Source: an uncultured Acidobacteriota bacterium
GTDB taxonomy: Bacteria > Acidobacteriota > Thermoanaerobaculia > Multivoradales > JAHEKO01
Direction of reading: 5' to 3'
DNA length: 64,000 bases
Assembly: GCA_963713825.1 (NCBI GenBank)
Contig: CAVQNG010000003.1
Coordinates: 96,001 to 160,000 of the forward strand
The position numbers were made by a program, and so were the translations under genes. Below, in pieces: positions 1 through 64,000 of the stretch. How positions within the stretch are numbered: position 1 is the first letter of the stretch; each line of letters opens with the position of its first letter. The notes beneath the pieces were generated by a model. The model saw only the letters and a program-made list of their open reading frames with translations, made no database searches and was not told where the DNA came from.

Positions 1-563
1 ATGATGTCGCGCATGTAGCGGGTCTTGAGATGCCGGGCGACTGACTGATGCATGCTGCGGAAGAGGTCGAATTTCGGGAACTTGAGCAGACCGTAGAAAT
101 CCCGGAATTCGTCCGAATTGTCGAGACCCTTCTCGAAGTAGCCCTCGTTGACCAGGTTGTAGAGATCCCGCGAGTAGTCGAGGAAGCGTCGAAATGCGGC
201 CGGATCCTCGCCGACCTTGAGCAGCTCCGCTTCCATCAGGTCCGCTTCGGGATAAAGGTCGACGACCGTACCGTCCTCGAAGAAGTTCCGCCAGTGTGGC
301 CTCAGCGTGCGGATCGGGATGTAGTCCTCCATCCGCTTGCCCGAGCGCTCGAACAGCCGACGAAACAGGTGCGGCAGCGTGAGGATCGACGGCCCAAGAT
401 CGAAGGTGTAACCCTCGGCTTTGAGCTCGTTGAGCTTGCCACCGATCTGCGGGTTCTTGTCGAACAGCGTCACGACATAGCCTTCCTGGGCCAGAGAGAT
501 GGCGGCGGAGATGCCACCGAGACCGGCCCCCACGACAGCAACACTTCTCCGGTGTTCGCTCAC
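1..563 (-). CDS. crtP: Phytoene desaturase-family oxidase, CrtP/CrtNb-like (diapolycopene/diaponeurosporene oxygenase); partial, runs off the left edge
   Basis: Not in the ORF track; translated by hand from GTG at 563 (GGAGG upstream): MSEHRRSVAVVGAGLGGISAAISLAQEGY...GGKLNELKAEGYTFDLGPSILTLPHLF. FAD GxGxxG motif and the FDLGPSILT signature of CrtP-type enzymes; adjacent to an aldehyde dehydrogenase and crtN. Confidence 0.75.
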   Translation of the reverse strand, partial: MSEHRRSVAVVGAGLGGISAAISLAQEGYVVTLFDKNPQIGGKLNELKAEGYTFDLGPSILTLPHLFRRLFERSGKRMEDYIPIRTLRPHWRNFFEDGTVVDLYPEADLMEAELLKVGEDPAAFRRFLDYSRDLYNLVNEGYFEKGLDNSDEFRDFYGLLKFPKFDLFRSMHQSVARHLKTRYMRDI

Positions 564-588
564 GGAACTCCTCCCTTCTTCAGCTCCC

Positions 589-595
589 TATAATA
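589..595. promoter_or_regulatory. Candidate overlapping bidirectional -10 elements
   Basis: TATAAT on + (589-594) and TATTAT on - (595-590) in the 42-bp gap between divergent genes. Confidence 0.4.
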
Positions 596-605
596 AGCTG
601 TAGCC

Positions 606-1991
606 TTGATCGAGTCCGAGCCGGCACTCTCCCGGATGCGCGATTTCTTCTCCGGCGGCGCCACCCGCGACCTGGATTTTCGCGACAGCGCACTGCGCCG
701 GCTGGCGCGTATCATCGATGAGCGCGAAACACAGCTACTTGTGGCCCTGCACGCCGACCTGCGCAAGCCCGAACAGGAGGCCTGGGTCTCTGAGATCGGT
801 GTAGTGCTGACCGACATCGCCCATACCGTTCGCAAGATGCGGCGGTGGGCGCGGCCGCGGCGCCGTCCGCCAAGCTGGGGGCTGCGTCCGGCGAGAGCGA
901 GAGTCTACCCTGAGCCGCAGGGCGTGGTGCTGATTCTGGGTCCCTGGAACTACCCGTTCCAGCTGCTCTTCTCGCCACTCGTCGCCGCCTTGGCAGCGGG
1001 GAACTGTGTCTGTTTGAAGCCGTCCGAGCTGGCGCCGGAGGTTTCGAAGGTCATGCGGGCGATCGTGGACGGCGCGTTCGAGCCCGGCCATGTGACCCTG
1101 ATCGAGGGAGACGCAGAGGTCGCGAGGCGGCTGGTCGGTCAGGACTTCGATCACATCTTCCTCACCGGGAGCGCGGAGGTCGGCCGGCAGGTGATGGGCG
1201 CCGCGGCGGCCAACCTCACGCCGGTCACGCTGGAGCTGGGCGGCAAGTGCCCCTGCGTCGTCGCGTCTGATGCGCGGCTCGATGTGGCCGCCCGTCGCAT
1301 CGCTTGGGGCAAATTCCTCAACGCCGGGCAGACCTGTGTCGCACCCGATCACGTTTTTGTGCACCTCTCGTTGCAGCAAAGCTTCCTGGAGGCGATGAAG
1401 GCGACGCTGCTCGAGTTCTTCGGCGACGATCCCCGTCAGAGCTCGGACTTCGGCCGCATGCTCAACCGGTCTCAGTTCGAGCGCCTCAAGGGCTACCTGA
1501 ATCAGGGCCGGGTCGTCCACGGCGGGCAGATCGACGAAGACGAGTTGTTCATCGCGCCGACCGTGCTGGCCGACCCGCACCCGGACGCGAACCTTCTCGA
1601 GGAGGAGATCTTCGGTCCGGTTCTGCCCGTGCTGACCTACGAAGACCTGGACGAGCTGCTGGCCGCTCTAGGGACGAGGCCGACCCCGCTGGCGATCTAT
1701 CTGTTCAGCGAAGACCCACGCGTCCAGCGGCGATTCGTGGCTGACAGCGTCTCGGGCGGGGTGGCCATCAACGACGTGGTAAACCAGATCGTACCCAAGG
1801 AGCTCCCCTTCGGCGGAGTCGGCGTGAGCGGCATGGGTCGTTATCATGGCAAGTATGGGTTCGACTGCTTCACGAACTACCGGAGCGTGCTGCACCGCTC
1901 GACGCGCATCGATCCGGGGTTCCAGTACCCGCCGGCGCAGGTGCCGCTGAGGACAGTGAAGCGGGCGTACCGCTGGATGTTCAGGAACTGA
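606..1991 (+). CDS. Aldehyde dehydrogenase (ALDH3-like), probably the carotenoid-dial dehydrogenase (CrtNc/AldH type)
   Basis: PWNYP, KPSE, LTGS, LELGGK, NAGQTCVAPD, EEIFGP, PFGG motifs; located between crt genes. Confidence 0.85.
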   Translation: MIESEPALSRMRDFFSGGATRDLDFRDSALRRLARIIDERETQLLVALHADLRKPEQEAWVSEIGVVLTDIAHTVRKMRRWARPRRRPPSWGLRPARARVYPEPQGVVLILGPWNYPFQLLFSPLVAALAAGNCVCLKPSELAPEVSKVMRAIVDGAFEPGHVTLIEGDAEVARRLVGQDFDHIFLTGSAEVGRQVMGAAAANLTPVTLELGGKCPCVVASDARLDVAARRIAWGKFLNAGQTCVAPDHVFVHLSLQQSFLEAMKATLLEFFGDDPRQSSDFGRMLNRSQFERLKGYLNQGRVVHGGQIDEDELFIAPTVLADPHPDANLLEEEIFGPVLPVLTYEDLDELLAALGTRPTPLAIYLFSEDPRVQRRFVADSVSGGVAINDVVNQIVPKELPFGGVGVSGMGRYHGKYGFDCFTNYRSVLHRSTRIDPGFQYPPAQVPLRTVKRAYRWMFRN

Positions 1992-2001
1992 GGGGGGAAA
2001 G

Positions 2002-3501
2002 ATGAGCAGGCAAGTCTCTGACAAGCACGTCATCGTGACCGGCGCCGGGCCGGGTGGGCTGACCGCGGCGATGATCCTCGCCCGGCGAGGGTGTCGGGTC
2101 AGCGTCTTCGAGAGCAAAGATACCGTTGGCGGTCGCAACGCGGCGATGCAGGCAGGGCCGTACAAGTTCGACATCGGCCCCACGTTCCTGATGCTGAAGG
2201 AAATTCTCGACAGCTCGTTCGAGGATGCCGGTGCCGTCTGTGACGAGCGGCTGGAGATGAGGAAGCTCGATCCGATGTACCGCTTGCAGTTCGCCGACAA
2301 GCGCTTGGATCCCACCGACAACCACGAGGCCATGAAACAGGAGATCGAGCGCTGCTTTCCGGGACACGGCAGCTGCTATGACGAGTTTCTGCGCAGTGAG
2401 GGAAAACGCTACGAGAAGCTCTTTCCCTGTTTGGAGGTACCCTACTCCAAGGCCTCGAGTTTGCTGTCCTGGCAGCTGATTTCCGCCGTGCCGCACATCG
2501 CGCTCGGGCGTTCGCTCTTCGACGTGATGTACAAGATCTTCGGCAACGAGGAATTGGCGCTGGCCTTCACCTTTCAGTCCAAGTACCTGGGGATGTCACC
2601 CTGGAACTGCCCGGGTCTGTTCGCCATCATTCCTTACATCGAGCACTCGGGAGGGATCTACCACCCGATCGGTGGTTTGAGCACCATCTCGGACGCCATG
2701 GCCGACATCGCCCGTGAGCACGGCGCCGAGATCCACCTGAACACTCCGGTCGAGCGTGTGCTGGTCGAGGGGCGCAGAACTGTCGGCGTCCGTCTCGCTG
2801 GCGGTGAGGAGGTGCGCGGCGACGAGGTGGTGATCAATGCGGACTTCGGTTACGCGATGTCGAAGCTGTTCGAGCCCGGCCGGATCCGCAAGTACACGCC
2901 GTCGCGGCTTTCGAGGATGGCGATCTCCTGCTCTACCTTCATGCTCTACCTCGGCGTCGACAAGGTCTATGATCTGCCGCATCACACGATATTCTTCGCG
3001 GAGGACTACCGGAACAACGTCGAGTCGGTATTCGAGGGCCGGGATCTCAACGGTGATATCTCGATGTATGTCCGCAACGCCGACGTCACCGATCCGACGC
3101 TCTCGCCCACGGGTCACTCATCGCTCTATATCCTGGTGCCGGTGCCAAACCTGCGAGGCAAGCCGGACTGGGACAACGAGAAAGAGGCCTTCCGCGAGCT
3201 GACCCTGGACTCTCTGGCGAAACGGGCCGGCATGACCGACCTGCGCGAGCACATTGTGGAGGAGCGGATGATCACGCCGCTCGACTGGCGCGATGGAGCC
3301 AACGTCTACGAGGGCGCCACATTCAACCTGGCGCACAACTGGCCGCAGCTGATCTACCTGCGGCCGCGGAACAAGTTCGAGGAGTTCGACAACTGCTATC
3401 TCGTCGGTGGTGGCACCCACCCGGGCAGCGGCTTGCCAACGATCTATCAATCGGGGCGTATCGCCGCTAACCTGATCACCGGCAACAGCTCGGCCGGCTA
3501 G
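2002..3501 (+). CDS. crtN: Diapophytoene desaturase (CrtN/CrtI family)
   Basis: GAGPGG FAD motif, FDIGPTFL, FTFQSKYLGMSPW, C-terminal YLVGGGTHPGSGLPTIY. Confidence 0.8.
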   Translation: MSRQVSDKHVIVTGAGPGGLTAAMILARRGCRVSVFESKDTVGGRNAAMQAGPYKFDIGPTFLMLKEILDSSFEDAGAVCDERLEMRKLDPMYRLQFADKRLDPTDNHEAMKQEIERCFPGHGSCYDEFLRSEGKRYEKLFPCLEVPYSKASSLLSWQLISAVPHIALGRSLFDVMYKIFGNEELALAFTFQSKYLGMSPWNCPGLFAIIPYIEHSGGIYHPIGGLSTISDAMADIAREHGAEIHLNTPVERVLVEGRRTVGVRLAGGEEVRGDEVVINADFGYAMSKLFEPGRIRKYTPSRLSRMAISCSTFMLYLGVDKVYDLPHHTIFFAEDYRNNVESVFEGRDLNGDISMYVRNADVTDPTLSPTGHSSLYILVPVPNLRGKPDWDNEKEAFRELTLDSLAKRAGMTDLREHIVEERMITPLDWRDGANVYEGATFNLAHNWPQLIYLRPRNKFEEFDNCYLVGGGTHPGSGLPTIYQSGRIAANLITGNSSAG

Positions 3502-3771
3502 GCTGACTCCTGCCTGCCGAGAAAGGTATGCCAGCCCGGACCGACGCTGACGGGGTGAAGCGTGCGTGGAGGGGTTAGCAACGCAACGAGCCGTGGCGCA
3601 GGAAAGCGAATGGGGACCGTAGGTCAGCCGAACCCAGAACTCGAAGTGCTGCAGAAGTACTCGCCGCAAGCTGGTAAGGGGATGGGTCCAGTCGAGCGCG
3701 ACCGAGCTGATCACCGCGCTGCTTGCAGCGACCATGGTCTTACTCGGACTGCCCCGCTGGATTGCGCGCGG

Positions 3772-4269
3772 TTGGGAGCGGGTGGGAGGCGCGAGGGCAC
3801 GAGTGCTCGCCCTTTCTTCTGGGTCGTTCTGCTGATGGCCTGCCTAGGCTGCGCCACGCGGTCCACGAAGCCAGCGCCCGTCTCGCTGACGCCCGAGGGT
3901 GTTGGAACGATCAGCTTGACGATCGAGATCCATGGGCTCCAGAGCGACCTGGGCTCGGTGGCGGTGGCGCTGTTCGACTCGGCCGAGAGCTTCGAGCGAC
4001 GAACCGACGCCATCGCGTCGCAGACCTTGGCTCCCCGGGACGGGTATGCGACCTGGAACGTGGCGGATCTCCCGGCAGGCACCTATGCGGTGGCGGTCTA
4101 TCACGACCTCGACGACAACGGCGAGCTCGACCGCACGACCCTGGGCCCGCCGGCTGAGCCCTACGGCTTCTCGAACGATGCGCGGCGCACCTTCGGCCCG
4201 CCCGGGTTCGACAGCGCCGCGATCGAGCTGCCGCCCGGCCGACACACCATCCGGATCCGGGTGCGCTGA
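3772..4269 (+). CDS. DUF2141-family protein, probable lipoprotein (start uncertain; ORF open from 3562)
   Basis: LLMACLGC lipobox-like segment; GTYAVAVYHDLDDNGELD...PAEPYGFSND...FGPP signature. Confidence 0.75.
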   Translation: MGAGGRREGTSARPFFWVVLLMACLGCATRSTKPAPVSLTPEGVGTISLTIEIHGLQSDLGSVAVALFDSAESFERRTDAIASQTLAPRDGYATWNVADLPAGTYAVAVYHDLDDNGELDRTTLGPPAEPYGFSNDARRTFGPPGFDSAAIELPPGRHTIRIRVR

Positions 4270-4573
4270 AAGGGCGACGCTTTGTGAATTTGTCGAGGCT
4301 CACTCCACCCCTACGAATCGCGCAGTGAAGTTGCTTTGCCTCGAGAGTTAGTAGCACCCCTTATGGTGGGAATCCCTGCGCTCAGGGAGGTTTGATCGAT
4401 AGAGCAGGACAGTTTCCAGGCGCTTGGCCTGGTAGGGATCCAACTAGACCCTAGCGCTCGCGCAGACGAGCCTCTGCCTCATCAAAGAGGCGCGGAGGGT
4501 GCCCCCTGCTCGAGGAGTGGGGCGCTTCTTCGAGTGTGATAGCCGGCCTATCGGCATCACCCTTGTGAAAGAC

Positions 4574-5227
4574 CTATTCCGGGTACTGTGCGTCCAGCTC
4601 CGATTGGATCAATTGCCCCAACTGCCTGTAACCGAAGGTTTGCAGCGGTTTGCCGTTCACAAAGTAACCTGGAGTCTTCTGAACATTCAGAGCTTTCACG
4701 TCGGCCATGTCTTGTTCAATGATCCTGGCAATAACGGGGCTATGCATATCCTTCTTGATGCGCTCGATGTCGACCCCTGCCCCGGGAAGAACCTCCCATA
4801 ACCTCTGTGGTTGATAGTCATGGTGGCTGGCCCAGATGTTCTGGGTTCGAAACATGAGTTCCAGGGTTTCCCAGTACTTCCCCTGCATTCCGGCGGCTTC
4901 AAGAATCTTGACGAAGTCATCAGCGCCCTCATGGAAAGGGGCGTAGCGCAGAACCAGTTTGATCTTGCCGGGATTGGCAGCCATGATCTGTTGGATGAAT
5001 GGAGCAAAGGCGGCGCAGGTTTCGCAGGCCGGGTCCATGAACTCAACCAGATAGACCTTCGCATCATCACTGCCAAGTGTCTGCGAATGGGCTCTGACAA
5101 AGAGCTCAGCGTTGTCTGCCGCCAGGAAACCGTACTTCTGAGCCTGGCTATCTTTGTAGTAGTTGCTGGCGATCACAAAGCCCAAAATCAGTAGCAGGCA
5201 GGTGACTCCAACGAGCGCGTATTTCAT
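4574..5227 (-). CDS. dsbA: DsbA-family thiol-disulfide oxidoreductase (BdbD-like)
   Basis: N-terminal anchor, EFMDPACETC (CxxC), cis-Pro loop KTPGYFVNG. Confidence 0.85.
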   Translation of the reverse strand: MKYALVGVTCLLLILGFVIASNYYKDSQAQKYGFLAADNAELFVRAHSQTLGSDDAKVYLVEFMDPACETCAAFAPFIQQIMAANPGKIKLVLRYAPFHEGADDFVKILEAAGMQGKYWETLELMFRTQNIWASHHDYQPQRLWEVLPGAGVDIERIKKDMHSPVIARIIEQDMADVKALNVQKTPGYFVNGKPLQTFGYRQLGQLIQSELDAQYPE

Positions 5228-5682
5228 TTGGATGTTCTCCTTCTCAGGATGATCAACACTGTTACCAATATTGAGAATGCGAAGAATGACAGCATCGGGA
5301 TCGAGATAAACCCGAACAGCTCGAGGTACTTCTCTGTGCAGGAAACACCCTTCGAGCAGGCCTGAATGCCTTCCGGGATGATCCCGGCATAGAGCAGGGA
5401 ATGATAGAAGGCCGTCAGGCCTCCGGCTATGGAGAGTGGCAGGGCGTACTTGATGACGCTCTTGTCAAAGGCGGGGAAAAGACCCGCTGCAAGAATGAGG
5501 ATCAAGGGAAACAGGCAGATCCGCTGGTACCAACAGAGGACACAGGGCTGATACTCCAGAACAGAACTGAAAAAGATGCTGATCGTGGCTGAGACACTGA
5601 CGAGAAGCCAACACAGAAAAAGCAGCGTCCAGTTCGTGTTGGTGGATCTGTCAGATTGTGACATCTGTGAATTCTCCAACAT
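5224..5682 (-). CDS. dsbB: Disulfide bond formation protein DsbB (BdbC-like)
   Basis: PCVLCWYQRI motif, second Cys pair CSKGVSC, 4 TM helices; ATGA overlap with dsbA. Confidence 0.88.
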   Translation of the reverse strand: MLENSQMSQSDRSTNTNWTLLFLCWLLVSVSATISIFFSSVLEYQPCVLCWYQRICLFPLILILAAGLFPAFDKSVIKYALPLSIAGGLTAFYHSLLYAGIIPEGIQACSKGVSCTEKYLELFGFISIPMLSFFAFSILVTVLIILRRRTSK

Positions 5683-5724
5683 CTGGTGATGATTGAGACG
5701 AGAATCGTAGTCTATTGACGCATT

Positions 5725-6957
5725 TCACCCGGCCAGTTCCCGCCAGATCGATTCGGTTCTGCGGAACACCGATGCCCAGGTGAAGGCGTCCAGGTCGGGA
5801 GGGGATTCACGCGGCCGGTCCAAGGAGTCTGCCAGCGCCGAGGCGAGATCGTCCGTGAAGCGGGGCAGGTCGGCGGCCACGGGCTGGTCGACGTTCTCCA
5901 ATCGCGGGAGCTCCACCAGCCGGATGACCGGGCCGAGGCCGGGCGCGATCTGTTCGCGCACCCCGGGGAGGTCGGTGCTGACGAGGCGGCAACCGCAGGC
6001 GGCAGCCTCGACCAGGACTAGCGGGACCCCTTCGTAGAACGAAGGCAGCACGCAGACGGCGCAACGGCGCATGAGATCGGCCAGGGCCGGTTGGTCGAGC
6101 TGGCCGTGCATCGTCACCAGGGGTACGAGATCTTCCATGCGGGCCCGCAGGGCCTCGGCCTCGGCACCGCTCCCCCCTCCGGCGACGTGGAGCCGCAGCC
6201 CGGGGTGATCGGGCGCGAGTCTTTCGACTGCATCCAACAGCCAGGGCAGGCCCTTGGCCGCGCTGTATTTCCCCACGTAGAGTGCATGATCCGGCGAAGG
6301 ACCGTCGCCGCCGGGCTGCGGATGAAAGAGCTCGTCCCGGTAGCCGGCCCGGGTCACCGCGATGCGCCCGGGGTCGACCTGGAGGGTTGCCGCGAGGGTA
6401 TCGCGGTGGTCGTTGCGCAGGACACTGAACCGGTCGATGCGGCGGCACCCCTCGATGACCTCGTCCCGCAGGTGGGGGGTCAGCTCCATCTGGCGCAGCC
6501 CTGTGGCGTGACAGACAGCCACGATCGGAACGCCCGGGGCAGCGTCGGGAATCAGCGAGCTCATGAGCCAGATGTGGTTGGTCTGGATGATGTCGGGTTG
6601 AAAGCCGCGGACTACTTCACCGATACGGTGGCCCCAAACGGTGCGGTAGGCAGCGAGGTCACCTGGAGTCAGGCGGGACCAGACCGAACTGGGGTAGGGC
6701 ATGACGTCGCTCATGCCTGGCACAGGGAAAGGTAGGTCTTCCCCGGCGGGTCCGGATCCGGCCCGGAAGGTGACCGTGTGGATGTCCGCCGCCGGCAATT
6801 CGCCCACCCGGGGCGTGGTTTCGGACACCGGGACCCCCACGAGGGCCTTCTGGCGCCAACCCGCGGCGGCAGCCTGGCGGACCAGGGCGTCGAGGGTCAC
6901 CCCGCTTCCGGTCCTACCGGGTCGCTGGGACAATATGTGCAAGACCTTGCCGGACAT
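5725..6957 (-). CDS. Glycosyltransferase family 4 (GT-B)
   Basis: LYVGKYSAAKG and LPSFYEGVPLVLVEAAACG (ExE7 motif). Confidence 0.88.
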   Translation of the reverse strand: MSGKVLHILSQRPGRTGSGVTLDALVRQAAAAGWRQKALVGVPVSETTPRVGELPAADIHTVTFRAGSGPAGEDLPFPVPGMSDVMPYPSSVWSRLTPGDLAAYRTVWGHRIGEVVRGFQPDIIQTNHIWLMSSLIPDAAPGVPIVAVCHATGLRQMELTPHLRDEVIEGCRRIDRFSVLRNDHRDTLAATLQVDPGRIAVTRAGYRDELFHPQPGGDGPSPDHALYVGKYSAAKGLPWLLDAVERLAPDHPGLRLHVAGGGSGAEAEALRARMEDLVPLVTMHGQLDQPALADLMRRCAVCVLPSFYEGVPLVLVEAAACGCRLVSTDLPGVREQIAPGLGPVIRLVELPRLENVDQPVAADLPRFTDDLASALADSLDRPRESPPDLDAFTWASVFRRTESIWRELAG

Positions 6958-7012
6958 TTCACCTCGACCACTCTGAGTTCAGCTCCCTCAGTTCCCGAAC
7001 GATAGCCCAAGG

Positions 7013-7270
7013 ATGAACAGTCGAAAAGCTCCCTTCGCGCAGGAGCCTGTCCGCGAAACGTGTCGGATTGGGAGATCGCTTCTCCGCGCGGTGGGGTCGT
7101 GTGCTGCGATCATCTTGCTGATACTGGTCATCACCCTGTTGGCGATCGCGATCCGGCAGGTCGAGCGCCGGAACAGCGGCGCAGAGAGTCTTCCGGCGCA
7201 CTCAGCTTCGGTGAGCTTCCCGACACTCGACTCTGCGCCCGAAACCGTGACCACGACTCGGATAAGATAG
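7013..7270 (+). CDS. Hypothetical small single-TM protein
   Basis: 85-aa ORF with one strongly hydrophobic segment (AAIILLILVITLLAIAI) filling an intergenic gap; weak RBS. Confidence 0.3.
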   Translation: MNSRKAPFAQEPVRETCRIGRSLLRAVGSCAAIILLILVITLLAIAIRQVERRNSGAESLPAHSASVSFPTLDSAPETVTTTRIR

Positions 7271-7467
7271 CTTCGAAGGGATGGCGTCCCAATCGGGACG
7301 CTCTTCCACCCAGTCGAGCAGGCGGCAAGAATGTCTGCCAATGACCCCACCCAAAGACGCTTCCGGCGGCCAACGCCTCGCCGTGGCCGATGTCAGTCGA
7401 CGCCCTGGCGAACAGGGCTGACCCCAGATCCATGGCCGGCGGAAGAGCGGACCAGAGGAGGTGCACG

Positions 7468-8976
7468 ATGACTCGATGGCTACTTGTCGCTAGTCCCATG
7501 CTCCTGTTGATTGCGCCACCTGGGCTCGCGCAAGAACCACCTCCGATGAGCGAGGCCAGCGAGACGTGCTTGATGTGTCACGAGGTCCTGCACCCCGGCA
7601 TCGTCAGCGGCTGGAAGTCGAGTCGGCACGCGCAGGTCACGCCTGCCATGGCGATGGCCGTCGAGGACCTCGGCCGTAAGGTGTCGAGCGAGGACGTGCC
7701 GCAAGAGTTGACCGGAGTCGTGGTGGGTTGTGCGGAGTGCCACACGTTGCGACCCGGAGAACATGCCGGCACGTTCGAACACAATGATGCTCAAGTGCAC
7801 ATCGTTGTCAGTCCCCAAGACTGTGCCGTGTGCCACACCGTCGAGGCGGCGCAGTACTCGCAGAACATCATGGCCCACGCACATGGCAATCTCGAGAACA
7901 ACGCGGTGTACCAGGATCTCCAGCACCATGTCCTGGGCGCCCCGACGCGGATCGACGGGGAGCTCTCGTTCGAGCCGCCGAGTGCGGACACCAAAGCTCT
8001 TGGGTGCCTCTACTGCCACGGGACAAGTCTGGCCGTTACGGGTGTCGAAACCCGGGATACGGACCTGGGTGAGATGGAGTTTCCGGTGATCGACGGCTGG
8101 CCGAACCATGGGGTTGGCCGCGTGAACCTGGACGGCAGCCTCGGCTCCTGCTCGCCCTGTCATGCACGACATGCGTTCTCGCTGGAGACGGCCAGGAAGC
8201 CCTACACCTGCAAGCAGTGTCACGTCGGGCCCGACGTGCCGGTTTACAAGGTCTACTCCGCGAGCAAGCACGGAAATATCTTCCACACCAAGCAGCACGA
8301 GTGGAATTTCGACGCGGTGCCCTGGGTGATCGGCAGAGACTTCACGGCCCCGACCTGTGCCGCCTGTCACGTCAGCCTGGTGGTTGACGCGGACGGGGAG
8401 CTCGTCGCCCAGCGCACGCACCAGATGAACAATCGGATCTCCTGGAGGATCTTCGGCCTCGTCTATTCGCACGCCCATCCCAAGGATCCCGACACCACCA
8501 AGATCCGCAACAAGGATGGCTTACCCCTGCCTACGGCGTTTGACGGCACCCCTGCAGCCGACTTTCTGATCGGCCCCGAAGAGCAGGCGAAGAGGCGAGC
8601 CGAGATGGAGGCCATCTGCCTCAAGTGCCACGGGACCTCCTGGGTGAAAGGTCACTTCGCACGCTACGACAAGTCTCACCAGACGACCAATGCCGCCACG
8701 CTCACGGCGACGGGCACGCTGCAGGAGATCTGGGACCTCGGAGCGGCGGAGGGACCCTCCGCAGGAGGCAGCCCGTTCGATGAGGCGATCGAACGGGAGT
8801 GGACTGATATCTGGCTGCTGTACTCCAACTCGATACGGTTCGCCTCAGCGATGGCAGGCGGCGGGGACTATGCCGTTTTCGCCGACGGCTACTACACGCA
8901 CGCGAAGCGGGTTGCCGAGCTGCAGGAGTGGCTCGAAGAACGCCGGAGCTCAGGCGAGCGCTCAGAAAGCAAGTAG
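7468..8976 (+). CDS. Octaheme cytochrome c, hydroxylamine oxidoreductase (HAO) family
   Basis: GGAGG RBS, signal peptide MTRWLLVASPMLLLIAPPGLAQ, eight CxxCH motifs (CLMCH, CAECH, CAVCH, CLYCH, CSPCH, CKQCH, CAACH, CLKCH), HAO-type PNHGVGRVNLDGSLGSC and SKHG segments. Confidence 0.85.
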   Translation: MTRWLLVASPMLLLIAPPGLAQEPPPMSEASETCLMCHEVLHPGIVSGWKSSRHAQVTPAMAMAVEDLGRKVSSEDVPQELTGVVVGCAECHTLRPGEHAGTFEHNDAQVHIVVSPQDCAVCHTVEAAQYSQNIMAHAHGNLENNAVYQDLQHHVLGAPTRIDGELSFEPPSADTKALGCLYCHGTSLAVTGVETRDTDLGEMEFPVIDGWPNHGVGRVNLDGSLGSCSPCHARHAFSLETARKPYTCKQCHVGPDVPVYKVYSASKHGNIFHTKQHEWNFDAVPWVIGRDFTAPTCAACHVSLVVDADGELVAQRTHQMNNRISWRIFGLVYSHAHPKDPDTTKIRNKDGLPLPTAFDGTPAADFLIGPEEQAKRRAEMEAICLKCHGTSWVKGHFARYDKSHQTTNAATLTATGTLQEIWDLGAAEGPSAGGSPFDEAIEREWTDIWLLYSNSIRFASAMAGGGDYAVFADGYYTHAKRVAELQEWLEERRSSGERSESK

Positions 8977-9176
8977 GTCCCGGAGATGGGCCTGCACGCC
9001 GATCAGGAGGAGTGCGGCGCGGTCCAGATCGAGGTGTAGGGTTCCGTTCTTCTCGGCGTGCCAGGTTCGGAGTCTTCTTCCGGTCAACCGAAAAAGGTGG
9101 CGGCCATCGCCACGTGGTCTACAGAGACTGGTACTGAATCTCTGTCAAAGTGAGTTCGAGTTGAAAGGAGGAGGCG

Positions 9177-9564
9177 ATGAGCAGTTATCCGAGAGCCGCC
9201 CCGGGGCTGTTGGTGATCAACGGCTGTCGCCGTCGGTGTCGGGTACTTCGTCGGGCTTGGTCTGGTCGGTGAGAGGGCTGCGGAGGCTGCTGCCTCGCCG
9301 GTCAAGGCATTGGAACAGCTCGCCGTCTATGACCCGGGAACCGAGGATCTTGCACCGGAAGAGATCCGCGTGCGCATGGCCGCGGCCGACGAGGAGATCT
9401 GGCCGACGGATCCAACGCGACCCAAGGAGACGGCGGAAGGTGTTGGCGATTCGTTCTCCGATTTCACCAAGAGCGGCAGGGAGCCGATGACCGAGCTGGT
9501 GAATCAGATCTACGCCGACTTCAACGAGGCGAACGGCACCGACATCCAGATTGAGAAGCACTAG
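9177..9564 (+). pseudogene. Remnant of an exported MBL-fold hydrolase (GntH/RNase Z-like), frameshifted and internally deleted
   Basis: Strong AGGAGGAGG RBS; frameshift near 9220; ...VYDPGTEDLAPEEIRV joined directly to RMAAADEEIWP... (N- and C-terminal segments as recalled for this family) with no HxHxDH core. Confidence 0.5.
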
Positions 9565-11256
9565 AGTTTGAAAATGCGGTGACAGGTACCTCATTTCTGT
9601 GCATTCGGGCGCGCAGTCAGCCCGTCCACCCGGCGCTCTGAGCGCTCCAAGTCCCTGAATGGCGAGCTGGGTAGAGGAGTCGGTGCGAGTCGAGCGCAAC
9701 ACCTTGGCGAAGAAGTTGGTGAGCCAGCCGGCGCGATCGGCTCGGATCACAAAGCTGTGGTTGTCGACACGCTCGACGCTGACCACCCCGTTTAGCGAGG
9801 AGAGCACGCGGGTGTCAATCTCACGACTCGTATGGAATTGCAGGATCGTCGGCGGGTAGAAGGTGTAGTAGAGCCCGGGAGTGTTCAGAATCAAAACATG
9901 ATCGGGTTGCTGTTCCTCGACCCAAACCGCAGCGGCCGCGACGTTTTCGCGCAAGTTCTCACCGCTGGGCACGTACATGAATGGGTAGGCGAGCGAGAGA
10001 ACGATTCCTGGCATTACAACAAGGAGCAGCACGGACCATCCGGCGATGCGGGACAACGTCGAAGCTCGCGGCAAATCAGGAATCACCCTGCGTGCCAGAG
10101 GACCGATCTGAACTAGCAGCAAGGCGAGAAGGATGCTCGACACGAGTGACGGGAGATACACTGCGCGCTCACTGGCGTCGGTACCCAGCTGCGGCAGCAG
10201 GGTCCCAAGGTAGACGAGCAACGACCACACCACCAGAGTGTGCTTGCGTATCGTCCAAAGGGCAACGAGCCAGAGAGCAAAAAGAATCGCTCCGGCGGCG
10301 GCCAGCAGCGGAATTGTCTCGGGCATGAAGAGGGCGAGGCTGGGGGGCACCGGGGTGAGCGTTGCCATCCAGGTGACGGGCAGGTGCATCAACAGGTGAA
10401 AGAGAAAGCGCACGGGATCGGCAAAGGGATCCACATACATGGCGCTGCTGACCGTGCCGAAACCGAGCGATCGATAGGCCCCCAGATAGGCGACGATCAC
10501 CAGAAGAGCGGGTGCCCAGGAAGGCCAATCCCCCAAGAATCGGGCCAGCGATGAACGCAATCGAGGAACCGTAAGGCGTTCTACCGTCCGACTCCGACCT
10601 TCCGGCATGAGCAGGGTCATCAGGATGATTGCCAACGGGATGACGACGGCGCTTTCTTTCGACAGCATGGCAGCGACCGTGGAGACGAGCGTGATCACGA
10701 GCATCACGGGTCGTCTCGTGCGCAACCAGGCGGCATGGGTCACCAGAGCCAAGGTTGCGAACACGTTGCAGATCACGTCGGTCATGGTGGCGATCCAACC
10801 CACCACCATGCTGTGATCCTCACAGGCGAGAAAAACGATCCCTGCCAAGAGTCCGATGCCGGGACGACCCGTCAATCCGCGCACCAACAGGAGGAGCAGC
10901 ACGGCGACGAGTCCATGTGCGGCGACGGATAGCAGGTGGAGAGGCAATGCCGACTCGCCGAAGAGCCGAATCGAGCCCTCGAAGAGAAGTGACGGCAGCG
11001 GGCGCCAGAAGCCGCCCATGTCGTATTCACCTTCGAACCACCAGATCCGCGAGAGATCCGGCATATCCTCGAAGGCCCAGAGTCCGAGCCAGCGGGAGAA
11101 GGGTGCCGGATCCTCTCTCAGCGTGTTGAGGAAGAAGAACTCGTCGGCCTGGAAACCGGCAGTCAGGTAGAGGCCGTTGAAGACGAAGGAAAGCAGCAGC
11201 AGCGAGGCGATTGCCAGCCCGGTCCGCCTGAGCCGCTCTGGATCCACGTCGGCCAC
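9217..11256 (-). CDS. Polytopic GT-C-like (ArnT/PMT/TMTC-type) membrane glycosyltransferase; the last ~140 codons are probably read-through after truncation near 9660
   Basis: GFQADEF acidic loop, FWRPLPSL, SKESAV, ERAVYLPS, about 12 TM helices; the tail runs through the REP hairpin and antisense over the 9177-9564 remnant. Confidence 0.6.
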   Translation of the reverse strand: MADVDPERLRRTGLAIASLLLLSFVFNGLYLTAGFQADEFFFLNTLREDPAPFSRWLGLWAFEDMPDLSRIWWFEGEYDMGGFWRPLPSLLFEGSIRLFGESALPLHLLSVAAHGLVAVLLLLLVRGLTGRPGIGLLAGIVFLACEDHSMVVGWIATMTDVICNVFATLALVTHAAWLRTRRPVMLVITLVSTVAAMLSKESAVVIPLAIILMTLLMPEGRSRTVERLTVPRLRSSLARFLGDWPSWAPALLVIVAYLGAYRSLGFGTVSSAMYVDPFADPVRFLFHLLMHLPVTWMATLTPVPPSLALFMPETIPLLAAAGAILFALWLVALWTIRKHTLVVWSLLVYLGTLLPQLGTDASERAVYLPSLVSSILLALLLVQIGPLARRVIPDLPRASTLSRIAGWSVLLLVVMPGIVLSLAYPFMYVPSGENLRENVAAAAVWVEEQQPDHVLILNTPGLYYTFYPPTILQFHTSREIDTRVLSSLNGVVSVERVDNHSFVIRADRAGWLTNFFAKVLRSTRTDSSTQLAIQGLGALRAPGGRADCAPECTEMRYLSPHFQTLVLLNLDVGAVRLVEVGVDLIHQLGHRLPAALGEIGERIANTFRRLLGSRWIRRPDLLVGRGHAHADLFRCKILGSRVIDGELFQCLDRRGSSLRSPLTDQTKPDEVPDTDGDSR
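9570..9597. repeat. REP-like 28-bp hairpin, copy 1
   Basis: GAAAATGCGGTGACAGGTACCTCATTTC; 27/28 identical to 38558-38585. Confidence 0.75.
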
Positions 11257-11359
11257 CTCACGGTGTCGGCACCAGCGATGAGTCGCAGTGCCGACCCGTT
11301 CATTCTAGCGGTGTTGTGTGTCGTGGGTACGGTCCCGGGCGAGAATCTTGGCGTACTGG

Positions 11360-12217
11360 CTACGGCACAACGCCCGACCACCATCTCGTGTCACCGAATT
11401 CGAGATCGTCGAAGAACACGGTGCAATCCTGGGCGAAAAAAGTGGGCTCTGGATTCCCCTCGAAGAGGCCGTCGTGACCGTTGCCGCTGTCGTCAGTGGC
11501 GTCGCCCATGTTGAAGCTGTAGTAGGCCAGCAGGCCGGGTTCGTCACCGTACAGGGGGCAGTCCATGTCGCCTGCGATTGTCGCCGCGTCCCGGGCGTGG
11601 TCCCAAATCCGCACCTCGTCGATGATGCCGTCGAATCGATAGACGAACCCGCCGGTGAAGTTCACTGCTCCTATTAACACGTCTTCGTTTCCATAGTCGA
11701 TCACGGGCGAATCCGCATGGACAATGTTGTCCAGCTGACCATTGATGAAGATCCGCAGCCAGGTCCCGTCAAAGGTCATGGCCACGTGGGCCGAAGTGCC
11801 CATGGGTATCGTGCCGACGGACCACAGGCTCGTTCCGGACACGTAAACCTCAGAGGTTATGCCCACCAGGATCTTGCCGCTGTCGGCACCCGTGGTGGGG
11901 GGAGCCCACCACATGGACCAGGATCCGGCGTGAGCGCCGCCCGCATCCTCGCGGGCTTTGGCGATGATCGGCGCTCCAGGATTGTGAGTCTGCGAATAAC
12001 CGTTCCCGAGAGGGTGGATCCACGCCTCGATGGTTAAGGTCTGCGGCTCGAGGCCGTCGTCATCGGCGATGCGCACCCAGCTGTAATCCACATCACTGGC
12101 GTTTGACAGGTCGATGCCCAGAGGCGCGCCGCCGAATCCTCCGTCCCCAGCCTCGAGGGGACCGCCGGCAATTCCAATCAGAGACACCAACGTGAGTACA
12201 TAGAAGATTGGCTTCAC
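11360..12217 (-). CDS. Secreted LamG-like (concanavalin A) jelly-roll domain protein with C-terminal FFDDLEFGDTRWWS tail
   Basis: GTG 12217 after GAGGAGG; signal peptide; TIEAWI, HVAMTFDG...IFINGQL, FDGIIDEVRIWD. Confidence 0.8.
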   Translation of the reverse strand: MKPIFYVLTLVSLIGIAGGPLEAGDGGFGGAPLGIDLSNASDVDYSWVRIADDDGLEPQTLTIEAWIHPLGNGYSQTHNPGAPIIAKAREDAGGAHAGSWSMWWAPPTTGADSGKILVGITSEVYVSGTSLWSVGTIPMGTSAHVAMTFDGTWLRIFINGQLDNIVHADSPVIDYGNEDVLIGAVNFTGGFVYRFDGIIDEVRIWDHARDAATIAGDMDCPLYGDEPGLLAYYSFNMGDATDDSGNGHDGLFEGNPEPTFFAQDCTVFFDDLEFGDTRWWSGVVP

Positions 12218-12555
12218 AGGAACCTCCTCTACGTGTTTGTCGTTTTGCAGGCGGAACTGCAGCACACTTGCCCAAATTACCATGGAATTGCAAACAGGTG
12301 TTCCACGAAAGGAGCGTTCACGATTGGTGCCGTCAGTGGTGGGGGGGCGAGAGCGATCGTCAGTTCGGATTCGAGATAGAGCTTCCATTCTCCGTTAGAA
12401 AGAACAGATGAGTCTTCCGGCCGCCTTCGCGCGTGCTTCTGCGAGGATCTCCAGCGCTTCGGAAGGTGAATGGCCAAGGACCTGGGATCAGCGGCCGGCA
12501 ATTTTCGAGGAGCACTGTCTGACAGATCTGCGACCTCAGCGAACGCATCGCCTCG

Positions 12556-13173
12556 TCAATCCGGTCTGAAAAAGCTCCATGTCGTCAGCTCAGGCGCCAC
12601 GACCGCCTTGCCGACAACCTGGTAGCCCAGATACTCATAGAGCGAGACGTTGGCCGGATCCTCTGTGGTGAGCGTAACCCCCTCGGATTCAGCGTCGTCG
12701 AGGGAGAGCAGGTGGACATGCTCGATCAGCCGGCGCCCATGCCCCTCACCCTGAGCTCTGCGGCGCACGCCGATCATGTTGAGGTGGATGTGGGGGACCG
12801 CGACCTGGAACGGAGCGCTGGCGGCACCGAACGCTTCGTACCGGCCACGCGCTGAAGCGCCCAGCTCTGCCCACACCTTCTCTCGCAGGTGGCCCAACTC
12901 CGGCGGGGCCTCTGGCCCTTTGGGGCGCGAAACAAGCGCTGCGGCGGCGAGTCCCTTGTCGTCTCCGATGCCGAGAAGGACCTCCTTCCGGAGGACTCGG
13001 GCCATGACGAAGAAGTGAATGAGAGTCTGGAGCTGATTCTGGTAGTGCCGCAGGGCAGGACGCAGAACGAAACGCATGGCCGGATAGTCGAAGAAGGACT
13101 CGCAAAGCACGCCCACCACCTCTCCGACACCTTCTTCGCCCAGCTCGACAGCATTTCCGCCCACTTCACCCAT
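12556..13173 (-). CDS. GNAT-family N-acetyltransferase (start could extend to 13233)
   Basis: HLNMIGVRRRAQGEGHGRRL acetyl-CoA motif A; NVSLYEYLGY. Confidence 0.85.
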   Translation of the reverse strand: MGEVGGNAVELGEEGVGEVVGVLCESFFDYPAMRFVLRPALRHYQNQLQTLIHFFVMARVLRKEVLLGIGDDKGLAAAALVSRPKGPEAPPELGHLREKVWAELGASARGRYEAFGAASAPFQVAVPHIHLNMIGVRRRAQGEGHGRRLIEHVHLLSLDDAESEGVTLTTEDPANVSLYEYLGYQVVGKAVVAPELTTWSFFRPD

Positions 13174-13248
13174 GGATTTCTCTACTCCTCCCATGCCACC
13201 TTTGCAGTCCGCAACCCGGACGAGCTCAGTCAAATGCTGGCGTCGGCG

Positions 13249-13668
13249 TCAGCCTCGCTTGGGGAGCGCCTTTGCGAGGATGAGCACGAGGAAACCAACC
13301 GTCGCGGTCGTCGGCTGCATCCAAGAGACGTATCCGATGATGACCAATTGTACCGCCAGCCAAACGAACAGGATCGCAACAGCACCGAAGGCTGCCGGGC
13401 GGGCGAACCGACGCCTTAGGAAGACGGCAATCGCCGCAACAAGAGAGGAGCCGCCCACAACTAAGAACAGGATGAGACTCGGGATGAAGTAGTCGCTGAA
13501 AGGCGTCCCACTGAGCCATTCAACCGGCACGCCCTCCGCCCCGGACATACCGTAGAAACCCCCAGCAAAGGCGTTCAAGGCAACGAAGACAAGCAGCGCT
13601 CCCAAGACATAGCGGATCAGGTTGTGGCGTGACTTGCGCTGGCGATCGCTCATACCAGGCTCATCCAT
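13249..13668 (-). CDS. Hypothetical 4-TM membrane protein
   Basis: LNAFAGG...WLSGTPFSDYFIPSLILFLVVGG pattern; four hydrophobic helices. Confidence 0.75.
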   Translation of the reverse strand: MDEPGMSDRQRKSRHNLIRYVLGALLVFVALNAFAGGFYGMSGAEGVPVEWLSGTPFSDYFIPSLILFLVVGGSSLVAAIAVFLRRRFARPAAFGAVAILFVWLAVQLVIIGYVSWMQPTTATVGFLVLILAKALPKRG

Positions 13669-13717
13669 TCAAAAGAGACCCGCAGCATGAGTAGCCGAGG
13701 GCTGCTGCAACGCGTTG

Positions 13718-14188
13718 TCAGGCCTCTTTTCGCTTGATCCCTGACACATGCGACGCAACCGCTCGCCAAGTGCCATCTCGTTTGATCAGAACGTTGGTCG
13801 ACTGGTACTCGAGAGTGTAGGGCCCTTGCTCATCGGTGCCAGAGACGAGGCCTCTCCCGGCGACGATGGCAGAGCCGTTCTCGAAGATGTCCAGGCGAAT
13901 GATCTCGAAGACGAGCGAATCGTAGGAAGGAGGATTCGAGCGCACCCACTCCAATTCGTCTGCTTTGGTGGACCAGTTTCCTTCGGCGTCCACCATCTGG
14001 AACTCGTCCGCAAGGAGCGAATCGAGTAGCGCTACATCCTGCTCGGCATAGGCCCGTGGCCAGAGCACTTCTTTGATTTCGCGAAGGGCAGCTTCATCGG
14101 AGGGCTCTTCCGCCCCGAAAGAACCTGCCACAGGGACCATCAGGAGCATGGCGATCAGCACGGCGGTGCGGTAGCGAGTGGCTATCAT
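13718..14188 (-). CDS. Exported DUF4440 / NTF2-like protein
   Basis: Signal peptide after GGAG RBS; DVALLDSLLADEF...TNVLIKRDGTWRAVASH. Confidence 0.8.
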   Translation of the reverse strand: MIATRYRTAVLIAMLLMVPVAGSFGAEEPSDEAALREIKEVLWPRAYAEQDVALLDSLLADEFQMVDAEGNWSTKADELEWVRSNPPSYDSLVFEIIRLDIFENGSAIVAGRGLVSGTDEQGPYTLEYQSTNVLIKRDGTWRAVASHVSGIKRKEA

Positions 14189-14332
14189 TCTGTTCTCCGA
14201 ATGCAATTGTACTCTCCCAATGGAAGCTGCCTGCTGCGGCAAGGTCTCCGGGGATCTCGACACACCCAGCTGATGCTCTAGAAGTTCCAATCCATTCCCC
14301 TAGCTGCGGCGTAGGCTCCTGAAAACACGGTC

Positions 14333-15670
14333 ATGAAGACTCTCGTCCAAACTCTGCTTCAGCCGATCTCCCCTGAGCGCCGCCGTGTCAGCTCCGGGCG
14401 ATTCCAGGATCTGCCGGACTCTCTGAAGACGCCTGAACAGATTATCGGCTTCGCTCATCACTCGTGTGGTGCAACACACGGCGTGCTGGAGCGCTGTGAC
14501 TTCGCCTGTACCAGTTGCTATCTGGGCGAGGAGGCCAACGCTGCAGAGCCTCTGCCCAGGGAGGAGGTCTTTCAGCAACTCGATCAGCTGCGCGAGTTCT
14601 TGGGTCCGCAGGGTAAGGCACAAATCACCGCGGGAGAGGTCACTCTGCTTCCCCGTGAAGTGCTGGGAGAGTATGTGCGCTATGCGATCGACATCGGACT
14701 CGATCCGATGGTCATGACGCACGGTCGCCGCTTCCTCCAGGAGCCGGAATATCTACAGCGGCTGATCGAAGAAGACGGTCTGGAGAAGATCTCTATCCAT
14801 GTCGACGCCACGCAACGGGGGCGGGAGGAGTGGAGTCCCTTTGTCACAGAAGGACAGCTCAACCCGGTCAGAGATCGGTATGCGAATCTGATTCGCCACA
14901 TGCGGGCCAAGACGGGTCGAAAGCTCCACGCCGCCCACACCGTCACGGTCACCCAGAAGAACCTCGATCAGATACCGACTATCATGCGCTGGCTCGTTCG
15001 CAATCTCGATGCCTTCAGGATGGTGAGCTTTCAACCCGTGGCCGAAGTAGGGAGAACCGAGGATCAAGCCAGTGCTGACTTGACGCTGACCGATGTCTGG
15101 GAACACATTGGCACGGCTCTCGGAAAGCCCCTCAACCGGGACGCCATGCACTTTGGGCATCCCGAATGCCACATCATGATCCCCGTGGTCGTGGTTCGCG
15201 TCGGCGAGGAGCTCTGCGTTCTGGAAACGGTCCGAGCCGGAAAGAGCTGGGACCGTTCCTACCTACGGAACCTGCTTCGAGCGGTCGGTGGCTATACGGT
15301 TCGCGGCAAGAGCCGGGGCGAGAACCTCCTGGGAATCGCCTCGCTGACCCTTCACAACCCGCTTCTACTCCTCGAGACGCTCTTCTACGGCTTGTACCGC
15401 ATATGGGGTGATCGACGAGATCTGGCCCGGATCCTCCTGCAAGCCATTCGAAGACGTACCATGAGCGTCCGCCCCCTCGCTCTCGTGGTCCACAAGTTCA
15501 TGAGCTCAGGGGAGCTCGAGACACCCCTGGGGCGGGAACGTCTTCAGGCGTGCACTTTTCGAGTTCCCGTGGAGGGTAGGATGATCCCGATGTGTGAGCT
15601 CAACGCGACGGGCCTGCGATCGAAGCTGTACCCGGCAGCCCGTCCCAGAAAGGTGGTTGGGGAATCATGA
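14333..15670 (+). CDS. Radical SAM protein of unknown function
   Basis: CDFACTSC (CxxxCxxC), TAGEVT, C-terminal RLQACTF...GRMIPMCELN. Confidence 0.85.
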   Translation: MKTLVQTLLQPISPERRRVSSGRFQDLPDSLKTPEQIIGFAHHSCGATHGVLERCDFACTSCYLGEEANAAEPLPREEVFQQLDQLREFLGPQGKAQITAGEVTLLPREVLGEYVRYAIDIGLDPMVMTHGRRFLQEPEYLQRLIEEDGLEKISIHVDATQRGREEWSPFVTEGQLNPVRDRYANLIRHMRAKTGRKLHAAHTVTVTQKNLDQIPTIMRWLVRNLDAFRMVSFQPVAEVGRTEDQASADLTLTDVWEHIGTALGKPLNRDAMHFGHPECHIMIPVVVVRVGEELCVLETVRAGKSWDRSYLRNLLRAVGGYTVRGKSRGENLLGIASLTLHNPLLLLETLFYGLYRIWGDRRDLARILLQAIRRRTMSVRPLALVVHKFMSSGELETPLGRERLQACTFRVPVEGRMIPMCELNATGLRSKLYPAARPRKVVGES

Positions 15671-16461
15671 CAACGGCATCCATTCGCTTTCGCCTCGTGC
15701 TATCGATCCTCTGCGCTATCGTGGTCGGGTCGATGTCGATCTCCGCCAGAGCCGCTGATTTCTCCTACGACGACTGGAACGTTGTCCTGAAGAAGTACGT
15801 CGACGACAATGGCTTGGTCGACTACCAGGGCCTGGCAGCGGACCGCCAGGCGCTCGACCGGTTCATCAGCCAGATCGAGACCACCGGCCCCAAGAGCGAC
15901 CCTGAGGCCTTCCCGACTCGGGAGCATCGGCTCGCTTACTACATCAATGCCTACAACGCCCAGGTGTTCAAGGGCGTCCTGAGTCTGTCACCTGATACCA
16001 AGACGGTCTGGGGATTCACCGGTACAGGCCTCGGCTTTTTTGTTCGCATGAAGGTGACCGTCGATGGCGAGACGATGAGCCTAAAGTCCCTGGAGGACGA
16101 CATCATTCGCGATGGATTCAAAGACCCCCGGATCCACGCCGCCCTCAACTGCGCCTCGGTGGGGTGTCCGAAGTTACCCGCCGAGGCTTTTGTGGCCAAG
16201 CGACTCGACGAGCAGCTCGACGCCGAGATGACGAAGTTCGTCAACGAGGAGCGCAACTGCAAGATCGACGCGGCGGCGGGGACTGCAACCCTATCGAAGA
16301 TCTTCGACTGGTTCCGAGAGGACTTCGAAGAGTATGAAGCGGCACACGGGGGCGGTGGTCTGCGGGAGTACATCAATCGCTACCGCCCCGCCGACGCCCA
16401 GCTCAACGCCGAGCTCAGGCTGGAGTTCTCCAAGTACGACAAGAGCCTGAATCGGCAGTAA
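15667..16461 (+). CDS. Exported DUF547 protein
   Basis: Signal peptide, GLVDY, LAYYINAYNA, DPRIHAALNCASVGCP, LSKIFDWF; ATGA overlap with the radical SAM gene. Confidence 0.88.
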   Translation: MTTASIRFRLVLSILCAIVVGSMSISARAADFSYDDWNVVLKKYVDDNGLVDYQGLAADRQALDRFISQIETTGPKSDPEAFPTREHRLAYYINAYNAQVFKGVLSLSPDTKTVWGFTGTGLGFFVRMKVTVDGETMSLKSLEDDIIRDGFKDPRIHAALNCASVGCPKLPAEAFVAKRLDEQLDAEMTKFVNEERNCKIDAAAGTATLSKIFDWFREDFEEYEAAHGGGGLREYINRYRPADAQLNAELRLEFSKYDKSLNRQ

Positions 16462-16465
16462 GCGA

Positions 16466-17908
16466 CTACCCCGTGGCTTCTGCGACCTCGATTCGTTTCT
16501 TCTTGTCGACCCGCGCGTAGTCGTAGAGTCCGGCCTCGTCGAAGATGACGCGATCTTCGTAGTCGTCGAACCAGATGGCGTCCGGATTGCGACCGACGAT
16601 GCAGACCTTGCCGCGGTCGGGGGCGTCCAGTGCGTTGCGGAGGATCTTGAAGATCACCACACCGTTCTCGGTTCCAGGAATGCCGGGAATCGGCTCGTTC
16701 GTGACAGCGGCCACTTCGGTCTTGCCCTTGTAGTGCGTGATCGACAAGCGGGCATGCGTTTCCACGCCGGACAGCCCCTTCTGGGACTCGTTCAGGGTCT
16801 GCCACACGGTCTCGATCGGGACGTTGAAGGCTCGATAGGCCACGATGTCCCTGCCGCAGAAGAAGTAATGGTTGCCGACGCCGACCCGAAACAGGGCTCG
16901 TTGCATGACTCTGAGCGCTTCCGAGTCAGCGTTGACCCCCTTGATGATCGGCGCTTGGTTTTCGATCTGGATCCAACCCCGGGAGGTGAGCGCCTTCATG
17001 GCCCGCCAGGTGTCCTCGTGGAACCTGAGCGAACCGTTCGGATTGGTCAGGTAGGCACCATCAGGCCCCTTTTGCAGGAACTCGTCCGGGTGGTTGAAGT
17101 GGATCATCAACCGGAAACCGACATCCGGGTAGGTCTGGTGGAAGTTGTCCAGCATCGAGAGGAAAGCCTCGTCGAATCGCTTCGGATGGAAAGCCAGCTC
17201 CTTGGTGCCCAGTCGGATCGCTTCCACTCCGGCTTCCGCGAGAGAGGCTAGCCACTCGCCGATTTTCCGGTTGGGTAGCACCATCGGATCGCCGCCGGAC
17301 AACAGGACCTCGCGGAGCTTCTCGCGGCCCGTCTTCGGGTGCCTCCCACCGTTGGCGGCTACGATCTCGTTGTGGGCCCGCACGTAGTCGGTGACAGCTT
17401 TGATCTTCGCCAGCCCCTTCTTGGCAACGGTGCCGTCCTGGCGCTCGATCTCCTTCTGGCTGATCAATTCCTCGCGGTAGCAGAACCGGCAGTGTGCCGA
17501 GCAGGTGGAGACGACATAAAGCAGGCCCATCTCGTACTTGTGCAGCATTCCCTCCACCGGAGCGAAATCCATCTGGTAGCCGGGGTCCTCGGAGCCGGCC
17601 AGATTGAGCGTCTCGTCCGGACTGGCCTTGACGATCCTCTGTACCGCCTTGCTGTTCTTGGCAATCTCGAAATAGTGCCGGGTGATTTTCACCGGCATGC
17701 GCTCCTCCACGTCCCGTGCCGTTCCGTGAACGCGAGACAGTGCGGCAATTTCCTCCGGAGAGTAGAAGCTCTTCATGTCCTCCGGCGCCTTGTCCTCGTA
17801 GAAGGGCTTCAAGCCGATGATGATCTGACGGTCGTACTTGGGGTTCTCGATCGTGTCCAGGAACGCTTGTTCGCGCTGCGTCGGAACGTAGTTGTCGTCG
17901 GTTGCCAT
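16466..17908 (-). CDS. KamA-family radical SAM/PLP 2,3-aminomutase, substrate probably not lysine
   Basis: HKY, CSAHCRFCYR, LLSGGDP, IRLGTK, HFNHPDE, NQAPIIKGVN and GKTEV (PLP lysine) match the lysine 2,3-aminomutase scaffold. Confidence 0.85.
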   Translation of the reverse strand: MATDDNYVPTQREQAFLDTIENPKYDRQIIIGLKPFYEDKAPEDMKSFYSPEEIAALSRVHGTARDVEERMPVKITRHYFEIAKNSKAVQRIVKASPDETLNLAGSEDPGYQMDFAPVEGMLHKYEMGLLYVVSTCSAHCRFCYREELISQKEIERQDGTVAKKGLAKIKAVTDYVRAHNEIVAANGGRHPKTGREKLREVLLSGGDPMVLPNRKIGEWLASLAEAGVEAIRLGTKELAFHPKRFDEAFLSMLDNFHQTYPDVGFRLMIHFNHPDEFLQKGPDGAYLTNPNGSLRFHEDTWRAMKALTSRGWIQIENQAPIIKGVNADSEALRVMQRALFRVGVGNHYFFCGRDIVAYRAFNVPIETVWQTLNESQKGLSGVETHARLSITHYKGKTEVAAVTNEPIPGIPGTENGVVIFKILRNALDAPDRGKVCIVGRNPDAIWFDDYEDRVIFDEAGLYDYARVDKKKRIEVAEATG

Positions 17909-17940
17909 TTCACACCTCTTCTTTGGCTGTCGCTATCGGG

Positions 17941-17969
17941 ATGCCATCTTTCGGAGTTGCTGATGTCAA
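17941..17969 (-). promoter_or_regulatory. Candidate sigma70 promoter for the aminomutase gene
   Basis: Minus strand TTGACA (17969-17964) - 17 bp - TGGCAT (17946-17941). Confidence 0.5.
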
Positions 17970-17976
17970 TCCGTAC

Positions 17977-18016
17977 TGTAACACAATGTACTCTTGACTT
18001 GTGGTAATGTAACACA
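17977..18016. promoter_or_regulatory. Candidate operator: TGTAACACA direct repeat
   Basis: TGTAACACA at 17977-17985 and 18008-18016 (31-bp period) in the divergent intergenic region next to the RpiR gene. Confidence 0.45.
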
Positions 18017-18859
18017 GTGAACACCGCGGAAGTCCCCACCTCCACCAGAGACCTGGTAGCCGCGGTGAGCAGCGAGCTCACCCCCACCGAACGGCGCATT
18101 GCGGAAGCCGTGCTGGCAGAGCCGACGCTACTGGCCTTCGGTACGGTGTCGGACCTGGCGGGCCGCGTTCGCACCAGTCGACCGTCCGTTGTGCGTTTTG
18201 CCAGGAAGCTCGGCTTCGAAGGCTACACGCAGCTGCAACGAAACGTCCGCCGCGATCTCTCCCGCCGTCTCGCCCGCCCAAGTGAGCGGATCCGGCACGA
18301 TGACGAGACCGGCCGACCGGCCAGGGTGGCGCTCGACAGCGCCATCGCCTCCGTGTTCGAAGCGCTCGAGGGCGAACGGCGGGCGGCCCTCGCAGCACCC
18401 TTCGTGCGCGCAGAGAACGTCTGGGTCCTTTCCGGAGAGACCTCGCAGGCTGGCGCCCATGCGTTCCACAGTCGCCTCTCCATCGTCCGACCTGGCGTGC
18501 GTTTGCTCGACGAGCACTCGATTGGCACCGACCTGAGCAGTGCGGGACCCGGCGACGCGGCGATCGTCTTCGACTTCTTTCGCTACCGCCGCCGCGTGGC
18601 CACAGCTGCCCGCTTCCTCGCGGATTCCGGTGCCACCGTCGTCGCGATCACCGACAGCCCGCTGTCGCCTCTGGTAGAGATGGCCGATCTCTGGTGCGAG
18701 GTCGAGGTGCCGGCCATCGGCCCGTTCGACAGCTCGGTCCCTGTCGTTGCGATTGCCGAGTCGCTCGTCTCCCAGGTGGCCAGGGATCTCCAGAACGAGG
18801 CGACTGCCCGTATCGACCGCATCGAGGCGCTTTGGGAAGCGACAGAGGTCTTCCTTTAG
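18017..18859 (+). CDS. MurR/RpiR-family transcriptional regulator (HTH + SIS)
   Basis: LTPTERRIAE...SVVRFARKLGFEGYTQLQ; VVAITDSPLSPL. Confidence 0.92.
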   Translation: MNTAEVPTSTRDLVAAVSSELTPTERRIAEAVLAEPTLLAFGTVSDLAGRVRTSRPSVVRFARKLGFEGYTQLQRNVRRDLSRRLARPSERIRHDDETGRPARVALDSAIASVFEALEGERRAALAAPFVRAENVWVLSGETSQAGAHAFHSRLSIVRPGVRLLDEHSIGTDLSSAGPGDAAIVFDFFRYRRRVATAARFLADSGATVVAITDSPLSPLVEMADLWCEVEVPAIGPFDSSVPVVAIAESLVSQVARDLQNEATARIDRIEALWEATEVFL

Positions 18860-18913
18860 CTATTCAATACCCAGGATTCGACAACCAGGAATCGCAGCCC
18901 AGGAGGTGTACCG

Positions 18914-19624
18914 GTGATTGACAAGACTTACCTTTCCGTCGCGGAGGCCGTGGCCGATATCCCGGACGGCGCGACCGTGATGGTGGGTGGCTTTGGCGCC
19001 TCGGGTAGCCCGATCGAGCTACTCCACGCGCTGATCGACCAGGGCGCCACCGGCCTGACCGTCATCAACAACAACACCGGCAACGGTGATGTGGGGCTGG
19101 CGGCGCTGATCGGCAACGGTCAGGTCAGCAAGATGATCTGCTCCTTTCCCCGATCCAGCCAGTCCAGGGTCTTCCCGAAGATGTACCAGGCAGGCAAGGT
19201 CGAGCTCGAGCTCGTCCCGCAGGGGACCCTCGCCGAACGAATTCGGTCGGGGGGCGCGGGGATTCCGGCGTTCTACACCCCGACCACGGTGGGCACCATC
19301 CTGGCCGAGGACAAGGAGTCGCGGGATTTCGATGGGCGCACCTTCGTGATGGAGCGCTGGCTCAAGGCCGACTTCGCACTGATCAAGTGCGAGGTCGCCG
19401 ACTCCCTCGGCAACCTGACCTACAACAAGACAGCGCGAAATTTCAGCCCTCTCATGTGCATGGCGGCTTCAACGACCATCGTGCAAGCGAAGCGACTGGT
19501 GGCCCGCGGTGAGATCGACCCAGAGCACGTCGTCACGCCCGGCATCTTCGTGGATCGCGTCGTCGAAGTCTCTCAGCCGGTCCACGAGGACACCCTCATC
19601 GCCGCGGGAAGGAGTTACCCATGA
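18914..19624 (+). CDS. pcaI: 3-oxoadipate CoA-transferase subunit A
   Basis: MIDK start, VGGFG, NNNTGNGDVGLAAL, ICSFPR, QGTLAERIR, ARNFSPLMCMA, VVTPGIFV. Confidence 0.88.
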   Translation: MIDKTYLSVAEAVADIPDGATVMVGGFGASGSPIELLHALIDQGATGLTVINNNTGNGDVGLAALIGNGQVSKMICSFPRSSQSRVFPKMYQAGKVELELVPQGTLAERIRSGGAGIPAFYTPTTVGTILAEDKESRDFDGRTFVMERWLKADFALIKCEVADSLGNLTYNKTARNFSPLMCMAASTTIVQAKRLVARGEIDPEHVVTPGIFVDRVVEVSQPVHEDTLIAAGRSYP

Positions 19625-20268
19625 GCAACGGTTGGACTCGAGAGCAGATGGCAGCGAGAGCGGCCCAGGACATCCCCGACGGCTCGTACGTCAATCTGGG
19701 AATTGGCATTCCCGAGCTGGTCGCGAAGTTCGTTCCGGCAGGCCGAGAGTTCATCTACCACACCGAGAACGGCATGCTCGGCATGGGTCCGCCGCCCACC
19801 GACGAGGAGCGGGACCTGGACCTGATGAACGCCGGTAAGAAGTACGTGACCGAGGTCCCCGGCGCCGCCTATTTCCACCATGCCGACAGCTTCAGCATGA
19901 TTCGTGGCGGCCATATCGATGTCTGTGTTCTCGGCACCATGCAGGTGGCGGAGAACGGCGACCTCGCCAACTGGTCGACCGGAGAGCCAGGTGCCATTCC
20001 CGCGGTAGGCGGCGCTATGGACCTGGTTCAGGGAGTCGAACGCATCTACGTGATCACCCAGCACACGACCAAGACAGGCGAACCAAAACTGGTCGGAAGG
20101 TGCAGCTATCCGCTAACCGGGACAGGGGTCGTGTCGCGGATCTATACCGATCTCGCCGTGGTCGACGTCACCGCGGATGGGTTCCGTGTCTTCGAGCTGG
20201 CGCCGGAGATCACTTTCGAAGAAGTCGAACAGAAAACCGGGGCGCCGATCCTGCCGGCCGAGCGATAG
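19621..20268 (+). CDS. pcaJ: 3-oxoadipate CoA-transferase subunit B
   Basis: VNLGIGIP, catalytic TENG, FHHADSFSMIRGGH, GDLANWSTG, IPAVGGAMDL. Confidence 0.88.
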   Translation: MSNGWTREQMAARAAQDIPDGSYVNLGIGIPELVAKFVPAGREFIYHTENGMLGMGPPPTDEERDLDLMNAGKKYVTEVPGAAYFHHADSFSMIRGGHIDVCVLGTMQVAENGDLANWSTGEPGAIPAVGGAMDLVQGVERIYVITQHTTKTGEPKLVGRCSYPLTGTGVVSRIYTDLAVVDVTADGFRVFELAPEITFEEVEQKTGAPILPAER

Positions 20269-20308
20269 CGCTGGTATCAAGTCCCTATTCGAGAACAGGA
20301 CATGACAA

Positions 20309-21508
20309 ATGACCGATGTATTCCTGTGTGATGGCATTCGAACGCCCGTCGGACGCTACGGCGGGGCCCTCTCAACGGTCCGGACAGACGATCTGGCAGC
20401 AATACCGATCACGGAACTGATGGAGCGGAATCCAGGGGTCGACTGGGACGCCCTGGACGATGTGATGCTGGGCTGTGCCAATCAGTCTGGGGAAGACAAC
20501 CGCAACGTGGCTCGCATGAGCAGCCTGCTGGCCGGTCTGCCCCAGGAGGTGCCGGCCTCGACCATCAATCGGCTGTGCGGCTCTGGACTCAATGCCGTGG
20601 GTACCTGCGCCAGCGCCATCAAGACGGCAGAGGGCGAACTGATGATCGCCGGCGGCGTGGAGAGCATGTCCCGCGCCCCCTTCGTCATCGGCAAGGCGGA
20701 AGGCGCCTTCGGACGGACGCAGGAGATGCACGACAGCACCATGGGGTGGCGCTTCATCAACCCGAAGCTGCAAGAGCAGTACGGCACGGATGTCATGCCG
20801 AAGACGGCGGAGAACCTGGCTGAGGAGTACGACATCAGCCGTGAGGATCAAGATCGCTTCGCGTTCTGGAGCCAGACCAAGGCAGCCACTGCGCAGGCCG
20901 ATGGTCGTCTTGCCGGTGAGATCTGCGCGGTCACCGTTCCGCGGCGCAAGCAGGACCCTCTGATCGTCGACCGGGATGAGCATCCACGCGAGACATCGCT
21001 CGAAAAACTCGCCAAGCTGCGACCGCTGTTTCCCGACGGCACCGTGACCGCGGGCAACGCCTCGGGCATCAATGACGGAGCCGCGGCCCTGCTACTGGCT
21101 TCGGAGGCAGGAGCCAAGCGCCACAACCTGGAACCCAGGGCCCGCATTCTCGGCATGGCCGTTGCCGGCGTACCGCCTAGGATCATGGGAATTGGACCAG
21201 TTCCGGCAACCCGCAAGCTACTCGCGCGTCTGAAGTTGACGCTGGACGATTTCGACATTCTCGAGCTCAACGAAGCCTTCTCGGCCCAAGCGCTCACCTG
21301 TACTCGGCAACTGGGGCTGGCCGATGACGACCCGAGGATCAACACCCGCGGGGGCGCGATCGCGTTGGGCCACCCGCTCGGCATGAGTGGCGCCCGCCTG
21401 GCGGTGACCGCGATGGATCAACTCCAGCGCGATGGAGGGAAGCTGGCGCTCTGCACCATGTGCATCGGGGTGGGGCAAGGGATCGCCCTCGTTCTGGAAG
21501 GACTCTGA
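20309..21508 (+). CDS. pcaF: 3-oxoadipyl-CoA thiolase
   Basis: [54 protein letters not shown]. Confidence 0.9.
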
Positions 21509-21510
21509 GA

Positions 21511-22815
21511 ATGGAATCACTCGAGCAAGCCATCGAAGGCGCCCGGGCGCGGTACGCGTCCGCCAATCCCCTCAGCCAGGCCGCGGATCACGAGGCGGAA
21601 CGTTGCCTGCCAGGTGGCAACACGCGCTCGGTCCTCTACTTCGAGCCCTTTCCCTTGACCATGGTCACCGGAGAGGCAGCAGAGCTGACCGACCTGGATG
21701 GTCACCAGTACGTTGATTTCGTAGGCGAGTTCTCCGCGGGCCTGTTCGGACATTCGAACGAGATCATCAAATCAGCGGTGCACGAGGCCCTCGACACGGG
21801 TGTCGTCATGGGTGCGCCGACCCGCTTCGAAAGAGAGCTGGCCAGCCTGTTGTGCGAACGGTTCCCCTCGGTCGACGAGATCAGGTTCTGCAACTCGGGT
21901 ACCGAGGCCAACATCATGGCGCTGGCCGCGGCGCGAGCCGTGACGGGCCGCGACAAGGTCCTGGTCTTCGAAGGCGCCTATCACGGTGGCGTCCTCAAAT
22001 TCCCGGCCGGAGGCTCGCCCCTCAACGTCCCCTACGACTTTGTCCTCGGGGTCTACAACGACATCGAAGGCACCGCCGAGTTGATCCACCGCGCGGGAGA
22101 CGAGATCGCGGCCGTCATCGTCGAACCTATTCTGGGCGCCGGCGGAAACATTCCCGGCAGCCTGGAGTTCCTGAAGATGCTCCGGCGAGAGACGCGGCAA
22201 GTCGGGGCGTTGCTGATCTTCGATGAAGTCAAGACCTCGCGGCTTGGCCCGGCGGGTCTCCAGGGTTTGCTGGGTATCGAGCCCGATCTGACAGCGCTCG
22301 GGAAGTACATCGGCGGCGGGCTGCCGACAGGCGCGTTCGGCGGCAGCGCCGAGATCATGGAACGCTTCAACCCGAAACAGAAGGGCTCCTGGGCCCACGC
22401 CGGTACCTTCAACAACAACATCTGTTCGATGGCCGCCGGCTGTGCGGCGATGAGTCGGGTCTATACGCCACAACGCGCGGCGGAGTTCTTCGCAACCTCC
22501 GAGGCATTTCGGGTGTCGCTCAACGAGATGTTCACAGAGCGAGAGGTGCCGATGCATTGCAACGGACTGGGATCCATCTTCGCGATTCACTTCGCACGTC
22601 AGCCGGTTCGAAAGACGGCCGATATCACCGCAGGATGCTTATCCCTTCGCCCCCTGCTGCACATGGAGCTGCTCCTCGAAGGCGTTCTGGTCTGCAGTCG
22701 CGGCGACATGTTCCTGTCGCTGCCGATGACCGAGACCCATCTTTCGAAGGCACGTCACGCCCTCGAAAGCTTCGCCGATCGTTACAAACCTCTGATTCTC
22801 GAAGTCCTGCAGTAG
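21511..22815 (+). CDS. Class III PLP aminotransferase, beta-amino-acid (beta-phenylalanine-type) transaminase
   Basis: PGGNTRSVLYFEPFP, EFSAGLFGHS, FCNSGTEAN, YHGG, FDEVKTSR, LGKYIGGG, HAGTFNNN; lacks the HemL SPVR motif. Confidence 0.8.
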   Translation: MESLEQAIEGARARYASANPLSQAADHEAERCLPGGNTRSVLYFEPFPLTMVTGEAAELTDLDGHQYVDFVGEFSAGLFGHSNEIIKSAVHEALDTGVVMGAPTRFERELASLLCERFPSVDEIRFCNSGTEANIMALAAARAVTGRDKVLVFEGAYHGGVLKFPAGGSPLNVPYDFVLGVYNDIEGTAELIHRAGDEIAAVIVEPILGAGGNIPGSLEFLKMLRRETRQVGALLIFDEVKTSRLGPAGLQGLLGIEPDLTALGKYIGGGLPTGAFGGSAEIMERFNPKQKGSWAHAGTFNNNICSMAAGCAAMSRVYTPQRAAEFFATSEAFRVSLNEMFTEREVPMHCNGLGSIFAIHFARQPVRKTADITAGCLSLRPLLHMELLLEGVLVCSRGDMFLSLPMTETHLSKARHALESFADRYKPLILEVLQ

Positions 22816-22907
22816 TTCGGGGGACACAATACTGATTCCCACCGTTAGTGGGCTGCAGGGACGGGCAGGGGTGATTCGGAGCTGAGATGCTCGGGGAATC
22901 CGAAGTA

Positions 22908-22929
22908 TGGCTGGGAGGCAGGGATTCGA
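22908..22929 (-). repeat. Duplicated 3' end of tRNA-Gln (att-like)
   Basis: TGGCTGGGAGGCAGGGATTCGA is identical to 23078-23099 (22 bp). Confidence 0.85.
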
Positions 22930-23077
22930 GGATCGCAAGCGACCCTCGATGCGAGCTGTGTCTTCGGGGAGGGCAAAGCCCCTCCCCGTACCCCTCCCCA
23001 GGGGTTCGAATCCCAGCGAGTGCACTGACCCGCAGAGAACAAATTCGGAAGTGTGGTGCTTGAATAGTCAGGTGGGG

Positions 23078-23151
23078 TGGCTGGGAGGCAGGGATTCGAA
23101 CCCCGATTCCACGGTCCAGAGCCGCGTGTCCTACCATTGAACGACCTCCCA
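23078..23151 (-). tRNA. tRNA-Gln(CTG)
   Basis: TGGGAGG...CTCTGGA anticodon loop...GGTTCGAATCC...CCTCCCA-GCCA; 74 nt with encoded CCA. Confidence 0.95.
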
Positions 23152-23296
23152 ACGGCGGCGAGATCCTAGCAATTCCCTAGGCGAGAGGTCAAACCCCGAG
23201 ATCGTCAGAACAATCAGGCAGTGACCCGAAAGTTCTATACTTGGCGAGGGTGATGTTTCCTGTGATCGATTCGAAAATCCGAGACACAGGAGTCCT

Positions 23297-24241
23297 GTGA
23301 ATCGCCATACCAAAGAGGGGGACGGGACCGTGTCAGAGACCAGACCCACGAACCTGCGTACCATTCTTGTCGCCACAGACTTCTCACAGACTGCTCAGGC
23401 GGGAATCGACTGGGCCGTGCTGTTGGCGAGCTCACATGGAGCCCGCATTGAGCTGGTGCACGCCCTCCTCGTACCGAATCGAGCAACAGACTTCGTTCCC
23501 TCGCCACCCGATTTCACCGAGGCGCTGCAAGAAGCTGCCTCCGGCAAACTGAACGAAGCAGCTGAAGCCATCCGGGCGAAAGGGGTGGAGGTCGATTCCC
23601 ATCTCCGCCTCGGAGTCCCGTCCCAGGTGCTCCTGCAGACCGCCGAAGACAAGGAGGTCGACACGATCGTCGTCGGCACACGCGGTCTCACAGGAATCCG
23701 ACACCTACTCCTTGGCAGCACCGCGGAGCGAGTCGTGCAGCACGCCACTTGTCCGGTATTGACGGTCCACCCCGGCGACGCCGATCACCACCGCGAGATC
23801 AGAACGGTTCTGGTCTCGACCGACTTCTCCCATGACTCCGAGACGAGCATCGCCGCCGCATTGCGCCTGCTCGGCCCGCAGCCCGAAGCCAAGCTCGTTC
23901 TGCTCCACGTCTATCATCTGCCCTACGAGTACACGGCATACGGCACGATCCCCACCTCGCTGGACTATTTCAAGGATGTCGAAGGCGCCGCAGAGGAACG
24001 CCTCAATGAGATGGCCCGCGTCCTCGGTCGAGAAGGCCTCACTGTCGAGACCGTGGCCAAGGAGGGCTATCCCCCGGACACGATCATCGATCAGGCAGAC
24101 GAGGTCGGTGCCGACCTCATCGCCCTCGGAACTCACGGCCGAACAGGCCTCGCACACCTGCTGCTGGGCAGCACGGCGGAGCGCGTCGTGCAACACGCAC
24201 GCTGTCCCGTGCTCACGGTGAAGACCGCAGGCGAAAGCTGA
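23297..24241 (+). CDS. Universal stress protein, tandem USP domains
   Basis: Two (I/V)LV(A/S)TDFS and GTxGxTG...LLGSTAERVVQHAxCPVLTV repeats. Confidence 0.93.
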   Translation: MNRHTKEGDGTVSETRPTNLRTILVATDFSQTAQAGIDWAVLLASSHGARIELVHALLVPNRATDFVPSPPDFTEALQEAASGKLNEAAEAIRAKGVEVDSHLRLGVPSQVLLQTAEDKEVDTIVVGTRGLTGIRHLLLGSTAERVVQHATCPVLTVHPGDADHHREIRTVLVSTDFSHDSETSIAAALRLLGPQPEAKLVLLHVYHLPYEYTAYGTIPTSLDYFKDVEGAAEERLNEMARVLGREGLTVETVAKEGYPPDTIIDQADEVGADLIALGTHGRTGLAHLLLGSTAERVVQHARCPVLTVKTAGES

Positions 24242-24316
24242 CCGCTGATCAGGTATCTGGCTGCTTCACTGCTCCAAAGAGCGGCCGGCGCCGGCCGCTT
24301 CAGCCCCAAGCCCTCG

Positions 24317-24370
24317 AAGAACGCCCGGCGGTGAGCCGGGCTCCTCAACCCTCAGGGCGGGTGGGTGGGT
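24317..24370 (-). terminator. Repeated terminator-like element, copy 1 (downstream of tRNA-Ser)
   Basis: Minus strand GCCCGGC-TCACC-GCCGGGC-GTTCTT hairpin; near-identical to 40623-40676; + strand carries GGGCGGGTGGGTGGG. Confidence 0.65.
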
Positions 24371-24371
24371 A

Positions 24372-24465
<94 letters not shown>

Positions 24466-24660
24466 GCGGTCCTTGCAGGACTTCACATTCTATGGGCCCC
24501 TTCGAGCCGGAGTCAAAGCATGCTTTCAGCCGCGGCTCCTCGGTTGGCAGACGCCCGAATCCCGGCTATGCTCGTGCCACCCCAAGCTGTTGGATCCCTT
24601 GACCACGCAACTCCACCATCCGTTGACGCCCCATCTCTCGCTGGAACGAAAGGCAGATTC

Positions 24661-26679
24661 ATGAGCCCCAAGGCCCAGGCTGAAGTCGACACGACGGCCA
24701 TCAATACCCTTCGCTTTCTCGCCGTGGACATGGTGGAGAAAGCGAACTCCGGACACCCCGGTGCACCCATGGGACAGGCCGCGATGGCCTACTCCCTCTG
24801 GACTCGCCACCTGCGTTTCAGCCCCGGGACTCCAGGCTGGCCGAATCGGGACCGATTCGTTCTTTCCTGCGGCCACGCATCGGCCCTGATCTACTCACTC
24901 CTTCACCTCAGCGGCTTCGATGTTCCTTTGAGCGCACTGCAGGAGTTCCGGCAGTTCGAATCGATCACCCCTGGTCATCCGGAGTACGGTCTGACTCCAG
25001 GCGTGGAAACAACGACCGGGCCTCTCGGTCAGGGACTCGCCAACGGCGTCGGTATGGCCATGGCCGAAGAGATGCTGGCCGCCTACTTCAATCGTGACGG
25101 GTACGACCTTCTCGACTACAACACCTGGATCTTTGCCAGTGATGGAGACCTGATGGAGGGGATCGCTTCCGAGGCCTCTTCGCTCGCTGGGCACCTCGAA
25201 TTGGGCAAACTCATCGTAGCCTGGGATGACAACCGGATCTCGATCGATGGCTCGACATCCCTGACCTTCAGCGAAGATGTGTGCCAGCGCTACGAAGCCT
25301 ACGGCTGGCATGTGCAGAGGGTCGAGGACGGCAACGACCTCGAGGCCCTCGACGCGGCCTACGAAACGGCCCGAGAGGAAGGCAACAGACCCTCCCTGAT
25401 CGCAGTACGCACGCACATCGGCTTCGGCAGCCCCAACAAGCAGGATACTTCGGCCTCTCACGGTGCCCCGCTGGGGGCCGAAGAGGTCGTTGCCACCAAG
25501 AAGGCGTTGGGTTGGCCTCTCGAGCCGACCTTTCATATTCCCGAGAAAGGCCTCGAGCCGTTTCGGAATGCCGCTGAAGGGGGTGCCCTGGAGGAGATGG
25601 CCTGGAGGGAGATGTTCTCGCTCTATGCCGAGGACCATCCGGAGTTGGCGAGTGAGTTCCTGAATCGACTCGCCCGAACGCTGCCCTCGGAATGGACCGA
25701 GAGCCTGTCCACTTTCGGTGTTGGGGACGGCCCCCTCGCTACGCGCAAAGCGTCAGGCAAGGTCCTCAACTCCATTTGTGACGCCATCCCCTACCTGGTG
25801 GGTGGCTCCGCCGACCTCGCCGGTTCCAACAATACCTACCTCCAGGGTCTCAGTGATTTCTCGGCTGGCGAACCCGGCGGCCGAAACCTCCATTTCGGCG
25901 TTCGCGAGCACGCCATGGGTGCCATTCTCAACGGGCTGGCCCTTTCCGGAATGCTAATTCCTTACGGCGGCACGTTTTTGATCTTTTCGGACTACATGCG
26001 GCCTTCGATCCGCCTCGCGGCCCTCATGGGGCTGCCGGTCAAGTATGTCTTCACGCACGACTCGGTCTTCGTGGGAGAGGATGGGCCCACCCATCAGCCG
26101 ATCTCCCAACTGCTGTCGCTGAGGGCCATCCCTGGCCTCACCGTGATCCGGCCCGCTGACGCCAACGAGACAGCGGCTGCTTGGCGGGTGGCCATCGAAC
26201 GCCAAGACGGCCCGACTGCACTTGCTCTGAGCAGACAGAGCTTACCGGTCATCCGGCAGGATCCGGAGAAGGCAATGGAGGGCGTGGCTCGGGGGGCCTA
26301 TGTCGTGGCCGACCCTGACGAAGACGAGCCCCAACTGGTGCTCATTGCCTCAGGTTCAGAGGTGTCCCTGGCTCTCGATGCCCAGGCCTTGCTGGCGGAG
26401 CAGGAGATCGCGGCCCGCGTCGTGAGCTTTCCGTCCTGGGACCTCTTCGACGCCCAGGATCGCGACTACCAGGAGAGCGTCCTACCGCCGGGGATCTCGA
26501 AGCGGCTGGCGATCGAGGCCGGGACGACGCTGGGCTGGGACCGCTATGTCGGCGCCGAGGGAGATGTCATCGGCATCGACAGCTTCGGAGCCTCGGCTCC
26601 CCACCAGGCCGTCGCCGAGCATTTCGGATTGACCCCCGAATCGGTGGTGGAGCGCGCCAAGGCCCTCCTCCTCCGCTAA
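24661..26679 (+). CDS. tkt: Transketolase
   Basis: [58 protein letters not shown]. Confidence 0.97.
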
Positions 26680-26691
26680 GCTACCGCCGCT

Positions 26692-28266
26692 ATGGTGAGA
26701 ACTCGCTTCGCTCCGAGCCCGACGGGCTTTCTTCACATCGGTGGTGTGCGCACCGCGTTGTTCAACTGGCTCTTTGCTCGCCACAACGAGGGACACTTCA
26801 TCCTGCGAATCGACGACACCGATGAGCAGCGCAACGTCGCCGAGACCCTGCAGCCGATCCTCTCCGGTCTCCGATGGTTGGGGCTCGATTGGGATGAGGG
26901 CCCCGACGTCGGTGGTGACTATGGTCCCTACTTTCAGTCGCAACGCCGAGAACAGCACCAGGCTGCCGTAGAGAATTTGCTGTCCGGTGGATACGCCTAC
27001 CGGGACTATTCCACCCAGGAGGAGCTCCAGACGGAGCGCGAAACGGCCCAAGCCGAAGGCAAGCGCTTCATCTACAGCCGGCGCTGGATGGCAGAGACCG
27101 CGGAGCAGGCGGAGCGCTTCGAAGCCGAGGGACGCACGGCGGTGGTCCGCCTGAAGATGCCCAGGGAGGGCGTTTGCCGGTTCAGGGATCTGATTCGAGG
27201 CGAGGTGGAGTTCGAGTGGGCCCAGGAACAGGACCATGTCATCCAGCGTGCTGACGGATCCTGCCTCTATCACCTGGCCAGTGTTGCCGATGACGCGGCC
27301 ATGGAGATCTCTCACGTCATCCGGGCCGAAGAGCACCTCTCCAATACGCCTCGACAGATCTTCATCTTCGAGGGCCTCGGTCATGAGCCGCCGGAATTCG
27401 CTCACTTGCCCTTCGTAGCCGAGCCCGGCAGTCGCAACAAGCTCAGCAAGCGCAAGCTCGAGAAGTACCTCAAGAATCCCGACTTCGCCAAGATGCATCA
27501 ACACGGCGTGACGATCGCGGCTGCCATCGGACTCGAAACGGCCGCCGAGACCTTCAACCCGGTCATCGTCGACTTCTACGAAAAGGTCGGCTACCTGCCC
27601 GACGCTCTCGTCAACTATCTACTGCTCCTGGGATGGGCCCTCGACGACCGGACGGAGTTCTTCTCGAGAGAGGAGATGATCGAGCAGTTCACGCTCGAGC
27701 GGGTCAATCGTTCTCCCGCCAGCTTCGACCCCAACAAGCTCCTGGCCTTTCAGGAGCACTACATGCAGGAAATGCCAGTGGCCGAGAAACTACCCTGGGT
27801 CCTGCCTTACCTGGAGGCCGCCGGGTTCCTCCCATCTCCACACATTGATGAACCGTCCGGCTTCGTGACGGAGATGCTGCGGGCAGCCGGAGACCGGATC
27901 AAGGTGGCAGGCGAGAGCCTCGACTACCCCGAGTTCTTCGTCGGCGACGCTGCCTTCCCCTACGATTCAAAGGCCTTCGACAAGCGCTTGAAGAACGCGC
28001 CAGAATCGGTAGCACTTCTGCAGGCCTTCAGAGATCAACTGGCGGCCATCCAACCCTTCGAGGCCGCCACCCTCGAAGAGGCAATGCGCCGTTTCGTGGA
28101 GTCGGAAGGTGTCAAGATCGGACAGATCATCCATACACTGCGGGTGGCAGTCACCGGCAAGGCCGTCGGATTCGGCATGTTCGAGATCCTGGAGATCCTC
28201 GGCCGGGAACGCAGCCTCGCACGCATCGATCGGGCCCTGGCCCGGCTCGACGAAGCTCCTAGTTAG
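26692..28266 (+). CDS. gltX: Glutamate-tRNA ligase
   Basis: RTRFAPSPTGFLHIGG (HIGH), LRIDDTD, KLSKR. Confidence 0.95.
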   Translation: MVRTRFAPSPTGFLHIGGVRTALFNWLFARHNEGHFILRIDDTDEQRNVAETLQPILSGLRWLGLDWDEGPDVGGDYGPYFQSQRREQHQAAVENLLSGGYAYRDYSTQEELQTERETAQAEGKRFIYSRRWMAETAEQAERFEAEGRTAVVRLKMPREGVCRFRDLIRGEVEFEWAQEQDHVIQRADGSCLYHLASVADDAAMEISHVIRAEEHLSNTPRQIFIFEGLGHEPPEFAHLPFVAEPGSRNKLSKRKLEKYLKNPDFAKMHQHGVTIAAAIGLETAAETFNPVIVDFYEKVGYLPDALVNYLLLLGWALDDRTEFFSREEMIEQFTLERVNRSPASFDPNKLLAFQEHYMQEMPVAEKLPWVLPYLEAAGFLPSPHIDEPSGFVTEMLRAAGDRIKVAGESLDYPEFFVGDAAFPYDSKAFDKRLKNAPESVALLQAFRDQLAAIQPFEAATLEEAMRRFVESEGVKIGQIIHTLRVAVTGKAVGFGMFEILEILGRERSLARIDRALARLDEAPS

Positions 28267-28296
28267 ACCCTTTTCGAGAATCGCAGGGAATCAACA

Positions 28297-30036
28297 ATGA
28301 GCAAGCCCACTCCTGAGAACCCAGACGCCGGCCACGAGGCCGAGACTCAGACCGCCAGCAACTTCATCCGTTCGATCATCGATCAGGATGTCGCGGCCGG
28401 CAAGCATGAAGGTCGGGTTCACACCCGCTTTCCCCCCGAGCCCAACGGCTACCTCCATATTGGGCATGCCAAATCGATCTGTCTCAACTTCGGCATCGCC
28501 GCCGACTACGACGGCCTGTGCAACCTCCGATTCGACGATACGAATCCCATCAAGGAGGAGGCCGAGTTCGTCGAATCGATCAAGGAAGACGTCCGGTGGT
28601 TGGGCTTCGATTGGCAGGATCGCGAGTTCTACGCTTCCGACTATTTCGGACAGCTGTACGAGTGGGCCCTCGAGTTGATCCGCAAGGGCAAGGCCTATGT
28701 GGACGATCTGACGGCCGAAGAGATTCGCCAGTATCGAGGCACGCTGACCGAGCCCGGCAAAGAGAGTCCCTATCGAGACCGGTCGGTGGAAGAGAATCTC
28801 GCTCTCTTCGAGTCCATGCGAGCCGGCGAGCTCGCCGACGGATCCAAAGTATTGCGGGCCAAGATCGACATGGCGGCCGGGAATCTCAACATGCGGGACC
28901 CGGTCCTGTACCGCATTCTGCATGCCAGCCACCATCGAACCGGCGACGAGTGGTGCATCTATCCGATGTACGACTTCGCGCACGGTCAGTCCGATTCCAT
29001 CGAGAAGATCACGCACTCCCTGTGCACCCTGGAGTTCGAGGATCATCGACCGCTGTACGACTGGTTCATCCGCGAGCTGGAGATCTTCCCCTCTCGTCAG
29101 ATCGAGTTCGCCCGTCTAAACCTCAGCCAGACCGTCCTGAGTAAGAGAAAGCTCAAGCAGTTGGTCGACGAAGGCCTGGTTTCCGGTTGGGACGATCCAC
29201 GAATGCCCACCATCTCGGGGCTTCGCCGCCGCGGCTACACGCCGGAATCGATCCGCGATTTTGCCGACCGAATCGGCGTTGCCAAGGCCGACAGCACCGT
29301 GGATATGGCCCTACTCGAGCACTGCCTGAGGGTCGACCTCAACAAGCGGGCGCCGCGAGTGATGGCTGTGCTCGACCCCCTCAAGGTCGTGATCGAGAAC
29401 TACCCCGAAGGCGAGTCCGAGCTGTTGGAGGCCGTCAACAACCCCGAGGACCCAGAGGCCGGCAGCCGGCAGATCCCCTTCTCCCGCGAGCTCTGGATCG
29501 AGAAGAACGACTTCCGCGAGGAGGCACCCAAGAAGTACTTCCGGTTGGCTCCGGGCCGGGAGGTCCGCCTGCGCTACGGCTTCTTCATCACCTGCCAAGA
29601 GATCGTCAAGGATGAGACCACCGGCGAGGTCGTCGAGCTGCGATGTACCTACGATCCCGAGACGAGGGGTGGCTATGCTCCGGACGGGCGAAAGGTCCGC
29701 GGCACGATCCACTGGGTCTCGGCACCCGAGTCGGTCGATGCCGAGGTCAGGCTGTACGACCACCTCCTGAAGCCGGTCGAGGAGAGGCCGGCTGGCGAGG
29801 CCAAGGACTTCAAGGCCAGCCTCAATCCCGACTCTCTGCAAGTGCTATCTGGCTGCAAGGTGGAGCCCAGCCTCAAAGGAGCAGCGCCCGAAAGCCGCTT
29901 CCAGTTCGAGCGCCAGGGTTACTTCTGCGTCGACAACCACGACTCGACGCCCGAGCACCTGGTCTTCAACCGGACTGTGACCCTACGAGACACCTGGGCC
30001 AAGATCGAAAAGGCACAGAAGCAGGCCGCCGGGTAG
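28297..30036 (+). CDS. glnS: Glutamine-tRNA ligase
   Basis: [58 protein letters not shown]. Confidence 0.97.
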
Positions 30037-30091
30037 CCCGGCAGGCCTGTGGGGTGAGGCGCCCGGTCGTGCCTCCGGCTGGCCTTTGGGA

Positions 30092-30465
30092 GCTTAGGGG
30101 TCGAGACGGCCGATCGAACCAGGGATCTCCCCCGTCTGCGGCCTCACCCGACCATGCCCCTCCGACGAGGGAGACCCATGGCCCGATCTACCACCTTCGA
30201 GACACATCGAGATTCCGACTGATCAATCACCCCCTACGCCCTTAAGCCCCTACACCCCTAGGCCCCCTTTTGTCTCCATTGGTGCCAGAGGTTCGTTCAG
30301 GTGGTTCGACAGGGGTGCCGAGTCGAGCGCAGCGCAAGGTCCACGAACGAGCACAACAGATGAGGCGCGATGACGAGACAAGGTGGCGGCCCACCCGTCA
30401 TAGTCTGAGTAGCCGACGCCGTCCGCCTGCGAACCACCCGGACGGGCCTCCACGAGAAGAAGGTC
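30092..30465. repeat. Composite intergenic repeat (module A + 8-mer stutter + palindromic module B), inverted copy of 40214-40572
   Basis: Colinear similarity to the reverse complement of 40214-40572; module B at 30288-30450 has ~25-bp terminal inverted repeats. Confidence 0.85.
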
Positions 30466-30493
30466 TTCTGCCCAGGCCCCAAGCCCCAAGACC

Positions 30494-32259
30494 TCAGTCT
30501 CCTACAAATTCCTCCATCACGGCCTTACGGATCAGGGCAGGGGGCAGGACGCCTTGCGCCAGGATGAAGTCGTGGAAGGCTCGGGCGTCGAACTCGTCGC
30601 CCTGGAGGCGCTCCACGTCAGCGCGCAGCTCCATCAGTCGAGAGTAGCCACAGAAGTACGACGTGGCCTGTCCCGGCTGACTCGAAGGTGTAGCGTTCGA
30701 CCTCCTGCAGAGCCATGGCCTCGGAGAAGACGACTTCCTCCCGCAGGATTCGCATGGCCTCCTCGGATGTCACTTCGCCACTCTGCAATCCCGGATCGAG
30801 AAACGCCCGCGCCGCCCGCAGCAAGCGATGCTGCAGTGAGATGAGCTGTCCTTCGAGTGGCATGTAGGGCTTCATGACCGCTTCCGTGTACAGTGCCCAC
30901 CCTTCCGCATTCGTGCTGTTCAGGGCGAACAGGAGTCGAGCTATGGAGACACCGTTCTCCACCATGCCGGCAAACTGCATCTCGTGTCCAGGACGGCCCT
31001 CGTGGACGGTGAGGGTCCAGGAGGCCGCATCGAAGGTAAAATCGTCCGAGATCAAATCGCCGCCCGCCGAGATGTTCTTCAACGGCACGACAAACTCGCC
31101 CCTCTCCCCGGTGTTTCCCAACATTCGCGGCGGATTCATGTGAGGTGCGGAGCCTGCTGCCGACTCGGCTTCGCTAGCCAGACGGATGATCAGGTCACGC
31201 TCCGGCAGTGCGACCAGATCGCGCTGCCGCACGATCTCTTCGATCTCCTCGATCCTCTGCCGAAACAGCGCGATCGCCTCTTCGCCGCTGACCTGCTCCT
31301 TCTTGAGCTCTCGTATGACATCTCTGTAGTCCGACGACTCCAGGCCCCGGTCCTCGGCGATCAGCCTGGCCAGGACCTGCATCTCGTTCTGGATCTCCAC
31401 GAAGGCCACCTTGGCTCGGCTGACGAGCTCTTCGACTGGCATGTCGACACCACGGTCCTTGAGCTTGAAGGCGTAAAGCTCCGACGGGATGCGGAAATCG
31501 GTTCGGGCCTCTGGTAGGACCTTGGTCTGGAGAAACTCGTCCCACTGTGTGATCTGGGTCTCGAGAGCTTCCATGCCCTCTTCCCAACCCTCCAGGCCGT
31601 ACTGTTCGAAGAGGGGCGCAAGGCCGCCAACGAAGTGACTACTTTTCGCGAGATCACCCTCGAGCTCCTCCTTGACCGGTCTCAAGAGCTCCTCGTCGCC
31701 GAGTCGAGTGGTCAGAAGGGCGATGTGCTGCTCGATCAGCGGTGTGTACCCTTCTTCCAGACCAACGTAGCGATTCAAGCGAACCACAGCGGCCGGCCGC
31801 CGGGAGGGGTCCACCTGCTCGTCGAGCAGAACCCGGATGCCTCGCCAAATGTCCTCCGGAACGGTCTCGTAGCCCACCAGATACTGGTCCTCCAGACGAA
31901 TCTCATCGAGGATGAGGTCGGTTGCATGGAGCAGGATATTCAGGTCCAGACGCACCGCAGGGTCCTGTTCTTTGTCGAGTCGAGCGGTCAGCTCCACCTT
32001 GGCCTCTTTGAAGTCGGCCACGACCAGCTCCACGAGGTCTGGTGGCAACTGGGATATTTCTTCATCGAGTCCCGGAATCCCGAGCTCCGAGCCGAGCCTC
32101 CGGCGCCCATTTCGCCAGGATGGACAGCAGAATCTGGCTGTTCGCGTTACTACGCTCGACCCAGGAAACCTCTTCCTGCCCAAAGGTAGCAATGGGTACC
32201 AGCAATGTCATCATCAGGCAGGCCAGTACGAGCCTGCTCGTTCGGCTATAGATCTTCAC
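30494..32259 (-). pseudogene. DUF885-family exported protein (M48-like HExxPGH) with two frameshifts (~32096, ~30680)
   Basis: GTG 32259 after GGAGG with signal peptide; HEGRPGH, EGWALY, ERY; C-terminal GQATSYFCG...FHDFIL..G.LPP lies in another frame and ends at TGA 30494. Confidence 0.7.
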
Positions 32260-32410
32260 GATTGCACCTCCCAAAAGTTCGCTACATCCTTCCACTACGC
32301 CTGGCTCGGCAGACTTGTTTCGTCCGTCTTTCGGAGCGCTGGCCAATCTCCCGGTCTCCAGGCCGAACCACGGGGTACAATGCGCCGCTGAATCGAAGCG
32401 AGGAGTCGCG

Positions 32411-32917
32411 ATGTCCGAATCGAGTACCGAAGCCACCCGATCCCGCCCCAGCTGGGACGAGTACTTCGTCGACCTGGTCGACGAGATCGCCAGCCGAGCC
32501 ACCTGCGACCGAGGCCGCAGTGGTTGCGTCGTCGTCCGCGACAAGCGCATCATCTGCACCGGGTATGTCGGCTCACCTTCGGGCCTTTCCCACTGCGACG
32601 AAATCGGCCATCTCATGAAGAAAGCTGTCGACGAGGATGGCACTGTCCGGCAACATTGCGTGCGCACCATTCACGCCGAGCAGAATGCCATCTGCCAAGC
32701 GGCTCGCTATGGTCTGCCCCTGGACGGCACGACGCTCTACTGCACCATGGAGCCCTGCCGCGTCTGCGCCATGTTGATCGCCAGCGTTGGCGTCAAGCGA
32801 GTCGTAGCAAAGCGCCGCTACCACGCCGCTCAGGACACGAGAGAGATCTTCACCAAGGCCGGAGTCGAGCTCGACATCATCGAGGACGTCGTCGAGAGCT
32901 ACGCAGGCCAGGACTGA
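32411..32917 (+). CDS. dCMP/cytidine deaminase family protein
   Basis: RPSWDEYF, RATCDR, HAEQNA, EPCRVC zinc motifs; AGGAG RBS. Confidence 0.92.
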   Translation: MSESSTEATRSRPSWDEYFVDLVDEIASRATCDRGRSGCVVVRDKRIICTGYVGSPSGLSHCDEIGHLMKKAVDEDGTVRQHCVRTIHAEQNAICQAARYGLPLDGTTLYCTMEPCRVCAMLIASVGVKRVVAKRRYHAAQDTREIFTKAGVELDIIEDVVESYAGQD

Positions 32918-32947
32918 GAACCGACCGAGTCAGGCTCCTCCAAGACC

Positions 32948-33625
32948 GTGATCATCGCCATCGATGGCCCTGTCGCCGCGGGCAAGACCACCCTCTCCAA
33001 GCATCTTGCGGATCGGTTGGGCTTCTCGCTTCTCGATACAGGAGCCATCTACCGAGCCGTGGCCCTGGCCAGCCGGCGCCAGAACATCGACTGGTCCGAC
33101 GAACCATCCGTCGCTACTGTGGCGAGCCGATTGAGGATCGAGTTTCGGTGGATCGATGGCACCAATCAAGTGCTCATCGAAGGTGAGGACGTCACCGAAG
33201 CGATTCGGACTCCCGAGATGTCGCAGGGCGCTTCGCTGGTGTCCGCGCTGCCCGCGGTCCGCCAGGCCCTGCTCGACCTGCAACGCCAGTTGGGAGAGCA
33301 GGGCAACGTCATCGCCGAAGGACGGGACATCGGTACTGTCGTCTTTCCCCATGCCGACCTCAAGGTCTTTCTCACCGCACGACCTGAGATCCGGGCCAGA
33401 CGTCGCCATCAGGAGTGGCTCCGGAAGGGAATCGGCGACAGCTACGAGGATGTTCTCGAAGCCCTGAAAGAGCGCGACGCGAGGGATGAAAATCGGTCGG
33501 TCGCCCCCCTCGTGCCCGCTCTCGACAGTATTCTCATCGACAGCTCCAAGCTCTCGATAGAGCAGGTTGTTACCCAAGTCCTGGAGCTCGCAGGCCGTGT
33601 CAGGGCAGGAGACGTTTCAGGCTAG
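32948..33625 (+). CDS. cmk: Cytidylate kinase
   Basis: IAIDGPVAAGKTT P-loop, LDTGAIYR, EGRDIGTVVFP. Confidence 0.95.
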   Translation: MIIAIDGPVAAGKTTLSKHLADRLGFSLLDTGAIYRAVALASRRQNIDWSDEPSVATVASRLRIEFRWIDGTNQVLIEGEDVTEAIRTPEMSQGASLVSALPAVRQALLDLQRQLGEQGNVIAEGRDIGTVVFPHADLKVFLTARPEIRARRRHQEWLRKGIGDSYEDVLEALKERDARDENRSVAPLVPALDSILIDSSKLSIEQVVTQVLELAGRVRAGDVSG

Positions 33626-33700
33626 AATCGTCCCTGTCACCTCGAGCCTGGAGTCGCCTGTAACAGACCAACGACCGACGATCTTCAACGGAGGGGCCCG

Positions 33701-36700
33701 ATGATCCATCGGATCGAGATTGCCATCCGCAAGGGGCTGCCGGATCCGCGTGGCAAGCATGTCGCCGCCAGGGTCCGCGACTTTCTCGACATCCCCGTCG
33801 CCGCCGTTCGCACACGCGACGTCTACCACCTGGAAGCGGACTTGACCGACGACGAGGTCGCCAGGATCGTGATCGAGTTCACCGATCCTGTTCTCAACGT
33901 CGGCGCAGCAGGTCGAGTCGACGACGGGCCCTTCGACTCTTCCATCACGGTGGCCTTCAAGCCCGGCGTGGCCGACCCCGTCGGCAAGAGCGCCCGGGTC
34001 GCTATTCAGGACACTCTCGGCCGGTCCCTCGGCGACGAGGCAGCCGTTTATACCTCCGTGATGTACCTACTGGAGGGTGTCGACAAGTCCGAGGCCGAGC
34101 GCATCGCCTTCGAGTTGCTGGCCAATCCCGTCATCCAGACGGCGAGCGTGGTGACCTTCGATGAGTGGACTGTCGCGGAGCCCGACCTCTCGGTACCCAA
34201 GGTGGCTGGAGGGCAGACTCCGGAAGTGCTCGACATCAACCTGACAGGCACTGATGAGGAGCTCTTGAAGATCAGTCGCGAGGGGATGCTGGCTCTCAGC
34301 CTCCGGGAGATGCAGACGATTCGGGATCACTTCATCGAGTCTGCCGAGAAAGAGCCCAGGCGTCGGCAGCTCGGTCTTGGCAGCGATCCGACCGACGTCG
34401 AGCTCGAGTGTCTGGCTCAGACCTGGAGCGAGCACTGCAAGCACAAGATCTTCAACGCCACGATCGGCTATCGCGAGTTGGAAGGCCCGGTCGAGACCAT
34501 TCGGTCGATTTTCAAGACCTACATTCGCGGCGCTACAGAGGAAGTCGACAACCAGGTAGTGGAACAGGGAGGTCGCTCTTGGTTGGTCTCGGTGTTCCAC
34601 GACAACGCGGGGGTCGTGACCTTCGACGACGAGATTCATCTGGTCTACAAAGTCGAGACCCACAACTCACCGTCGGCGCTCGACCCCTACGGAGGTGCCA
34701 TCACGGGCATCGTAGGAGTCAACCGCGACCCCTTCGGCACCGGGCGGGGTGCGGACCTTCTTTCCAATGTCTGGGGCTACTGCTTCGCCTCACCGTTCTA
34801 TGAGGGCGAGCTACCGAAGGGCCTGTTGCATCCGAAGCGGATCCGCGACGGGGTCCATCTCGGCGTCATCGACGGCGGCAACCAGAGTGGAATCCCCTAC
34901 GCAAGAGGCTGGGAGATCTTCGACAGCCGCTATCTCGGCAAACCTCTCGTCTTCTGCGGCACCGTCGGCTCCTTGCCGGTGACGATCGACGGCAAGCCGG
35001 GCGAAGAGAAGTACCCCCGGCCCGGCGATGCCGTGATCATGGTCGGCGGTCGAATCGGTGCGGACGGAATTCACGGGGCAACCTTCTCCTCGGCGGCCCT
35101 CGACGAATCATCACCAGCCCAGGCCGTGCAGATCGGCGATCCCATCACGCAGAAGATGATGTTCGACTTCCTGCTCGAGGCCCGTCGACTCGGGCTCTAT
35201 TCGGCCATCACCGACAACGGTGCCGGCGGACTGTCCTCGTCAGTGGGCGAGATGGCCCAGACCCCAGGTGGGGCCCGAATCGACCTCGAAAAGGCACCTC
35301 TCAAATACGCCGGTCTGGCACCCTGGGAGATCTTCCTGTCGGAGGCCCAGGAGCGCATGACCCTGGCGGTGCCTCACGATCATGTCGAGGCCTTCTTGGA
35401 TCTGGCGGCACGACGAGAGGTCGAGGCCACCGTTCTGGGAGATTTCACCGATGACGGCTTCCTGCAGGTGACCTATGGCAGCAAGACGGTGGCGCTGCTC
35501 GAGATGGACTTCCTACATGACGGGGCACCTGATCTCGATCTCCAGGCTCACTGGGTTCCGCCTGTCTTCGAGGAGCCCTCGACCCGACCGACGGATCTCG
35601 ACAGCACTCTGCTCGACCTGATGGCACGACTGAATCTCTGCAGCAACGAGAAGAAAGCGCGTCACTACGACCACGAGGTCAAGGGCCTGTCGGTCATCAA
35701 GCCGTGGGTGGGTGTTCACGCCGATGTTCCTGCCGAAGCCACGGTGTCCCTGGCCCGTCACGGATCCCTCCGTGGTTTCGTCCTTTCCGAGGGCATCAAC
35801 CCCTACATCTCCGATCTCGACACCTGGGCGATGGCTTCGACCGTTCTCGACGAGGCGGTTCGTCGGCAGCTCTGCGCCGGGGCCAGGCTCGATCGCATTG
35901 CCGCGCTCGACAACTTCTGCTGGCCCGACCCGGTGCGGTCGGAGACCACTCCCGACGGTGAGTACAAGCTGGCCCAGTTGGTGAGAGCCTGCCGAGGGCT
36001 GCATGAGGTCTGCCTGGCCTACGGTGTGCCGCTCATCTCCGGTAAGGACTCGATGAAGAACGAGTCAACCATGGGTGGGGTCAAGATCTCGGTGCCGCCG
36101 ACGCTGCTGCTGTCCGCCATTGGTCAGATCGACGATGTGCGTGAAGCGTTGACTCTCGATTTCAAACAGCCAGGAGACGTAGTCTACGTTCTCGGTGAAA
36201 CGGGTCCTCACACTGGAGCCAGTGAGTACTTCCGCTACCTCGGTGACCGTAAAGGCCTACGACCCGAGCTCGGTCAACCCGCCCCCTTCGTGGGAAGGCG
36301 CCCGCCGACCGTCGACACCACTCGAACGGTACCCCTCTACACGGCGCTCCACGGGGCGATCCGGGCCGGGCTTCTGAGATCCGCGTCCACTCCGAACAAG
36401 GGTGGACTGGCCGTCTCCCTCGCCCGCTGTGCGCTGGCGGCCGATTTGGGAGTCGAGATCGACCTCGATGACTGCCCAGGCGTGGACTGGCTCGAAGACG
36501 ACATCGCTCTCTTCTCGGAGTCCAACGGGCGCTTCGTCGTCAGCCTGGCAGCCGATCAGGCCGACGACTTCGAGAGACACATGGAAGGCACAGCCTGGTG
36601 TAGAGCGGGGGTCGTTACCGACGAGCCACGCCTCGTCATTCGTCGCGATGGACGGTCGCTGGTCGATAGCGATCTGGGTTCACTCCGCAGCCGCTTCAAG

Positions 36701-36721
36701 GAGGGACTGGAACATGCTTGA
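33701..36721 (+). CDS. purL: Phosphoribosylformylglycinamidine synthase subunit PurL with N-terminal PurS-like segments
   Basis: QTWSEHCKHKIF, KVETHNSPS, GGRIGADGIHGATFSS, DNGAGGLSS, SEAQERM, ISGKDSM, LFSESNGRF. Confidence 0.95.
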   Translation: MIHRIEIAIRKGLPDPRGKHVAARVRDFLDIPVAAVRTRDVYHLEADLTDDEVARIVIEFTDPVLNVGAAGRVDDGPFDSSITVAFKPGVADPVGKSARVAIQDTLGRSLGDEAAVYTSVMYLLEGVDKSEAERIAFELLANPVIQTASVVTFDEWTVAEPDLSVPKVAGGQTPEVLDINLTGTDEELLKISREGMLALSLREMQTIRDHFIESAEKEPRRRQLGLGSDPTDVELECLAQTWSEHCKHKIFNATIGYRELEGPVETIRSIFKTYIRGATEEVDNQVVEQGGRSWLVSVFHDNAGVVTFDDEIHLVYKVETHNSPSALDPYGGAITGIVGVNRDPFGTGRGADLLSNVWGYCFASPFYEGELPKGLLHPKRIRDGVHLGVIDGGNQSGIPYARGWEIFDSRYLGKPLVFCGTVGSLPVTIDGKPGEEKYPRPGDAVIMVGGRIGADGIHGATFSSAALDESSPAQAVQIGDPITQKMMFDFLLEARRLGLYSAITDNGAGGLSSSVGEMAQTPGGARIDLEKAPLKYAGLAPWEIFLSEAQERMTLAVPHDHVEAFLDLAARREVEATVLGDFTDDGFLQVTYGSKTVALLEMDFLHDGAPDLDLQAHWVPPVFEEPSTRPTDLDSTLLDLMARLNLCSNEKKARHYDHEVKGLSVIKPWVGVHADVPAEATVSLARHGSLRGFVLSEGINPYISDLDTWAMASTVLDEAVRRQLCAGARLDRIAALDNFCWPDPVRSETTPDGEYKLAQLVRACRGLHEVCLAYGVPLISGKDSMKNESTMGGVKISVPPTLLLSAIGQIDDVREALTLDFKQPGDVVYVLGETGPHTGASEYFRYLGDRKGLRPELGQPAPFVGRRPPTVDTTRTVPLYTALHGAIRAGLLRSASTPNKGGLAVSLARCALAADLGVEIDLDDCPGVDWLEDDIALFSESNGRFVVSLAADQADDFERHMEGTAWCRAGVVTDEPRLVIRRDGRSLVDSDLGSLRSRFKEGLEHA

Positions 36722-37583
36722 GGATGCCGTTCAGGAGCTCAGGAGGCTTCCCTCCGACGAGTTGGCGCGGGCCAGATCCGAGGTGCGCGTTCTGGTGATC
36801 TCGGGTTTGGGCCTCAATTGTGAAGTGGAGACAGCGGAGGCCTTTCGACTGGTCGGCGGCGATGCCGAGATGGTTCATTTGCTGGATCTGCTCGACGGCA
36901 AGTCGGGCCACAGCCTGGCCGACTACAGAATCGTGACTTTCGTCGGCGGCTTTGCCTTCGGCGACCACCTGGGAGCTGGCTTCGTCTTCGCGAATCGGAT
37001 TCGCTGGCGGCTCTACGATCAACTCGTCGAGCTCATCGAGAGGGGTGGCCTGGCACTGGGAATCTGCAACGGCTTCCAAACCATGGTTCGACTCGGCATG
37101 GTGCCGGGCTTCGATGGGGACTACCGCACCCCTCGCGCGACTCTGGCCCCCAATGACCGCTTGGGCTACTGGGACAGCTGGGTCCGGCTCAAGGCCGATC
37201 CGGAGTCACCCTGCGTCTGGACCCGAGGCATCGACGCAATCGACCTGCCGACCCGCCACGGAGAGGGCAAGCTCCTGACAGAATCCGCAGAAGTCCTAGA
37301 GAGGCTGGAGAAGGGACACCAGGTCGCCGTGAGATATGTGGGTGCAGATGGCGAGCCCACCCAGGAATGGCCGGCCAATCCCAACGGATCACCGGGCGCG
37401 GTGGCCGGCATCTGCGACCCGACAGGGCGCCTCTTCGGCCTGATGCCCCACCCCGACGCCTACCTCTATCCCTTCCAGCATCCCCAGTGGTCGCGCAGGC
37501 GCTACGAAGGTGATGTCCCCGAGGAGGGCGCCGGCCTGGCGATCTTCCGCAACGGCGTCGACGCTGCAGCAGCGTCAAGGTAG
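36714..37583 (+). CDS. purQ: Phosphoribosylformylglycinamidine synthase glutaminase subunit PurQ
   Basis: GLNCE, GGFAFGD, LGICNGFQ, HGEGK, NPNGS, LMPHPD; overlaps the purL stop. Confidence 0.93.
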   Translation: MLEDAVQELRRLPSDELARARSEVRVLVISGLGLNCEVETAEAFRLVGGDAEMVHLLDLLDGKSGHSLADYRIVTFVGGFAFGDHLGAGFVFANRIRWRLYDQLVELIERGGLALGICNGFQTMVRLGMVPGFDGDYRTPRATLAPNDRLGYWDSWVRLKADPESPCVWTRGIDAIDLPTRHGEGKLLTESAEVLERLEKGHQVAVRYVGADGEPTQEWPANPNGSPGAVAGICDPTGRLFGLMPHPDAYLYPFQHPQWSRRRYEGDVPEEGAGLAIFRNGVDAAAASR

Positions 37584-37725
37584 CGCAGGCGCTTTCGAGC
37601 GCCTACTGACCTGGGTCCTGGGGCTTGGGTCCTCCCAAGAATAGGCTGGCACCTTCTACTACCGGCTCTTCCTGCGACTCACCGAGACTCCCTCATAGTC
37701 CGCCTGATCACCCCGGGACGGGCCT

Positions 37726-38370
37726 CTACAGGCCCGACAAATCGTCGGGCTCGTTTCCCTGGAAAACTCCAGGAACGCGATCGTAGACCCTCTGGAAAGT
37801 GATCTTGGGCATTCGCCCGTTGCCTTCCATCTTGGTCTTGACAAAGAGCTGACTGCCGTCGTCTGAAAGTTCGTACTTCTCTGTGATTGCGCCGCCTTGT
37901 GGCGAGTCGCGCTCGATCTCGATGTGCCTGCCCTTCTTCCAGATCGCCGTGGCCTCGAGAAGCCCCGCCTCCAGGTCCTCCGTCATGCGGCCATCGGTGT
38001 AGAAGGTGTTCTCGTTGTCGTCGGCCAAACGGATTCGAAAGGTGGGATCTTCGTGGTCGATGACGATCTGCTGAATCCTGGCTTCGCGCTCGCCCAGACG
38101 CTCTTGCATGCCTTCCCGTCCTCCGCCACGCCCTCCACCGCCACCCCGCATCCCTCCACCCATTCCGCCGCCTCTTCCACCACTCTCACCTCCACGTCCC
38201 TTCGACATGCTCTCTGACATCTTCTCTCTCGGGTTCTCACTCAGCTCCTGATTCAGCTTCCAGGTGCCCGAAAAATCGGGCTGCTCTGCCGCCAAGGAGG
38301 CTACGGCAAGGAGGACACCAAGCGTAAGGAACGGCAGAGCCAGCCCGAGGATTCCCTTGTTTGCGGTCAT
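37726..38370 (-). CDS. Hypothetical exported protein with a Gly/Arg-rich insert
   Basis: AGGAG RBS, signal peptide, PDFSGTWKLNQELSE ... RVYDR beta-barrel-like pattern. Confidence 0.75.
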   Translation of the reverse strand: MTANKGILGLALPFLTLGVLLAVASLAAEQPDFSGTWKLNQELSENPREKMSESMSKGRGGESGGRGGGMGGGMRGGGGGRGGGREGMQERLGEREARIQQIVIDHEDPTFRIRLADDNENTFYTDGRMTEDLEAGLLEATAIWKKGRHIEIERDSPQGGAITEKYELSDDGSQLFVKTKMEGNGRMPKITFQRVYDRVPGVFQGNEPDDLSGL

Positions 38371-38468
38371 CTCACTCTCCTGTTGCATCGAATTCGCATC
38401 AGGAGGTGAAACCCCCGGGCCACGAGAATCCTTCGCTTGCCACCGCTACCTGAACCGGTTGTCGACTG

Positions 38469-38631
38469 GAGGTCCGTCCGGGTGGTCCGCAGGCGGACGG
38501 TGGCGGCTACTCTGACTACGATGGGCGGGCCGCCACCTCGTCACGTCTTCACGCCGGGAAAATGCGGTGACAGGCACCTCATTTCACAGCGCCACGGGAG
38601 CGCCCCCTGTCGAACCACCCGAACGAACCTC
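38469..38631. repeat. Palindromic module B repeat (MITE/REPIN-like) containing REP hairpin copy 2 (38558-38585)
   Basis: GAGGTCCGTCCGGGTGGTCCGCAGG ... CCTGTCGAACCACCCGAACGAACCTC termini; homologous to 30288-30450 and 40229-40391. Confidence 0.8.
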
Positions 38632-38887
38632 TGGCACCGATCTGGGCAATAGGGGCCTAGGCAGCCAAGGGGAGTGTTTGTTCGCCCTTCCTGGCCATTT
38701 GTCACTTTGGCCTTCGAGCTGTACGTTTTGGATGCTAAATGGTGCCTTTTGGACGGTGGTCTGGCGCAGTACCACCAGCGAACCAGAACCTCAGGACTTT
38801 TGCTCCCCTAGGCCCTCTCCTACATACCCAGGAACCAAGCCCCAGGGCCCAAAGATCGGCCGGCAGAGACGCCGGCCGCTTCAATCG

Positions 38888-40057
38888 TCAGCTCAAGAGC
38901 TGACAGAGCTGGGCCGCTGCCACGCCGAGGTAATTGCCAAGGCCGTAGCCGATCAGCGACAGCATGATGGAGACCGGCACGAGCTCTTCGCGGTGAAAAC
39001 CGGCCGCCACCGGCGCCGAGGCTGCCCCACCCACAGAGGCCACGCTTGCGACAGCCGCCATACTCACATCGACCTTGAAGAGGCGCGCTCCGACGATGAT
39101 GAACAGGAAGTGGACGACGATGCAGATCACTCCCGCCAACAGGAACCACTGCGCGCCTGCGAGATTCCTCAGATCGGCCGAGGCGCCGATCATCGTCATG
39201 GAGATGTAGACGAAGGTCATGGCCAGAGGCTCGGTGCCAGGGACTTTCTTGAGCGGCGTGGCCGACAGCAGAATGCCAAAGGTCGTGACAAGGAGCATCG
39301 CCCAGGTCTTTTCGGTGAGTACCGGTGGCAATGCGGGCATTAGCTTGGCCACCATGTTGGCCGCCAGGATGGTCGTGAATCCCCAACCCAGAAGCGTCAG
39401 CAGATCCTTGAAATGCACCTCGTGGCTCTTCTTCTCGACTTCCTGAGTTGCCTCTTCAATGTGCCGTATCTGCTCATCGGAAACATGCGAGAAGCGGTTG
39501 AACTGTTTTGCCCAACGCTTGCAGCTCAGGATGATGGGGAAGTAGAGCACGTAAACGAAGTTGTCGACCAGCACCACCATGCCCACCAGCTCTCCCGGTG
39601 TCTCCAGGCTCTCGGCGACGGCGGCCAGATTGCCCGTTCCTCCGATCCAGCTTCCGGCCAGGGCACCGAAGCCCGACCAGGCGTTCTCCGGCAAGCCACT
39701 CCTGAAGAGGAAGAACGACACCGCGGCGCCAACGACGATGCCGATAGAGCCCAGCACCAGGACGCCGATCCCTCGCCACGCCACCTTGAGGGTCTCCCGA
39801 ATGTTGATGTCCAGGAGCATCAGGACGATGAACATCGGCACCGCCCAGTTCTTGTAGTTGTCGTAGATCGGCGTCGATCGGGGAATGACGTCGAGGTTGC
39901 TCAGGAAGATCGGCGTCAAGAAGATCCAGATGATCGCGGGCAGGTAGTTGAATACCTTCCATTGGGTCTTCTTCTCCAGCCACAGGAAGAACACCGGAAT
40001 CATGGTGATGACTGCCATGACGCCGATGGTGCCTTGAAAAATCGGTTGGCTTTCCAT
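38888..40057 (-). CDS. DUF819-family membrane protein (putative transporter)
   Basis: GSWIGGTGN, ASVGGAASAP, GYGLGNYLG; about 10 TM helices. Confidence 0.88.
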   Translation of the reverse strand: MESQPIFQGTIGVMAVITMIPVFFLWLEKKTQWKVFNYLPAIIWIFLTPIFLSNLDVIPRSTPIYDNYKNWAVPMFIVLMLLDINIRETLKVAWRGIGVLVLGSIGIVVGAAVSFFLFRSGLPENAWSGFGALAGSWIGGTGNLAAVAESLETPGELVGMVVLVDNFVYVLYFPIILSCKRWAKQFNRFSHVSDEQIRHIEEATQEVEKKSHEVHFKDLLTLLGWGFTTILAANMVAKLMPALPPVLTEKTWAMLLVTTFGILLSATPLKKVPGTEPLAMTFVYISMTMIGASADLRNLAGAQWFLLAGVICIVVHFLFIIVGARLFKVDVSMAAVASVASVGGAASAPVAAGFHREELVPVSIMLSLIGYGLGNYLGVAAAQLCQLLS

Positions 40058-40213
40058 GTCGATCAGACCTCTTCTCGAGTCGAGGTGCTCTCGGGGCTCG
40101 CATCACCTGCGGGCACCGCACCCATCAGAATTCTGTACAGCAATCAGACCGCGCCGAGGCTAGCACGACCGCACTTCGCTGAGAACACCAAAGGGCTTCG
40201 GTTCCAAGAAAGT

Positions 40214-40572
40214 GACCCTCTTCTTGTGAGGGTTCGTCCGGGTGGTTCGCAGGGGGACGGCGTCGGCTACTCAGACTGCAATGGGGGGCCGCCACCTCGT
40301 CTCGTCATCGCGCCCCATCTCCTGTGCCCTATCAAGGGCCTTGCGCCGCGCTCGACTCGGCGCCCCCTGTCGAACCACCCGGACGAACCTCGGGCACCAG
40401 AGAAGGGCGTAGGGGCGTAGGGGCGTAGGGGGCGAGCCAGTAATCTGATTCTTGCTGCGTCTCGACGGTGGTAGATCGGGCCATGGGTCTCCCTCGGCGG
40501 AGGGGCATGGTCGGGTGAGGCCGCAGACGAGGGAGATCCCTGGTCCGGATCGGCTATCTCAATCCCTAAGCC
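40214..40572. repeat. Composite intergenic repeat (module B 40229-40391 + (GGGGCGTA)n + module A)
   Basis: Reverse complement of 30092-30465; tandem 8-mers at ~40405-40432. Confidence 0.85.
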
Positions 40573-40622
40573 CTCAAGGATCGGCTGGAGCATGCGACAG
40601 CCGCCTCGACCCCAAGCCCACA

Positions 40623-40676
40623 AAGAACGCCCGGCGGTGAGCCGGGCGCTTCAACCCTCAGGGTGGGCGGGTGGGT
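40623..40676 (-). terminator. Repeated terminator-like element, copy 2 (downstream of aroF)
   Basis: Same hairpin as 24317-24370, immediately after the aroF stop; + strand GGGTGGGCGGGTGGG. Confidence 0.65.
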
Positions 40677-40680
40677 CTTA

Positions 40681-41742
40681 CTAGCAGTTCTTGCCGACCA
40701 GCTGCAAAATGCTCGAAACGTGGTGCTCTACCGGGCTATCCAGGTAGCCACGCCGCTTCAGGTCGGCGAGCAGCTGTTCGAGGGCCTCCGGGCTGAGACT
40801 CTGCGGGCCGTCGCACAGTGCTTCCTCCGCGGCATCGTGAACCTCGACGAGGAGTCCATTGGCACCGGCCGCCATGGCGGATTGCGCCATCGCCGGCACC
40901 CATCGACGGTCTCCTGCCGCATGCGAGGGGTCGGCAATCACCGGCAGATGAGAGGCCTCCCTGACGATCGGGATGGCAGCGATGTCGAAGAGGTAGCGGG
41001 TCTCTGCGCCGCGTGGCGCCACGATGCCCCGTTCGCAGAGCATGACCTGGGAATTGCCTTCCAGCAGGATGTACTCGGCGGCGTTCAACCACTCCTCGAT
41101 CGTGTTGGCTGGGCCCCGTTTCAGCAGGACCGGTCGACCGGATCGCCCAACGCAGCGCAGAATCTCGAAGTTCTGCATGTTCCGCGCACCGACCTGGATG
41201 ACGTCGATCTCGTAGTCGAGGAACAGGTCCAGCGTATTGACGTCCCTGAGCTCGCTGACCACGGCGATCCCGAATCGCTCCCGAGCCTCGGCCAGCAGGG
41301 CCAGCCCTTCCTCTTGCATACCCTGGAACGAGTAGGGACTGCTGCGCGGCTTGAAGGCTCCTCCCCGCATCAGGTTGGCCCCGGCATCCGACACCTTCTC
41401 GGCGATCCTGAGAAGTTGATCCCGGGACTCCACCGCACAGGGCCCGGCCATGATGATGGGCGGATTGGCCCCCCCGATCTTGGCTCCCTGCACTTCGATG
41501 ACCGTGTCTTGCGGTCGGCACTGCCGAGTTACCAACCAATGGCCACCGGTCGGGACTTGCACCGACTCCACCCCCGGCAGGCGCTTGAGCTCTCGCTCGA
41601 GAGACTTTGGGCAACCCGTGAGCACCAGAAAGTTCTGCCCCTGCAGCTTCCGCCATTGGGCTAGGCCACCGGCTGACTCGACCTTGTCGACCACCCTTTT
41701 GGCATCTCGATCGGTATAACCGCTTTTCATCATTACGAGCAT
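40681..41742 (-). CDS. aroF: 3-deoxy-7-phosphoheptulonate (DAHP) synthase, type I-beta, with N-terminal ACT-like domain
   Basis: AGPCAVES, RGGAFKPRSSPYSFQG, QVGARNMQNF, LLKRG, LCERGI, DPSHA; MLVMMK start at 41742. Confidence 0.92.
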   Translation of the reverse strand: MLVMMKSGYTDRDAKRVVDKVESAGGLAQWRKLQGQNFLVLTGCPKSLERELKRLPGVESVQVPTGGHWLVTRQCRPQDTVIEVQGAKIGGANPPIIMAGPCAVESRDQLLRIAEKVSDAGANLMRGGAFKPRSSPYSFQGMQEEGLALLAEARERFGIAVVSELRDVNTLDLFLDYEIDVIQVGARNMQNFEILRCVGRSGRPVLLKRGPANTIEEWLNAAEYILLEGNSQVMLCERGIVAPRGAETRYLFDIAAIPIVREASHLPVIADPSHAAGDRRWVPAMAQSAMAAGANGLLVEVHDAAEEALCDGPQSLSPEALEQLLADLKRRGYLDSPVEHHVSSILQLVGKNC

Positions 41743-41833
41743 GACAATCACCCCAAACCGTTCCTTGCGATGGTCCTGGCAGACGCCATTGGATCTCTTT
41801 GCTAGTCCTCGCCGAGACATTCTCTCTTCAGGA

Positions 41834-42325
41834 TCACGTAGCCTTCCGGTCCGGTGGCACAATGGCCATCGCCTCGATCTCGACCAGAAGATCCTCCCTG
41901 CACAGCGTGACCTGGATGCCGGTGCTGGCGGGGAACGGGTCCAGCTCCTTCTGCTGGTAGAAAGCCATCCTGACTTCGTTGAACGCGTCATAGTCGCGAG
42001 ACATGTCGCGCAGGTAGCAGGTCGTACGTACGACGTCGTGCCAATCGGCTCCTTCGGCCGCCAACAGCGCTTCGATGTTGCGGAAAGTGCGCCAGGACTG
42101 GGCCTCCAGGTCGCCGATGTGAATCGACTCTCCGGCTTCGTTGACGCTGGCTGTACCACTGATGAGGATCAGTGAGTACCCGGGTAACTCGACCCGCAAG
42201 GCCCGCGTGAAAGGTACCGGATTGTCGTAGTCGTAAGCCTCGTTCAGGACTCTGGGCTCTTGGATTTGTCGCTTTTCGAATCGCACCAGGGTGTCCTGCT
42301 CGAGGGTTGTGTCCTTCACTGTCAT
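41834..42325 (-). CDS. Rid/YjgF-family protein resembling the catalytic domain of FkbO/Hyg5 chorismatases
   Basis: FTRA, ISGTAS, HIGDLEAQ, LCREDLLVEIEA; AGGAG RBS. Confidence 0.75.
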   Translation of the reverse strand: MTVKDTTLEQDTLVRFEKRQIQEPRVLNEAYDYDNPVPFTRALRVELPGYSLILISGTASVNEAGESIHIGDLEAQSWRTFRNIEALLAAEGADWHDVVRTTCYLRDMSRDYDAFNEVRMAFYQQKELDPFPASTGIQVTLCREDLLVEIEAMAIVPPDRKAT

Positions 42326-42344
42326 GGTCAATTCTCCTGTGGTC

Positions 42345-42848
42345 CTACCCAACCGATGTGTCCAGACTCCGGTTGGCTTGTATTCCAGTCAAAGGCGATG
42401 TCGCTCCGACCGTCAGGGTCGACTCCAACGCCTGTCGCTTCTCCTGATCCGCCTCCACGACATCCATCAACGAGATGCCTTTCATGCTCTCGCGAAAGGA
42501 CTCGCAGATCTCTTTCCATGTGTCGTGGATCGGGCATTTCGTTTCATCCGCGCAAGGGCTCAAACCGAGAAGGCAGTCTCCCTCCGGCCTGGGTCCTTCC
42601 ACCGCTCGGACCAACGTATAGAGACTGGTCTCGGTCGGGGAGCAATTGAGCTCGAACCCACCGTTGGGGCCTTTGGCGGAGGTGAGGAGGCCTTTCTTGG
42701 TCAGGTCCTGGAGGATCTTCGAAAGAAATGCCTGCGGAATGGACAGCTCCTCCGAGATCTCGCGTGCCTGCGCTCGGGCGCCGGGCTCCATATGGGCAAG
42801 ATGGCAGACAGCCCGGATAGCGTATTTCGTTGCTGTGCTCTGAATCAT
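42345..42848 (-). CDS. Rrf2-family Fe-S transcriptional regulator
   Basis: YAIRA, FLSKILQDL, KGPNGGF, CLLGLSPCADETKCPIH. Confidence 0.92.
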   Translation of the reverse strand: MIQSTATKYAIRAVCHLAHMEPGARAQAREISEELSIPQAFLSKILQDLTKKGLLTSAKGPNGGFELNCSPTETSLYTLVRAVEGPRPEGDCLLGLSPCADETKCPIHDTWKEICESFRESMKGISLMDVVEADQEKRQALESTLTVGATSPLTGIQANRSLDTSVG

Positions 42849-43038
42849 CGGCCTGCCTTGGTGACGCCCCTGCTCTCCGCCCTCTCCTGTTTCAATTTCT
42901 GACGCTCTCGACTTGGCTTTCCCCCAGACTTGTCGAGGCCCAGACTCAGCTTTGCAAAATCGAAGCCAAGAAAACTACCCTAGGGAGCACCGGTAGTTGT
43001 GGTGATTTCTGGACTCTGGGATCGATTCTCTTCAAAAT

Positions 43039-43066
43039 TTCGGATAAGCCGATCCAAATATCCGAA
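43039..43066. promoter_or_regulatory. Candidate Rrf2 operator (inverted repeat)
   Basis: TTCGGATA-N12-TATCCGAA in the AT-rich region ~190 bp upstream of the Rrf2 gene. Confidence 0.45.
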
Positions 43067-43123
43067 TTAGGATACCAGGCTGCCGTTCTCCGACTCAACT
43101 GCCGGCTTCCAGCAGTCGCTGCT

Positions 43124-44398
43124 CTATCGAATCTGTAGGTAGCCGAAAACAAGAAAGAGTCCCAGAGTCCCGAGCAGCGCGATCCTCGCCAAAGGGCCGT
43201 TTCTGAGCGCTCCCATCGACTCACGACGACCGTTGAGAACCAACAGAGCCAAGGCCAGCATCGGTACGAAGAGCGCTCCCAGGACCGCATACACCAGCTG
43301 GATGCGGACGAAGCTGCTGAACAGACCCGCAATCGAGGCGAGTCCCAGCGCGACGAGGAATGCCCGGTAAGGCAACCGACCTGTATCCACCTGCTCCACC
43401 CTGTCTTCCTTCGATGCGGCGAGCAGTCGCCAGAGGTCGGCAAACAGATAGGGAACGGATTGCCAAACCCCCAACAGGCTGCTGGCCACGGCGCACCAGG
43501 CACCGATCAGGAAGAAGGCTCTTCCGAACGGCCCGAGAGCTTCACCCAACCGATTGGCGAGATCGACCAGCAAGGTCGCCCCTCCCCCTTCTACCTGGAC
43601 TGTCGAACCGACGATTACCATGCCGATTCCGAAGACCGCAGTGGCCGCATATCCCGTCGCCAGGTCCCACCGACACAGTCGCAGAGCTTCCGGCCCCTCT
43701 CGACCCACTTCGCGGATCCAATATCCGTAGCATAGGAGCGTGACCGTTCCTCCGACTCCGCCGAGCAGCGCCACAGTCATCAGCAACCCTCCCTCGCCGA
43801 CCAGCGGAATCGACGGAACCAAGGCTCCACGAACCACCGCTGAAAGATCGGGCCGCAGTGCCACCGCTGTGGTGATCACGGTGACGAACAGTAGCCCGAT
43901 CGAGATACCCATGACCCGCTCGAACAAGCGAAATCCCCCGACGAGAACCAGAATCACACCCGCCAGGCTGTGCGCCACACCGAATACGACCTTGCCTGTC
44001 ATGGGGTCCGAAAAAATCGGCGCCAAGGCATGTGCCGTGACTCCGCAGGCACTCACCAGAGCCCGCCCCACGGCGAAGCTCCAGACCAGCAGATAGGCGA
44101 GGAAGAAATAAGAGGCGGGTCGGCCGAGGTACCGAACAGCCCCTTCGAGCAACGTCGTCCCGGTTGCCAGCTGCCATCGGGCGAGGCCTTCGTTCAGGAC
44201 GTACTTGAGAGCCGCCCCCACGAGCACTGCCCACAGAACAACCAGACCAAGGCGACTGCCGACGATACTGGCTGTCGCCAGGTCTCCTGCTCCGACTCCG
44301 GTCGCCGCTACAAGCAGACCAGGGCCCACGAAGGCCAGCGGGTTGAACCGCCGCGATCGCGGCGGTCTTTGTGAAGGGTGTGCCGGCTTCGAGCCCAT
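43124..44398 (-). CDS. Nramp/MntH-like (APC superfamily) transporter
   Basis: GPGLLVAATGVGAGDL, NEGLARWQLATG, GGVGGTVTLLCYGYW; about 11 TM helices. Confidence 0.85.
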   Translation of the reverse strand: MGSKPAHPSQRPPRSRRFNPLAFVGPGLLVAATGVGAGDLATASIVGSRLGLVVLWAVLVGAALKYVLNEGLARWQLATGTTLLEGAVRYLGRPASYFFLAYLLVWSFAVGRALVSACGVTAHALAPIFSDPMTGKVVFGVAHSLAGVILVLVGGFRLFERVMGISIGLLFVTVITTAVALRPDLSAVVRGALVPSIPLVGEGGLLMTVALLGGVGGTVTLLCYGYWIREVGREGPEALRLCRWDLATGYAATAVFGIGMVIVGSTVQVEGGGATLLVDLANRLGEALGPFGRAFFLIGAWCAVASSLLGVWQSVPYLFADLWRLLAASKEDRVEQVDTGRLPYRAFLVALGLASIAGLFSSFVRIQLVYAVLGALFVPMLALALLVLNGRRESMGALRNGPLARIALLGTLGLFLVFGYLQIR

Positions 44399-44444
44399 CC
44401 TTCGGATCTTACTTCTCAGGGTCGGGCGACGAACGACGACAGTG

Positions 44445-44843
44445 CTATCGAATCAGGGACCAGAAGACGCCGAAGATACCGATGAAACCGATCACCACGT
44501 ACACCACAACGGTCCAGGTCCCCGGATCCGGTGACAGCATCTCGGCTGTGAATCCTTGGAGGAAGACGCCCAGGAGGCCCGCTCCCAGAAACTGGAACAG
44601 GACGTTCTTTCGATTTCGGAATTCGGTGTGAAGCCGATGGGCCGCGTATTGAACGTCTTTCTGTAGGACCAGGGCGTGCCTACGGGACCTGGCCGTATCC
44701 ACCGACTCGCGAATCAGCTGGCCGCCATAGTCCCGAATCTGCTTCACCGCGAAGTCGCGAGCGTGCTCGTGGAACTTGAGCTCGGGCTCCTCGCTGGCAG
44801 GCTGAGCAGTGGAATGCAGTTCCTCTTCGACCATGGGGTTCAC
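44445..44843 (-). CDS. Putative histone-fold (alpha2-L2-alpha3) protein with two C-terminal TM helices (start may be ATG 44834)
   Basis: KFHEHARDFAVKQIRDYGGQLIRESVDTARSRRHALVLQKDVQYAAHRL aligns without gaps, by eye, to archaeal HMf L1-alpha2-L2-alpha3; followed by two hydrophobic helices; GTGA overlap with the upstream gene. Confidence 0.6.
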   Translation of the reverse strand: MNPMVEEELHSTAQPASEEPELKFHEHARDFAVKQIRDYGGQLIRESVDTARSRRHALVLQKDVQYAAHRLHTEFRNRKNVLFQFLGAGLLGVFLQGFTAEMLSPDPGTWTVVVYVVIGFIGIFGVFWSLIR

Positions 44844-46231
44844 ACCTCGTAGCTACTGGGATAGGTAGACCTGGCCTTCAAATCCTCGGCCAGCTCGCTC
44901 AGGGCCTGTCTGACAATCGACCGCTCATCGGGAGTCAGAGATCTCGGCAGCTTCAAGCCGCCCGCAACCTGCACCAGGGTAAGCCCGAGACCGATCAAGA
45001 GCACCATCGCCAAGCTGAATAGGGTGATGGCGATGACTTCGCTTCGCGCCGTCCACGGGGTCGGCAGCACTCGCACGAACAGCGCTCCGACACTCGAGAC
45101 CAGCAACATCATGATCAGGCTGAAAACGACTGCGGCCCGGTTGGTGGGCGCATGCAAGAAGAGGCTAACCTGCTTGCCGGCGTCCACCAGAGTGTGGCTC
45201 ACCGACTCCACGGAGAGGGTATGGGGTCGCCTGCCGATGATGTTGATCAGCGAGCCGACAAGATCCATGAGTGACAGATCGGCCTCGATGCCCTCGGTCT
45301 CCTCGACCTCCACGCGCCGCTTGGCGATCTCATCCAGGATGATCTTGCTGGGTGGGGGGGGGTCGCCAACGAAATCGGCCATCTGTGAAACACGGCAGCC
45401 AGCCTCGATCAAAGGACGCACATCGACGCCCGTGGTGACCCCGATGCTGTCGAACATCGCCACGAGTTCCTCGGTCGCGACGTTCCCAATGGAGTGCCGG
45501 ACGGTGATGGCTCCTCCAATACCGCCGATCGAGGCGTCGAAGATACGGACACCGGCCTTGTAAGCCACAAACGCGTTGGTCACTCCTAGACCACGGCGGT
45601 CGTGGAGGTGAACACCGATGTGATCGAGACCCAGTTGCTGTGAAACGTGCCCGACGACACGCTCGATGTCGTTGGGTGTCGCCAGGCCATCCGTATCTGA
45701 GAGAGCGACCATCTCGCATCCCATCTCGATCAGACTCTGACTGATCTCGCTCACCTGACCAGCCGGCATCAGGCCATCCCTCTGACTCCTGTCGCGGAAG
45801 GCATAGGACAGATAGCCGCGCAATCGATAGCCGTCGGCCGCGGCCGCAGCCGCCACCTTGGCGGCGGCTTCGAGCGACTCCGCGACGCTCATGTGTGTGT
45901 TCTTCTGCGCATACTCCTCGGACGCCGAGACGAACAGTGCCACGGTGTTGACCCTCTCCGCCTCTCGCAACAGTTCGTAGTACTCGAGAGTTGGAGCCAG
46001 GGCGGCAATCTGGCCGTCATACGGGGGCAAACGTCGGAGTACCTCGGCGGTGTCCTGCATGGCTGGAACCACACGGGGGTTCACGAAGGAGCCCACTTCG
46101 ATGTAGGGCACACCGCTGCGCACCAGTGCTTCCGCCAATTGGAGACGTGCTTCCAAGGGAATCACCGCATGGCGGTTGAGGATCTGCATCCCGTCCCGTA
46201 GTGACACGTCACAGATCTTGACTTCGAACAT
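44840..46231 (-). CDS. Divergent HMG-CoA lyase-like (DRE-TIM) domain fused to a C-terminal 2-TM region (start may be GTG 46270)
   Basis: DVSLRDGMQ, IEVGSFVNP...VPAMQD, LSDTDG, HLHD, GNVATEELV; extra ~170-aa tail with two TM helices. Confidence 0.8.
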   Translation of the reverse strand: MFEVKICDVSLRDGMQILNRHAVIPLEARLQLAEALVRSGVPYIEVGSFVNPRVVPAMQDTAEVLRRLPPYDGQIAALAPTLEYYELLREAERVNTVALFVSASEEYAQKNTHMSVAESLEAAAKVAAAAAADGYRLRGYLSYAFRDRSQRDGLMPAGQVSEISQSLIEMGCEMVALSDTDGLATPNDIERVVGHVSQQLGLDHIGVHLHDRRGLGVTNAFVAYKAGVRIFDASIGGIGGAITVRHSIGNVATEELVAMFDSIGVTTGVDVRPLIEAGCRVSQMADFVGDPPPPSKIILDEIAKRRVEVEETEGIEADLSLMDLVGSLINIIGRRPHTLSVESVSHTLVDAGKQVSLFLHAPTNRAAVVFSLIMMLLVSSVGALFVRVLPTPWTARSEVIAITLFSLAMVLLIGLGLTLVQVAGGLKLPRSLTPDERSIVRQALSELAEDLKARSTYPSSYEV

Positions 46232-46380
46232 GGTCTCTTGGTTTCCGGCCTCGTGGTCCGTGCGTTGCACGTTTATCGTCTCACAATCACGCAGTGGTCG
46301 CTGTGAAGACTTTGGGAGTCGGTCGCCAGAGGAGCTCCACCTGGGAAACGGCCTCAGAAGCTGATAGGAATATCGGCAGC

Positions 46381-47694
46381 ATGCTCAACGCTCGCCGCTC
46401 GTTCCGGGCTTGGAGTCCTTGGCCCTTCCTTGCACTCTGGACGGCCCTGTGCCTGCCGAACCTGGCGCTGGCGGCTGAGGAAGAAACCAAGGTCCTGCCT
46501 TCCAGGGTCGATCTCCAGGCTCTCTACGAGAGTCGAGATTTCTTTTCTCTACGCGATCGACTCACAAGCCGCCCCGAGGGTGAGATACAAGATCCTGAGA
46601 ATCGTTTTTTCGCCGCAGCGGTCGAGCTGGCCTTCAACGACCCGGCCGCCTCGATTCGGATTGCCGAGTCCACAATCGAGGCAGAGGATCTGCCGCCCCT
46701 GGTCGCCCTCAGACTGCATCACCTGAGGGTGACCGCCTATCTGCGCCTCCACAGGTATGGCGAGGCGCTTGCAGCGGCCCGCACTCTCTTGAGCTCACCG
46801 GTCCGGCAAGAGGAACCAGCTATCGAACAGGAGGTCCGCGGCACCCTGCCTCTCCTCGAAGCTCTGAAAGAGGCCCCGCCGCAGGAAGCCCTGATACGCC
46901 GCTCGAGCCGCCTGGCGCTGGGAAAATCCCGCCGCGTACCGCTGAGAATCGGCGACAAGAAACGCCAGTTCTCTCTCGACACCGGCGCCAACTTCTCCGT
47001 CATCATGGCCTCTGAGGCCGAGGCATTGGGTCTGACCATCAGGCCGGCAGGGGTTGAGGTCGCCACCTCGACAGGCGCCAAGGTTCTGGCGGACGTGGCC
47101 GTAGCCAAACAGATGTCCATAGGGAAGATCGACTACACCAACGTCGTGTTCCTCGTTTTCCCGGACGAGCTCCTCACCTTCCCGGACGGCCACCGGATCC
47201 CGGGGCTGATTGGATTCCCGGTCGTCGAGGCCATGGGAGAGATTCGCTTCCGTCGCGATGACGTCATGGAGATCCCCTCGAGGCCGCCCGTTCGCAAGTT
47301 GGGAAACCTGGCCCTCGCCGGCCTGGACCCCCTGGTACAGATTCGTTACAGCGGCGACGACCTGGTCTGTCGCCTCGATACCGGTGCCAACAAGACCGTC
47401 TTCTATGAGCCGTTCTATCAGCGGTACCGCGAGCGCCTGGATGCGCTCGGGAGAAAAGTCACGGTCACCACAGGCGGAGTCGGTGGCTTCCAGGAGATAC
47501 CCGCCCTCCAGCTGCCACGGCTCGCAATGACCATCGCAGCCGGAGGTACAAACCTGCGGGATGTGGATGTATACCTTCGCCCGATTCGGGCACCGGAGGA
47601 GAACTACCTCTATTGCAACATCGGGCTGGACGTGTTGCACCGATTCAGTGCCTACGTCGTCAACTTTCGCGACATGGCACTGGTCCTGGAGTGA
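46381..47694 (+). CDS. Exported tandem retropepsin-like aspartyl protease with TPR-like N-terminus
   Basis: Signal peptide; two LDTGA motifs; GLIGFP and NIGLDVL closing motifs. Confidence 0.85.
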   Translation: MLNARRSFRAWSPWPFLALWTALCLPNLALAAEEETKVLPSRVDLQALYESRDFFSLRDRLTSRPEGEIQDPENRFFAAAVELAFNDPAASIRIAESTIEAEDLPPLVALRLHHLRVTAYLRLHRYGEALAAARTLLSSPVRQEEPAIEQEVRGTLPLLEALKEAPPQEALIRRSSRLALGKSRRVPLRIGDKKRQFSLDTGANFSVIMASEAEALGLTIRPAGVEVATSTGAKVLADVAVAKQMSIGKIDYTNVVFLVFPDELLTFPDGHRIPGLIGFPVVEAMGEIRFRRDDVMEIPSRPPVRKLGNLALAGLDPLVQIRYSGDDLVCRLDTGANKTVFYEPFYQRYRERLDALGRKVTVTTGGVGGFQEIPALQLPRLAMTIAAGGTNLRDVDVYLRPIRAPEENYLYCNIGLDVLHRFSAYVVNFRDMALVLE

Positions 47695-47706
47695 TTTGGC
47701 CCAGGG

Positions 47707-48126
47707 CTACTCGACTGCCACGATCTTGATATCGAAGTTCAGCGCCTCACCGGCCAGGGGATGGTTGAAGTCGAGGACAATCTTGTCCTCGCCCACCTCG
47801 TGCACGCGGATCGGCTGCTGATTGCCTTCCGGATCGCTGGCGACAAGCATGGTGCCTACCGTCCGGGCGTCCTCCGGCACCAGATCTGGCTCGACATCCT
47901 GGAACCCGTCGGGGTCGACCAGGCCATAGCCCTCTTCTGCCGTCAACACGACCTTCTTCGTGTCCCCGACTTCGAGGCCGATCAGCGCCTCCTCGAGGGC
48001 GGGCAGGATCTCCTGCTGGCCCTGGCTGTAGACAAGCGCCTCACTGCCCACGTTGGTGTCCGCGGTCTCGCCATCGTCCAGAGTGAGCGTGTACTCGATA
48101 GAAACTGTGCTGCCTTCTTCAATCAC
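47707..48126 (-). CDS. slyD: FKBP-type peptidyl-prolyl isomerase (SlyD-like, no His tail)
   Basis: VSIEYTL, ILPALEEAL, LDFNHPLAG; GTG after AAGGAG. Confidence 0.88.
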   Translation of the reverse strand: MIEEGSTVSIEYTLTLDDGETADTNVGSEALVYSQGQQEILPALEEALIGLEVGDTKKVVLTAEEGYGLVDPDGFQDVEPDLVPEDARTVGTMLVASDPEGNQQPIRVHEVGEDKIVLDFNHPLAGEALNFDIKIVAVE

Positions 48127-48377
48127 GATTCGTTTCTCCTTTGGAGCGGGGATGGGTTTTCGGTACTGGCGCAACCTGCTCGCCCGAGTCGTTATGACCT
48201 GCCCTGAGGGCTGGAGCGGAGAGGAAGTTTGCGGCCGGATGGTAACACGCTGAGTCGATTCACTCGAACGCTGCCTGCCTCTTGTGCTAACTTTGAGTCG
48301 CTAGCCGACAGCTTCGAGCCGCGCGGTCCCCGACCGCGTCGTTGATAGCGCGTGCAACATGGGAAAGGAGTACAGTC

Positions 48378-48797
48378 ATCAGCAATACAATTTTCGTTGG
48401 TAACCTGAACTACGAAACCACAGAATCGGAACTCGAGGGCCTCTTCTCTGAAATCGGCGAGGTCAAGAACGTTCACGTCCCGGCCGACCGGATGACGGGC
48501 CGTCCCCGAGGGTTCGCTTTTGTAGAGTTCGCCGATGGCAGCTCTGCGCAAGAGGCCGTTTCCCGATTCGACCAACACGAGCTGGGAGGCCGCAAGCTCC
48601 GCATCAACGAGGCGGAGGATCGCGCCAAGCGATCACCAGGATCGGCACCCTACAACTCGGGCGGCCCCTCGTATGGTGGGGGTGGCGGCGGCGGGGGTGG
48701 GGGTGGCGGTGGGGGGGGCGGCGGTGGCGCAAAAGGCAAAGCCGGCCGACCGAAAGGCAGCCGCCGTGGAATGCGCGGCAAGAAGCGCAGCCTCTAG
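48378..48797 (+). CDS. RRM RNA-binding protein with Gly-rich/basic tail; probable ATC start
   Basis: IFVGNL (RNP2), RGFAFVEF (RNP1); AGGAG lies 7 nt before in-frame ATC 48378. Confidence 0.88.
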   Translation: MSNTIFVGNLNYETTESELEGLFSEIGEVKNVHVPADRMTGRPRGFAFVEFADGSSAQEAVSRFDQHELGGRKLRINEAEDRAKRSPGSAPYNSGGPSYGGGGGGGGGGGGGGGGGGAKGKAGRPKGSRRGMRGKKRSL

Positions 48798-48830
48798 TCC
48801 CTCTCGATCAAGACCCAAGACCTCAGAGCT

Positions 48831-48852
48831 CCAGGCCGGAACCCCGGCCTGG
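48831..48852. terminator. Hairpin between convergent genes
   Basis: CCAGGCCGG-AACC-CCGGCCTGG. Confidence 0.5.
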
Positions 48853-48853
48853 G

Positions 48854-51385
48854 CTAGTTTTCGCTCCGCAGCGCCGCAACAGGATCCACTTTAGCGGCCC
48901 GTATCGCTGGCAGGAAGGCGCCCAAGAGGCCAATCAGAAAGACGAATGCCGTGCCACCGACCAAGATGATCGGGTCGGCTGGGTTGACGGCGTAGAGCAG
49001 ACTTTCGATCAGCTTTCCGGAGGCCAGGATAACCGCCAGGCCCACCGCGACTCCGATACCCAACAAGCGCATCGAATAGCCGAACACGAGGCTCAACACT
49101 CTCGGTTGGTCAGCTCCCAGCGCCATGCGGACACCGATTTCATGCTGACGTTGGGTGACGAAAGTCGACATCATTCCGAAGACGCCCATCGCCACCAAAA
49201 CGATACCCACCACACTGAAGATCGAAATCAGCAGGGTGTTGAATCGCCGTCGCACGGTCACCGAGGCGATCACTTCGTCCAGGGTCCGCATCTCCGACAC
49301 CGCCTGCTCCGGAGCCAACCGACGAATCTCACTTTTCAGCGCTCCGCGAAGCCCGTCCAGTGCCACATCGGATCGAAGGATGAGAAACTGCCTCTCGGCC
49401 CAGAATGGCCATCCCGCCCAGTAGGCTGAGTGAGGACCGAACGGTAGAAAGTACTCTGGGATAGCTGGACGCTCCGCTCCCCACTGACGAACATCACCTA
49501 CCACCCCGACAACGGTGATCCACTGGAGGTCGTCGTGAATGGCAAAGCGCTTGCCGATGGGATCGGCATTGGGCCAGGCAAGGTCAGCAAAGGTCTTGTT
49601 GACGACCGCCACCGCCTCCTCCGACCCGAGGTCCTGCTCGTCCAGGCGCCGGCCATGGACCAAGTCGATAGTCATGGCGCGAAAGTACCCAGGAGTCACG
49701 AAAGACTGCTCTGCAAGAGGCCCTAGTTTGTCTTCCCAGTCGCCTTCGCGACCCTCGATGGCGACCGCCCCATTGGTGCCCCCGTCCAGAGGCATCTTGC
49801 TCGTCGTACCGGCCATCTCCACCCCTGGCAACGACCTGATCCGAGGACCCACTTCGCGTAGAAAGGCGAGCACCTTCTCGGCACTGTCGTAGCTCGGCCC
49901 AGCGAGATGTAGGGGAACCGCGGTGACCCCGGCAGGATCGAAGCCGTAACCGGAACCCTGCAGCTTCGAGTAGCTGACGAGCATCAGAGCGGCTCCGTTG
50001 GCCAAGATCAGGGTCAATGCGAGCTGCACGATAATGAGACCTCGATAGACACGGGCTCGGCCTGGACTGGCAAAGAGGCTGCCCCGGCCCTGGTTGAGTG
50101 ACTTGGCAAGCTGGAGGCTGGAAGAGCCCAAGGCCGGCAGGACTCCGAGAAGCACAGCCAAGATCAGTGACAGGAGAGAGACGATCACCAGGGTGCCGGG
50201 CTGGATTCCATAATCGGCACTGCCTGATGGAGCTCTCGGCACCAGGAATCTCAATCCGTCGAGAGCCCACCAGGCAATAGCCGCCCCCAGAGCTCCTCCC
50301 AGAACTGCTAGAGGTAGGTACTCCGCCAGGAGCTGCAGCACCAGCCGTCCACGACCGGCCCCGAGGCTGAAACGGACGGCCAGCTCATTCTCCCTCGAGG
50401 CGGCTTTGGCCAGCATCAGACCACCAACGTTGGCCGAGGCGATCAGCAGTACGCAGATCGCAGCCACCATGAGCATTAGTAGTTGATTGCCGGTCCGACC
50501 CACCATTTCCGAGTGCAGTGCTGCAACTCGAGCACCGCAGTTCTTATTGGTTGTCGTGTAGGTGGCCTCCAGATCCGCAGCAATGCGATCCATCTCAACC
50601 TGGGCGCTCTCCAGGGTAGAACTGTCACCAAGACGCGCGACAGCCATGTAGGAGTGATCGTCGCGGGAGTCGAGCGCAGTACTCAGGGTCAACGGCAGAA
50701 GCATCTCGATGTCATAGTCTCGTGTCCAGGGGGTCATCAGCTTGAAATCGGTGGGCATGACACCGACGACGATATGAGCCAGCCCGTTGACCTGAACTGT
50801 CTTGCCAATGACATCCGGTGTGCCCCCGAAGCTCCCTCGCCATAGACCATGGCTGAGGATCGCGACCGGCTCGGCACCTTCCCTCCCATCTGAAAGCTGA
50901 AATCCTCGACCCAATTCCGGTTTGACCATCAAGACGTCGAAGAGCTCCGATGTGACCCTGGAGCCGCCGAGTCGAGTCGGTTCGTCGCCGCCAGTGAGGC
51001 TGAAATAGGAGGGCTTGACTGCGGCCATGGAGTCGAAGGACCGAGCCCGCTCTTCGAAGTCCAGGAAGTTGGGTCCAGAGAAGGGCATGCGGTCGATGTC
51101 TGGCTCGGTCTCCCAGATCATGACCAAACGGTCCGGCTCCGAATAGGGCATCGGTGTCAGCAGAACCGCGTCGATCAAGCTGAAAACTACGGTCGTGGCC
51201 CCGATTCCCAACGCCAGTAAAATCACCACCCCAAAGGCAAACAGCGGCTGGCGCCCGATAAAGCGCAAACCATGCCGTACGTCGCTCAGCAGGCCCTCCA
51301 CCGAGAGTGTCGACCGAAGCACTGGCTCGGGCGACGTCGCTTGGAACCGATGATCTTGGCTGGAGGCTTGGTCAGGCCCCGTCAT
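48854..51385 (-). CDS. ADOP-type duplicated ABC permease (MacB/FtsX repeats)
   Basis: DVRHGLR...LALGIGATTVVFS, ELAVRFSLGAGRGRL, EIGVRMALGA, VDPVAALRSE. Confidence 0.92.
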   Translation of the reverse strand: MTGPDQASSQDHRFQATSPEPVLRSTLSVEGLLSDVRHGLRFIGRQPLFAFGVVILLALGIGATTVVFSLIDAVLLTPMPYSEPDRLVMIWETEPDIDRMPFSGPNFLDFEERARSFDSMAAVKPSYFSLTGGDEPTRLGGSRVTSELFDVLMVKPELGRGFQLSDGREGAEPVAILSHGLWRGSFGGTPDVIGKTVQVNGLAHIVVGVMPTDFKLMTPWTRDYDIEMLLPLTLSTALDSRDDHSYMAVARLGDSSTLESAQVEMDRIAADLEATYTTTNKNCGARVAALHSEMVGRTGNQLLMLMVAAICVLLIASANVGGLMLAKAASRENELAVRFSLGAGRGRLVLQLLAEYLPLAVLGGALGAAIAWWALDGLRFLVPRAPSGSADYGIQPGTLVIVSLLSLILAVLLGVLPALGSSSLQLAKSLNQGRGSLFASPGRARVYRGLIIVQLALTLILANGAALMLVSYSKLQGSGYGFDPAGVTAVPLHLAGPSYDSAEKVLAFLREVGPRIRSLPGVEMAGTTSKMPLDGGTNGAVAIEGREGDWEDKLGPLAEQSFVTPGYFRAMTIDLVHGRRLDEQDLGSEEAVAVVNKTFADLAWPNADPIGKRFAIHDDLQWITVVGVVGDVRQWGAERPAIPEYFLPFGPHSAYWAGWPFWAERQFLILRSDVALDGLRGALKSEIRRLAPEQAVSEMRTLDEVIASVTVRRRFNTLLISIFSVVGIVLVAMGVFGMMSTFVTQRQHEIGVRMALGADQPRVLSLVFGYSMRLLGIGVAVGLAVILASGKLIESLLYAVNPADPIILVGGTAFVFLIGLLGAFLPAIRAAKVDPVAALRSEN

Positions 51386-51615
51386 GGCTGGCTCCTTTTC
51401 TCAGATACTCTGGGTCTATAAGCAAGAGGCATACCCAGCTCGCATCTCGAAGTACCCGCCTGGATGCACGTCTTTCGCCAGGAATCCTCACCTGCCGTGT
51501 TCGGAGCCGGGAAGCCGACGTCCGGAATCGAACAACCGACCTGGTACTAGAATTGGCCTCTCTCGGCAGATAGGAGCCTCGATGTTCCATCACGGCGAAG
51601 AGGGGAGATCAGAGA

Positions 51616-52941
51616 ATGCAACAGTCCATAGTTCCGATGCACCGCAGAATCCTGATGGCCGGTTGCCTTGGCATTTGCCTGACTGCCTCTGTCAGCGCCC
51701 AATATGGTGCTCCGTCGAGCGGCGTCACTCTCTTTCGAGACCTCAACTTCTCCGGCCGTAGTCAGACCTTCACCGGTGACGTCTCTAATCTGCAGGGCTC
51801 CTACGTCGGTAACGACACGACCACTTCCGTGCGGATTGAACCTGGCTGCCGCGCCCGGCTCTACGCGGATGCGGACTACCGGGGCGGCTATCTCGAGGTG
51901 GATCGCGACGTTTCCGATCTGAGAGGCTCGTCGGTCGGCAACGACACCGTCACCTCTATGCGGGTGCACTGTGAAGAGGGTGGATGGGGTAGTGACAGCG
52001 ACTGGAACAGTGGCGGATCAACCCCTGGTGTGACGCTTTATCGCGACCTCGACTTCTCCGGCCGGAATCAGAAGATCAACGACGACATCTCCGACCTACG
52101 GGGCCACTATGTCGGCAACGACACAGCCACCTCCGTACGGATCGATCCCGGCTGCTCGGCCAGACTCTACGCCGACGCCAACTACCAGGGCAGCTATCTC
52201 GAGGCGGACCGCGACATCTCCGATTTGAGGGGCTCGTCCGTCGGCAACGACGCTGTCACCTCTGTGCGAGTCCGTTGTGACAGGAATGGGGGCGGATGGA
52301 ATAGCGGCAGCGACTGGAACAGTGGCGGGAGTGGATCGACTGGTGGCAGCACCACCAACGGTGTGACGCTCTATCGTGACCTCAATCTCTCCGGCCGAAG
52401 TCAGACTTTCACGGGCGACATCTCCGACCTGCGAGGCTCCTATGTCGGCAACGACGCCGCCACCTCTGTGCGGGTGAGCCGAGGCTGTCGTGCCAGGCTC
52501 TTCGCCGACGCCAACTACCGAGGTGCCTACATCGAAACGGAGCGTGATATCTCGGATCTACGTGGTTCACCAGTGGGCAACGATACGGTCACTTCCATCC
52601 AAGTGCGATGCGAAACCGACGGAGGCGGCTGGAATAGCGGCGGGGAGTGGGGCAGCGGAGATTCGAACTGGGGAACAAGCCACCGTGTCTCTCTGTACCA
52701 GCACACGAATTTTCGCGGCACCGCCTATTCTTTCGACTCGGACACAGGAGATCTGCGCGCCGCGTTCGGTGCCAACGACGAGGCGAGCTCGGTGCGAGTC
52801 GCCCCCGGTTGCACGGTGCGCCTCTATCAGGACCCCCAGTTTCAGGGGGAGTACACCGAGACCAGTCGCGATATCGAGGATCTGAGGGACTCTCGGGTGG
52901 GTAACGACACCACCAGCTCGATTCAGGTTCGTTGCCGATAG
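51616..52941 (+). CDS. Secreted beta/gamma-crystallin repeat protein (4 domains, 8 Greek keys)
   Basis: Signal peptide; repeated TL(F/Y)RDLNFSG / LYADANYxG and GND.xTS(V/I) Ca-binding-type motifs; Gly/Trp linkers. Confidence 0.85.
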   Translation: MQQSIVPMHRRILMAGCLGICLTASVSAQYGAPSSGVTLFRDLNFSGRSQTFTGDVSNLQGSYVGNDTTTSVRIEPGCRARLYADADYRGGYLEVDRDVSDLRGSSVGNDTVTSMRVHCEEGGWGSDSDWNSGGSTPGVTLYRDLDFSGRNQKINDDISDLRGHYVGNDTATSVRIDPGCSARLYADANYQGSYLEADRDISDLRGSSVGNDAVTSVRVRCDRNGGGWNSGSDWNSGGSGSTGGSTTNGVTLYRDLNLSGRSQTFTGDISDLRGSYVGNDAATSVRVSRGCRARLFADANYRGAYIETERDISDLRGSPVGNDTVTSIQVRCETDGGGWNSGGEWGSGDSNWGTSHRVSLYQHTNFRGTAYSFDSDTGDLRAAFGANDEASSVRVAPGCTVRLYQDPQFQGEYTETSRDIEDLRDSRVGNDTTSSIQVRCR

Positions 52942-52945
52942 GGCT

Positions 52946-55363
52946 CTAGGGTACGAGTACCTCTTCCCGGCGGGCCGCGCTTTCGCCCCGAGCTTCTGCC
53001 TGGCCGAAAGACCCGTGCTCGGTTCGAGCAATGATCTCCTCCTGCAGTTCGGGCGACAGGTCACAGAAGTAATCGCTGTAGCCGGCGACTCTGACGATGA
53101 GATCACGGTGCGACGCCGGATCCGCCTGCGCTCGCCTGAGCAGCTCCGCATTCACGACGTTGAACTGCACGTGATGGCCATCCATCTTGAAGTACGACCG
53201 CACCAGATGGGCCAGGTTGTCGATGCCCGCCTGGCCTTCGAGAAGCGAGGGGCTGAACTTCATATTGAGGAGTGTGCCGCCGGTCTTGACGTGGTCCATC
53301 TTGCCAGCCGACTTGAGGACCGCCGTGGGGCCGCTCCGATCGCTACCCTGGACCGGAGAGATGCCTTCCGAGACCGGTTGCCCATCCAGGCGACCATCAG
53401 GCGTCGCACCGGTGATCGATCCAAAATAGACATGGCAGGTGGTGGGTAACATCTCGAGGCGATAGGTGCCGCCCTTCGCGGTCGGCCGCCCATCGATGGC
53501 CTCGAAGGCCGACTGGAACACCCGCCTCATGATGTCGTCGGCGTAGTCGTCGTCATTGCCATATTTGTGGGTTCTGTGGAGGAGGCGTTGTCGCAAGGGC
53601 TCATCTTCTGAGAAGTCCTGATCCAGAATGGCGACCAACTCATCGAGTCCGTTGCTTGCCTTCTCGTAGACCAACTCCTTGATGGCGGCCAGGCTGTCGG
53701 TGATGGTTCCGATACCCACCGCCTGGATGAAGGTGTTGTTGTAGCGCGCTCCCCCGGCGTTGTAGTCCCGTCCCGCCGCAATGCAGTCGTCGATCAGCAC
53801 CGACAGGAAAGGCGCCGGCATCTCTCTGGCATAGAGACTCTCGATGATCTGGTTGCCGCGGATCTTGAGATCGACGAAGTGCCGCAATTGCCGCTCGAAG
53901 GCATTGAACAGCTCGTCGAAGTCGGCAAAAGAGACGGCTTCTCCGGTTTCGGGGCCGAGCTGTCGCTGCGTCTTCGGATCGAAACCGTTGTGGAGTGTCA
54001 GCTCCAGGACCTTCGGCAGGTTGAAGTAGCCGGTCAGAATGTAGGCCTCCTTGCCGAAGGCCCCCACCTCGACACAGCCGCTGCAGCCGCCGGCCCGGGC
54101 GTCCTCGAGCGATTTGCCTTGCCGAATCTGCTCCTCCACCACTGTGTCGGCGTTGAAAATGGAGGGGAAGCCGTAACCCTTGCGCACCACCCGGAGTGTG
54201 TGGTCCAGCAGAGCGTCGGGAGTCTTGCGTGAGACCTGAACATTGGTGCTGGGCTGCAAAAGGTGCATCTCATCCACGATGTCCAGAAGGATGTGGGAGA
54301 TCTCATTCGAGCCGTCTGAGCCGTCCTGCAGAAGGCCGCCGATGTTGATGTTGGCGAAATCGGTATAGGTCCCACTCTCGGCGGCGGTGACGCCGACCTT
54401 GGGCGGTGCCGGATGGTTGTTGAACTTGACGAAGAAGGCTTCCAATAGCTCGCGAGCCGACTCTCGCGTCAGACTCCCTTCTGCCAGGCCTTTCTCGAAA
54501 AACGGCAGAAGATGCTGATCCAGGTGCCCCGGGTTGAAGGCATCCCAGCCGTTGAGCTCGGTAATGACAGCCAGATGACAGAACCAGTAGTACTGCAGAG
54601 CTTCGTGGAAATCCCTCGGCGCCCCGGCCGGGACCTGCCGGCACACCTCTCCGATCTTCTCGAGCTCGGCCCGCCGTCGCGGATCCTCTTCGACCGCGGC
54701 CCGATTCTCAGCCAGCTCGGCATGCCGCTCGGCAAAGAGAATAACCGCGTCGCAAGCTACGTCCATCGCCCGCAGGGCTTCACGTTTCTCCTGCGCCTGT
54801 GGATCCTCTGCGAAGTCCAGGGAGGCTAGCGACTCGGCGATGTCTCCCTTGAAGTCGAGCATCCCCTTCGTGTAGATCTTGTCGTCGAGAACCGTGTGGC
54901 CTGGAGCCCGCTGCTCCATGAACTCGGTGTACATGCCGGCCTCATAGGCCTCGTGCCATTCCGCGGCAAGGTTGGCGAAGATCCGATCCCGCATCGAGCG
55001 ACCCTGCCAATAGGGAATCACCTTGCTCTCGTAGGCCTCGAGACACCGCTCAGGAACCTGATAGGAGGTCTTGGGCCGCGAGTCGAGAATCTCGAGATCT
55101 TCGAGGCTGTGGCAATTGAGCTCGGGATAGGTGGGAACCGCCTTGGGACGAGGCCCCCGCTCGCCCACGATGAGCTCCTCCTCGCCCAGATATAGGGTCT
55201 TGTTCTGACACAGATGGTAGAAGGACAGGGCGCGCATCACCGGCACCGAGTGCCGGCCGGAATGCTCCTGATAGAAGTCGGTCAGCAGCTCGGCCCGTTC
55301 GCTGGAGATGGAAGGCCGTAGATCCAGGCTCTCTCGTCGCAGTCTTCGCGTCTTCTCATTCAT
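52946..55363 (-). CDS. hypD: Glycyl radical enzyme, trans-4-hydroxy-L-proline dehydratase
   Basis: SGCVE Cys loop, RVAGYS Gly loop; HypD-type EFMEQRAPGH, WDAF, ESGTYTDFANIN, LTGYFN, MLPTTCH. Confidence 0.85.
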   Translation of the reverse strand: MNEKTRRLRRESLDLRPSISSERAELLTDFYQEHSGRHSVPVMRALSFYHLCQNKTLYLGEEELIVGERGPRPKAVPTYPELNCHSLEDLEILDSRPKTSYQVPERCLEAYESKVIPYWQGRSMRDRIFANLAAEWHEAYEAGMYTEFMEQRAPGHTVLDDKIYTKGMLDFKGDIAESLASLDFAEDPQAQEKREALRAMDVACDAVILFAERHAELAENRAAVEEDPRRRAELEKIGEVCRQVPAGAPRDFHEALQYYWFCHLAVITELNGWDAFNPGHLDQHLLPFFEKGLAEGSLTRESARELLEAFFVKFNNHPAPPKVGVTAAESGTYTDFANINIGGLLQDGSDGSNEISHILLDIVDEMHLLQPSTNVQVSRKTPDALLDHTLRVVRKGYGFPSIFNADTVVEEQIRQGKSLEDARAGGCSGCVEVGAFGKEAYILTGYFNLPKVLELTLHNGFDPKTQRQLGPETGEAVSFADFDELFNAFERQLRHFVDLKIRGNQIIESLYAREMPAPFLSVLIDDCIAAGRDYNAGGARYNNTFIQAVGIGTITDSLAAIKELVYEKASNGLDELVAILDQDFSEDEPLRQRLLHRTHKYGNDDDYADDIMRRVFQSAFEAIDGRPTAKGGTYRLEMLPTTCHVYFGSITGATPDGRLDGQPVSEGISPVQGSDRSGPTAVLKSAGKMDHVKTGGTLLNMKFSPSLLEGQAGIDNLAHLVRSYFKMDGHHVQFNVVNAELLRRAQADPASHRDLIVRVAGYSDYFCDLSPELQEEIIARTEHGSFGQAEARGESAARREEVLVP

Positions 55364-55369
55364 CGCTCT

Positions 55370-56275
55370 CTAGCCTCCAATGCTGGCGGCGATTCCCTCT
55401 GCTTCCACCAGCTCTAGCAGATTCTGCATGTCACCAGGAGTGGGAGATTGCAGTTCGGGCAAGGTCGCATCTCGTTCCAAGCGTCTGGACTTGCTCTCGC
55501 CCAGCGGGTGGTAGGGCAACAGGCACACTCGCTCGACCGAGGGGATAGAGGCCGCCAGCTTGGCGGTGGCGCCGAGATTCTCGGCATCATCGTTGACACC
55601 GGGGATCACCGGTACCCGCAGCCAGATCGGCTGCTCCATTCGACCCAGAGCCTCGAGGTTGGACAGGATCTGACGATTCGAGACACCGGTGTAGCGGCGG
55701 TGCTTCTCGTCGTTCATCATCTTCACGTCGAAGAGAAACAGATCGGTGAGCTCGGCAACAGAGAGTAGGTCCTCTTGCGAAGCCAAGCCGCAGGAGTCCA
55801 CGACTGTATGAAGCCCACTCTGGCGGCAGGCCTCGAGCACTGCCCGCAGGAAGCCCGCTTGGCGCAGAGGTTCGCCGCCCGAGAACGTCACACCGCCTCC
55901 GGAGTCGTCGTAGAAGATCCGGTCCTTCAAGACGACTTCGAGTATTTCCTCGACACTCATCGCCCGGCCCGCCATCTGACGCGCCTCTGTTGGGCAGATG
56001 CCGGCGCAAGCTCCGCAGAGAAGACAGCGCTCGGCATCTTCGGCACTGGGAGAGCTGTATGGCACTGGGAGACTCTCCGGGCAGGCTGCGACGCACTCAC
56101 CACATCCAATGCACCGGCTGGGAGTCATCAGAATCTCGGGGCGCGCAGAGATTCCCTCTGGGTTATGGCACCAGACGCAGTCCAGGGGGCAGCCCTTGAG
56201 AAAGACCGCAGTGCGAATCCCCGGCCCGTCGTGAACCGAGAAGCGCTGAATGTTGAAGACCTGCCCTCGCTTCAC
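55370..56275 (-). CDS. Glycyl-radical enzyme activase with ferredoxin insert
   Basis: HDGPGIRTAVFLKGCPLDCVWCHNPE; two CxxCxxCxxxCP motifs; GGVTFSGGEP. Confidence 0.93.
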   Translation of the reverse strand: MKRGQVFNIQRFSVHDGPGIRTAVFLKGCPLDCVWCHNPEGISARPEILMTPSRCIGCGECVAACPESLPVPYSSPSAEDAERCLLCGACAGICPTEARQMAGRAMSVEEILEVVLKDRIFYDDSGGGVTFSGGEPLRQAGFLRAVLEACRQSGLHTVVDSCGLASQEDLLSVAELTDLFLFDVKMMNDEKHRRYTGVSNRQILSNLEALGRMEQPIWLRVPVIPGVNDDAENLGATAKLAASIPSVERVCLLPYHPLGESKSRRLERDATLPELQSPTPGDMQNLLELVEAEGIAASIGG

Positions 56276-56976
56276 GCCTCAGCCCCCCCGGTCTCCAGAA
56301 GATCCGCCTCCGGGAAGTAGTACTGGAGAATGAAACGCTCCTGCACCTGGAACGACCAGTGGACGTCCCGCAGGTAGTCTGCCGCTCCCCGCATGTCACC
56401 AACCTCGAGGAGATCCAGAAACGCGGCGTGCTCGGTCGTCGAAGCCAACTCCCACTCGGGCAGGAAATCCCTAGGCCGTGGAAAGTCGTACAGGCGATGC
56501 TTGGCGTTCTCCACCATGCGTAGCAAGCTGGCGTTGCGGTTCAGTCCCAGAAAGACCTCGTGGAAGGACAGGTTGCGGGCGTAGTAGCGATTGAAATCAC
56601 CCGCCTCCACGGCGTGCACCATCTCCGTGTTGAGAGAGCGCATCTGTCGAAAGTGGGCCTTCTCCAGTCGATCGCCAACGGACACCACAGCGGCTCCTTC
56701 GAGAGCACCGATGATCTCGTAGAGGTGGCGCACATCCTCCAGGGTGAGTCGATTCACGATGACTCCCCGCCTGGGAAGAATCGAGACAAAGCCCTCGGTC
56801 TCGAGCTGAATCAGCGCATCTCGGAGCGGTGTCTTGCTGATGCCGAGGCTCTCTGACAGCTGTTTCTGATCGAGGAACGACCCGGCGTCGAGCTCGCCGC
56901 GATTGATGGCATCGCGCAGGTACTCGTAAACCTGTTCCCGCAGGGAGCGAAGCTGCAAGATGCCATTCTCGGCCAT
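56272..56976 (-). CDS. GntR-family (FCD) regulator
   Basis: SLREQVYEYLR...LGISKTPLRDALIQLETEG; NLSFH and EH FCD motifs. Confidence 0.92.
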   Translation of the reverse strand: MAENGILQLRSLREQVYEYLRDAINRGELDAGSFLDQKQLSESLGISKTPLRDALIQLETEGFVSILPRRGVIVNRLTLEDVRHLYEIIGALEGAAVVSVGDRLEKAHFRQMRSLNTEMVHAVEAGDFNRYYARNLSFHEVFLGLNRNASLLRMVENAKHRLYDFPRPRDFLPEWELASTTEHAAFLDLLEVGDMRGAADYLRDVHWSFQVQERFILQYYFPEADLLETGGAEA

Positions 56977-57002
56977 GGGAGTTGTTCTCTCGTTGCGTAT
57001 AC

Positions 57003-57026
57003 TGAGATCTAATATATCAGATTTCA
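57003..57026. promoter_or_regulatory. Candidate GntR operator
   Basis: 24-bp near-palindrome TGAGATCTAATA|TATCAGATTTCA just upstream of the GntR start. Confidence 0.65.
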
Positions 57027-57127
57027 CCAACAAGTTCGAGGATCCATGGAATGCGGCGGCGCTTCTCGCCTGTTACAATTCTCCAGAGCCGGTCGCGTTC
57101 CGCGCCGGAGTCGATGGCATCAGAGAC

Positions 57128-57484
57128 ATGATCTGGGGACGAACCGGCATCCGCCAACTGACGGCCCTCCTGGTCCTGGTCATTCTCATGGCTGCCAGCG
57201 GCCTACCGCATTGGCACCCCGTCCCACTCGAGAAGCCCGACAAGAGCGACATCCTCCTGGATGAAACGCCCAGCGAAGCAGGAATTCTGCTCTCTGCTTC
57301 TAATGCCGATCTCTTCGAGTGCGCGGCTTGCGTCCTGCAGCGCATCCTGACCCATGCCAGGACCCAGGGTGCGCAGGCTGCACCCCAGCCCGTTCTGCAA
57401 GCCGAGGTCGAGGCGACTTCGGAAGTACCGGTCTCAGAACCCCCTCTCCGATACGCCGATCCCCGCGGTCCCCCGCGGTCCTGA
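57128..57484 (+). CDS. DUF2946-like leader protein (signal/TM, HWH, CxxC, C-terminal RGPP)
   Basis: LLVLVILMAASGLPHWH...ECAACVL...DPRGPPRS-stop. Confidence 0.7.
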   Translation: MIWGRTGIRQLTALLVLVILMAASGLPHWHPVPLEKPDKSDILLDETPSEAGILLSASNADLFECAACVLQRILTHARTQGAQAAPQPVLQAEVEATSEVPVSEPPLRYADPRGPPRS

Positions 57485-57498
57485 CGCCACATTCAGCA

Positions 57499-57531
57499 GG
57501 CCTTGCCAAACTCGCACGAGCGGGCAAGGCC
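57499..57531 (+). promoter_or_regulatory. Stem-loop between leader ORF and porin gene (possible attenuator)
   Basis: GGCCTTGCC-AAA-CTCG-CA-CGAG-CG-GGCAAGGCC. Confidence 0.45.
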
Positions 57532-57591
57532 GGGCGGTCGCAATACTCGACTGACCTATCTGCTCACAGCGTCATCGATCAGGAGACTGTT

Positions 57592-59073
57592 TTGGAGAGA
57601 CTAGCAAGACGAAATGGAACTTGCGGGATTCTGACTCTGGCATTTCTTTGCCTACCTCTGGCGGCGGCTCGGCCCGTCGAAGCCCAGACAGCAGGAACCC
57701 AGGAATCCGAGTCGGCAGCCACAGAGCCCACAGACGAGATCGAACGCCTCGAGGAACGACTTCGCCGCCTCGAGGAGACCTACCAACGCCAGATTCTTGA
57801 GCTGCAGGAGGAGCTCGCCGAGCTCAGAGAGCAGGTCTCAGAGTCACAAGAGGATCGGCAGCAAGAGGATTTGGAGGCGCTCCTCGCCGAGGCCGAAGAG
57901 CTCACAGCCGAGGAGAAGCTAAAGGAAGAGGTCGCAGAAGACCAGCGCGATACCTTTGTCGGACGAGAGCGCACCCAGCAAGCCCTGAACCCCGAGATCA
58001 GCTTTATTGGAGACTTCTCCTACGATTGGTCCGAGAGCGATATCAAGGACGGTTTCGTGATGCGGGGCGTGGAGATCGGTCTGCAGGCGCCCCTCGATCC
58101 CTATACCCGCTTCAAGGGATTCCTGGCCGGCCATCAAGATCCCTTCGAGTTTCCGTTTCATGATCACGAAGAAGAGGGCGACCACGACGATGTCACGCAC
58201 GAAGACGAACATGCACATGAGGGAGAGATCGGCGTTAACGTCGAAGAGGCCTATATGGAGTGGGTGGCCTTGCCTTTTCACACGCGGCTCCAAGTCGGCA
58301 AGTTTCGACAGCAGTACGGGACCCTCAATCGATGGCACCGTCACGCTCTGCCCAGTGTCGACTCTCCCTTCGCCCTGCAGCATGTCTTCGGTCACGGACT
58401 CATCGGGCTCGGCATCGGCCTGGACTGGCAACTCGGCAAGCTCTGGGCGACGAACAACGGCTTGACCCTGCAGATCACCAACGCTGACAACTCGGCTGCT
58501 TTCGCAGGAGCGGAGTGGAATGATCCGGCGTTTCTGCTACGCCATACTGGGTTCTTCGAACTCGGGCCGGATTCCTATTTCGATCTCGGCCTGAACTGGA
58601 CTCGTGGACCCAACACGGAAACCGGCGATGAGAAGACCGACATCTACGGATTCGACTTCGCCTATGTCTGGGAGCCAACCAATCGGGCCCGATATCGCAG
58701 CCTGGAGTTTCGCGGCGAGTACATCCATACGAACTACGACACCGGGGACACTGCCTCGATAGCCTCCGATTCGTACTACGCCTATCTCTTTGGCCGCTTC
58801 AGCCGACGCTGGATCGTCGGATTACGCTATGACAATGCGGAGCTTCCTGGCTACGGTCACGGAATTTACGACCCCGCGGAGTTTCGAGAGGGCCTCAAGG
58901 ACACCGGCTGGACTCCGTTCTTGACCTACTGGCAGAGTGAGTTCGTGAGACTACGACTGCAGTATCAGAGAATCGATCGCGACTTCATCTCACCCAAGGG
59001 CCCGGAGAAAGACAATCGGCTCTGGCTACAGGTGACGTTCTCAGCGGGTCCGCACAAGCACGAATCCTATTGA
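57592..59073 (+). CDS. Outer-membrane beta-barrel/porin with coiled-coil N-terminus and His/acidic-rich loop (metal uptake)
   Basis: TTG after AGGAG; signal peptide; ALNPEIS, DPY, VEEAY, GTLNRWHRH, SEFVRLRLQY, C-terminal GPHKHESY; HDHEEEGDHDDVTHEDEHAHE loop. Confidence 0.8.
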   Translation: MERLARRNGTCGILTLAFLCLPLAAARPVEAQTAGTQESESAATEPTDEIERLEERLRRLEETYQRQILELQEELAELREQVSESQEDRQQEDLEALLAEAEELTAEEKLKEEVAEDQRDTFVGRERTQQALNPEISFIGDFSYDWSESDIKDGFVMRGVEIGLQAPLDPYTRFKGFLAGHQDPFEFPFHDHEEEGDHDDVTHEDEHAHEGEIGVNVEEAYMEWVALPFHTRLQVGKFRQQYGTLNRWHRHALPSVDSPFALQHVFGHGLIGLGIGLDWQLGKLWATNNGLTLQITNADNSAAFAGAEWNDPAFLLRHTGFFELGPDSYFDLGLNWTRGPNTETGDEKTDIYGFDFAYVWEPTNRARYRSLEFRGEYIHTNYDTGDTASIASDSYYAYLFGRFSRRWIVGLRYDNAELPGYGHGIYDPAEFREGLKDTGWTPFLTYWQSEFVRLRLQYQRIDRDFISPKGPEKDNRLWLQVTFSAGPHKHESY

Positions 59074-59089
59074 TGGTCGAGGAGCAATA

Positions 59090-60190
59090 ATGAAACACAC
59101 ACGCAACTCCAGTCCAATTCTGCTGTCTATCGCCATCGCTCTTACGGTTGGCTTCTTGTGCGCGGCGGAGAATCTCTCAGCTCAACCTGAGGCGGCCTCT
59201 CCTGACAACCCCCTCCAGGTCGTGACAACGATCCCCGACTATGCGTGGGTCGCCCAGGAGATCGGTGGAGACCGGGTCACGGCCGAATCCATCAGTCACG
59301 GCGACCAGGACGCACATTTCGTCCGGCCCAAACCTTCGTTCCAGACCAAGTTGCGCAGCGCCGACCTGTTCATCACGACCGGCCTGGATCTAGAGCTGTG
59401 GGCGCCGACACTCCTCGACGCGGCCGGCAATCGCAACGTTCTCGAGGGGGCACCTGGATACGTTGCGGCTTGGACGGGAATCGAGCTGCTGGACAAGCCA
59501 AGGACCCTGAGTCGTTCCGAAGGCGATGTCCATGTCTACGGCAATCCCCACATTCACACCGACCCACTGAACATGGTGATCGTCGCCCGCAATGTCCTGG
59601 CAGGCCTCGAGAAGGTCGATCCTGCCAATTCCGACTACTACCGGGAGCGGGAAGCCGCCCTGGAGGACCGTCTCTACCGACGGCTCTTCGGAGACGAGCT
59701 CGTCGACCTTCTGGGTGGAGACACCCTGGCCCGCCTTGCCCGTTCGGGCAAGCTAGAGGCTTTCTTGGAGGGCAAGGAGTACCCCAGCGGCAGTGGGTCG
59801 ACTCTCGCCGATCGGCTCGGCGGCTGGTTGAAACAGACCGAGCCGATCCGCGGACGCCAACTGATCGGCTACCACAAGAACTGGATCTACTTCACCAACC
59901 GCTTCGGGCTCGACATGGTCGGGTACGTGGAGCCCAAGCCGGGCATACCGCCTACCCCACGCCATGTTGAGACGATCATGGAGTTGATCCGCGATCAGGG
60001 GATCGACGTGATCCTCTCCGCCAATTACTTCAACCCACAGAAGACGAAGGCCATCGGGGACCGCACGGGAGCCACCGTGGTGACCGTGCCTCTCTACTCG
60101 CAGGGCGAGGCAGGGATCGAGGGCTATGAAGACCTCATCGATGCCTGGCTCGAGAGACTAGTGAGCGCCTTCGAGGCAACGGAAGGATAG
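59090..60190 (+). CDS. Zn/Mn ABC substrate-binding protein (cluster A-I)
   Basis: VVTTIPD, DAHFVRPKPS, GLDLELW, GDVHVYGNPHI, YHKNW, EPKPGIPPTPRH. Confidence 0.92.
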   Translation: MKHTRNSSPILLSIAIALTVGFLCAAENLSAQPEAASPDNPLQVVTTIPDYAWVAQEIGGDRVTAESISHGDQDAHFVRPKPSFQTKLRSADLFITTGLDLELWAPTLLDAAGNRNVLEGAPGYVAAWTGIELLDKPRTLSRSEGDVHVYGNPHIHTDPLNMVIVARNVLAGLEKVDPANSDYYREREAALEDRLYRRLFGDELVDLLGGDTLARLARSGKLEAFLEGKEYPSGSGSTLADRLGGWLKQTEPIRGRQLIGYHKNWIYFTNRFGLDMVGYVEPKPGIPPTPRHVETIMELIRDQGIDVILSANYFNPQKTKAIGDRTGATVVTVPLYSQGEAGIEGYEDLIDAWLERLVSAFEATEG

Positions 60191-60194
60191 CTGT

Positions 60195-61625
60195 ATGCGA
60201 GAGCTGATCGAGTTGATGGCGGCACCCTTCGCGGCTTGCGTGGTCCTGGTTGGTATCCACGCCTACCTTGGTCTCCACGTGATCCAGAGGAAGGTCATCT
60301 TCGTGGATCTGGCGCTGGCGCAGATCGCGGCCCTGGGAGCGACATTCGGTTTTCTGCTCGGCTTGAGCCCTCACAGCCAGACGGCTTATGTCTTCTCCCT
60401 CGCCTTCGCTATCGTCGGCGCCGCCATCTTCGCCCTCACGAGGATGCGACACGAACGGATACCCCAGGAGGCGATCATTGGCATCACCTACGCTGTGGCT
60501 CTGGCACTGGCCATTCTGGTCGCCGATCGCGCCCCCGAAGGTACCGAGCACATCAAAGAGACCCTGACCGGAGCCCTGCTGTGGGTGCGGTGGCCGACCA
60601 TTTTCAAGACGGCCGTGATCTACGCCCTGGTCGGACTTCTTCACGTTGTCCTCCGCAAGCCGTTCTTCGAGATTTCGTTTCATCCCGACCAGGCCTACGC
60701 CCAGGGTCTCAAGGTCCGCTTTTGGGACTTCATCTTCTACGTCACGTTCGCGTTCGTCATCACTTCGTCGGTAGCGATCGCCGGTGTGCTTCTGGTCTTC
60801 TCGTTCCTGGTCATTCCCGCGGTCATCGCCACCCTGTTTGCCGAGAGGATCAGCACGCGGCTCATAATCGGATGGTGCGTTGGTCTTGCGGCCTGTGCAG
60901 TCGGTTTGACCTCGTCGTATCGTTTCGACCTGCCTTCGGGCCCCTCGGTCGTTGCCGCTCTCGGCGGCGCCCTCCTCCTGGCTGGTCTCGTCTACTCGAT
61001 CTGGGGAGCCCCGAGTCGGATCGGAGCGCTGCTGAAGGCAGCCGCTGCGTTGGCCGCCATTGCCCTGGTTGTCGTGGGCCTGAGCATCTTCTTCGCCAGC
61101 AGCACCTTTCTACAGATTGCCCACGAGCACGATTGGGAAGCCGAGAACGAGGAGGAGATTGCCAAAGCCGAGGAACATGCCCATCTTTGGGAGGAGCTCT
61201 CGACGGGGTGTGGAGACGAGGCGCCTTGCATTGCAGACAACCTGCGTGCGGCCCGAGATGGCTGGAATCGACTGAGCCACCACCTTTCCGAAGCCGACAC
61301 CTCGGAGCGTGAGAACTGGCTCGGTGTTCTAGCCGAGATCGATTCGGCGCAGAGCCGGGATCTCGTGGTCGAGCTGGCCGCGACGGAAACGGAGCCCCTG
61401 GTGAGATTGGAGGCCGTGGAGATGCTAGTCGAGCGGGGCGATCCACGAGGTGTCGCTATCGCCCTCGAGCTGCTCGCGCCGACGGTCTCGCCCCTGGTGC
61501 GCGGCGAGGCCTATCAGCTCATCGCAGAGCTGGCCGGCGAGGATTTCGGCTTCGATCCCTTCGGGGCCGAAGAGGCCAACGCCCAAGCCATCGAGCGAAT
61601 CCACGTCTGGGCCGAGGTTCCCTGA
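60195..61625 (+). CDS. Metal ABC permease (ZnuB/ABC-3) with C-terminal HEAT-like extension
   Basis: HAYLGLHV..RKVIFVDLALAQIAALG, EAIIGITY, GVLLVFSFLVIPA, DLPSGP; tail with PLVRLEAVEML...LVRGEA. Confidence 0.88.
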   Translation: MRELIELMAAPFAACVVLVGIHAYLGLHVIQRKVIFVDLALAQIAALGATFGFLLGLSPHSQTAYVFSLAFAIVGAAIFALTRMRHERIPQEAIIGITYAVALALAILVADRAPEGTEHIKETLTGALLWVRWPTIFKTAVIYALVGLLHVVLRKPFFEISFHPDQAYAQGLKVRFWDFIFYVTFAFVITSSVAIAGVLLVFSFLVIPAVIATLFAERISTRLIIGWCVGLAACAVGLTSSYRFDLPSGPSVVAALGGALLLAGLVYSIWGAPSRIGALLKAAAALAAIALVVVGLSIFFASSTFLQIAHEHDWEAENEEEIAKAEEHAHLWEELSTGCGDEAPCIADNLRAARDGWNRLSHHLSEADTSERENWLGVLAEIDSAQSRDLVVELAATETEPLVRLEAVEMLVERGDPRGVAIALELLAPTVSPLVRGEAYQLIAELAGEDFGFDPFGAEEANAQAIERIHVWAEVP

Positions 61626-61914
61626 CGCGAGGCCGCATCGCCTCACTCGAGAATCTGCATCCGAAACGAAGGGACCGCGTTCTCCTGCCTCCGGGCTCAA
61701 GGAGACAACCGCGGCGGTACACCCTTGCAGACGATCGTCGGAAGGACTTTCTACCGACCAACTCGGCGAGAGGGCGGGTAATTTTTCCCCGTTCGATGAC
61801 CAACCCAGAGAATTACGATCTCCCTGATCCGATCGAGACACAGCAGATGCCAGGTGATTCTGATTCAGGCCCACATGGCATCGGCCTTGCATTCTCGAGG
61901 CGACGGATAGGAAT

Positions 61915-62106
61915 ATGCTGAAACTCTTTTGTTGGGTTTGCTTCACCCGCCGCCCTTTTTCGCTTCCCCACCAGTGCCCGATGGCCGTCTGCCGCAAGTG
62001 TGGGAATCCCGAGGGTGCAATGCGTCCACTAGCTCCGTACGAGAGGGCCTGGTATGGGTTGGAGCGGGAGAACCCGACCCAGAACAGCTCCTCGATTGCT
62101 GCTTGA
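61915..62106 (+). CDS. Possible small zinc-ribbon protein
   Basis: 63 aa with CWVC...CRKC; AGGA upstream; fills an otherwise empty gap. Confidence 0.3.
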   Translation: MLKLFCWVCFTRRPFSLPHQCPMAVCRKCGNPEGAMRPLAPYERAWYGLERENPTQNSSSIAA

Positions 62107-62131
62107 CGTCTTCTTCAAGACGAAGCGTGAG

Positions 62132-62962
62132 CTAGCCCCTCATTCGGGACGCTCCGGCTTCGTGCGCCTGCCGGAGGAAATCGGCAATGAGCTGATGGGG
62201 TTGGTCCACCCGCTCGAGAGCTGCGTAGGGCAGCACAGCCCCCGAAAACCCGACTTCACTCCAGACAGCTCCGTCCGGCAGAGGCGAACCGACGAATCCG
62301 TCGGGCTCCGGATAGGCAGTAGCGTAGAAATAGGGATCCGAGATGATCTCGTCTCCGGTGACGAATCCAAAAGTCATCTGCTCGTCGGACCGCTCCTCGT
62401 CTGCCACGTCCTGATCGGGCACTTGCTGGCCCGAGTACCAAGATGTCGCCAGGTCGAAGTGATGAGGAAACAGCTGCACAGGCGAGGTCTCTTGCCGCTG
62501 CCCACCTTTGAAGGCCTTGAAGACCGTATCGATCTGAACCAGCGCCTGCCGAAAACGATCGATGGCCTGCCGGTCCCATTGGCCCTCCGCAGTGTCCGAG
62601 AACGACTCGGCGTCGACGGTCACCTCGACCTCCAGTCCCTTCAAGGCGGCCATGACCTCGGAGTAGAACCTGGCTTGGGATTGTCCTTCCAGGGGTAGCT
62701 CGAGACTCTGCCCTTCACTCGTCAGGATCCGCAGAGCTTGGTGGACAAGATCGAGCCGAAGGCCAAAGTTGCCATTGCCCGAGGGAATCGGAGTGGTGAT
62801 GAAACCCTCCGGCACGACTCGAAGCGTGACATGGGCCCAATGTCGCTGTCGTGAACTCGAGCTACGACGGATGGCGCCCAGCAGTCGGCAGTACCCCTGC
62901 AGGGTGTCCCTGGTCGGTTTCCAGGTCGAAAGGGTCAGATCTGAAAAGCTGGATTGAGTCAT
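62132..62962 (-). CDS. DUF5996-family protein
   Basis: WKPTRDTL, HWAHVTL, SPVQLFPHHFDLA, GFVTGD, PYFYATAYPEP. Confidence 0.82.
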   Translation of the reverse strand: MTQSSFSDLTLSTWKPTRDTLQGYCRLLGAIRRSSSSRQRHWAHVTLRVVPEGFITTPIPSGNGNFGLRLDLVHQALRILTSEGQSLELPLEGQSQARFYSEVMAALKGLEVEVTVDAESFSDTAEGQWDRQAIDRFRQALVQIDTVFKAFKGGQRQETSPVQLFPHHFDLATSWYSGQQVPDQDVADEERSDEQMTFGFVTGDEIISDPYFYATAYPEPDGFVGSPLPDGAVWSEVGFSGAVLPYAALERVDQPHQLIADFLRQAHEAGASRMRG

Positions 62963-63045
62963 CTGGATTCACTCCCTCGAGGTCCTTCGACGGTGCAACC
63001 TTGGTCTTCTTAGCTACGGACCGGATCTAGGCCCGGACTTCTCGA

Positions 63046-64000
63046 TCACCGACACGAAACGAAGCGCACGCTACTCTGATTGTCTCGAATCACCTCGCCC
63101 AGTGCCGCCAGGACGTAGTCGATATCGTCCTCGTCGGTGTCCACTCCCAGCGAGAGACGCACCGCGCAGTGTGCCTCGTCTTCGGTGAGACCGATGGACT
63201 TCAGCACATGAGAGGGAGCCGGGTTCCCCGACTTGCAGGCAGAGCCCGAGGAGAAGTAAACCCCATGGCGGTCGAGGAAGAGAACCAGGGACTCGCCACG
63301 CATTTCAGGCAACGACAGATTGAGGGTATTCGGCAGGCGCTCCCGCGCGTGACCATTGAGCTTCGCATCGGGCACCAGCTCTCGAATCCCAGCTTCCAGC
63401 CGGTCACGCAAGGTGGCAATCCGCTCCGGTTCCCTCTGACTCAACCAACGGGCAGCAAGATCGCAGGCCTTACCAAATCCGACGATTCCCGGCACGTTCT
63501 CGGTGCCTGAACGCAGCTTGCGCTCTTGTCCGCCTCCATCGATCAGGGGAGACAGGGGGATGCCTTTCTTCACGTACAGCGCCCCCACACCTTTGGGACC
63601 GTGCGCCTTGTGCGCCGAGAGTGACAGCAGGTCGACATCGAGCTCCTTCACATCGATGGAGATCTTGCCGAGAGCCTGAACCGCATCGGTATGAAAGAGA
63701 ACGCCCTGCTCGTGGGCGAGCTCGGACGAGCTCGGCGATCGGTTGCAGCGTGCCGATCTCGTTGTTGGCCATCATCACACTGGCCAGAATCGTCTCGGCA
63801 CGTAGGGCTGCAGCAAAACGCTGCCGATCGACCCGGCCTGCGGCATCGACTTCGAGCACCGTGGTCTCGAACCCGAAGGGTTCCAGACCCTTGCAGGCCT
63901 CGAGCACCGCCGGATGCTCGATAGCCGTCGTGATGATGTGGTTCCCCTTCTCCCGGAGCGCGAATGCGAGCCCTTTGATCGCCAGGTTGTCTGCTTCGCT
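63046..64000 (-). CDS. iscS: Cysteine desulfurase (IscS/NifS class V PLP); partial at the right edge, with a +1 frameshift near 63726
   Basis: SEADNLAIKG, IEHPAV, MANNEIGTLQP, then after the shift FHTDAVQ, SAHKAHGPKG, RSGTENV, SSGSACKSG. Confidence 0.8.

Follow-up and report, generated by a model that had tools for sequence, protein, structure and literature searches.

A conserved gene module pairing a KamA-like aminomutase with PcaIJ-type and aminotransferase enzymes, probably for breakdown of an acidic amino acid

The pcaIJF operons of the lower beta-ketoadipate pathway that we compared adjoin genes for an intradiol dioxygenase and a maleylacetate reductase, or for a PcaR-type (IclR-family) regulator. 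Lysine 2,3-aminomutase (KamA) of Clostridium subterminale [2A5H] has two residues, Asp293 and Asp330, which hold the epsilon-ammonium group of lysine, with Arg134 and Lys337 as the carboxylate arginine and the PLP lysine. Pseudomonas B4 reportedly catabolizes beta-lysine via a 3-keto acid and CoA-dependent cleavage, and in Bacillus subtilis the kamA operon (the kamA-yodT cluster) is said to include aminotransferase and CoA-transferase genes; our literature search returned no paper for the names of the latter operon. The glutamate 2,3-aminomutases have a basic residue (Lys) at the Asp293 position, the pair being Lys/Asn. To our knowledge no tie of these enzymes to a CoA-transferase/transaminase module has been described. 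They occur in bacteria and archaea (bioRxiv 10.1101/2025.11.21.689712).

The window, a stretch of 64,000 nucleotides from an uncultured Acidobacteriota bacterium, contains six genes at positions 16466–22815. The first (16466–17908, minus strand) specifies a KamA-like radical SAM/PLP 2,3-aminomutase of 480 amino acids (P0001) with the motif CSAHCRFC. Divergent from it, on the plus strand, is an operon of five genes (18017–22815), which encodes an RpiR/MurR-family regulator (18017–18859; HTH_6 plus SIS domain), the PcaI-type subunit A (18914–19624; TIGR02429, 354 bits, cut-off 128.5) and PcaJ-type subunit B (19621–20268; TIGR02428, 295 bits, cut-off 243.6) of a 3-oxoacid CoA-transferase, a PcaF/PaaJ-type 3-oxoadipyl-CoA thiolase (20309–21508; TIGR02430, 677 bits, cut-off 597), and a MesAT/VpAT-like class-III beta-transaminase, here called type 1 (21511–22815). 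The open reading frame of the last extends from 21460 to 22815; its likely ATG start, at 21511, lies immediately past the pcaF stop. The layout given in the original prediction, an RpiR-pcaI-pcaJ-pcaF-aminotransferase operon facing away from a KamA-like gene, was thus recovered with all six genes in place.

The 108 bp intergenic gap between the divergent genes (17909–18016) displays two direct repeats, TGTAACACA on the plus strand, at 17977–17985 and 18008–18016, 31 bp apart. Of 68 RpiR/aminomutase intergenic regions, which span several phyla, 57 have two copies of GTTACA at a spacing of 30–31 bp and the 11 others have a single copy. The background frequency of the pair was 54 in 10,239 windows of 130 nt (taken from loci with identifiers starting L0), a set which includes these same intergenic regions. 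The repeat pair is a probable operator for the RpiR-family regulator.

Alignment of 80 aminomutase orthologs revealed complete conservation (80/80) of C136, C140, C143, R145, S204-G-G-D207, R353, D354, S389 and K396, so that the residues for the Fe-S cluster, SAM, the PLP lysine and the carboxylate arginine are invariant. Arg353 and Ser389 fall at the positions of Asp293 and Asp330 of lysine 2,3-aminomutase in all 80; both aspartates are kept in a canonical family member within the same alignment. An Arg at the Asp293 position also occurs across a wide range of uncharacterised KamA-like clades and may therefore not be specific to the substrate of this module. The window protein scores 93 bits with TIGR00238 (cut-off 199), 70 bits with the lysine 2,3-aminomutase equivalog (cut-off 525) and 79 bits with the glutamate 2,3-aminomutase equivalog TIGR04368 of NCBIfam (cut-off 650); neither it nor its sister clades attain any named equivalog. 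A profile alignment ties it to 2A5H (E 6e-81), which is also the best fold match (E 1e-19) of its AF2 model (pLDDT 90.2). Judged by its sequence, this aminomutase is a member of a new KamA-like subfamily marked by Arg353 and Ser389.

The records that contain the 80 ortholog loci (72–98% identity) bear the labels Pseudomonadota, Actinomycetota, Acidobacteriota, Planctomycetota, Gemmatimonadota and others. Within the fetched flanks the aminomutase is accompanied by PcaI in 75, PcaJ in 73, RpiR in 68 and a class-III aminotransferase in 66 of the 80, the majority of the missing neighbours being accounted for by contig ends. This linkage of aminomutase, PcaIJ and aminotransferase is far beyond chance. 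Two architectures occur. In type A (40 loci), the one seen in the window, RpiR-PcaIJ(F)-AT1 and the aminomutase are transcribed divergently; in type B (34 loci) the genes share one strand in the order aminomutase-PcaI-PcaJ-AT2, with the aminomutase directly upstream of PcaI. Architecture follows the aminomutase tree, with 2 changes versus about 25 in shuffles, and the core present in every arrangement is aminomutase, CoA-transferase and aminotransferase. In three genomes (G007, G009 and G033) the aminomutase is unlinked and the PcaI-PcaJ-AT2 trio sits at another site. Eleven of 61 related genomes have an ortholog of the aminomutase, and ten of these have PcaJ; in the eleventh the contig stops inside pcaI. 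Three further PcaJ-positive genomes carry, directly upstream of PcaI-PcaJ-AT2, a KamA-like paralog of 23% identity with the same Arg/Ser/Lys signature, and coordinates suggest that two more genomes have such a paralog upstream of this trio. The original prediction would have been refuted had the aminomutase homologs failed to co-occur with these enzymes; they do co-occur with PcaIJ and a beta-transaminase-like enzyme, across phyla and, where the genes are unlinked, at the level of the genome.

A variant on a Mesorhizobium plasmid has a ferredoxin adjoining the aminomutase and a glutaconate-CoA-transferase-like enzyme. The nearest solved relative of this CoA-transferase acts on a C5 dicarboxylate, which again hints at a dicarboxylate substrate. 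In each of 18 runs at least half of the sampled words of the window are present, and some of these runs are labelled sediment, freshwater-sediment or salt-marsh metagenome. The gene set is common to many sediment bacteria of different phyla and probably serves to break down an acidic amino acid, 2-aminoadipate being the likeliest.

The PcaI of the window is 63–65% identical to PcaI of the pcaIJF clusters of Paracoccus denitrificans and Aureimonas plasmids, PcaJ is 59–61% identical to PcaJ from genuine pca clusters, and PcaF 66–68% identical to its counterparts there. PcaJ is the sole member of its family in genome G000 (96% complete), which has one PcaF above cut-off. Among solved structures the thiolase matches 8GQH (“Thiolase”; 564 bits) and then the beta-ketoadipyl-CoA thiolases 6PCA–6PCD (552–562 bits), versus about 310 bits for entries named acetyl-CoA acetyltransferase. 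The original prediction had noted no ring-cleavage genes in the window, and a search of the whole of genome G000 agrees with this: there was no PF00775 match (intradiol dioxygenase), and the best PcaD score, 165 bits, fell short of the 256-bit cut-off. PcaF had also been claimed as part of the pathway. This holds for the window, where the score exceeds the cut-off, but PcaF is not a constant member of the module: it was found in the fetched flanks of 29 of 80 loci and in none of the other 51, most type-B clusters have no thiolase, and two of five module-bearing whole genomes (G062 and G064) have none above the PcaF cut-off, the best scoring about 375 bits. Thiolases of two type-B loci (L086 and L090) pass that cut-off with only 57–61% identity to the window PcaF. 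From their sequences, PcaF-type thiolases appear to have been recruited independently in type-B loci, and hence at least twice overall, in two architectures.

The aminotransferase had been called a beta-transaminase, and its closest solved structures are indeed MesAT [2YKU and 6IZ9, 457 bits] and VpAT [4AO9, 413 bits], with glutamate-1-semialdehyde aminomutases at 235 bits or less. Taking the hydrophobic pocket of MesAT as reference (PMC6698932), R54, K280 and R412 are retained, while M256 is replaced by K in 31 of 31 type-1 enzymes and M414 by D in 30 of 31; the side-chain pocket of the window enzyme thus contains Lys241 and Asp399. These replacements point to a polar or acidic side chain and not to an aromatic beta-amino acid. 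The type-2 aminotransferase is not orthologous to type 1; 32 of its 33 sequences have an Arg where MesAT has Ala225, and ForI is its second-best solved relative. The equivalent of the carboxylate-binding Arg54 is retained in both types.

Taking the gene families and their conserved linkage together with the catalytic residues and the pocket charge changes, we infer each catalytic step, their order, the catabolic direction and the substrate of a route, as follows. The KamA-like enzyme, with [4Fe-4S], SAM and PLP, would take an acidic L-alpha-amino acid and shift its amino group from C2 to C3, and the beta-transaminase would hand the 3-amino group to a 2-oxo acid, yielding a 3-oxo dicarboxylic acid. 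PcaIJ would then move CoA to this acid from succinyl-CoA, and a PcaF-type thiolase would split the 3-oxoacyl-CoA. With 2-aminoadipate, the sequence would be 3-aminoadipate, 3-oxoadipate, 3-oxoadipyl-CoA and finally succinyl-CoA plus acetyl-CoA, the succinyl-CoA being reused as CoA donor. We consider it likely that the module processes an acidic amino acid in this way, by aminomutase, beta-transaminase, CoA-transferase and thiolase. We propose that these genes travel horizontally as one self-sufficient catabolic unit, controlled by an RpiR-family protein acting as repressor or activator. With 2-aminoadipate as substrate, the route would represent an oxygen-independent, non-aromatic entry to the lower beta-ketoadipate pathway. 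In the literature searched we found no description of an aminomutase-fed route to beta-ketoadipate enzymes, and the mentions of 3-aminoadipate there were all names from metabolomics or chemistry.

L-2-Aminoadipate is our leading candidate for the substrate, tentatively held. It is favoured by the PcaF-type thiolases in two architectures, the pca-like PcaIJF in a genome (G000) where the searches for intradiol dioxygenase and PcaD were negative, and the lysine-6-dehydrogenase-like genes which lie next to the module in 3 of 80 loci. In two of these (L043 and L053) a gene after the aminotransferase has as its best solved relative PH1688 [3ABI, 186 bits], an L-lysine 6-dehydrogenase, the next hits being aminoadipate-semialdehyde synthase and saccharopine reductase; in L065 a different saccharopine-dehydrogenase-family gene adjoins RpiR. 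At the genome level the presence of the lysine-dehydrogenase-like gene is not tied to that of the module, strong orthologs being present in 2 of 11 module-bearing relatives and in many module-free genomes. The flanks of the ortholog loci showed no conserved transporter, acetyltransferase or deacetylase, no aminoadipate-semialdehyde dehydrogenase and no glutamate-specific gene. Elsewhere the aminotransferase is followed by genes for an OYE/FadH-like flavoprotein (L051, L052, L054 and L055), a DAO-like oxidase (L082 and L091) or SSF symporters (L024, L036 and L066).

Of the 2-aminoadipate route originally predicted, a dicarboxylic substrate is upheld by the altered charges of the aminomutase and of the type-1 and type-2 aminotransferases, but the exact substrate less so. 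L-Glutamate might instead be turned, via beta-glutamate (3-aminoglutarate), into 3-oxoglutarate and thence through 3-oxoglutaryl-CoA into malonyl-CoA and acetyl-CoA, or by decarboxylation into acetoacetate, acetoacetyl-CoA and two acetyl-CoA. Beta-glutamate, a prominent free amino acid of marine pore waters, may also be imported from sediment pore water, and sediment, freshwater-sediment and salt-marsh metagenomes are among the runs sharing words with the window. Arg353/Ser389 suits any acidic side chain, a dedicated PcaF is missing from 51 of 80 loci and 2 of 5 whole genomes, and both the Mesorhizobium variant and the similarity of the type-2 aminotransferase to ForI are in keeping with a C5 compound, as are the glutamate 2,3-aminomutases known from bacteria and archaea (bioRxiv 10.1101/2025.11.21.689712). 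We nonetheless regard glutamate or beta-glutamate as a possible but doubtful substrate: the aminomutase lies far beneath the corresponding equivalog cut-off (79 versus 650 bits), PcaF-type thiolases have been acquired on at least two occasions, the PcaIJF trio looks like that of genuine 3-oxoadipate operons, lysine-pathway genes flank three loci and glutamate-specific genes none, cheap catabolic routes already exist for glutamate, and the searched literature contained nothing linking beta-glutamate to 3-oxoglutarate. It seems unlikely that a different polar or acidic amino acid is used, for example 2-aminopimelate or a modified one, or that the steps come in another order, with the CoA-transferase first activating the beta-amino acid and the aminotransferase working on the resulting ester. 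The 3-aminobutyryl-CoA aminotransferase of lysine fermentation does act on a CoA ester, the type-1 pocket gains Lys and Asp together, Arg at the Asp293 position is widespread in uncharacterised clades, and the accessory genes after the aminotransferase vary (OYE/FadH-like, DAO-like, SSF). Yet there is no positive pointer to any particular alternative substrate, the Arg54 equivalent is retained in both aminotransferase types, and PcaIJ-family enzymes are known for 3-oxo acids.

That the module degrades lysine or beta-lysine is very improbable, although it has the same kinds of enzyme, namely an aminomutase, a class-III aminotransferase and a two-subunit CoA-transferase, and some public sources call the orthologs “lysine 2,3-aminomutase”; none of the 80 orthologs has either of the lysine-binding aspartates, Arg and Ser taking their places, the equivalog score is 70 bits against a cut-off of 525, and neither acetyltransferase nor deacetylase is conserved nearby. 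Could the genes work in the opposite direction, from acetyl-CoA and succinyl-CoA through 3-oxoadipyl-CoA, 3-oxoadipate and 3-aminoadipate to 2-aminoadipate, or in a C5 analogue to beta-glutamate as an osmolyte? The four reaction types are in principle reversible and an uptake system is not conserved beside the module, but thiolase condensation and free 3-oxo acids would be unfavourable for biosynthesis, most type-B clusters have no thiolase, and accessory catabolic modules typically show what is seen here, a dedicated regulator with a conserved operator and a scattered distribution through horizontal transfer; we judge biosynthesis quite improbable. Hardly credible, and already disfavoured, is an adjacency without function, with the aminomutase unrelated and PcaIJF and the aminotransferase acting on something else. 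The window aminomutase is divergent and outside the operon, and three genomes have it unlinked. Against this, linkage is seen in 75 of 80 loci from various phyla, in 34 the aminomutase gene immediately precedes PcaI on the same strand, the genomes with an unlinked aminomutase still have the PcaI-PcaJ-AT2 trio, and a deep KamA-like paralog occupies the same operon slot.

The proposed acidic amino acid route shares features with several known systems. With KamA of C. subterminale the aminomutase shares CxxxCxxC, SGGD, the PLP lysine, the alpha-carboxylate arginine and the fold, but it is about 20% identical, has Arg353/Ser389 instead of two aspartates, and is longer by about 65–140 residues than the canonical members compared (343–416 aa). 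The bacterial and methanogen glutamate 2,3-aminomutases are likewise KamA-family enzymes acting on an acidic amino acid, with Lys/Asn where the window protein has Arg/Ser. The aminotransferase has Arg54, Lys280 and Arg412 in common with MesAT (Mesorhizobium sp. LUK) and VpAT (Variovorax paradoxus), but Lys and Asp where Met256 and Met414 of MesAT contact a phenyl or alkyl side chain. Pseudomonas B4 and the kamA-yodT cluster reportedly offer the same succession of aminomutase, beta-transamination to a 3-oxo acid and CoA-dependent cleavage, acting on lysine or acetyl-beta-lysine with acetyltransferase and deacetylase steps; the module described here has neither the lysine-binding residues nor conserved genes for those two steps. 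From the lower beta-ketoadipate pathway come the pcaI-pcaJ-pcaF order and identities of 59–68%. The window operon differs from known pca operons in its RpiR-type regulator in place of PcaR/PcaQ, its terminal beta-transaminase and its paired aminomutase, and its genomic setting in that the ring-cleavage (intradiol dioxygenase) and enol-lactone (PcaD) genes of the known pca setting were not found in genome G000.

The gene description in the original prediction was borne out by an ORF map and family scans of the window. A KamA-like radical SAM protein of 480 aa (16466–17908, minus strand) is separated by a 108-bp gap from five plus-strand genes, which specify an RpiR-family regulator (18017–18859), PcaI (18914–19624), PcaJ (19621–20268), a thiolase (20309–21508; PcaF equivalog TIGR02430, 677 bits against a cut-off of 597) and a class-III aminotransferase, the ORF of which spans 21460–22815 with a likely ATG at 21511, directly 3′ of the pcaF stop. 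The window is part of contig C3 of a 5.4-Mb genome (G000) which is 96% complete. The annotated genes flanking the module, which specify among others a second radical SAM protein with a DUF547 protein, a universal stress protein, a transketolase and tRNA synthetases, displayed no link to it.

The second radical SAM protein (445 aa) weakly resembles TrsS and the tetraether synthase Tes. Its gene overlaps the DUF547 gene by 4 bases, and the pair (14333–16461, plus strand) converges on the aminomutase gene; it is kept within the genus (loci L014 and L023) and is elsewhere absent beside the module. Two class-Ic (Glu/Gln-type) aminoacyl-tRNA synthetase genes adjoin (26692–28266 and 28297–30036, plus strand). 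The TIGR00232 match of the longest transketolase ORF (24373–26679, plus strand) starts at residue 109, some 100 residues past the first start codon, and this ORF may be called over-long. A multi-haem cytochrome c of 528 aa (7390–8976, plus strand) is consistent with anaerobic respiration by the host.

The linkage between the aminomutase and the rest of the module is real, and is the strongest result of this analysis. In a scan limited to a single genome for each species, 281 stretches were found to encode relatives of the aminomutase, and the best 80 of these (72–98% identity) were analyzed together with flanks of at most 10 kb; their titles name Pseudomonadota (Woeseiaceae, Lysobacterales), Actinomycetota (Acidimicrobiia), Acidobacteriota, Planctomycetota, Gemmatimonadota and others. 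When the window proteins were mapped on these best 80 of 281 loci, PcaI was found in 75, PcaJ in 73, RpiR in 68, the aminotransferase in 66 and PcaF in 29. The contig ends close to the gene in three of the five loci missing PcaI, and most of the loci lacking an aminotransferase are likewise truncated.

Half of the best loci (40/80) have the arrangement of the window, termed type A, in which the regulator, PcaIJ(F) and aminotransferase genes are divergent from that of the aminomutase; the aminotransferase is 63–94% identical to the window's in 33 of these 40, and PcaF is present in 26. Type B (34/80) has the aminomutase, PcaI, PcaJ and aminotransferase on one strand with RpiR divergent, and its aminotransferase is just 30–37% identical to that of the window ("type 2") in 32 of the 34. 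One further arrangement, neither A nor B, is seen in L067. A quickly built maximum-likelihood phylogeny of the aminomutase (support by SH-aLRT only) requires two changes of the architecture label, compared to approximately 25 in shuffles. The window clade is nested within a type-A clade bearing mostly gammaproteobacterial labels, and other Acidobacteriota-labelled loci are placed elsewhere. Since architecture follows the tree and the window clade lies among these labels, the module appears to have moved between phyla as a unit, though the taxon labels of these metagenome-assembled genomes are the depositors' own and can be wrong, binning errors included.

De novo clustering of the 1,060 ORFs of the best 80 loci gave no further gene family present in more than 12 loci, and a search for a conserved transporter around them found none, only scattered ABC, SSF and MatE genes. 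Several neighbours recur locally. In Woeseiaceae-type loci a flavoprotein of 678–696 aa with OYE-like FMN and pyridine-nucleotide-disulphide-oxidoreductase domains (FadH/BaiCD-like) is co-directional with the operon; it lies 10–12 nt 3′ of the aminotransferase gene in L051, L052 (3130–5166), L054 and L055 and is also found in L053 and L040. A DAO-family FAD oxidoreductase of 365 aa is specified immediately downstream in two Acidimicrobiia loci, L082 (14187–15284) and L091, in the latter 5 nt after the type-2 aminotransferase gene, and might act as an amine or imino-acid oxidase feeding the route. A conserved ORF of 135–137 aa, without Pfam or NCBIfam match, follows the type-2 aminotransferase gene by 10–40 nt in L068–L072 and L083; we count five Actinomycetota loci with this ORF.

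Within the 108-bp divergent region of the window the direct repeat TGTAACACA occurs at 17977–17985 and 18008–18016. Two copies of GTTACA, 30–31 bp apart, are found in 57 of the 68 RpiR/aminomutase intergenic regions among the best 80 loci, with a single copy in 11 more. A promoter and terminator scan of 16200–23400 gave no signal above that of shuffled sequences. Short contigs, 90–97% alike, cover the aminomutase, RpiR, PcaF and aminotransferase genes in one metatranscriptome (X19); since these come from relatives and the library may contain DNA, they are no proof of transcription. A second library, X20, is probably DNA.

Sixty-one related genomes, which are mutually kin so that the counts are not independent, were searched for the same association. 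An ortholog of the aminomutase is present in 11 and a PcaJ-family gene in 16, both being found in 10; the remaining genome with an ortholog has a contig that stops inside pcaI. Three genomes without a partner near the aminomutase carry a PcaI-PcaJ-type-2-aminotransferase operon elsewhere. Five further PcaJ-positive genomes have weak KamA-like matches directly adjoining PcaJ, and in all three of those examined PcaI-PcaJ-type-2-aminotransferase is directly preceded by the gene of a KamA-like paralog (518–534 aa, with 23% identity to the protein of the window). These paralogs form a distant clade (P0273/P0274), encoded on the minus strand in genomes G017 (L135, 7432–8988), G034 (L136, 8267–9871) and G027 (L137, ca. 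7766–8548). This clade repeats the Arg/Ser/Lys signature of the window's aminomutase described below. By coordinates, a distant KamA-like paralog would occupy the same slot in G026 and G035. In L136 the paralog is preceded by a thiolase, the best model for which is PcaF (520 bits, below cut-off). PcaJ is almost never found without a KamA-like gene in the 61 genomes. PcaJ-positive G025 (88% complete) has the trio and no KamA-like gene within the 16 kb examined; G006 has neither ortholog nor PcaJ. This co-occurrence ties the "pca" transferase of the lineage to a KamA-like enzyme and not to aromatic catabolism.

The aminomutase scores 93.3 bits against TIGR00238, below the curated cut-off of 199.2, and 70–82 bits against all of the named KamA equivalogs, among them lysine 2,3-aminomutase (TIGR03820/EpmB type, 70 bits; cut-off 525) and glutamate 2,3-aminomutase (TIGR04368, 79.4 bits; cut-off 650, a result that leaves room for glutamate as substrate). 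Judged by these profiles the enzyme is a member of a distant, unnamed subfamily, outside every named KamA subfamily; its sister clades are likewise unnamed. The family is large: of the 8,000 candidates scored, 2,148 proteins reach E ≤ 0.001.

A profile of 23 family members aligns to residues 27–357 of the lysine 2,3-aminomutase structure 2A5H (E 6e-81), which is also the top Foldseek match (E 1e-19, TM 0.58/0.68; next matches E ≥ 5e-5) of an AlphaFold (AF2) model with a pLDDT of 90.2. The CxxxCxxC cysteines C136, C140 and C143 (CSAHCRFC) of the predicted [4Fe-4S] site, invariant in the 23-sequence alignment, are present in 80/80 of the best 80 of 281 orthologs, as are R145, the predicted α-carboxylate arginine two residues past the third Cys, the SAM motif S204-G-G-D207, and the invariant K396, which the profile alignment places opposite the GK of 2A5H, in the column of Lys337, presumably its PLP-binding lysine. 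The two enzymes are alike in cluster cysteines, SGGD, Arg, PLP-lysine and predicted fold. They differ at Asp293 and Asp330 of 2A5H, which we take to hold the ε-ammonium group of lysine: these columns contain Arg353 and Ser389 in all of the same 80 orthologs, whereas a canonical family member in the same alignment keeps both Asp residues. Replacement of the aspartates argues for a substrate with an anionic side chain rather than lysine, arginine or ornithine. Since an Arg in the Asp293 column is common to many uncharacterized KamA-like clades, Arg353 is weaker as a specific marker.

The best solved relatives of the window (type 1) aminotransferase are the β-transaminases MesAT (2YKU, 6IZ9; 457 bits) and VpAT (4AO9; 413 bits), with glutamate-1-semialdehyde aminomutases far below them at 235 bits at most. 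Residues contacting the substrate in MesAT were taken from PMC6698932 and mapped through a gap-free alignment. On that basis Arg54, Lys280 and Arg412 are kept, while Met256 is replaced by Lys in 31/31 type-1 sequences and Met414 by Asp in 30/31; where MesAT and VpAT have a hydrophobic pocket (Met256, Met414) for an aromatic or aliphatic side chain, type 1 would have Lys and Asp. The best solved relatives of the type-2 enzyme are 6K8H and ForI. By the same residue list it has Arg at the Ala225 position in 32/33 sequences and lacks Arg412, the alignment being less certain at 30–37% identity. A basic pocket residue in two non-orthologous aminotransferases provides independent support for a dicarboxylic β-amino acid.

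PcaI and PcaJ both exceed the pcaI_scoA and pcaJ_scoB family cut-offs and are 59–65% identical to the subunits of pcaIJF operons (262–307 bits, BLAST). The SCOT subunits of B. subtilis and H. pylori gave 195–225 bits (B. subtilis ScoAB, 211–225) with a different program, HMMER, and the scores would seem to offer modest discrimination only, substrate preference not being readable from them. Among the operons compared, that of an Aureimonas plasmid has genes for an intradiol dioxygenase and maleylacetate reductase next to it, and that of Paracoccus denitrificans a gene for an IclR regulator. The thiolase is 66–68% identical to PcaF of these two operons and counts the β-ketoadipyl-CoA thiolase entries 6PCA–6PCD among its best solved relatives. 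The type-B thiolases of L086 and L090, 57–61% identical to the window's, also pass the PcaF cut-off (619 and 600 bits); L092 has a neighbouring thiolase resembling these. In G000 a search covering PF00775 and PcaD found neither an intradiol dioxygenase nor a PcaD that passes its cut-off (best 165 against 256 bits); PcaJ and PcaF each occur once in this genome.

Plasmids carry related genes. Plasmid NZ_AP023244.1 of the cultured rhizobium Mesorhizobium sp. 113-3-3 has a variant of the module (L120, 11995–17918) in the order aminomutase (66.5% identical to the window's), ferredoxin FdxA, type-2-like aminotransferase, CoA-transferase and a GlxA-family (GlxA/GbdR-like) regulator. The ferredoxin fits the need of a radical SAM enzyme for a reductant. 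The CoA-transferase is GctAB-like, its beta subunit being closest to glutaconate CoA-transferase (1POI_B, 116 bits); the alpha-subunit gene (ca. 15200–16000) is absent from the gene table, its reading frame looks interrupted, and it may be disrupted. The closest plasmid-borne PcaIJ-like pair (66–67% identical) is on Tistrella mobilis pTM2 (L112, 1–7657), beside genes for a PLP aminotransferase, an aldehyde dehydrogenase and a DUF1338 protein. The DUF1338 family presumably includes the 2-oxoadipate-converting HglS, and this locus may be a further link of the transferase clade to lysine/aminoadipate metabolism.

What, then, is the substrate? The original prediction proposed 2-aminoadipate, converted via 3-aminoadipate, 3-oxoadipate and 3-oxoadipyl-CoA to succinyl-CoA and acetyl-CoA, and we would give this a little less than an even chance. 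It is favoured by the recruitment of a PcaF-type thiolase in at least two architectures, by the resemblance of the PcaIJF trio to true 3-oxoadipate operons in sequence and order, and by the single PcaJ and single PcaF of G000, which, given the negative dioxygenase and PcaD searches, is without an evident aromatic source of 3-oxoadipate. The route would also be self-contained, since the thiolase product, succinyl-CoA, would double as the CoA donor. Genes beside the module point the same way: in L043 (3983–5125, minus strand) and L053 (ca. 4407–4802, minus strand) the gene 3′ of the aminotransferase (by 22 nt in L043) has as its best solved relative PH1688 (3ABI, 186 bits), which we take to be L-lysine 6-dehydrogenase, with aminoadipate-semialdehyde synthase and saccharopine reductase as its next-best hits, and RpiR of L065 is flanked by another gene of the saccharopine-dehydrogenase family (7970–9061, plus strand). 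Across the 61 relatives, however, the lysine-6-dehydrogenase-like gene had no association with the module (strong orthologs in two of 11 module genomes), and so is not strong evidence for 2-aminoadipate.

This lack of association speaks against 2-aminoadipate or for glutamate or β-glutamate, leading to 3-oxoglutarate, a substrate which we consider somewhat improbable. PcaF is absent from 51 of the best 80 of 281 loci, and while three of the five module genomes searched whole contain a thiolase passing the PcaF cut-off, two have none. The CoA-transferase of the Mesorhizobium variant has its nearest relative in an enzyme acting on a C5 dicarboxylate, and the carriers live in sediments, where β-glutamate is abundant, being one of the main free amino acids in marine pore water as well as an osmolyte of methanogens. 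Glutamate and β-glutamate would be interconverted, and the latter passed through 3-oxoglutarate and 3-oxoglutaryl-CoA to acetyl-CoA and malonyl-CoA; that the module is the missing sink for β-glutamate, and a route to malonyl-CoA without ATP or biotin, in abundant benthic bacteria such as Woeseiaceae is doubtful. Glutamate 2,3-aminomutases are established enzymes, cited as such in bioRxiv 10.1101/2025.11.21.689712, whereas 3-aminoadipate is, in the searched literature, barely known as a metabolite. That the substrate, step order or direction is other than in either of these schemes is, taken jointly, unlikely.

The searched literature, which took in few subscription journals, yielded no description of an aminomutase-fed route, whether from 2-aminoadipate or as a sink for β-glutamate, no link from β-glutamate to 3-oxoglutarate, and no paper on the genes of the B. 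subtilis kamA operon; nor was a pathway described there for 3-aminoadipate or 3-aminoglutarate under various names. If either scheme is true, radical SAM 2,3-aminomutases would gain a new class of substrates, and β-transaminases a new class acting on dicarboxylic β-amino acids; there would also be a non-aromatic, oxygen-independent way to the β-ketoadipate enzymes, whose usual annotation is to aromatic catabolism, so that pcaIJF genes in sediment metagenomes would need a different reading. Conversion of lysine/2-aminoadipate to succinyl-CoA and acetyl-CoA with transamination as the sole oxidizing step would also be of interest to engineers of adipate and C6 pathways. The aminomutase is highly conserved and, in company with its regulator and operator, has passed between phyla that carry the labels Pseudomonadota, Actinomycetota, Acidobacteriota and Planctomycetota; the size and conservation of the family and its exchange as a unit suggest that its substrate is truly important in anoxic sediments. 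The module is notable for its breadth, conservation and direct testability.

By family assignment each enzyme of the module belongs to a known superfamily. What appears to be new is the KamA-like subfamily with its predicted acid-type pocket, the β-transaminases with putatively charged pockets, and their fixed coupling to PcaIJ(F), a putative non-aromatic, O2-independent entry to the lower β-ketoadipate pathway. The aromatic pathway employs a ring-cleavage dioxygenase and an enol-lactone hydrolase, for which the PF00775 and PcaD searches of G000 were negative. A precedent is the catabolism of β-lysine, which proceeds from an aminomutase through a β-transaminase to a 3-oxo acid and CoA-dependent cleavage, the same logic of steps as that proposed here.

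Follow-up and report, generated by a model that had tools for sequence, protein, structure and literature searches.

A divergent relative of lysine 2,3-aminomutase in a conserved gene cluster for the probable catabolism of an acidic amino acid, with 2-aminoadipate as the best candidate

A 64,000-nucleotide stretch of DNA from an uncultured Acidobacteriota bacterium (hereafter, the window) contains a gene at 16466..17908 on the minus strand for a radical-SAM, PLP-dependent aminomutase with the KamA fold, and the question raised by this locus is which amino acid the enzyme acts upon. The original prediction was that the substrate pocket had switched from lysine to an acidic compound. As described below, the gene cluster in which the aminomutase is found probably serves the catabolism of an acidic amino acid, and the best candidate is 2-aminoadipate, a product of lysine.

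The reading frame encodes 480 amino acids without internal stops. Its translation contains CSAHCRFC, the cluster motif C136-x3-C140-x2-C143, followed by SGGD at 204-207, NHYFFCGR at 346-353 and LSITHYKGK at 388-396. The CxxxCxxC and SGGD motifs, together with K396 in the column of the PLP lysine of lysine 2,3-aminomutase (LAM), place the protein in the KamA superfamily. The fold is also LAM-like: the AlphaFold2 model (pLDDT 91.1) has LAM, 2a5h, as its top solved match in Foldseek (E 5e-19, TM 0.57/0.66), while all next matches have E above 5e-5.

In LAM, Asp293 and Asp330 are reported to be the residues that bind the epsilon-amine of lysine. The claimed replacement of Asp293 by Arg, based on matching PYYIYQCD with NHYFFCGR, was reproduced both in the pairwise HMMER alignment with chain 2a5h_A, where the Arg of the latter motif pairs with the Asp of the former, and in the alignment of a 41-sequence profile with 2a5h (E 3.9e-86). 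The profile gives the LAM/query pairs D293/R353, D330/S389, V328/R387, K337/K396 and R134/R145 (2a5h chain numbering), and C125, C129 and C132 of LAM correspond to C136, C140 and C143. For the second segment, FVVDAPGGGGK against LSITHYKGK, the loss of Asp330 (here S389) and the retention of the PLP lysine (K396) hold, but the supposed shortening of the loop does not, as FVVDAPGGGGK aligns with ARLSITHYKGK without a gap up to the PLP lysine; the loop is thus re-made rather than shortened. The predicted insertions are present, LAM being gapped opposite approximately 183-198 and the alignment breaking between query positions 281 and 298. Asp residues were looked for in the 293 and 330 columns of these proper alignments, and R353 and S389 were found instead. 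As both lysine-binding Asp residues are gone, the aminomutase is, as had been suggested, not a lysine enzyme.

Five residues, R145, R353, T391, Y393 and K396, are invariant across 61 aminomutase orthologues, which exceeds chance. Residues 387-392 form a strand in the AlphaFold2 model, hence residues 387, 389 and 391 would lie on one face of it. R145 would bind the alpha-carboxylate, as in LAM, and R353, probably together with R387, would bind the distal carboxylate, these sites being located at or next to the columns of the two lysine-binding Asp residues.

Curated family models set the protein apart from the lysine, glutamate and arginine aminomutases and from EpmB. It scores 93.3 bits with the general KamA model (TIGR00238, cut-off 199.2) and, judged by its sequence, is a divergent outlier of this family and not a member by NCBI's rule. 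The scores with the specific models are 70.4 bits for LAM (TIGR03820, cut-off 525.4), 79.2 bits for EpmB (TIGR03821, cut-off 369.3), 79.4 bits for glutamate 2,3-aminomutase (TIGR04368, cut-off 650) and 81.2 bits for arginine 2,3-aminomutase (TIGR04468, cut-off 600). Thus, as the original prediction implied, the protein is left outside all four families (70-82 bits against cut-offs of 369-650), and none of the 39 nearest representatives belongs to the glutamate-aminomutase, arginine-aminomutase or EpmB families either. In a quick tree, whose rows are unlabelled representatives with the Asp-type ones recognised by residues and best models only, the aminomutase branches apart from the Asp-type relatives. 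Related proteins are numerous (2148 among 8000 candidates scored, and 281 related stretches in species-representative genomes), and the relatives span at least seven phyla with 66-98% identity. We conclude that the aminomutase is an uncharacterised LAM relative that forms a new branch of the KamA superfamily.

The Arg itself had been read as a pointer to a new specificity, and this argument fails as it was made. Arg occupies the LAM 293 column in 35 of the 41 nearest representative relatives; 11 of the 41 score above the general KamA cut-off, and 9 of these have the Arg. Hence, Arg alone is no such pointer. Position 387 is occupied by R or K also in 35 of the 41. The Arg-type nearest relatives probably have varied functions, and R353 and R/K387 do not single out 2-aminoadipate. 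An acidic substrate is still the best reading of the pocket; 2-aminoadipate, which had been listed as a docking candidate, is favoured by the gene context. The case for the substrate rests on neighbours that the original prediction did not mention, namely the beta-transaminase, the PcaIJ-type CoA-transferase and the PcaF thiolase.

Divergently from the aminomutase lies a gene for an RpiR-family regulator with HTH_6 and SIS domains (18017..18859, plus strand; PF01418, PF01380). On the same strand it is followed by 3-oxoacid CoA-transferase subunits A (PcaI/ScoA, 18914..19624; TIGR02429, 354 bits, cut-off 128.5) and B (PcaJ/ScoB, 19621..20268; TIGR02428, 294.8 bits, cut-off 243.55), both models having subfamily cut-offs that do not split 3-oxoadipate from acetoacetate enzymes; the best solved match of subunit A is ScoA, 3cdk. 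The next plus-strand gene (20309..21508) encodes a 3-oxoadipyl-CoA thiolase of the PcaF type (equivalog model TIGR02430, 677 bits, cut-off 597; NF006551, 695 bits, cut-off 605). Among solved structures, it comes closest to 8gqh and to the beta-ketoadipyl-CoA thiolases 6pca-6pcd (552-562 bits), and in the genome search (676.7 bits) it is the sole TIGR02430 match over the cut-off in its own genome. The last gene (21460..22815, plus strand) encodes a class-III aminotransferase of the beta-transaminase type. It falls below every NCBIfam cut-off, the nearest model being GSA aminomutase. Among proteins of solved structure, its best sequence matches are beta-transaminases (6iz9 and 2yku with E of about 1e-136 and 458 bits, 4ao9 with 414 bits), whereas GSA aminomutases reach at most 235 bits, and its sequence is thus closer to the MesAT/VpAT-type beta-transaminases. 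As the listed GTG start overlaps the end of the thiolase gene by 49 bases, the true start of the aminotransferase may lie further in. In agreement with the original prediction, the 17 ORFs that were annotated from 7.4 to 30 kb include neither efp nor epmA.

The conservation of this gene context is the strongest evidence. In 80 related loci from at least seven phyla (as given in the sequence-record descriptions), CoA-transferase subunit A is present in 73 loci, subunit B in 71, the class-III aminotransferase in 65, the RpiR regulator in 60 and the thiolase in 31. The layout is divergent in 41 loci, co-directional in 31 (the aminomutase, both CoA-transferase subunits and the aminotransferase on one strand) and convergent in one; the aminotransferase occurs as two types. 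Two loci have no partner genes: one (L078) has full flanks, and the other (L063) extends for 3-4 kb on each side. The sequence-record descriptions place most of the carriers in lineages from marine sediments or other marine settings. Clustering of ORFs over the 80 loci yielded no further conserved neighbour in more than three loci beyond the six core genes, opposite-strand shadow ORFs aside; no transporter is kept beside the cluster in these loci, and no B12 mutase or Kce was seen among the conserved neighbours. Pfam searches were run on two sets of flanking ORFs, 16 in the first and 20 in the second; apart from four lysine-pathway neighbours, the functions were unrelated.

The 108-bp gap between the aminomutase and rpiR genes contains an operator-like 12-mer in two direct copies (17974..18016, minus strand). 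The first copy, TGTGTTACAGTA, is at 17974-17985, and the second, TGTGTTACATTA, at 18005-18016, abuts the rpiR start codon; we propose this pair as a candidate RpiR binding site. Within 200 bp upstream of the aminomutase, at least one copy is present in 45 of the 75 testable loci and two copies in 26, as compared with 14 matches in the other 869,633 bp of these loci. In the own genome, at most one mismatch being allowed, the 12-mer is found as the two gap copies and once more at window positions 59088-59099, and this regulon search revealed no transporter or upstream enzyme. A scan of 16300-19000 gave no promoters or terminators. RpiR/SIS regulators usually sense sugar phosphates, and this habit counts against an amino-acid route.

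It is likely, in our opinion, that the amino group of an acidic amino acid is shifted from the alpha to the beta position and that the product feeds the beta-transaminase, the CoA-transferase and the thiolase. That this amino acid is 2-aminoadipate, which would make the protein a 2-aminoadipate 2,3-aminomutase, has about an even chance. The route that we infer, with regard to substrate, sequence of steps and direction, is as follows. The aminomutase would open a short catabolic route controlled by the RpiR-type regulator, converting L-2-aminoadipate to 3-aminoadipate; the beta-transaminase would convert the latter to 3-oxoadipate, the PcaIJ-type CoA-transferase would use succinyl-CoA to form 3-oxoadipyl-CoA, and the PcaF-type thiolase would cleave this to succinyl-CoA and acetyl-CoA. 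The absence of the thiolase from 49 of the 80 loci counts against 2-aminoadipate, as do the two loci that show no partner genes and the lack of a conserved transporter beside the cluster. In the literature searched, mostly without subscription journals, we found no description of a 2-aminoadipate aminomutase route and nothing relevant on new aminomutase specificities. One literature match to 'beta-aminoadipic' turned out to be a misprinted reference title.

A link to lysine products is seen in the flanks of several loci. Saccharopine dehydrogenase directly follows the aminotransferase in two of them (L036 and L008), and a piperideine-6-carboxylate dehydrogenase over the cut-off is situated beside the cluster in two others (L071 and L077; 736 and 738 bits against 730). 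Thus, aminoadipate-forming genes are adjacent in only four of the 80 loci and, as the four genomes form two related pairs, represent about two independent cases. In the own genome, piperideine-6-carboxylate dehydrogenase (768 bits) is unlinked to the cluster and has unrelated neighbours. This genome also contains three saccharopine-dehydrogenase-domain genes and has no LAT over the cut-off; no clear lysine pathway was seen at the C14 island (an aldehyde dehydrogenase, two class-III aminotransferases and a deacylase) or in two ORFs at the C3 saccharopine-dehydrogenase locus.

In a sample of the phylum comprising 301 genomes from 186 genera, 9 genomes from 6 genera carry the cluster. Piperideine-6-carboxylate dehydrogenase is present in 7 of the 9 carriers and in 101 of the 292 other genomes (one-sided Fisher p 0.012), and at the genus level in 5 of 6 carriers and 70 of 180 others (p 0.04), related genomes not being independent in these statistics. 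This co-occurrence test is weak: two of the nine carriers have no dehydrogenase at the threshold, and 35% of non-carriers have one. Neither an intradiol dioxygenase nor PcaD over the cut-off is found in the own genome (96% complete), hence the PcaIJF-type genes do not serve a classical aromatic pathway here.

The main rival to 2-aminoadipate is glutamate or beta-glutamate, which we regard as unlikely. In one version, the aminomutase would be a glutamate 2,3-aminomutase of a second kind, unrelated to the first; in the other, the cluster would consume environmental beta-glutamate, with the beta-transaminase yielding 3-oxoglutarate, its CoA ester being split into malonyl-CoA and acetyl-CoA, and the mutase linking the beta- and alpha-glutamate pools. 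The basic pocket suits any dicarboxylic amino acid, and the mostly marine origin of the carriers agrees with glutamate as well. For the sister clade, a metagenome scan with P0126 gave two loci, neither with the cluster, and in one of them a RimK-like ATP-grasp ligase, from a family known for adding glutamate, adjoins the aminomutase. Further in favour of glutamate, one published study reports that beta-glutamate exceeds every other identified metabolite of Nitrosopumilus maritimus in abundance (730 mM) and rises with ocean depth (PMC8269262). Vice versa, the protein has 79 bits against the cut-off of 650 with the glutamate 2,3-aminomutase model, and the saccharopine and piperideine-6-carboxylate dehydrogenases found next to the cluster suggest lysine products. 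With beta-glutamate as the feed, the other three steps could do without the mutase, and for glutamate as the feed ordinary routes exist. Moreover, the thiolase is of the C6 3-oxoadipyl-CoA type according to both the curated cut-off and the nearest solved structures, and we know of no thiolase for 3-oxoglutaryl-CoA.

Other substrates that would employ the same types of beta-keto-acid enzymes, such as 2-aminopimelate, diaminopimelate, 2-aminobutyrate (via acetoacetate), leucine or phenylalanine, also seem improbable. In their favour, the nearest solved beta-transaminases act on aromatic and aliphatic beta-amino acids, the nearest solved relatives of the CoA-transferase are ScoA-type enzymes that use acetoacetate, and the 49 loci without the thiolase look as if a general thiolase sufficed. 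On the other hand, a hydrophobic side chain would fit poorly with two basic residues in the distal part of the pocket, of which R353 does not vary among the 61 orthologues; the thiolase, where present, is of the PcaF type, and the flanks showed no link to any of these compounds.

Each of the four reaction types can in principle be reversed, and the cluster might instead start from succinyl-CoA and acetyl-CoA and build either 2-aminoadipate, to be used in lysine synthesis, or a beta-amino dicarboxylate that serves as a compatible solute; we consider this very unlikely. It would agree with the saline habitats of the carriers, where beta-amino acids are solutes (PMC8269262). Nevertheless, both the patchy distribution (9 of 301 genomes, 6 of 186 genera) and the local repressor-type regulator with its candidate operator fit an accessory catabolic module. 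The condensation by the thiolase is unfavourable. Finally, an ordinary lysine 2,3-aminomutase or EpmB, as stated in several source annotations (JGI names many orthologues 'lysine 2,3-aminomutase') and in line with LAM being the only solved relative, is close to refuted by the replacement of both lysine-binding Asp residues, the scores of 70 bits against 525 (LAM) and 79 against 369 (EpmB), the position apart from the Asp-type rows in the quick tree, and the lack of EpmA over the cut-off in the own genome (the best match, a 668-aa frame, has 235 bits; cut-off 286.9).

If 2-aminoadipate is indeed the substrate, it would be a new substrate class for the small set of radical-SAM aminomutases, and the cluster would be a new way to break down 2-aminoadipate, with no carbon lost as CO2, no oxidant and two central CoA esters as the end products. 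As the cluster family is found in at least seven phyla with 66-98% identity, the module may be relevant to the turnover of amino acids in marine sediments. Both 3-aminoadipate and 3-oxoadipate are sought as intermediates in the production of bio-based adipate, and a frequent mis-annotation as 'lysine 2,3-aminomutase' is corrected. A broader view, somewhat short of an even chance and hence tentative, is that aminomutases with an Arg/Arg-Lys two-base pocket for acidic amino acids form a large unexplored radiation, of which this cluster family would be the first recognisable function: an oxygen-independent, carbon-saving route from lysine via 2-aminoadipate, 3-aminoadipate and 3-oxoadipate to succinyl-CoA and acetyl-CoA, which gene transfer would have carried into bacteria of many phyla in marine sediments.

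Among known systems, LAM (KamA of Clostridium subterminale, 2a5h) shares with the aminomutase the fold, the CxxxCxxC and SGGD motifs, the alpha-carboxylate Arg and the PLP lysine, and hence the radical 1,2-amino shift is probably common to both. The two proteins differ in that identity is only about 20%, D293 and D330 are replaced by Arg and Ser, the Gly-rich loop of LAM before the PLP lysine reads THYKG, and the aminomutase has two insertions (approximately 183-198 and 281-298) and longer N- and C-terminal parts. LAM has a zinc site; C268 of LAM aligns with D328 of the aminomutase, which has only five Cys in total, and a LAM-type zinc site is thus probably absent.

Glutamate 2,3-aminomutase, arginine 2,3-aminomutase and EpmB belong to the same superfamily. 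The first of them is a precedent for an acidic substrate in an enzyme without the two Asp residues: Ruzicka and Frey reportedly described in 2007 a glutamate 2,3-aminomutase that had lost both. No paper by that enzyme name was found in the literature searched. This enzyme is reported to carry Lys/Asn at the two positions, unlike Arg/Ser of the aminomutase.

The end of the beta-ketoadipate pathway (PcaIJ, PcaF) is matched by the CoA-transferase subunits and the thiolase, which pass the curated cut-offs, whereas here these genes are joined to an aminomutase and a beta-transaminase rather than to genes for aromatic ring cleavage. Lysine fermentation (KamA, KamDE, Kdd, Kce, CoA-transferase, thiolase) likewise proceeds from an aminomutase to a beta-amino acid, a beta-keto compound and its cleavage, and its acyl-CoA beta-transaminase variant has the same logic as the proposed route. 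The proposed route departs from them in its substrate, in the branch to which the mutase belongs and in the chemistry of cleavage.

The ORF at 16466–17908 (minus strand) is translated into a 480-aa protein (P0001, hereinafter the mutase) in which the motifs quoted in the original prediction are present. Its sole Pfam match, Radical_SAM, is weak (20.7 bits, cut-off 29.5). The nearest NCBIfam family is KamA, yet the scores are far under all cut-offs, both for the general model TIGR00238 (93 bits, cut-off 199) and for the models of lysine (70 bits, cut-off 525), glutamate (79 bits, cut-off 650) and arginine (81 bits, cut-off 600) 2,3-aminomutases and EpmB (79 bits, cut-off 369). The only solved sequence relative is Clostridium subterminale lysine 2,3-aminomutase (LAM; structure 2a5h, E = 1e-13), and 2a5h is also the top solved fold for the AlphaFold2 model (49-row alignment; pLDDT 91.1, pTM 0.89), with a clear lead over other radical-SAM enzymes (E = 5e-19, TM 0.57/0.66). 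The mutase is the sole KamA-type gene of its own genome, where no EpmA over the cut-off was found. It belongs to a new branch of the KamA-type aminomutases that is widespread, and the names “lysine 2,3-aminomutase” in source annotations are very probably wrong.

Pairwise HMMER and a 41-sequence profile, both compared with 2a5h (E = 3.9e-86 for the profile; 2a5h chain numbering), concur on the pocket residues. LAM D293 corresponds to R353 of the mutase in both, and in the profile alignment C125/C129/C132 correspond to C136/C140/C143, R134 to R145, V328 to R387, D330 to S389, and the PLP lysine K337 to K396; the roles assigned to these LAM residues follow its reported structure. Thus, the predicted replacement of Asp293 by Arg, loss of Asp330 and retention of the PLP lysine all hold, whereas the predicted shortening of the loop preceding this lysine does not: FVVDAPGGGGK and ARLSITHYKGK align without gaps, hence the loop is altered in sequence with its length kept. 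The accompanying interpretation, a pocket switched from lysine to an acidic substrate, is supported in part. LAM C268 is opposite D328 of the mutase, which has only five cysteines in total, suggesting that the LAM-type zinc site is probably absent. Among 61 orthologues (the mutase and 60 ORFs from related loci), conservation is 98% or higher at 212 of the 480 positions, and R145, R353, T391, Y393 and K396 are invariant. As residues 387–392 form a strand in the AlphaFold2 model, R387, S389 and T391 should share one face, that of LAM D330.

A scan of 1.84 billion representatives yielded 1691 relatives of the mutase at E ≤ 1e-3 and 79 at E ≤ 1e-30; from the best 150 of them, 39 near-full-length proteins were taken as the representative set, and a 41-row alignment was built. 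The equivalog cut-offs for EpmB and for the lysine, glutamate and arginine mutases are reached by none of the 39; the general KamA cut-off is passed by 11, and for 22 NCBIfam gives no match at E ≤ 1e-45. The D293 column contains Arg in 35 rows, Asp in three, Met in two and Gln in one, and the V328 column contains Arg or Lys in 35 of the 41 rows. The three Asp rows (P0259, P0261, P0263) keep an acidic residue in the D330 column as well and match the LAM or EpmB model best. Judging by this alignment, the basic pocket is the usual state of a large uncharacterised radiation and no private mark of the mutase family; this weakens the step from Arg to a new specificity and leaves untouched the claim that the substrate is not lysine.

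In a quick maximum-likelihood tree, the deeper order of which is unsure due to several long branches, the 12 rows of the mutase family form a single clade (support 100). It is nested in a 31-row group, which is split (support 100) from an 18-row group comprising all three Asp-type rows. The nearest sister clade (P0126) yielded two metagenome loci, both without the gene cluster described below. At one of them, L104 (4875–7176), a sister-clade mutase (57% identical to P0126) is divergent from a RimK-like ATP-grasp ligase gene, which hints at a role of this clade in beta-amino-acid ligation.

In the window, the genes divergent from the mutase encode an RpiR/SIS regulator (18017–18859), 3-oxoacid CoA-transferase A and B (18914–20268; TIGR02429, 354 bits, and TIGR02428, 295 bits, both over the cut-off), a thiolase (20309–21508; PcaF equivalog, 677 bits, cut-off 597) and a class-III aminotransferase (21460–22815). 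The solved beta-transaminases nearest to the latter are 6iz9 and 2yku (458 bits) and 4ao9 (414), with GSA aminomutases scoring at most 235. The thiolase is nearest to 8gqh and the beta-ketoadipyl-CoA thiolases 6pca–6pcd (552–564 bits), and CoA-transferase A to ScoA 3cdk. The own genome (96% complete) has no other PcaF over the cut-off, no intradiol dioxygenase and no PcaD over the cut-off; a PaaA-like match elsewhere in it is weak and partial. Convergent on the mutase is a pair (14333–16461, plus strand) of a 445-aa radical-SAM protein, weakly matching TrsS (69 bits) and the tetraether lipid synthase Tes (62 bits) far under their cut-offs, and, next in order, a DUF547 protein. By tblastn, DUF547 occurs in no locus beyond the two closest (L001, L002), and the radical-SAM protein in L002 alone, thus the pair lies outside the cluster. 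Elsewhere in the window, glutamyl- and glutaminyl-tRNA synthetase genes are adjacent (26692–30036, plus strand), downstream of transketolase and tandem universal-stress protein genes, and a 528-aa multi-haem cytochrome c (7390–8976, plus strand) adjoins a PMT_2-type glycosyltransferase and a LamG-domain protein.

Species-representative genomes contained 281 stretches encoding a mutase relative; in the best 80 of these, analysed here, mutase identity is 66–98% (98% in L001, Thermoanaerobaculia). As labelled, they belong to Acidobacteriota (Thermoanaerobaculia), Gammaproteobacteria (Woeseiaceae, Lysobacterales, Chromatiales), Planctomycetota, Actinomycetota (Acidimicrobiia), Gemmatimonadota, Myxococcota and others. 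With the window proteins as tblastn queries (E ≤ 1e-10, at least half of the query aligned), and with many loci cut by contig ends, 73 of the 80 loci were seen to encode CoA-transferase A, 71 the B subunit, 65 an aminotransferase, 60 RpiR and 31 the thiolase. Forty-one loci share the divergent CoA-transferase operon of the window, and in one (L044) the arrangement is convergent; in 31 loci the mutase, CoA-transferase A, B and an aminotransferase follow in series on the same strand. This co-directional aminotransferase is of a distinct type, 31–38% identical to that of the window and nearest to 6k8h and ForI, still GSA-mutase-like. No partner genes were found at L078 (full flanks), L063 (3–4 kb per side) or the truncated L026, L054 and L057, and the flanks of the 80 loci contain no other gene family conserved beside the core. 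In a sample of the phylum, the mutase occurs in 9 of 301 genomes and 6 of 186 genera; such a scattered distribution is consistent with gene transfer. A complete co-directional cluster is also present on a contig labelled Candidatus Paceibacteria, a group with very small genomes (L059), likely mis-binned. An OYE/2,4-dienoyl-CoA-reductase-like Fe-S flavoprotein (~690 aa) adjoins the cluster in L031 (8805–13958) and L007 (45–2135), and in L031 it precedes an aldehyde dehydrogenase broken into two ORFs and an oxidase of the DAO family; these may provide accessory steps.

Two direct copies of the 12-mer TGTGTTACA(T/G)TA (17974–17985 and 18005–18016, minus strand) lie in the 108 bp separating the mutase from rpiR, the second abutting the rpiR start. 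With at most one mismatch, the 12-mer is found at just one further site in the own genome (window 59088–59099, minus strand), between two plus-strand ORFs and probably by chance. In the 200 bp preceding the mutase, with at most two mismatches, 45 of the 75 testable loci (in five the contig end is too near) have at least one copy and 26 have two, in uniform orientation, against 14 matches in the remaining 869,633 bp of the loci; the 30 loci without it are chiefly co-directional. The 12-mer is probably the RpiR operator. SIS-domain regulators usually sense sugar phosphates.

A beta-transaminase, a 3-oxoacid CoA-transferase and a thiolase make a sensible series only following an alpha-to-beta amino shift. 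In the mutase sequence, retention of R145 favours a substrate with a free alpha-carboxylate, and the basic residues 353 and 387 one with an anionic distal group; we are fairly confident that an acidic amino acid is converted to its beta isomer in order to be broken down. The main alternative to aminoadipate is glutamate or beta-glutamate: marine ammonia-oxidising archaea contain the latter at very high levels (730 mM in Nitrosopumilus maritimus), it increases with depth (PMC8269262), and the carriers of the cluster are largely marine. However, the thiolase type in the window suits C6 rather than C5, and beta-glutamate as a feed would make the mutase superfluous. As a PcaF-type thiolase points to 3-oxoadipyl-CoA, and hence to 3-aminoadipate and 2-aminoadipate, we propose a 2-aminoadipate 2,3-aminomutase, an assignment to which we give an even chance.

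Aminoadipate-forming genes are adjacent to the cluster in four of the 80 loci: saccharopine dehydrogenase (PF03435 and PF16653) in L036 and L008, where it immediately follows the aminotransferase, and piperideine-6-carboxylate dehydrogenase in L077 (738 bits) and L071 (736 bits; equivalog cut-off 730); each pair comes from related genomes, so that the independent cases number about two. In the own genome, the latter dehydrogenase (768 bits) is present, unlinked to the cluster. In the phylum sample it occurs (E ≤ 1e-180) in 7 of 9 carriers and 101 of 292 non-carriers (one-sided Fisher p = 0.012) and, at the genus level, in 5 of 6 and 70 of 180 (p = 0.04), related genomes not being independent in these tests; the co-occurrence lends weak support to aminoadipate. 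At this threshold it is missing from the carriers G140 and G192 (81% complete). Three aldehyde-dehydrogenase-like matches in the own genome (C26:19843–21225, C3:974620–975972, C27:19851–21203) each have one in-frame TAG and may be broken copies or contain a read-through codon; two have identical scores and are probably copies.

We found no prior account of a 2-aminoadipate mutase or of such a route in a literature search of partial coverage, which is no proof of absence; the lone “beta-aminoadipic” match comes from a misprinted reference. The mutase, converting 2-aminoadipate to 3-aminoadipate, would open an undescribed route leading into the end steps of beta-ketoadipate breakdown.

Follow-up and report, generated by a model that had tools for sequence, protein, structure and literature searches.

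Why an enzyme of the HMG-CoA lyase type should end in a membrane tail, and be followed by a gene for a small transmembrane protein with a histone-like fold (hereafter TM-histone), is the question raised by two genes in a 64,000-nucleotide stretch of DNA, called the window throughout, whose host is a sediment bacterium. The explanation that we favour, to which we give a probability of about one half, is that a working leucine-breakdown lyase has captured one of the two genes of a TM-histone module, the partner, and is clamped at the inner membrane.

The two genes, their limits and their junction

The preliminary description placed a lyase and a small reading frame on the minus strand, and both were found with their coordinates as claimed (Table 1). 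Since most homologues of the lyase are 458-467 aa long, its likely start is ATG 46231 (463 aa) and not GTG 46270. For the small gene, ATG 44834 (129 aa) is the likely start, as it is preceded by a GAGGTG and as its closest homologues are also 129 aa long. A GTGA stop/start overlap had been put forward as a sign of translational coupling; it is present at 44840-44843, but is incidental given the likely start of the small gene. Lyase/TM-histone junctions have short gaps of variable length, and among 20 of them a GTG-TGA overlap in the frame of the small gene is confined to the window and its three nearest relatives (L001-L003), so that GTGA was rejected as a conserved coupling element. Translational coupling of the two genes is still likely, since the terminal YEV codons of the lyase themselves spell the GAGGT site.

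Table 1. Features of the lyase/TM-histone locus, in window coordinates.
Feature	Position	Strand	Basis
Cys-less HMG-CoA-lyase-like enzyme with two-TM tail, 463 aa from ATG 46231	44840..46231	(-)	
Longest lyase ORF	begins GTG 46270	(-)	
DRE-TIM barrel, aa 1-295 of the lyase	45347..46231	(-)	
G-loop GIGGAITVRHSIGN of the lyase	45482..45523	(-)	
Tail TM hairpin, aa ~368-386 and ~399-417	44981..45130	(-)	hydropathy, model
Lyase C-terminal amphipathic helix, aa 434-455	44867..44932	(-)	
GAGGTG ribosome-binding-like site in the final codons of the lyase, 8 nt before ATG 44834	44843..44848	(-)	
TM-histone, 129 aa	44445..44834	(-)	
TM-histone loop1-helix2-loop2-helix3, without helix 1	44625-44783	(-)	
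TM-histone Gly-rich TM hairpin	44547-44603, 44451-44507	(-)	
Nramp-family transporter, local neighbour outside the module	43124..44398	(-)	

An Nramp-like gene does begin 46 bp downstream, as had been noted, but it is not a conserved part of the module and was rejected as a member, since an Nramp gene follows the pair in only 3/20 loci. No promoter-like site was found at the locus, and terminator-like sites were at chance level. Contigs from RNA libraries of three studies cover pieces of it, and one of them spans 44724-44974; such coverage is no evidence of transcription or of co-transcription. Two further genes of the window lie on the plus strand: 46294-47694 encodes a divergent protein of 466 aa in which aspartyl-protease domains are repeated in tandem, and which only the three nearest relatives retain, and 51616-52941 encodes a protein of 441 aa whose N-terminus is signal-like and which has four ~90-aa repeats with Gly/Trp-rich linkers between them.

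Hydropathy and the model give the tail of the lyase (~168 aa) two hydrophobic stretches and a helix at its end, in agreement with the preliminary description. Searching 1973 candidates for this tail returned 83 clusters, all of them with PF00682 and at 52-97% identity, the named ones belonging to Thermoanaerobaculia or Acidobacteriota; the fusion of a lyase with two TM segments is hence found beyond this assembly. A chimera or a frameshift was rejected on the basis of these 83 tailed clusters, of the coverage by read runs (16/24 runs, among the matches listed, contain at least half of the words of the stretch) and of the low dN/dS (0.035-0.077 for the barrel, the tail and the small gene, against three relatives). 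The Atlas returned nothing for the tail, and the terminal helix had no histone match in the PDB.

A lyase barrel without its cysteine

The likeness of the first gene product to HMG-CoA lyases is borne out by a Pfam HMGL-like match (PF00682, E 5e-37) that spans residues 17-290 of the long ORF, and by the structural model, a confident barrel that matches solved HMG-CoA lyases and has 2ftp as its best Foldseek match (E 1.7e-26, TM 0.92, rmsd 2.1 A, 33% identity). The score against the NCBIfam HMG-CoA lyase model NF004283 is 227 bits, under the cut-off of 246 bits. It had been noted that the RDG and HxHD metal motifs are retained and that both Cys-Pro loops are lost, and this is the case (GGCPY has become GGAITV, and AxGCP has become AFRD). 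The barrel retains R12, D13, E45, Y140, D179, H208, H210 and N250; when compared with the residues listed as critical in the human enzyme in the consulted part of PMC6941031, Cys266 among them, only Cys266 is missing, and Ala241 stands in its place. The confidence of the model in the G-loop is low (pLDDT <50 at 241-247).

The same pattern extends to the relatives of the lyase. The equivalents of human R41, D42, E72, H233, H235 and N275 are present in 32/32 Cys-less locus rows, and those of Arg41, Asp42, Glu72, Tyr167, His233, His235 and Asn275 are invariant in a 60-row alignment of tailed lyases (R and D in 59 rows, with one gap); the metal ligands are all invariant. At the Cys266 position, Ala is found in 60/60 rows of this alignment, while the locus rows have Ala in the 21 tailed forms, Asn, Ser or Thr in the 11 sisters without this tail, and Cys in 24/24 canonical lyases, one of these 24 rows coming from a genome marked as unpublished (G537). 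An Arg at position 146 and an Asp at position 181 occur in 32/32 Cys-less rows vs 0/24 canonical ones. We rejected the idea that the tail fusion caused the loss of the cysteine, as the 11/11 sisters without this tail are also Cys-less. Other DRE-TIM enzymes function without this cysteine. The site of the Cys-less clade looks rebuilt and not decayed, since the other critical residues are kept and Arg146 and Asp181 have been gained in all Cys-less rows. This makes it a whole clade of HMG-CoA-lyase relatives that lack the 'critical' cysteine and have an invariant Arg and Asp, which bears on the role of the cysteine itself.

The phylogenetic tree, which took 10 of the 24 canonical rows with duplicates left out, splits the Cys-less clade from canonical lyases at 100/100, on a long branch. 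Tail-less forms are nested among the tailed ones, with no strong support for this nesting; monophyly of the tailed forms was not rejected (p-AU 0.42).

Cys-less lyases of other kinds were also observed. At L025:8001-9296 and L040:1474-2799, a Cys-less lyase with a different, unrelated-looking two-TM tail and no TM-histone sits between MCC-beta and hydratase genes. Two Cys-less paralogues occur in one Deferribacteres-labelled genome (L028:7977-9182 and L029:7989-8927); one of them has a soluble tail of ~100 aa, and both have His for Tyr140.

Pairing of the lyase with the TM-histone and its leucine-cluster context

A scan of genomes gave 30 loci, of which 20 have this tail and 10 lack it. The TM-histone follows the lyase in 20/20 tailed loci and in 0/10 of the others (one of which ends inside the lyase gene), and thus the two genes do co-occur elsewhere, as had been anticipated. 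Both genes are found in the same 5/251 genomes of the class, all five from one family; the pairing tallies include three genomes marked as unpublished (G537, G541 and G024), none of which is among the five. An MCC-beta gene lies directly before the pair in 6/20 loci and an enoyl-CoA hydratase gene directly after it in 8/20. The genome of the window has its MCC-beta and hydratase genes 41 bp apart on contig C25 and the lyase and TM-histone genes on contig C3, which suggests that the pair was relocated as one unit. The strict co-occurrence, together with this apparent joint move out of the leucine cluster, supports a functional pair, and the two-gene module of the preliminary description can be considered real. 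The pairing is conserved and, since a literature search found no description of it, apparently new.

The preliminary description had proposed that the barrel is a non-catalytic metabolite binder or sensor. We find this less likely than a working lyase, given that the loss of the cysteine is common to 11/11 sisters without this tail, that MCC-beta and hydratase genes often flank the pair, and that the lyase is the only HMG-CoA-lyase-like match in 10/15 tailed genomes, a tally of matches in incomplete assemblies and not of copy numbers. Together with the retention of the other critical residues and the gain of the Arg and the Asp, these flanks and this sole occurrence indicate that the Cys-less tailed lyase is probably a working enzyme. 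It resembles HMG-CoA lyase (LiuE/HMGCL; 2ftp, 2cw6, 1ydo, 1ydn; PF00682; NF004283) in its TIM barrel, in its R-D motif and its equivalents of E72, Y167, HxH and N275, and in its leucine-cluster neighbours. It differs from HMG-CoA lyase in having no Cys266 equivalent, a two-residue insert after RDGMQ, the invariant R146 and D181, a score below the NCBIfam cut-off, a 168-aa membrane tail and an obligate downstream partner.

The long branch and the rebuilt loops could also mean that the Cys-less clade is a paralogue that acts on some other 3-hydroxyacyl-CoA, hydrophobic or different in another way, or an inactive one, anchored near a membrane-bound substrate. A second HMG-CoA-lyase-like gene, which is matched in 5/15 tailed and 2/5 short-form genomes, would agree with this, as would the existence of a second, independent-looking TM tail. 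We regard it as quite unlikely, however, because the lyase is the sole match in the other 10/15 genomes, all metal ligands are invariant, and the MCC-beta and hydratase genes exist in the genome of the window.

The TM-histone, its stand-alone relatives and the link to defence proteins

The small protein had been described as a truncated histone fold with two TM segments, and both parts of this description stand: hydropathy gives two TM segments, and a histone-like helix2-loop2-helix3 is present with helix 1 absent, so that the canonical three-helix fold is incomplete. The model has helices at 23-50, 58-99 and 106-128, and none before residue 23. Every Foldseek match among those listed was a histone-fold entry (E 0.3-0.7 over ~50 columns, individually weak), and a wide structural search placed a chain of TAF5-TAF6-TAF9 first (Z 8.6, 60 aligned, rmsd 2.7), level with simple helical hairpins. 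A 47-row family profile matched histones with E 0.003-0.05, weak when taken singly, as well as a designed helical protein. The histone matches start past helix 1, at residue ~20 (HPhA 20-69 of 70). The archaeal RKTV stretch, of which RKT are the DNA-contact residues, aligns to HPLV in the TM-histone, and the head is nearly neutral, with 11 K/R vs 10 D/E. PF00808 gave no score on a close genome, Pfam and PHROGs held no real family for the TM-histones or for the partners described below, and in the Atlas the TM-histone matched three clusters without a name, at 0.91-0.94.

By its category description, the protein fits the 'transmembrane' histones, a category to which Schwab et al. (2024, PMC11390915) gave its name but no function, and whose members have a histone-like fold and TM helices and lack the usual DNA-binding residues. 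In the parts of that paper that were covered these are given without a partner gene or function, and the word 'lyase' is absent from the main text and three supplement files; Supplementary Fig. 7 may show a partner. The lyase pair would hence give the transmembrane histones a concrete candidate partner and a hypothesis of helix-1 complementation.

Distant relatives of the TM-histone exist at 22-39% identity. A metagenome scan gave 39 loci, which form 19 groups, and no lyase is upstream of the TM-histone in any of the 39. In 16/16 groups with an intact TM-histone, a small membrane ORF of 110-285 aa lies directly upstream, and the last element of these stand-alone partners is an amphipathic helix that has an invariant Phe. 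Most partners have two TM segments; those of three groups have one or three, and one is cut by a contig end. The remaining three of the 19 groups are two decayed loci and one CARF-TM protein. In another phylum, one genome has an adjacent membrane ORF of 109 aa that lacks the Phe motif. Decayed modules with stops and frameshifts were seen at L099, L102 and L103, both genes being broken in L099. One genome (G579) has two TM-histone matches (C159:187-567 and C112:3-209), one of them cut by the contig end, which may stand for a second copy or for overlapping assembly. FG-GAP repeats are present in a protein of >1000 aa encoded at L034:1-3165, which also has weak matches to a soluble histone fold (PF00808, E 0.02) and to the Cdc6 lid.

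The lyase tail holds the same position and has the same architecture as the stand-alone partner. A profile of the tail ranked partners 1-7 among 460 scored small ORFs with 2-3 TM segments; partners outscored 145 matched controls (p 3e-5 and 1e-4), and the enrichment at the level of groups gave p 3e-5 to 0.002. Pairwise hhalign of tail and partner reached a probability of 12%, the partner profile ranked the window protein 160th of 975, and just 3-4/15 partners exceeded the 95th percentile of segment shuffles. The tail likely derives from a stand-alone partner gene of the TM-histone, by a homology that is statistical only. Fused partner-histone proteins were absent among 7992 candidates of 259-2000 aa, sizes above the 232-258 aa expected of such a fusion.

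Because the stand-alone partners end in a like helix, the proposal that the terminal helix of the lyase complements the histone fold gains indirect support, and the helix at aa 434-455 is a likely candidate for the replacement of histone helix 1. The more distant TM-histone at L104:5089-5781 (132 aa) has, by eye, a helix-like stretch before loop 1 and no membrane partner, its upstream ORF of 76 aa being ribbon-helix-helix-like by eye with no Pfam match; an extra N-terminal stretch without a partner fits complementation, as a single case.

According to the explanation that we favour, the lyase would be the working leucine-breakdown enzyme of its lineage and would cleave HMG-CoA with a rebuilt site that includes the gained Arg146 and Asp181. 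Its tail would be the first of the two halves of a membrane module, captured by the lyase and homologous to the stand-alone partner, and the TM-histone would be the second half, predicted to clamp the last helix of the tail and so to keep the lyase on the inner membrane, tail and TM-histone together making up a four-helix membrane unit. The amphipathic helix of the partner would stand in for histone helix 1, which the TM-histone lacks, and the shortened histone fold would serve as a protein-pairing clamp, not as a DNA binder. Stability, oligomer assembly and product hand-off are possible benefits of such anchoring. Against this explanation, the other two-TM tail of L025 and L040 means that a lyase can be anchored without a TM-histone. 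The low pairwise scores of tail and partner, the absence of the critical Cys266, the score below the NCBIfam cut-off, the other lyase-like gene in 5/15 genomes, the terminal helix without a histone match and the individually weak histone-fold scores count against it too.

The patchy distribution of the stand-alone module and the varied N-termini of its partners (a zinc ribbon in L081, a long extension in L072) would also agree with a toxin-antitoxin-like cassette that entered the genome just after the lyase gene and whose antitoxin half was fused to the enzyme through the loss of a stop; the toxin would then need its neutraliser, with no tie to catalysis. The joint decay of both genes in L099 and the presence of tail-less sisters near the same hydratase and MCC-beta genes point the same way. 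Such an addiction-type hitch-hiker is very unlikely, however, since nothing would then prevent the loss of the TM-histone by itself, and 20/20 loci nevertheless keep it at 62-95% identity and with a dN/dS of ~0.04.

A defence-like role, also raised by the preliminary description, is kept as a minority reading: the TM hairpin is common to one CARF-TM protein, whereas the housekeeping context and the strong purifying selection of the fused pair speak against it. It could take the form of a metabolic guard, in which the TM-histone is a membrane-disrupting effector that the lyase tail keeps inactive, and that is set free once a phage, for instance, disturbs the lyase or the ligand of its barrel (HMG-CoA, acyl-CoA). 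The hairpins of the TM-histone and of the CARF-TM protein are homologous (hhalign 99.2%), the latter being a 255-aa protein encoded with a Csx15-like gene and mCpol in a type II Panoptes-like locus (L101:176-1742, also L100), and the membrane domain of CARF-TM is needed for toxicity in type II Panoptes, according to the part of PMC13577387 consulted. Beyond this hairpin the window module is unlike the type II Panoptes of that source, as it has no CARF domain or mCpol and its cytoplasmic head is a histone half-fold. Among the neighbours checked (76 of 128 listed ORFs by Pfam and 28 proteins by PADLOC), PADLOC-matching, defence-like genes lie near 3/16 stand-alone groups, a count without a background control, and a recombinase or transposase lies near two of the 16; the other neighbours include FtsK, EF-G and hydrolases. 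The shared hairpin is however limited to a single CARF-TM lineage (2 loci), and TM-histones miss the CARF_TM model of PADLOC, which gave no match for either window protein and weak matches at most for the module's own proteins. Plasmids, phages, viral contigs and PHROGs gave no match to the module proteins. A guard is considered unlikely.

A broader and equally doubtful proposal is that the split histone fold is a bacterial modular membrane switch, which here would make a membrane pore or effector respond to the state of an enzyme of leucine catabolism. One gene would provide helix 1 on a two-TM anchor that can be fused to a cargo, here the Cys-free HMG-CoA lyase, and the other would provide helices 2-3 on an effector-type TM hairpin, which is also present in the Panoptes-like CARF-TM protein. 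The hairpin common to both ties the TM-histone family to membrane-acting defence proteins; the one in L101 is of the TM-histone type, and that locus has a ring-nuclease-like gene in front.
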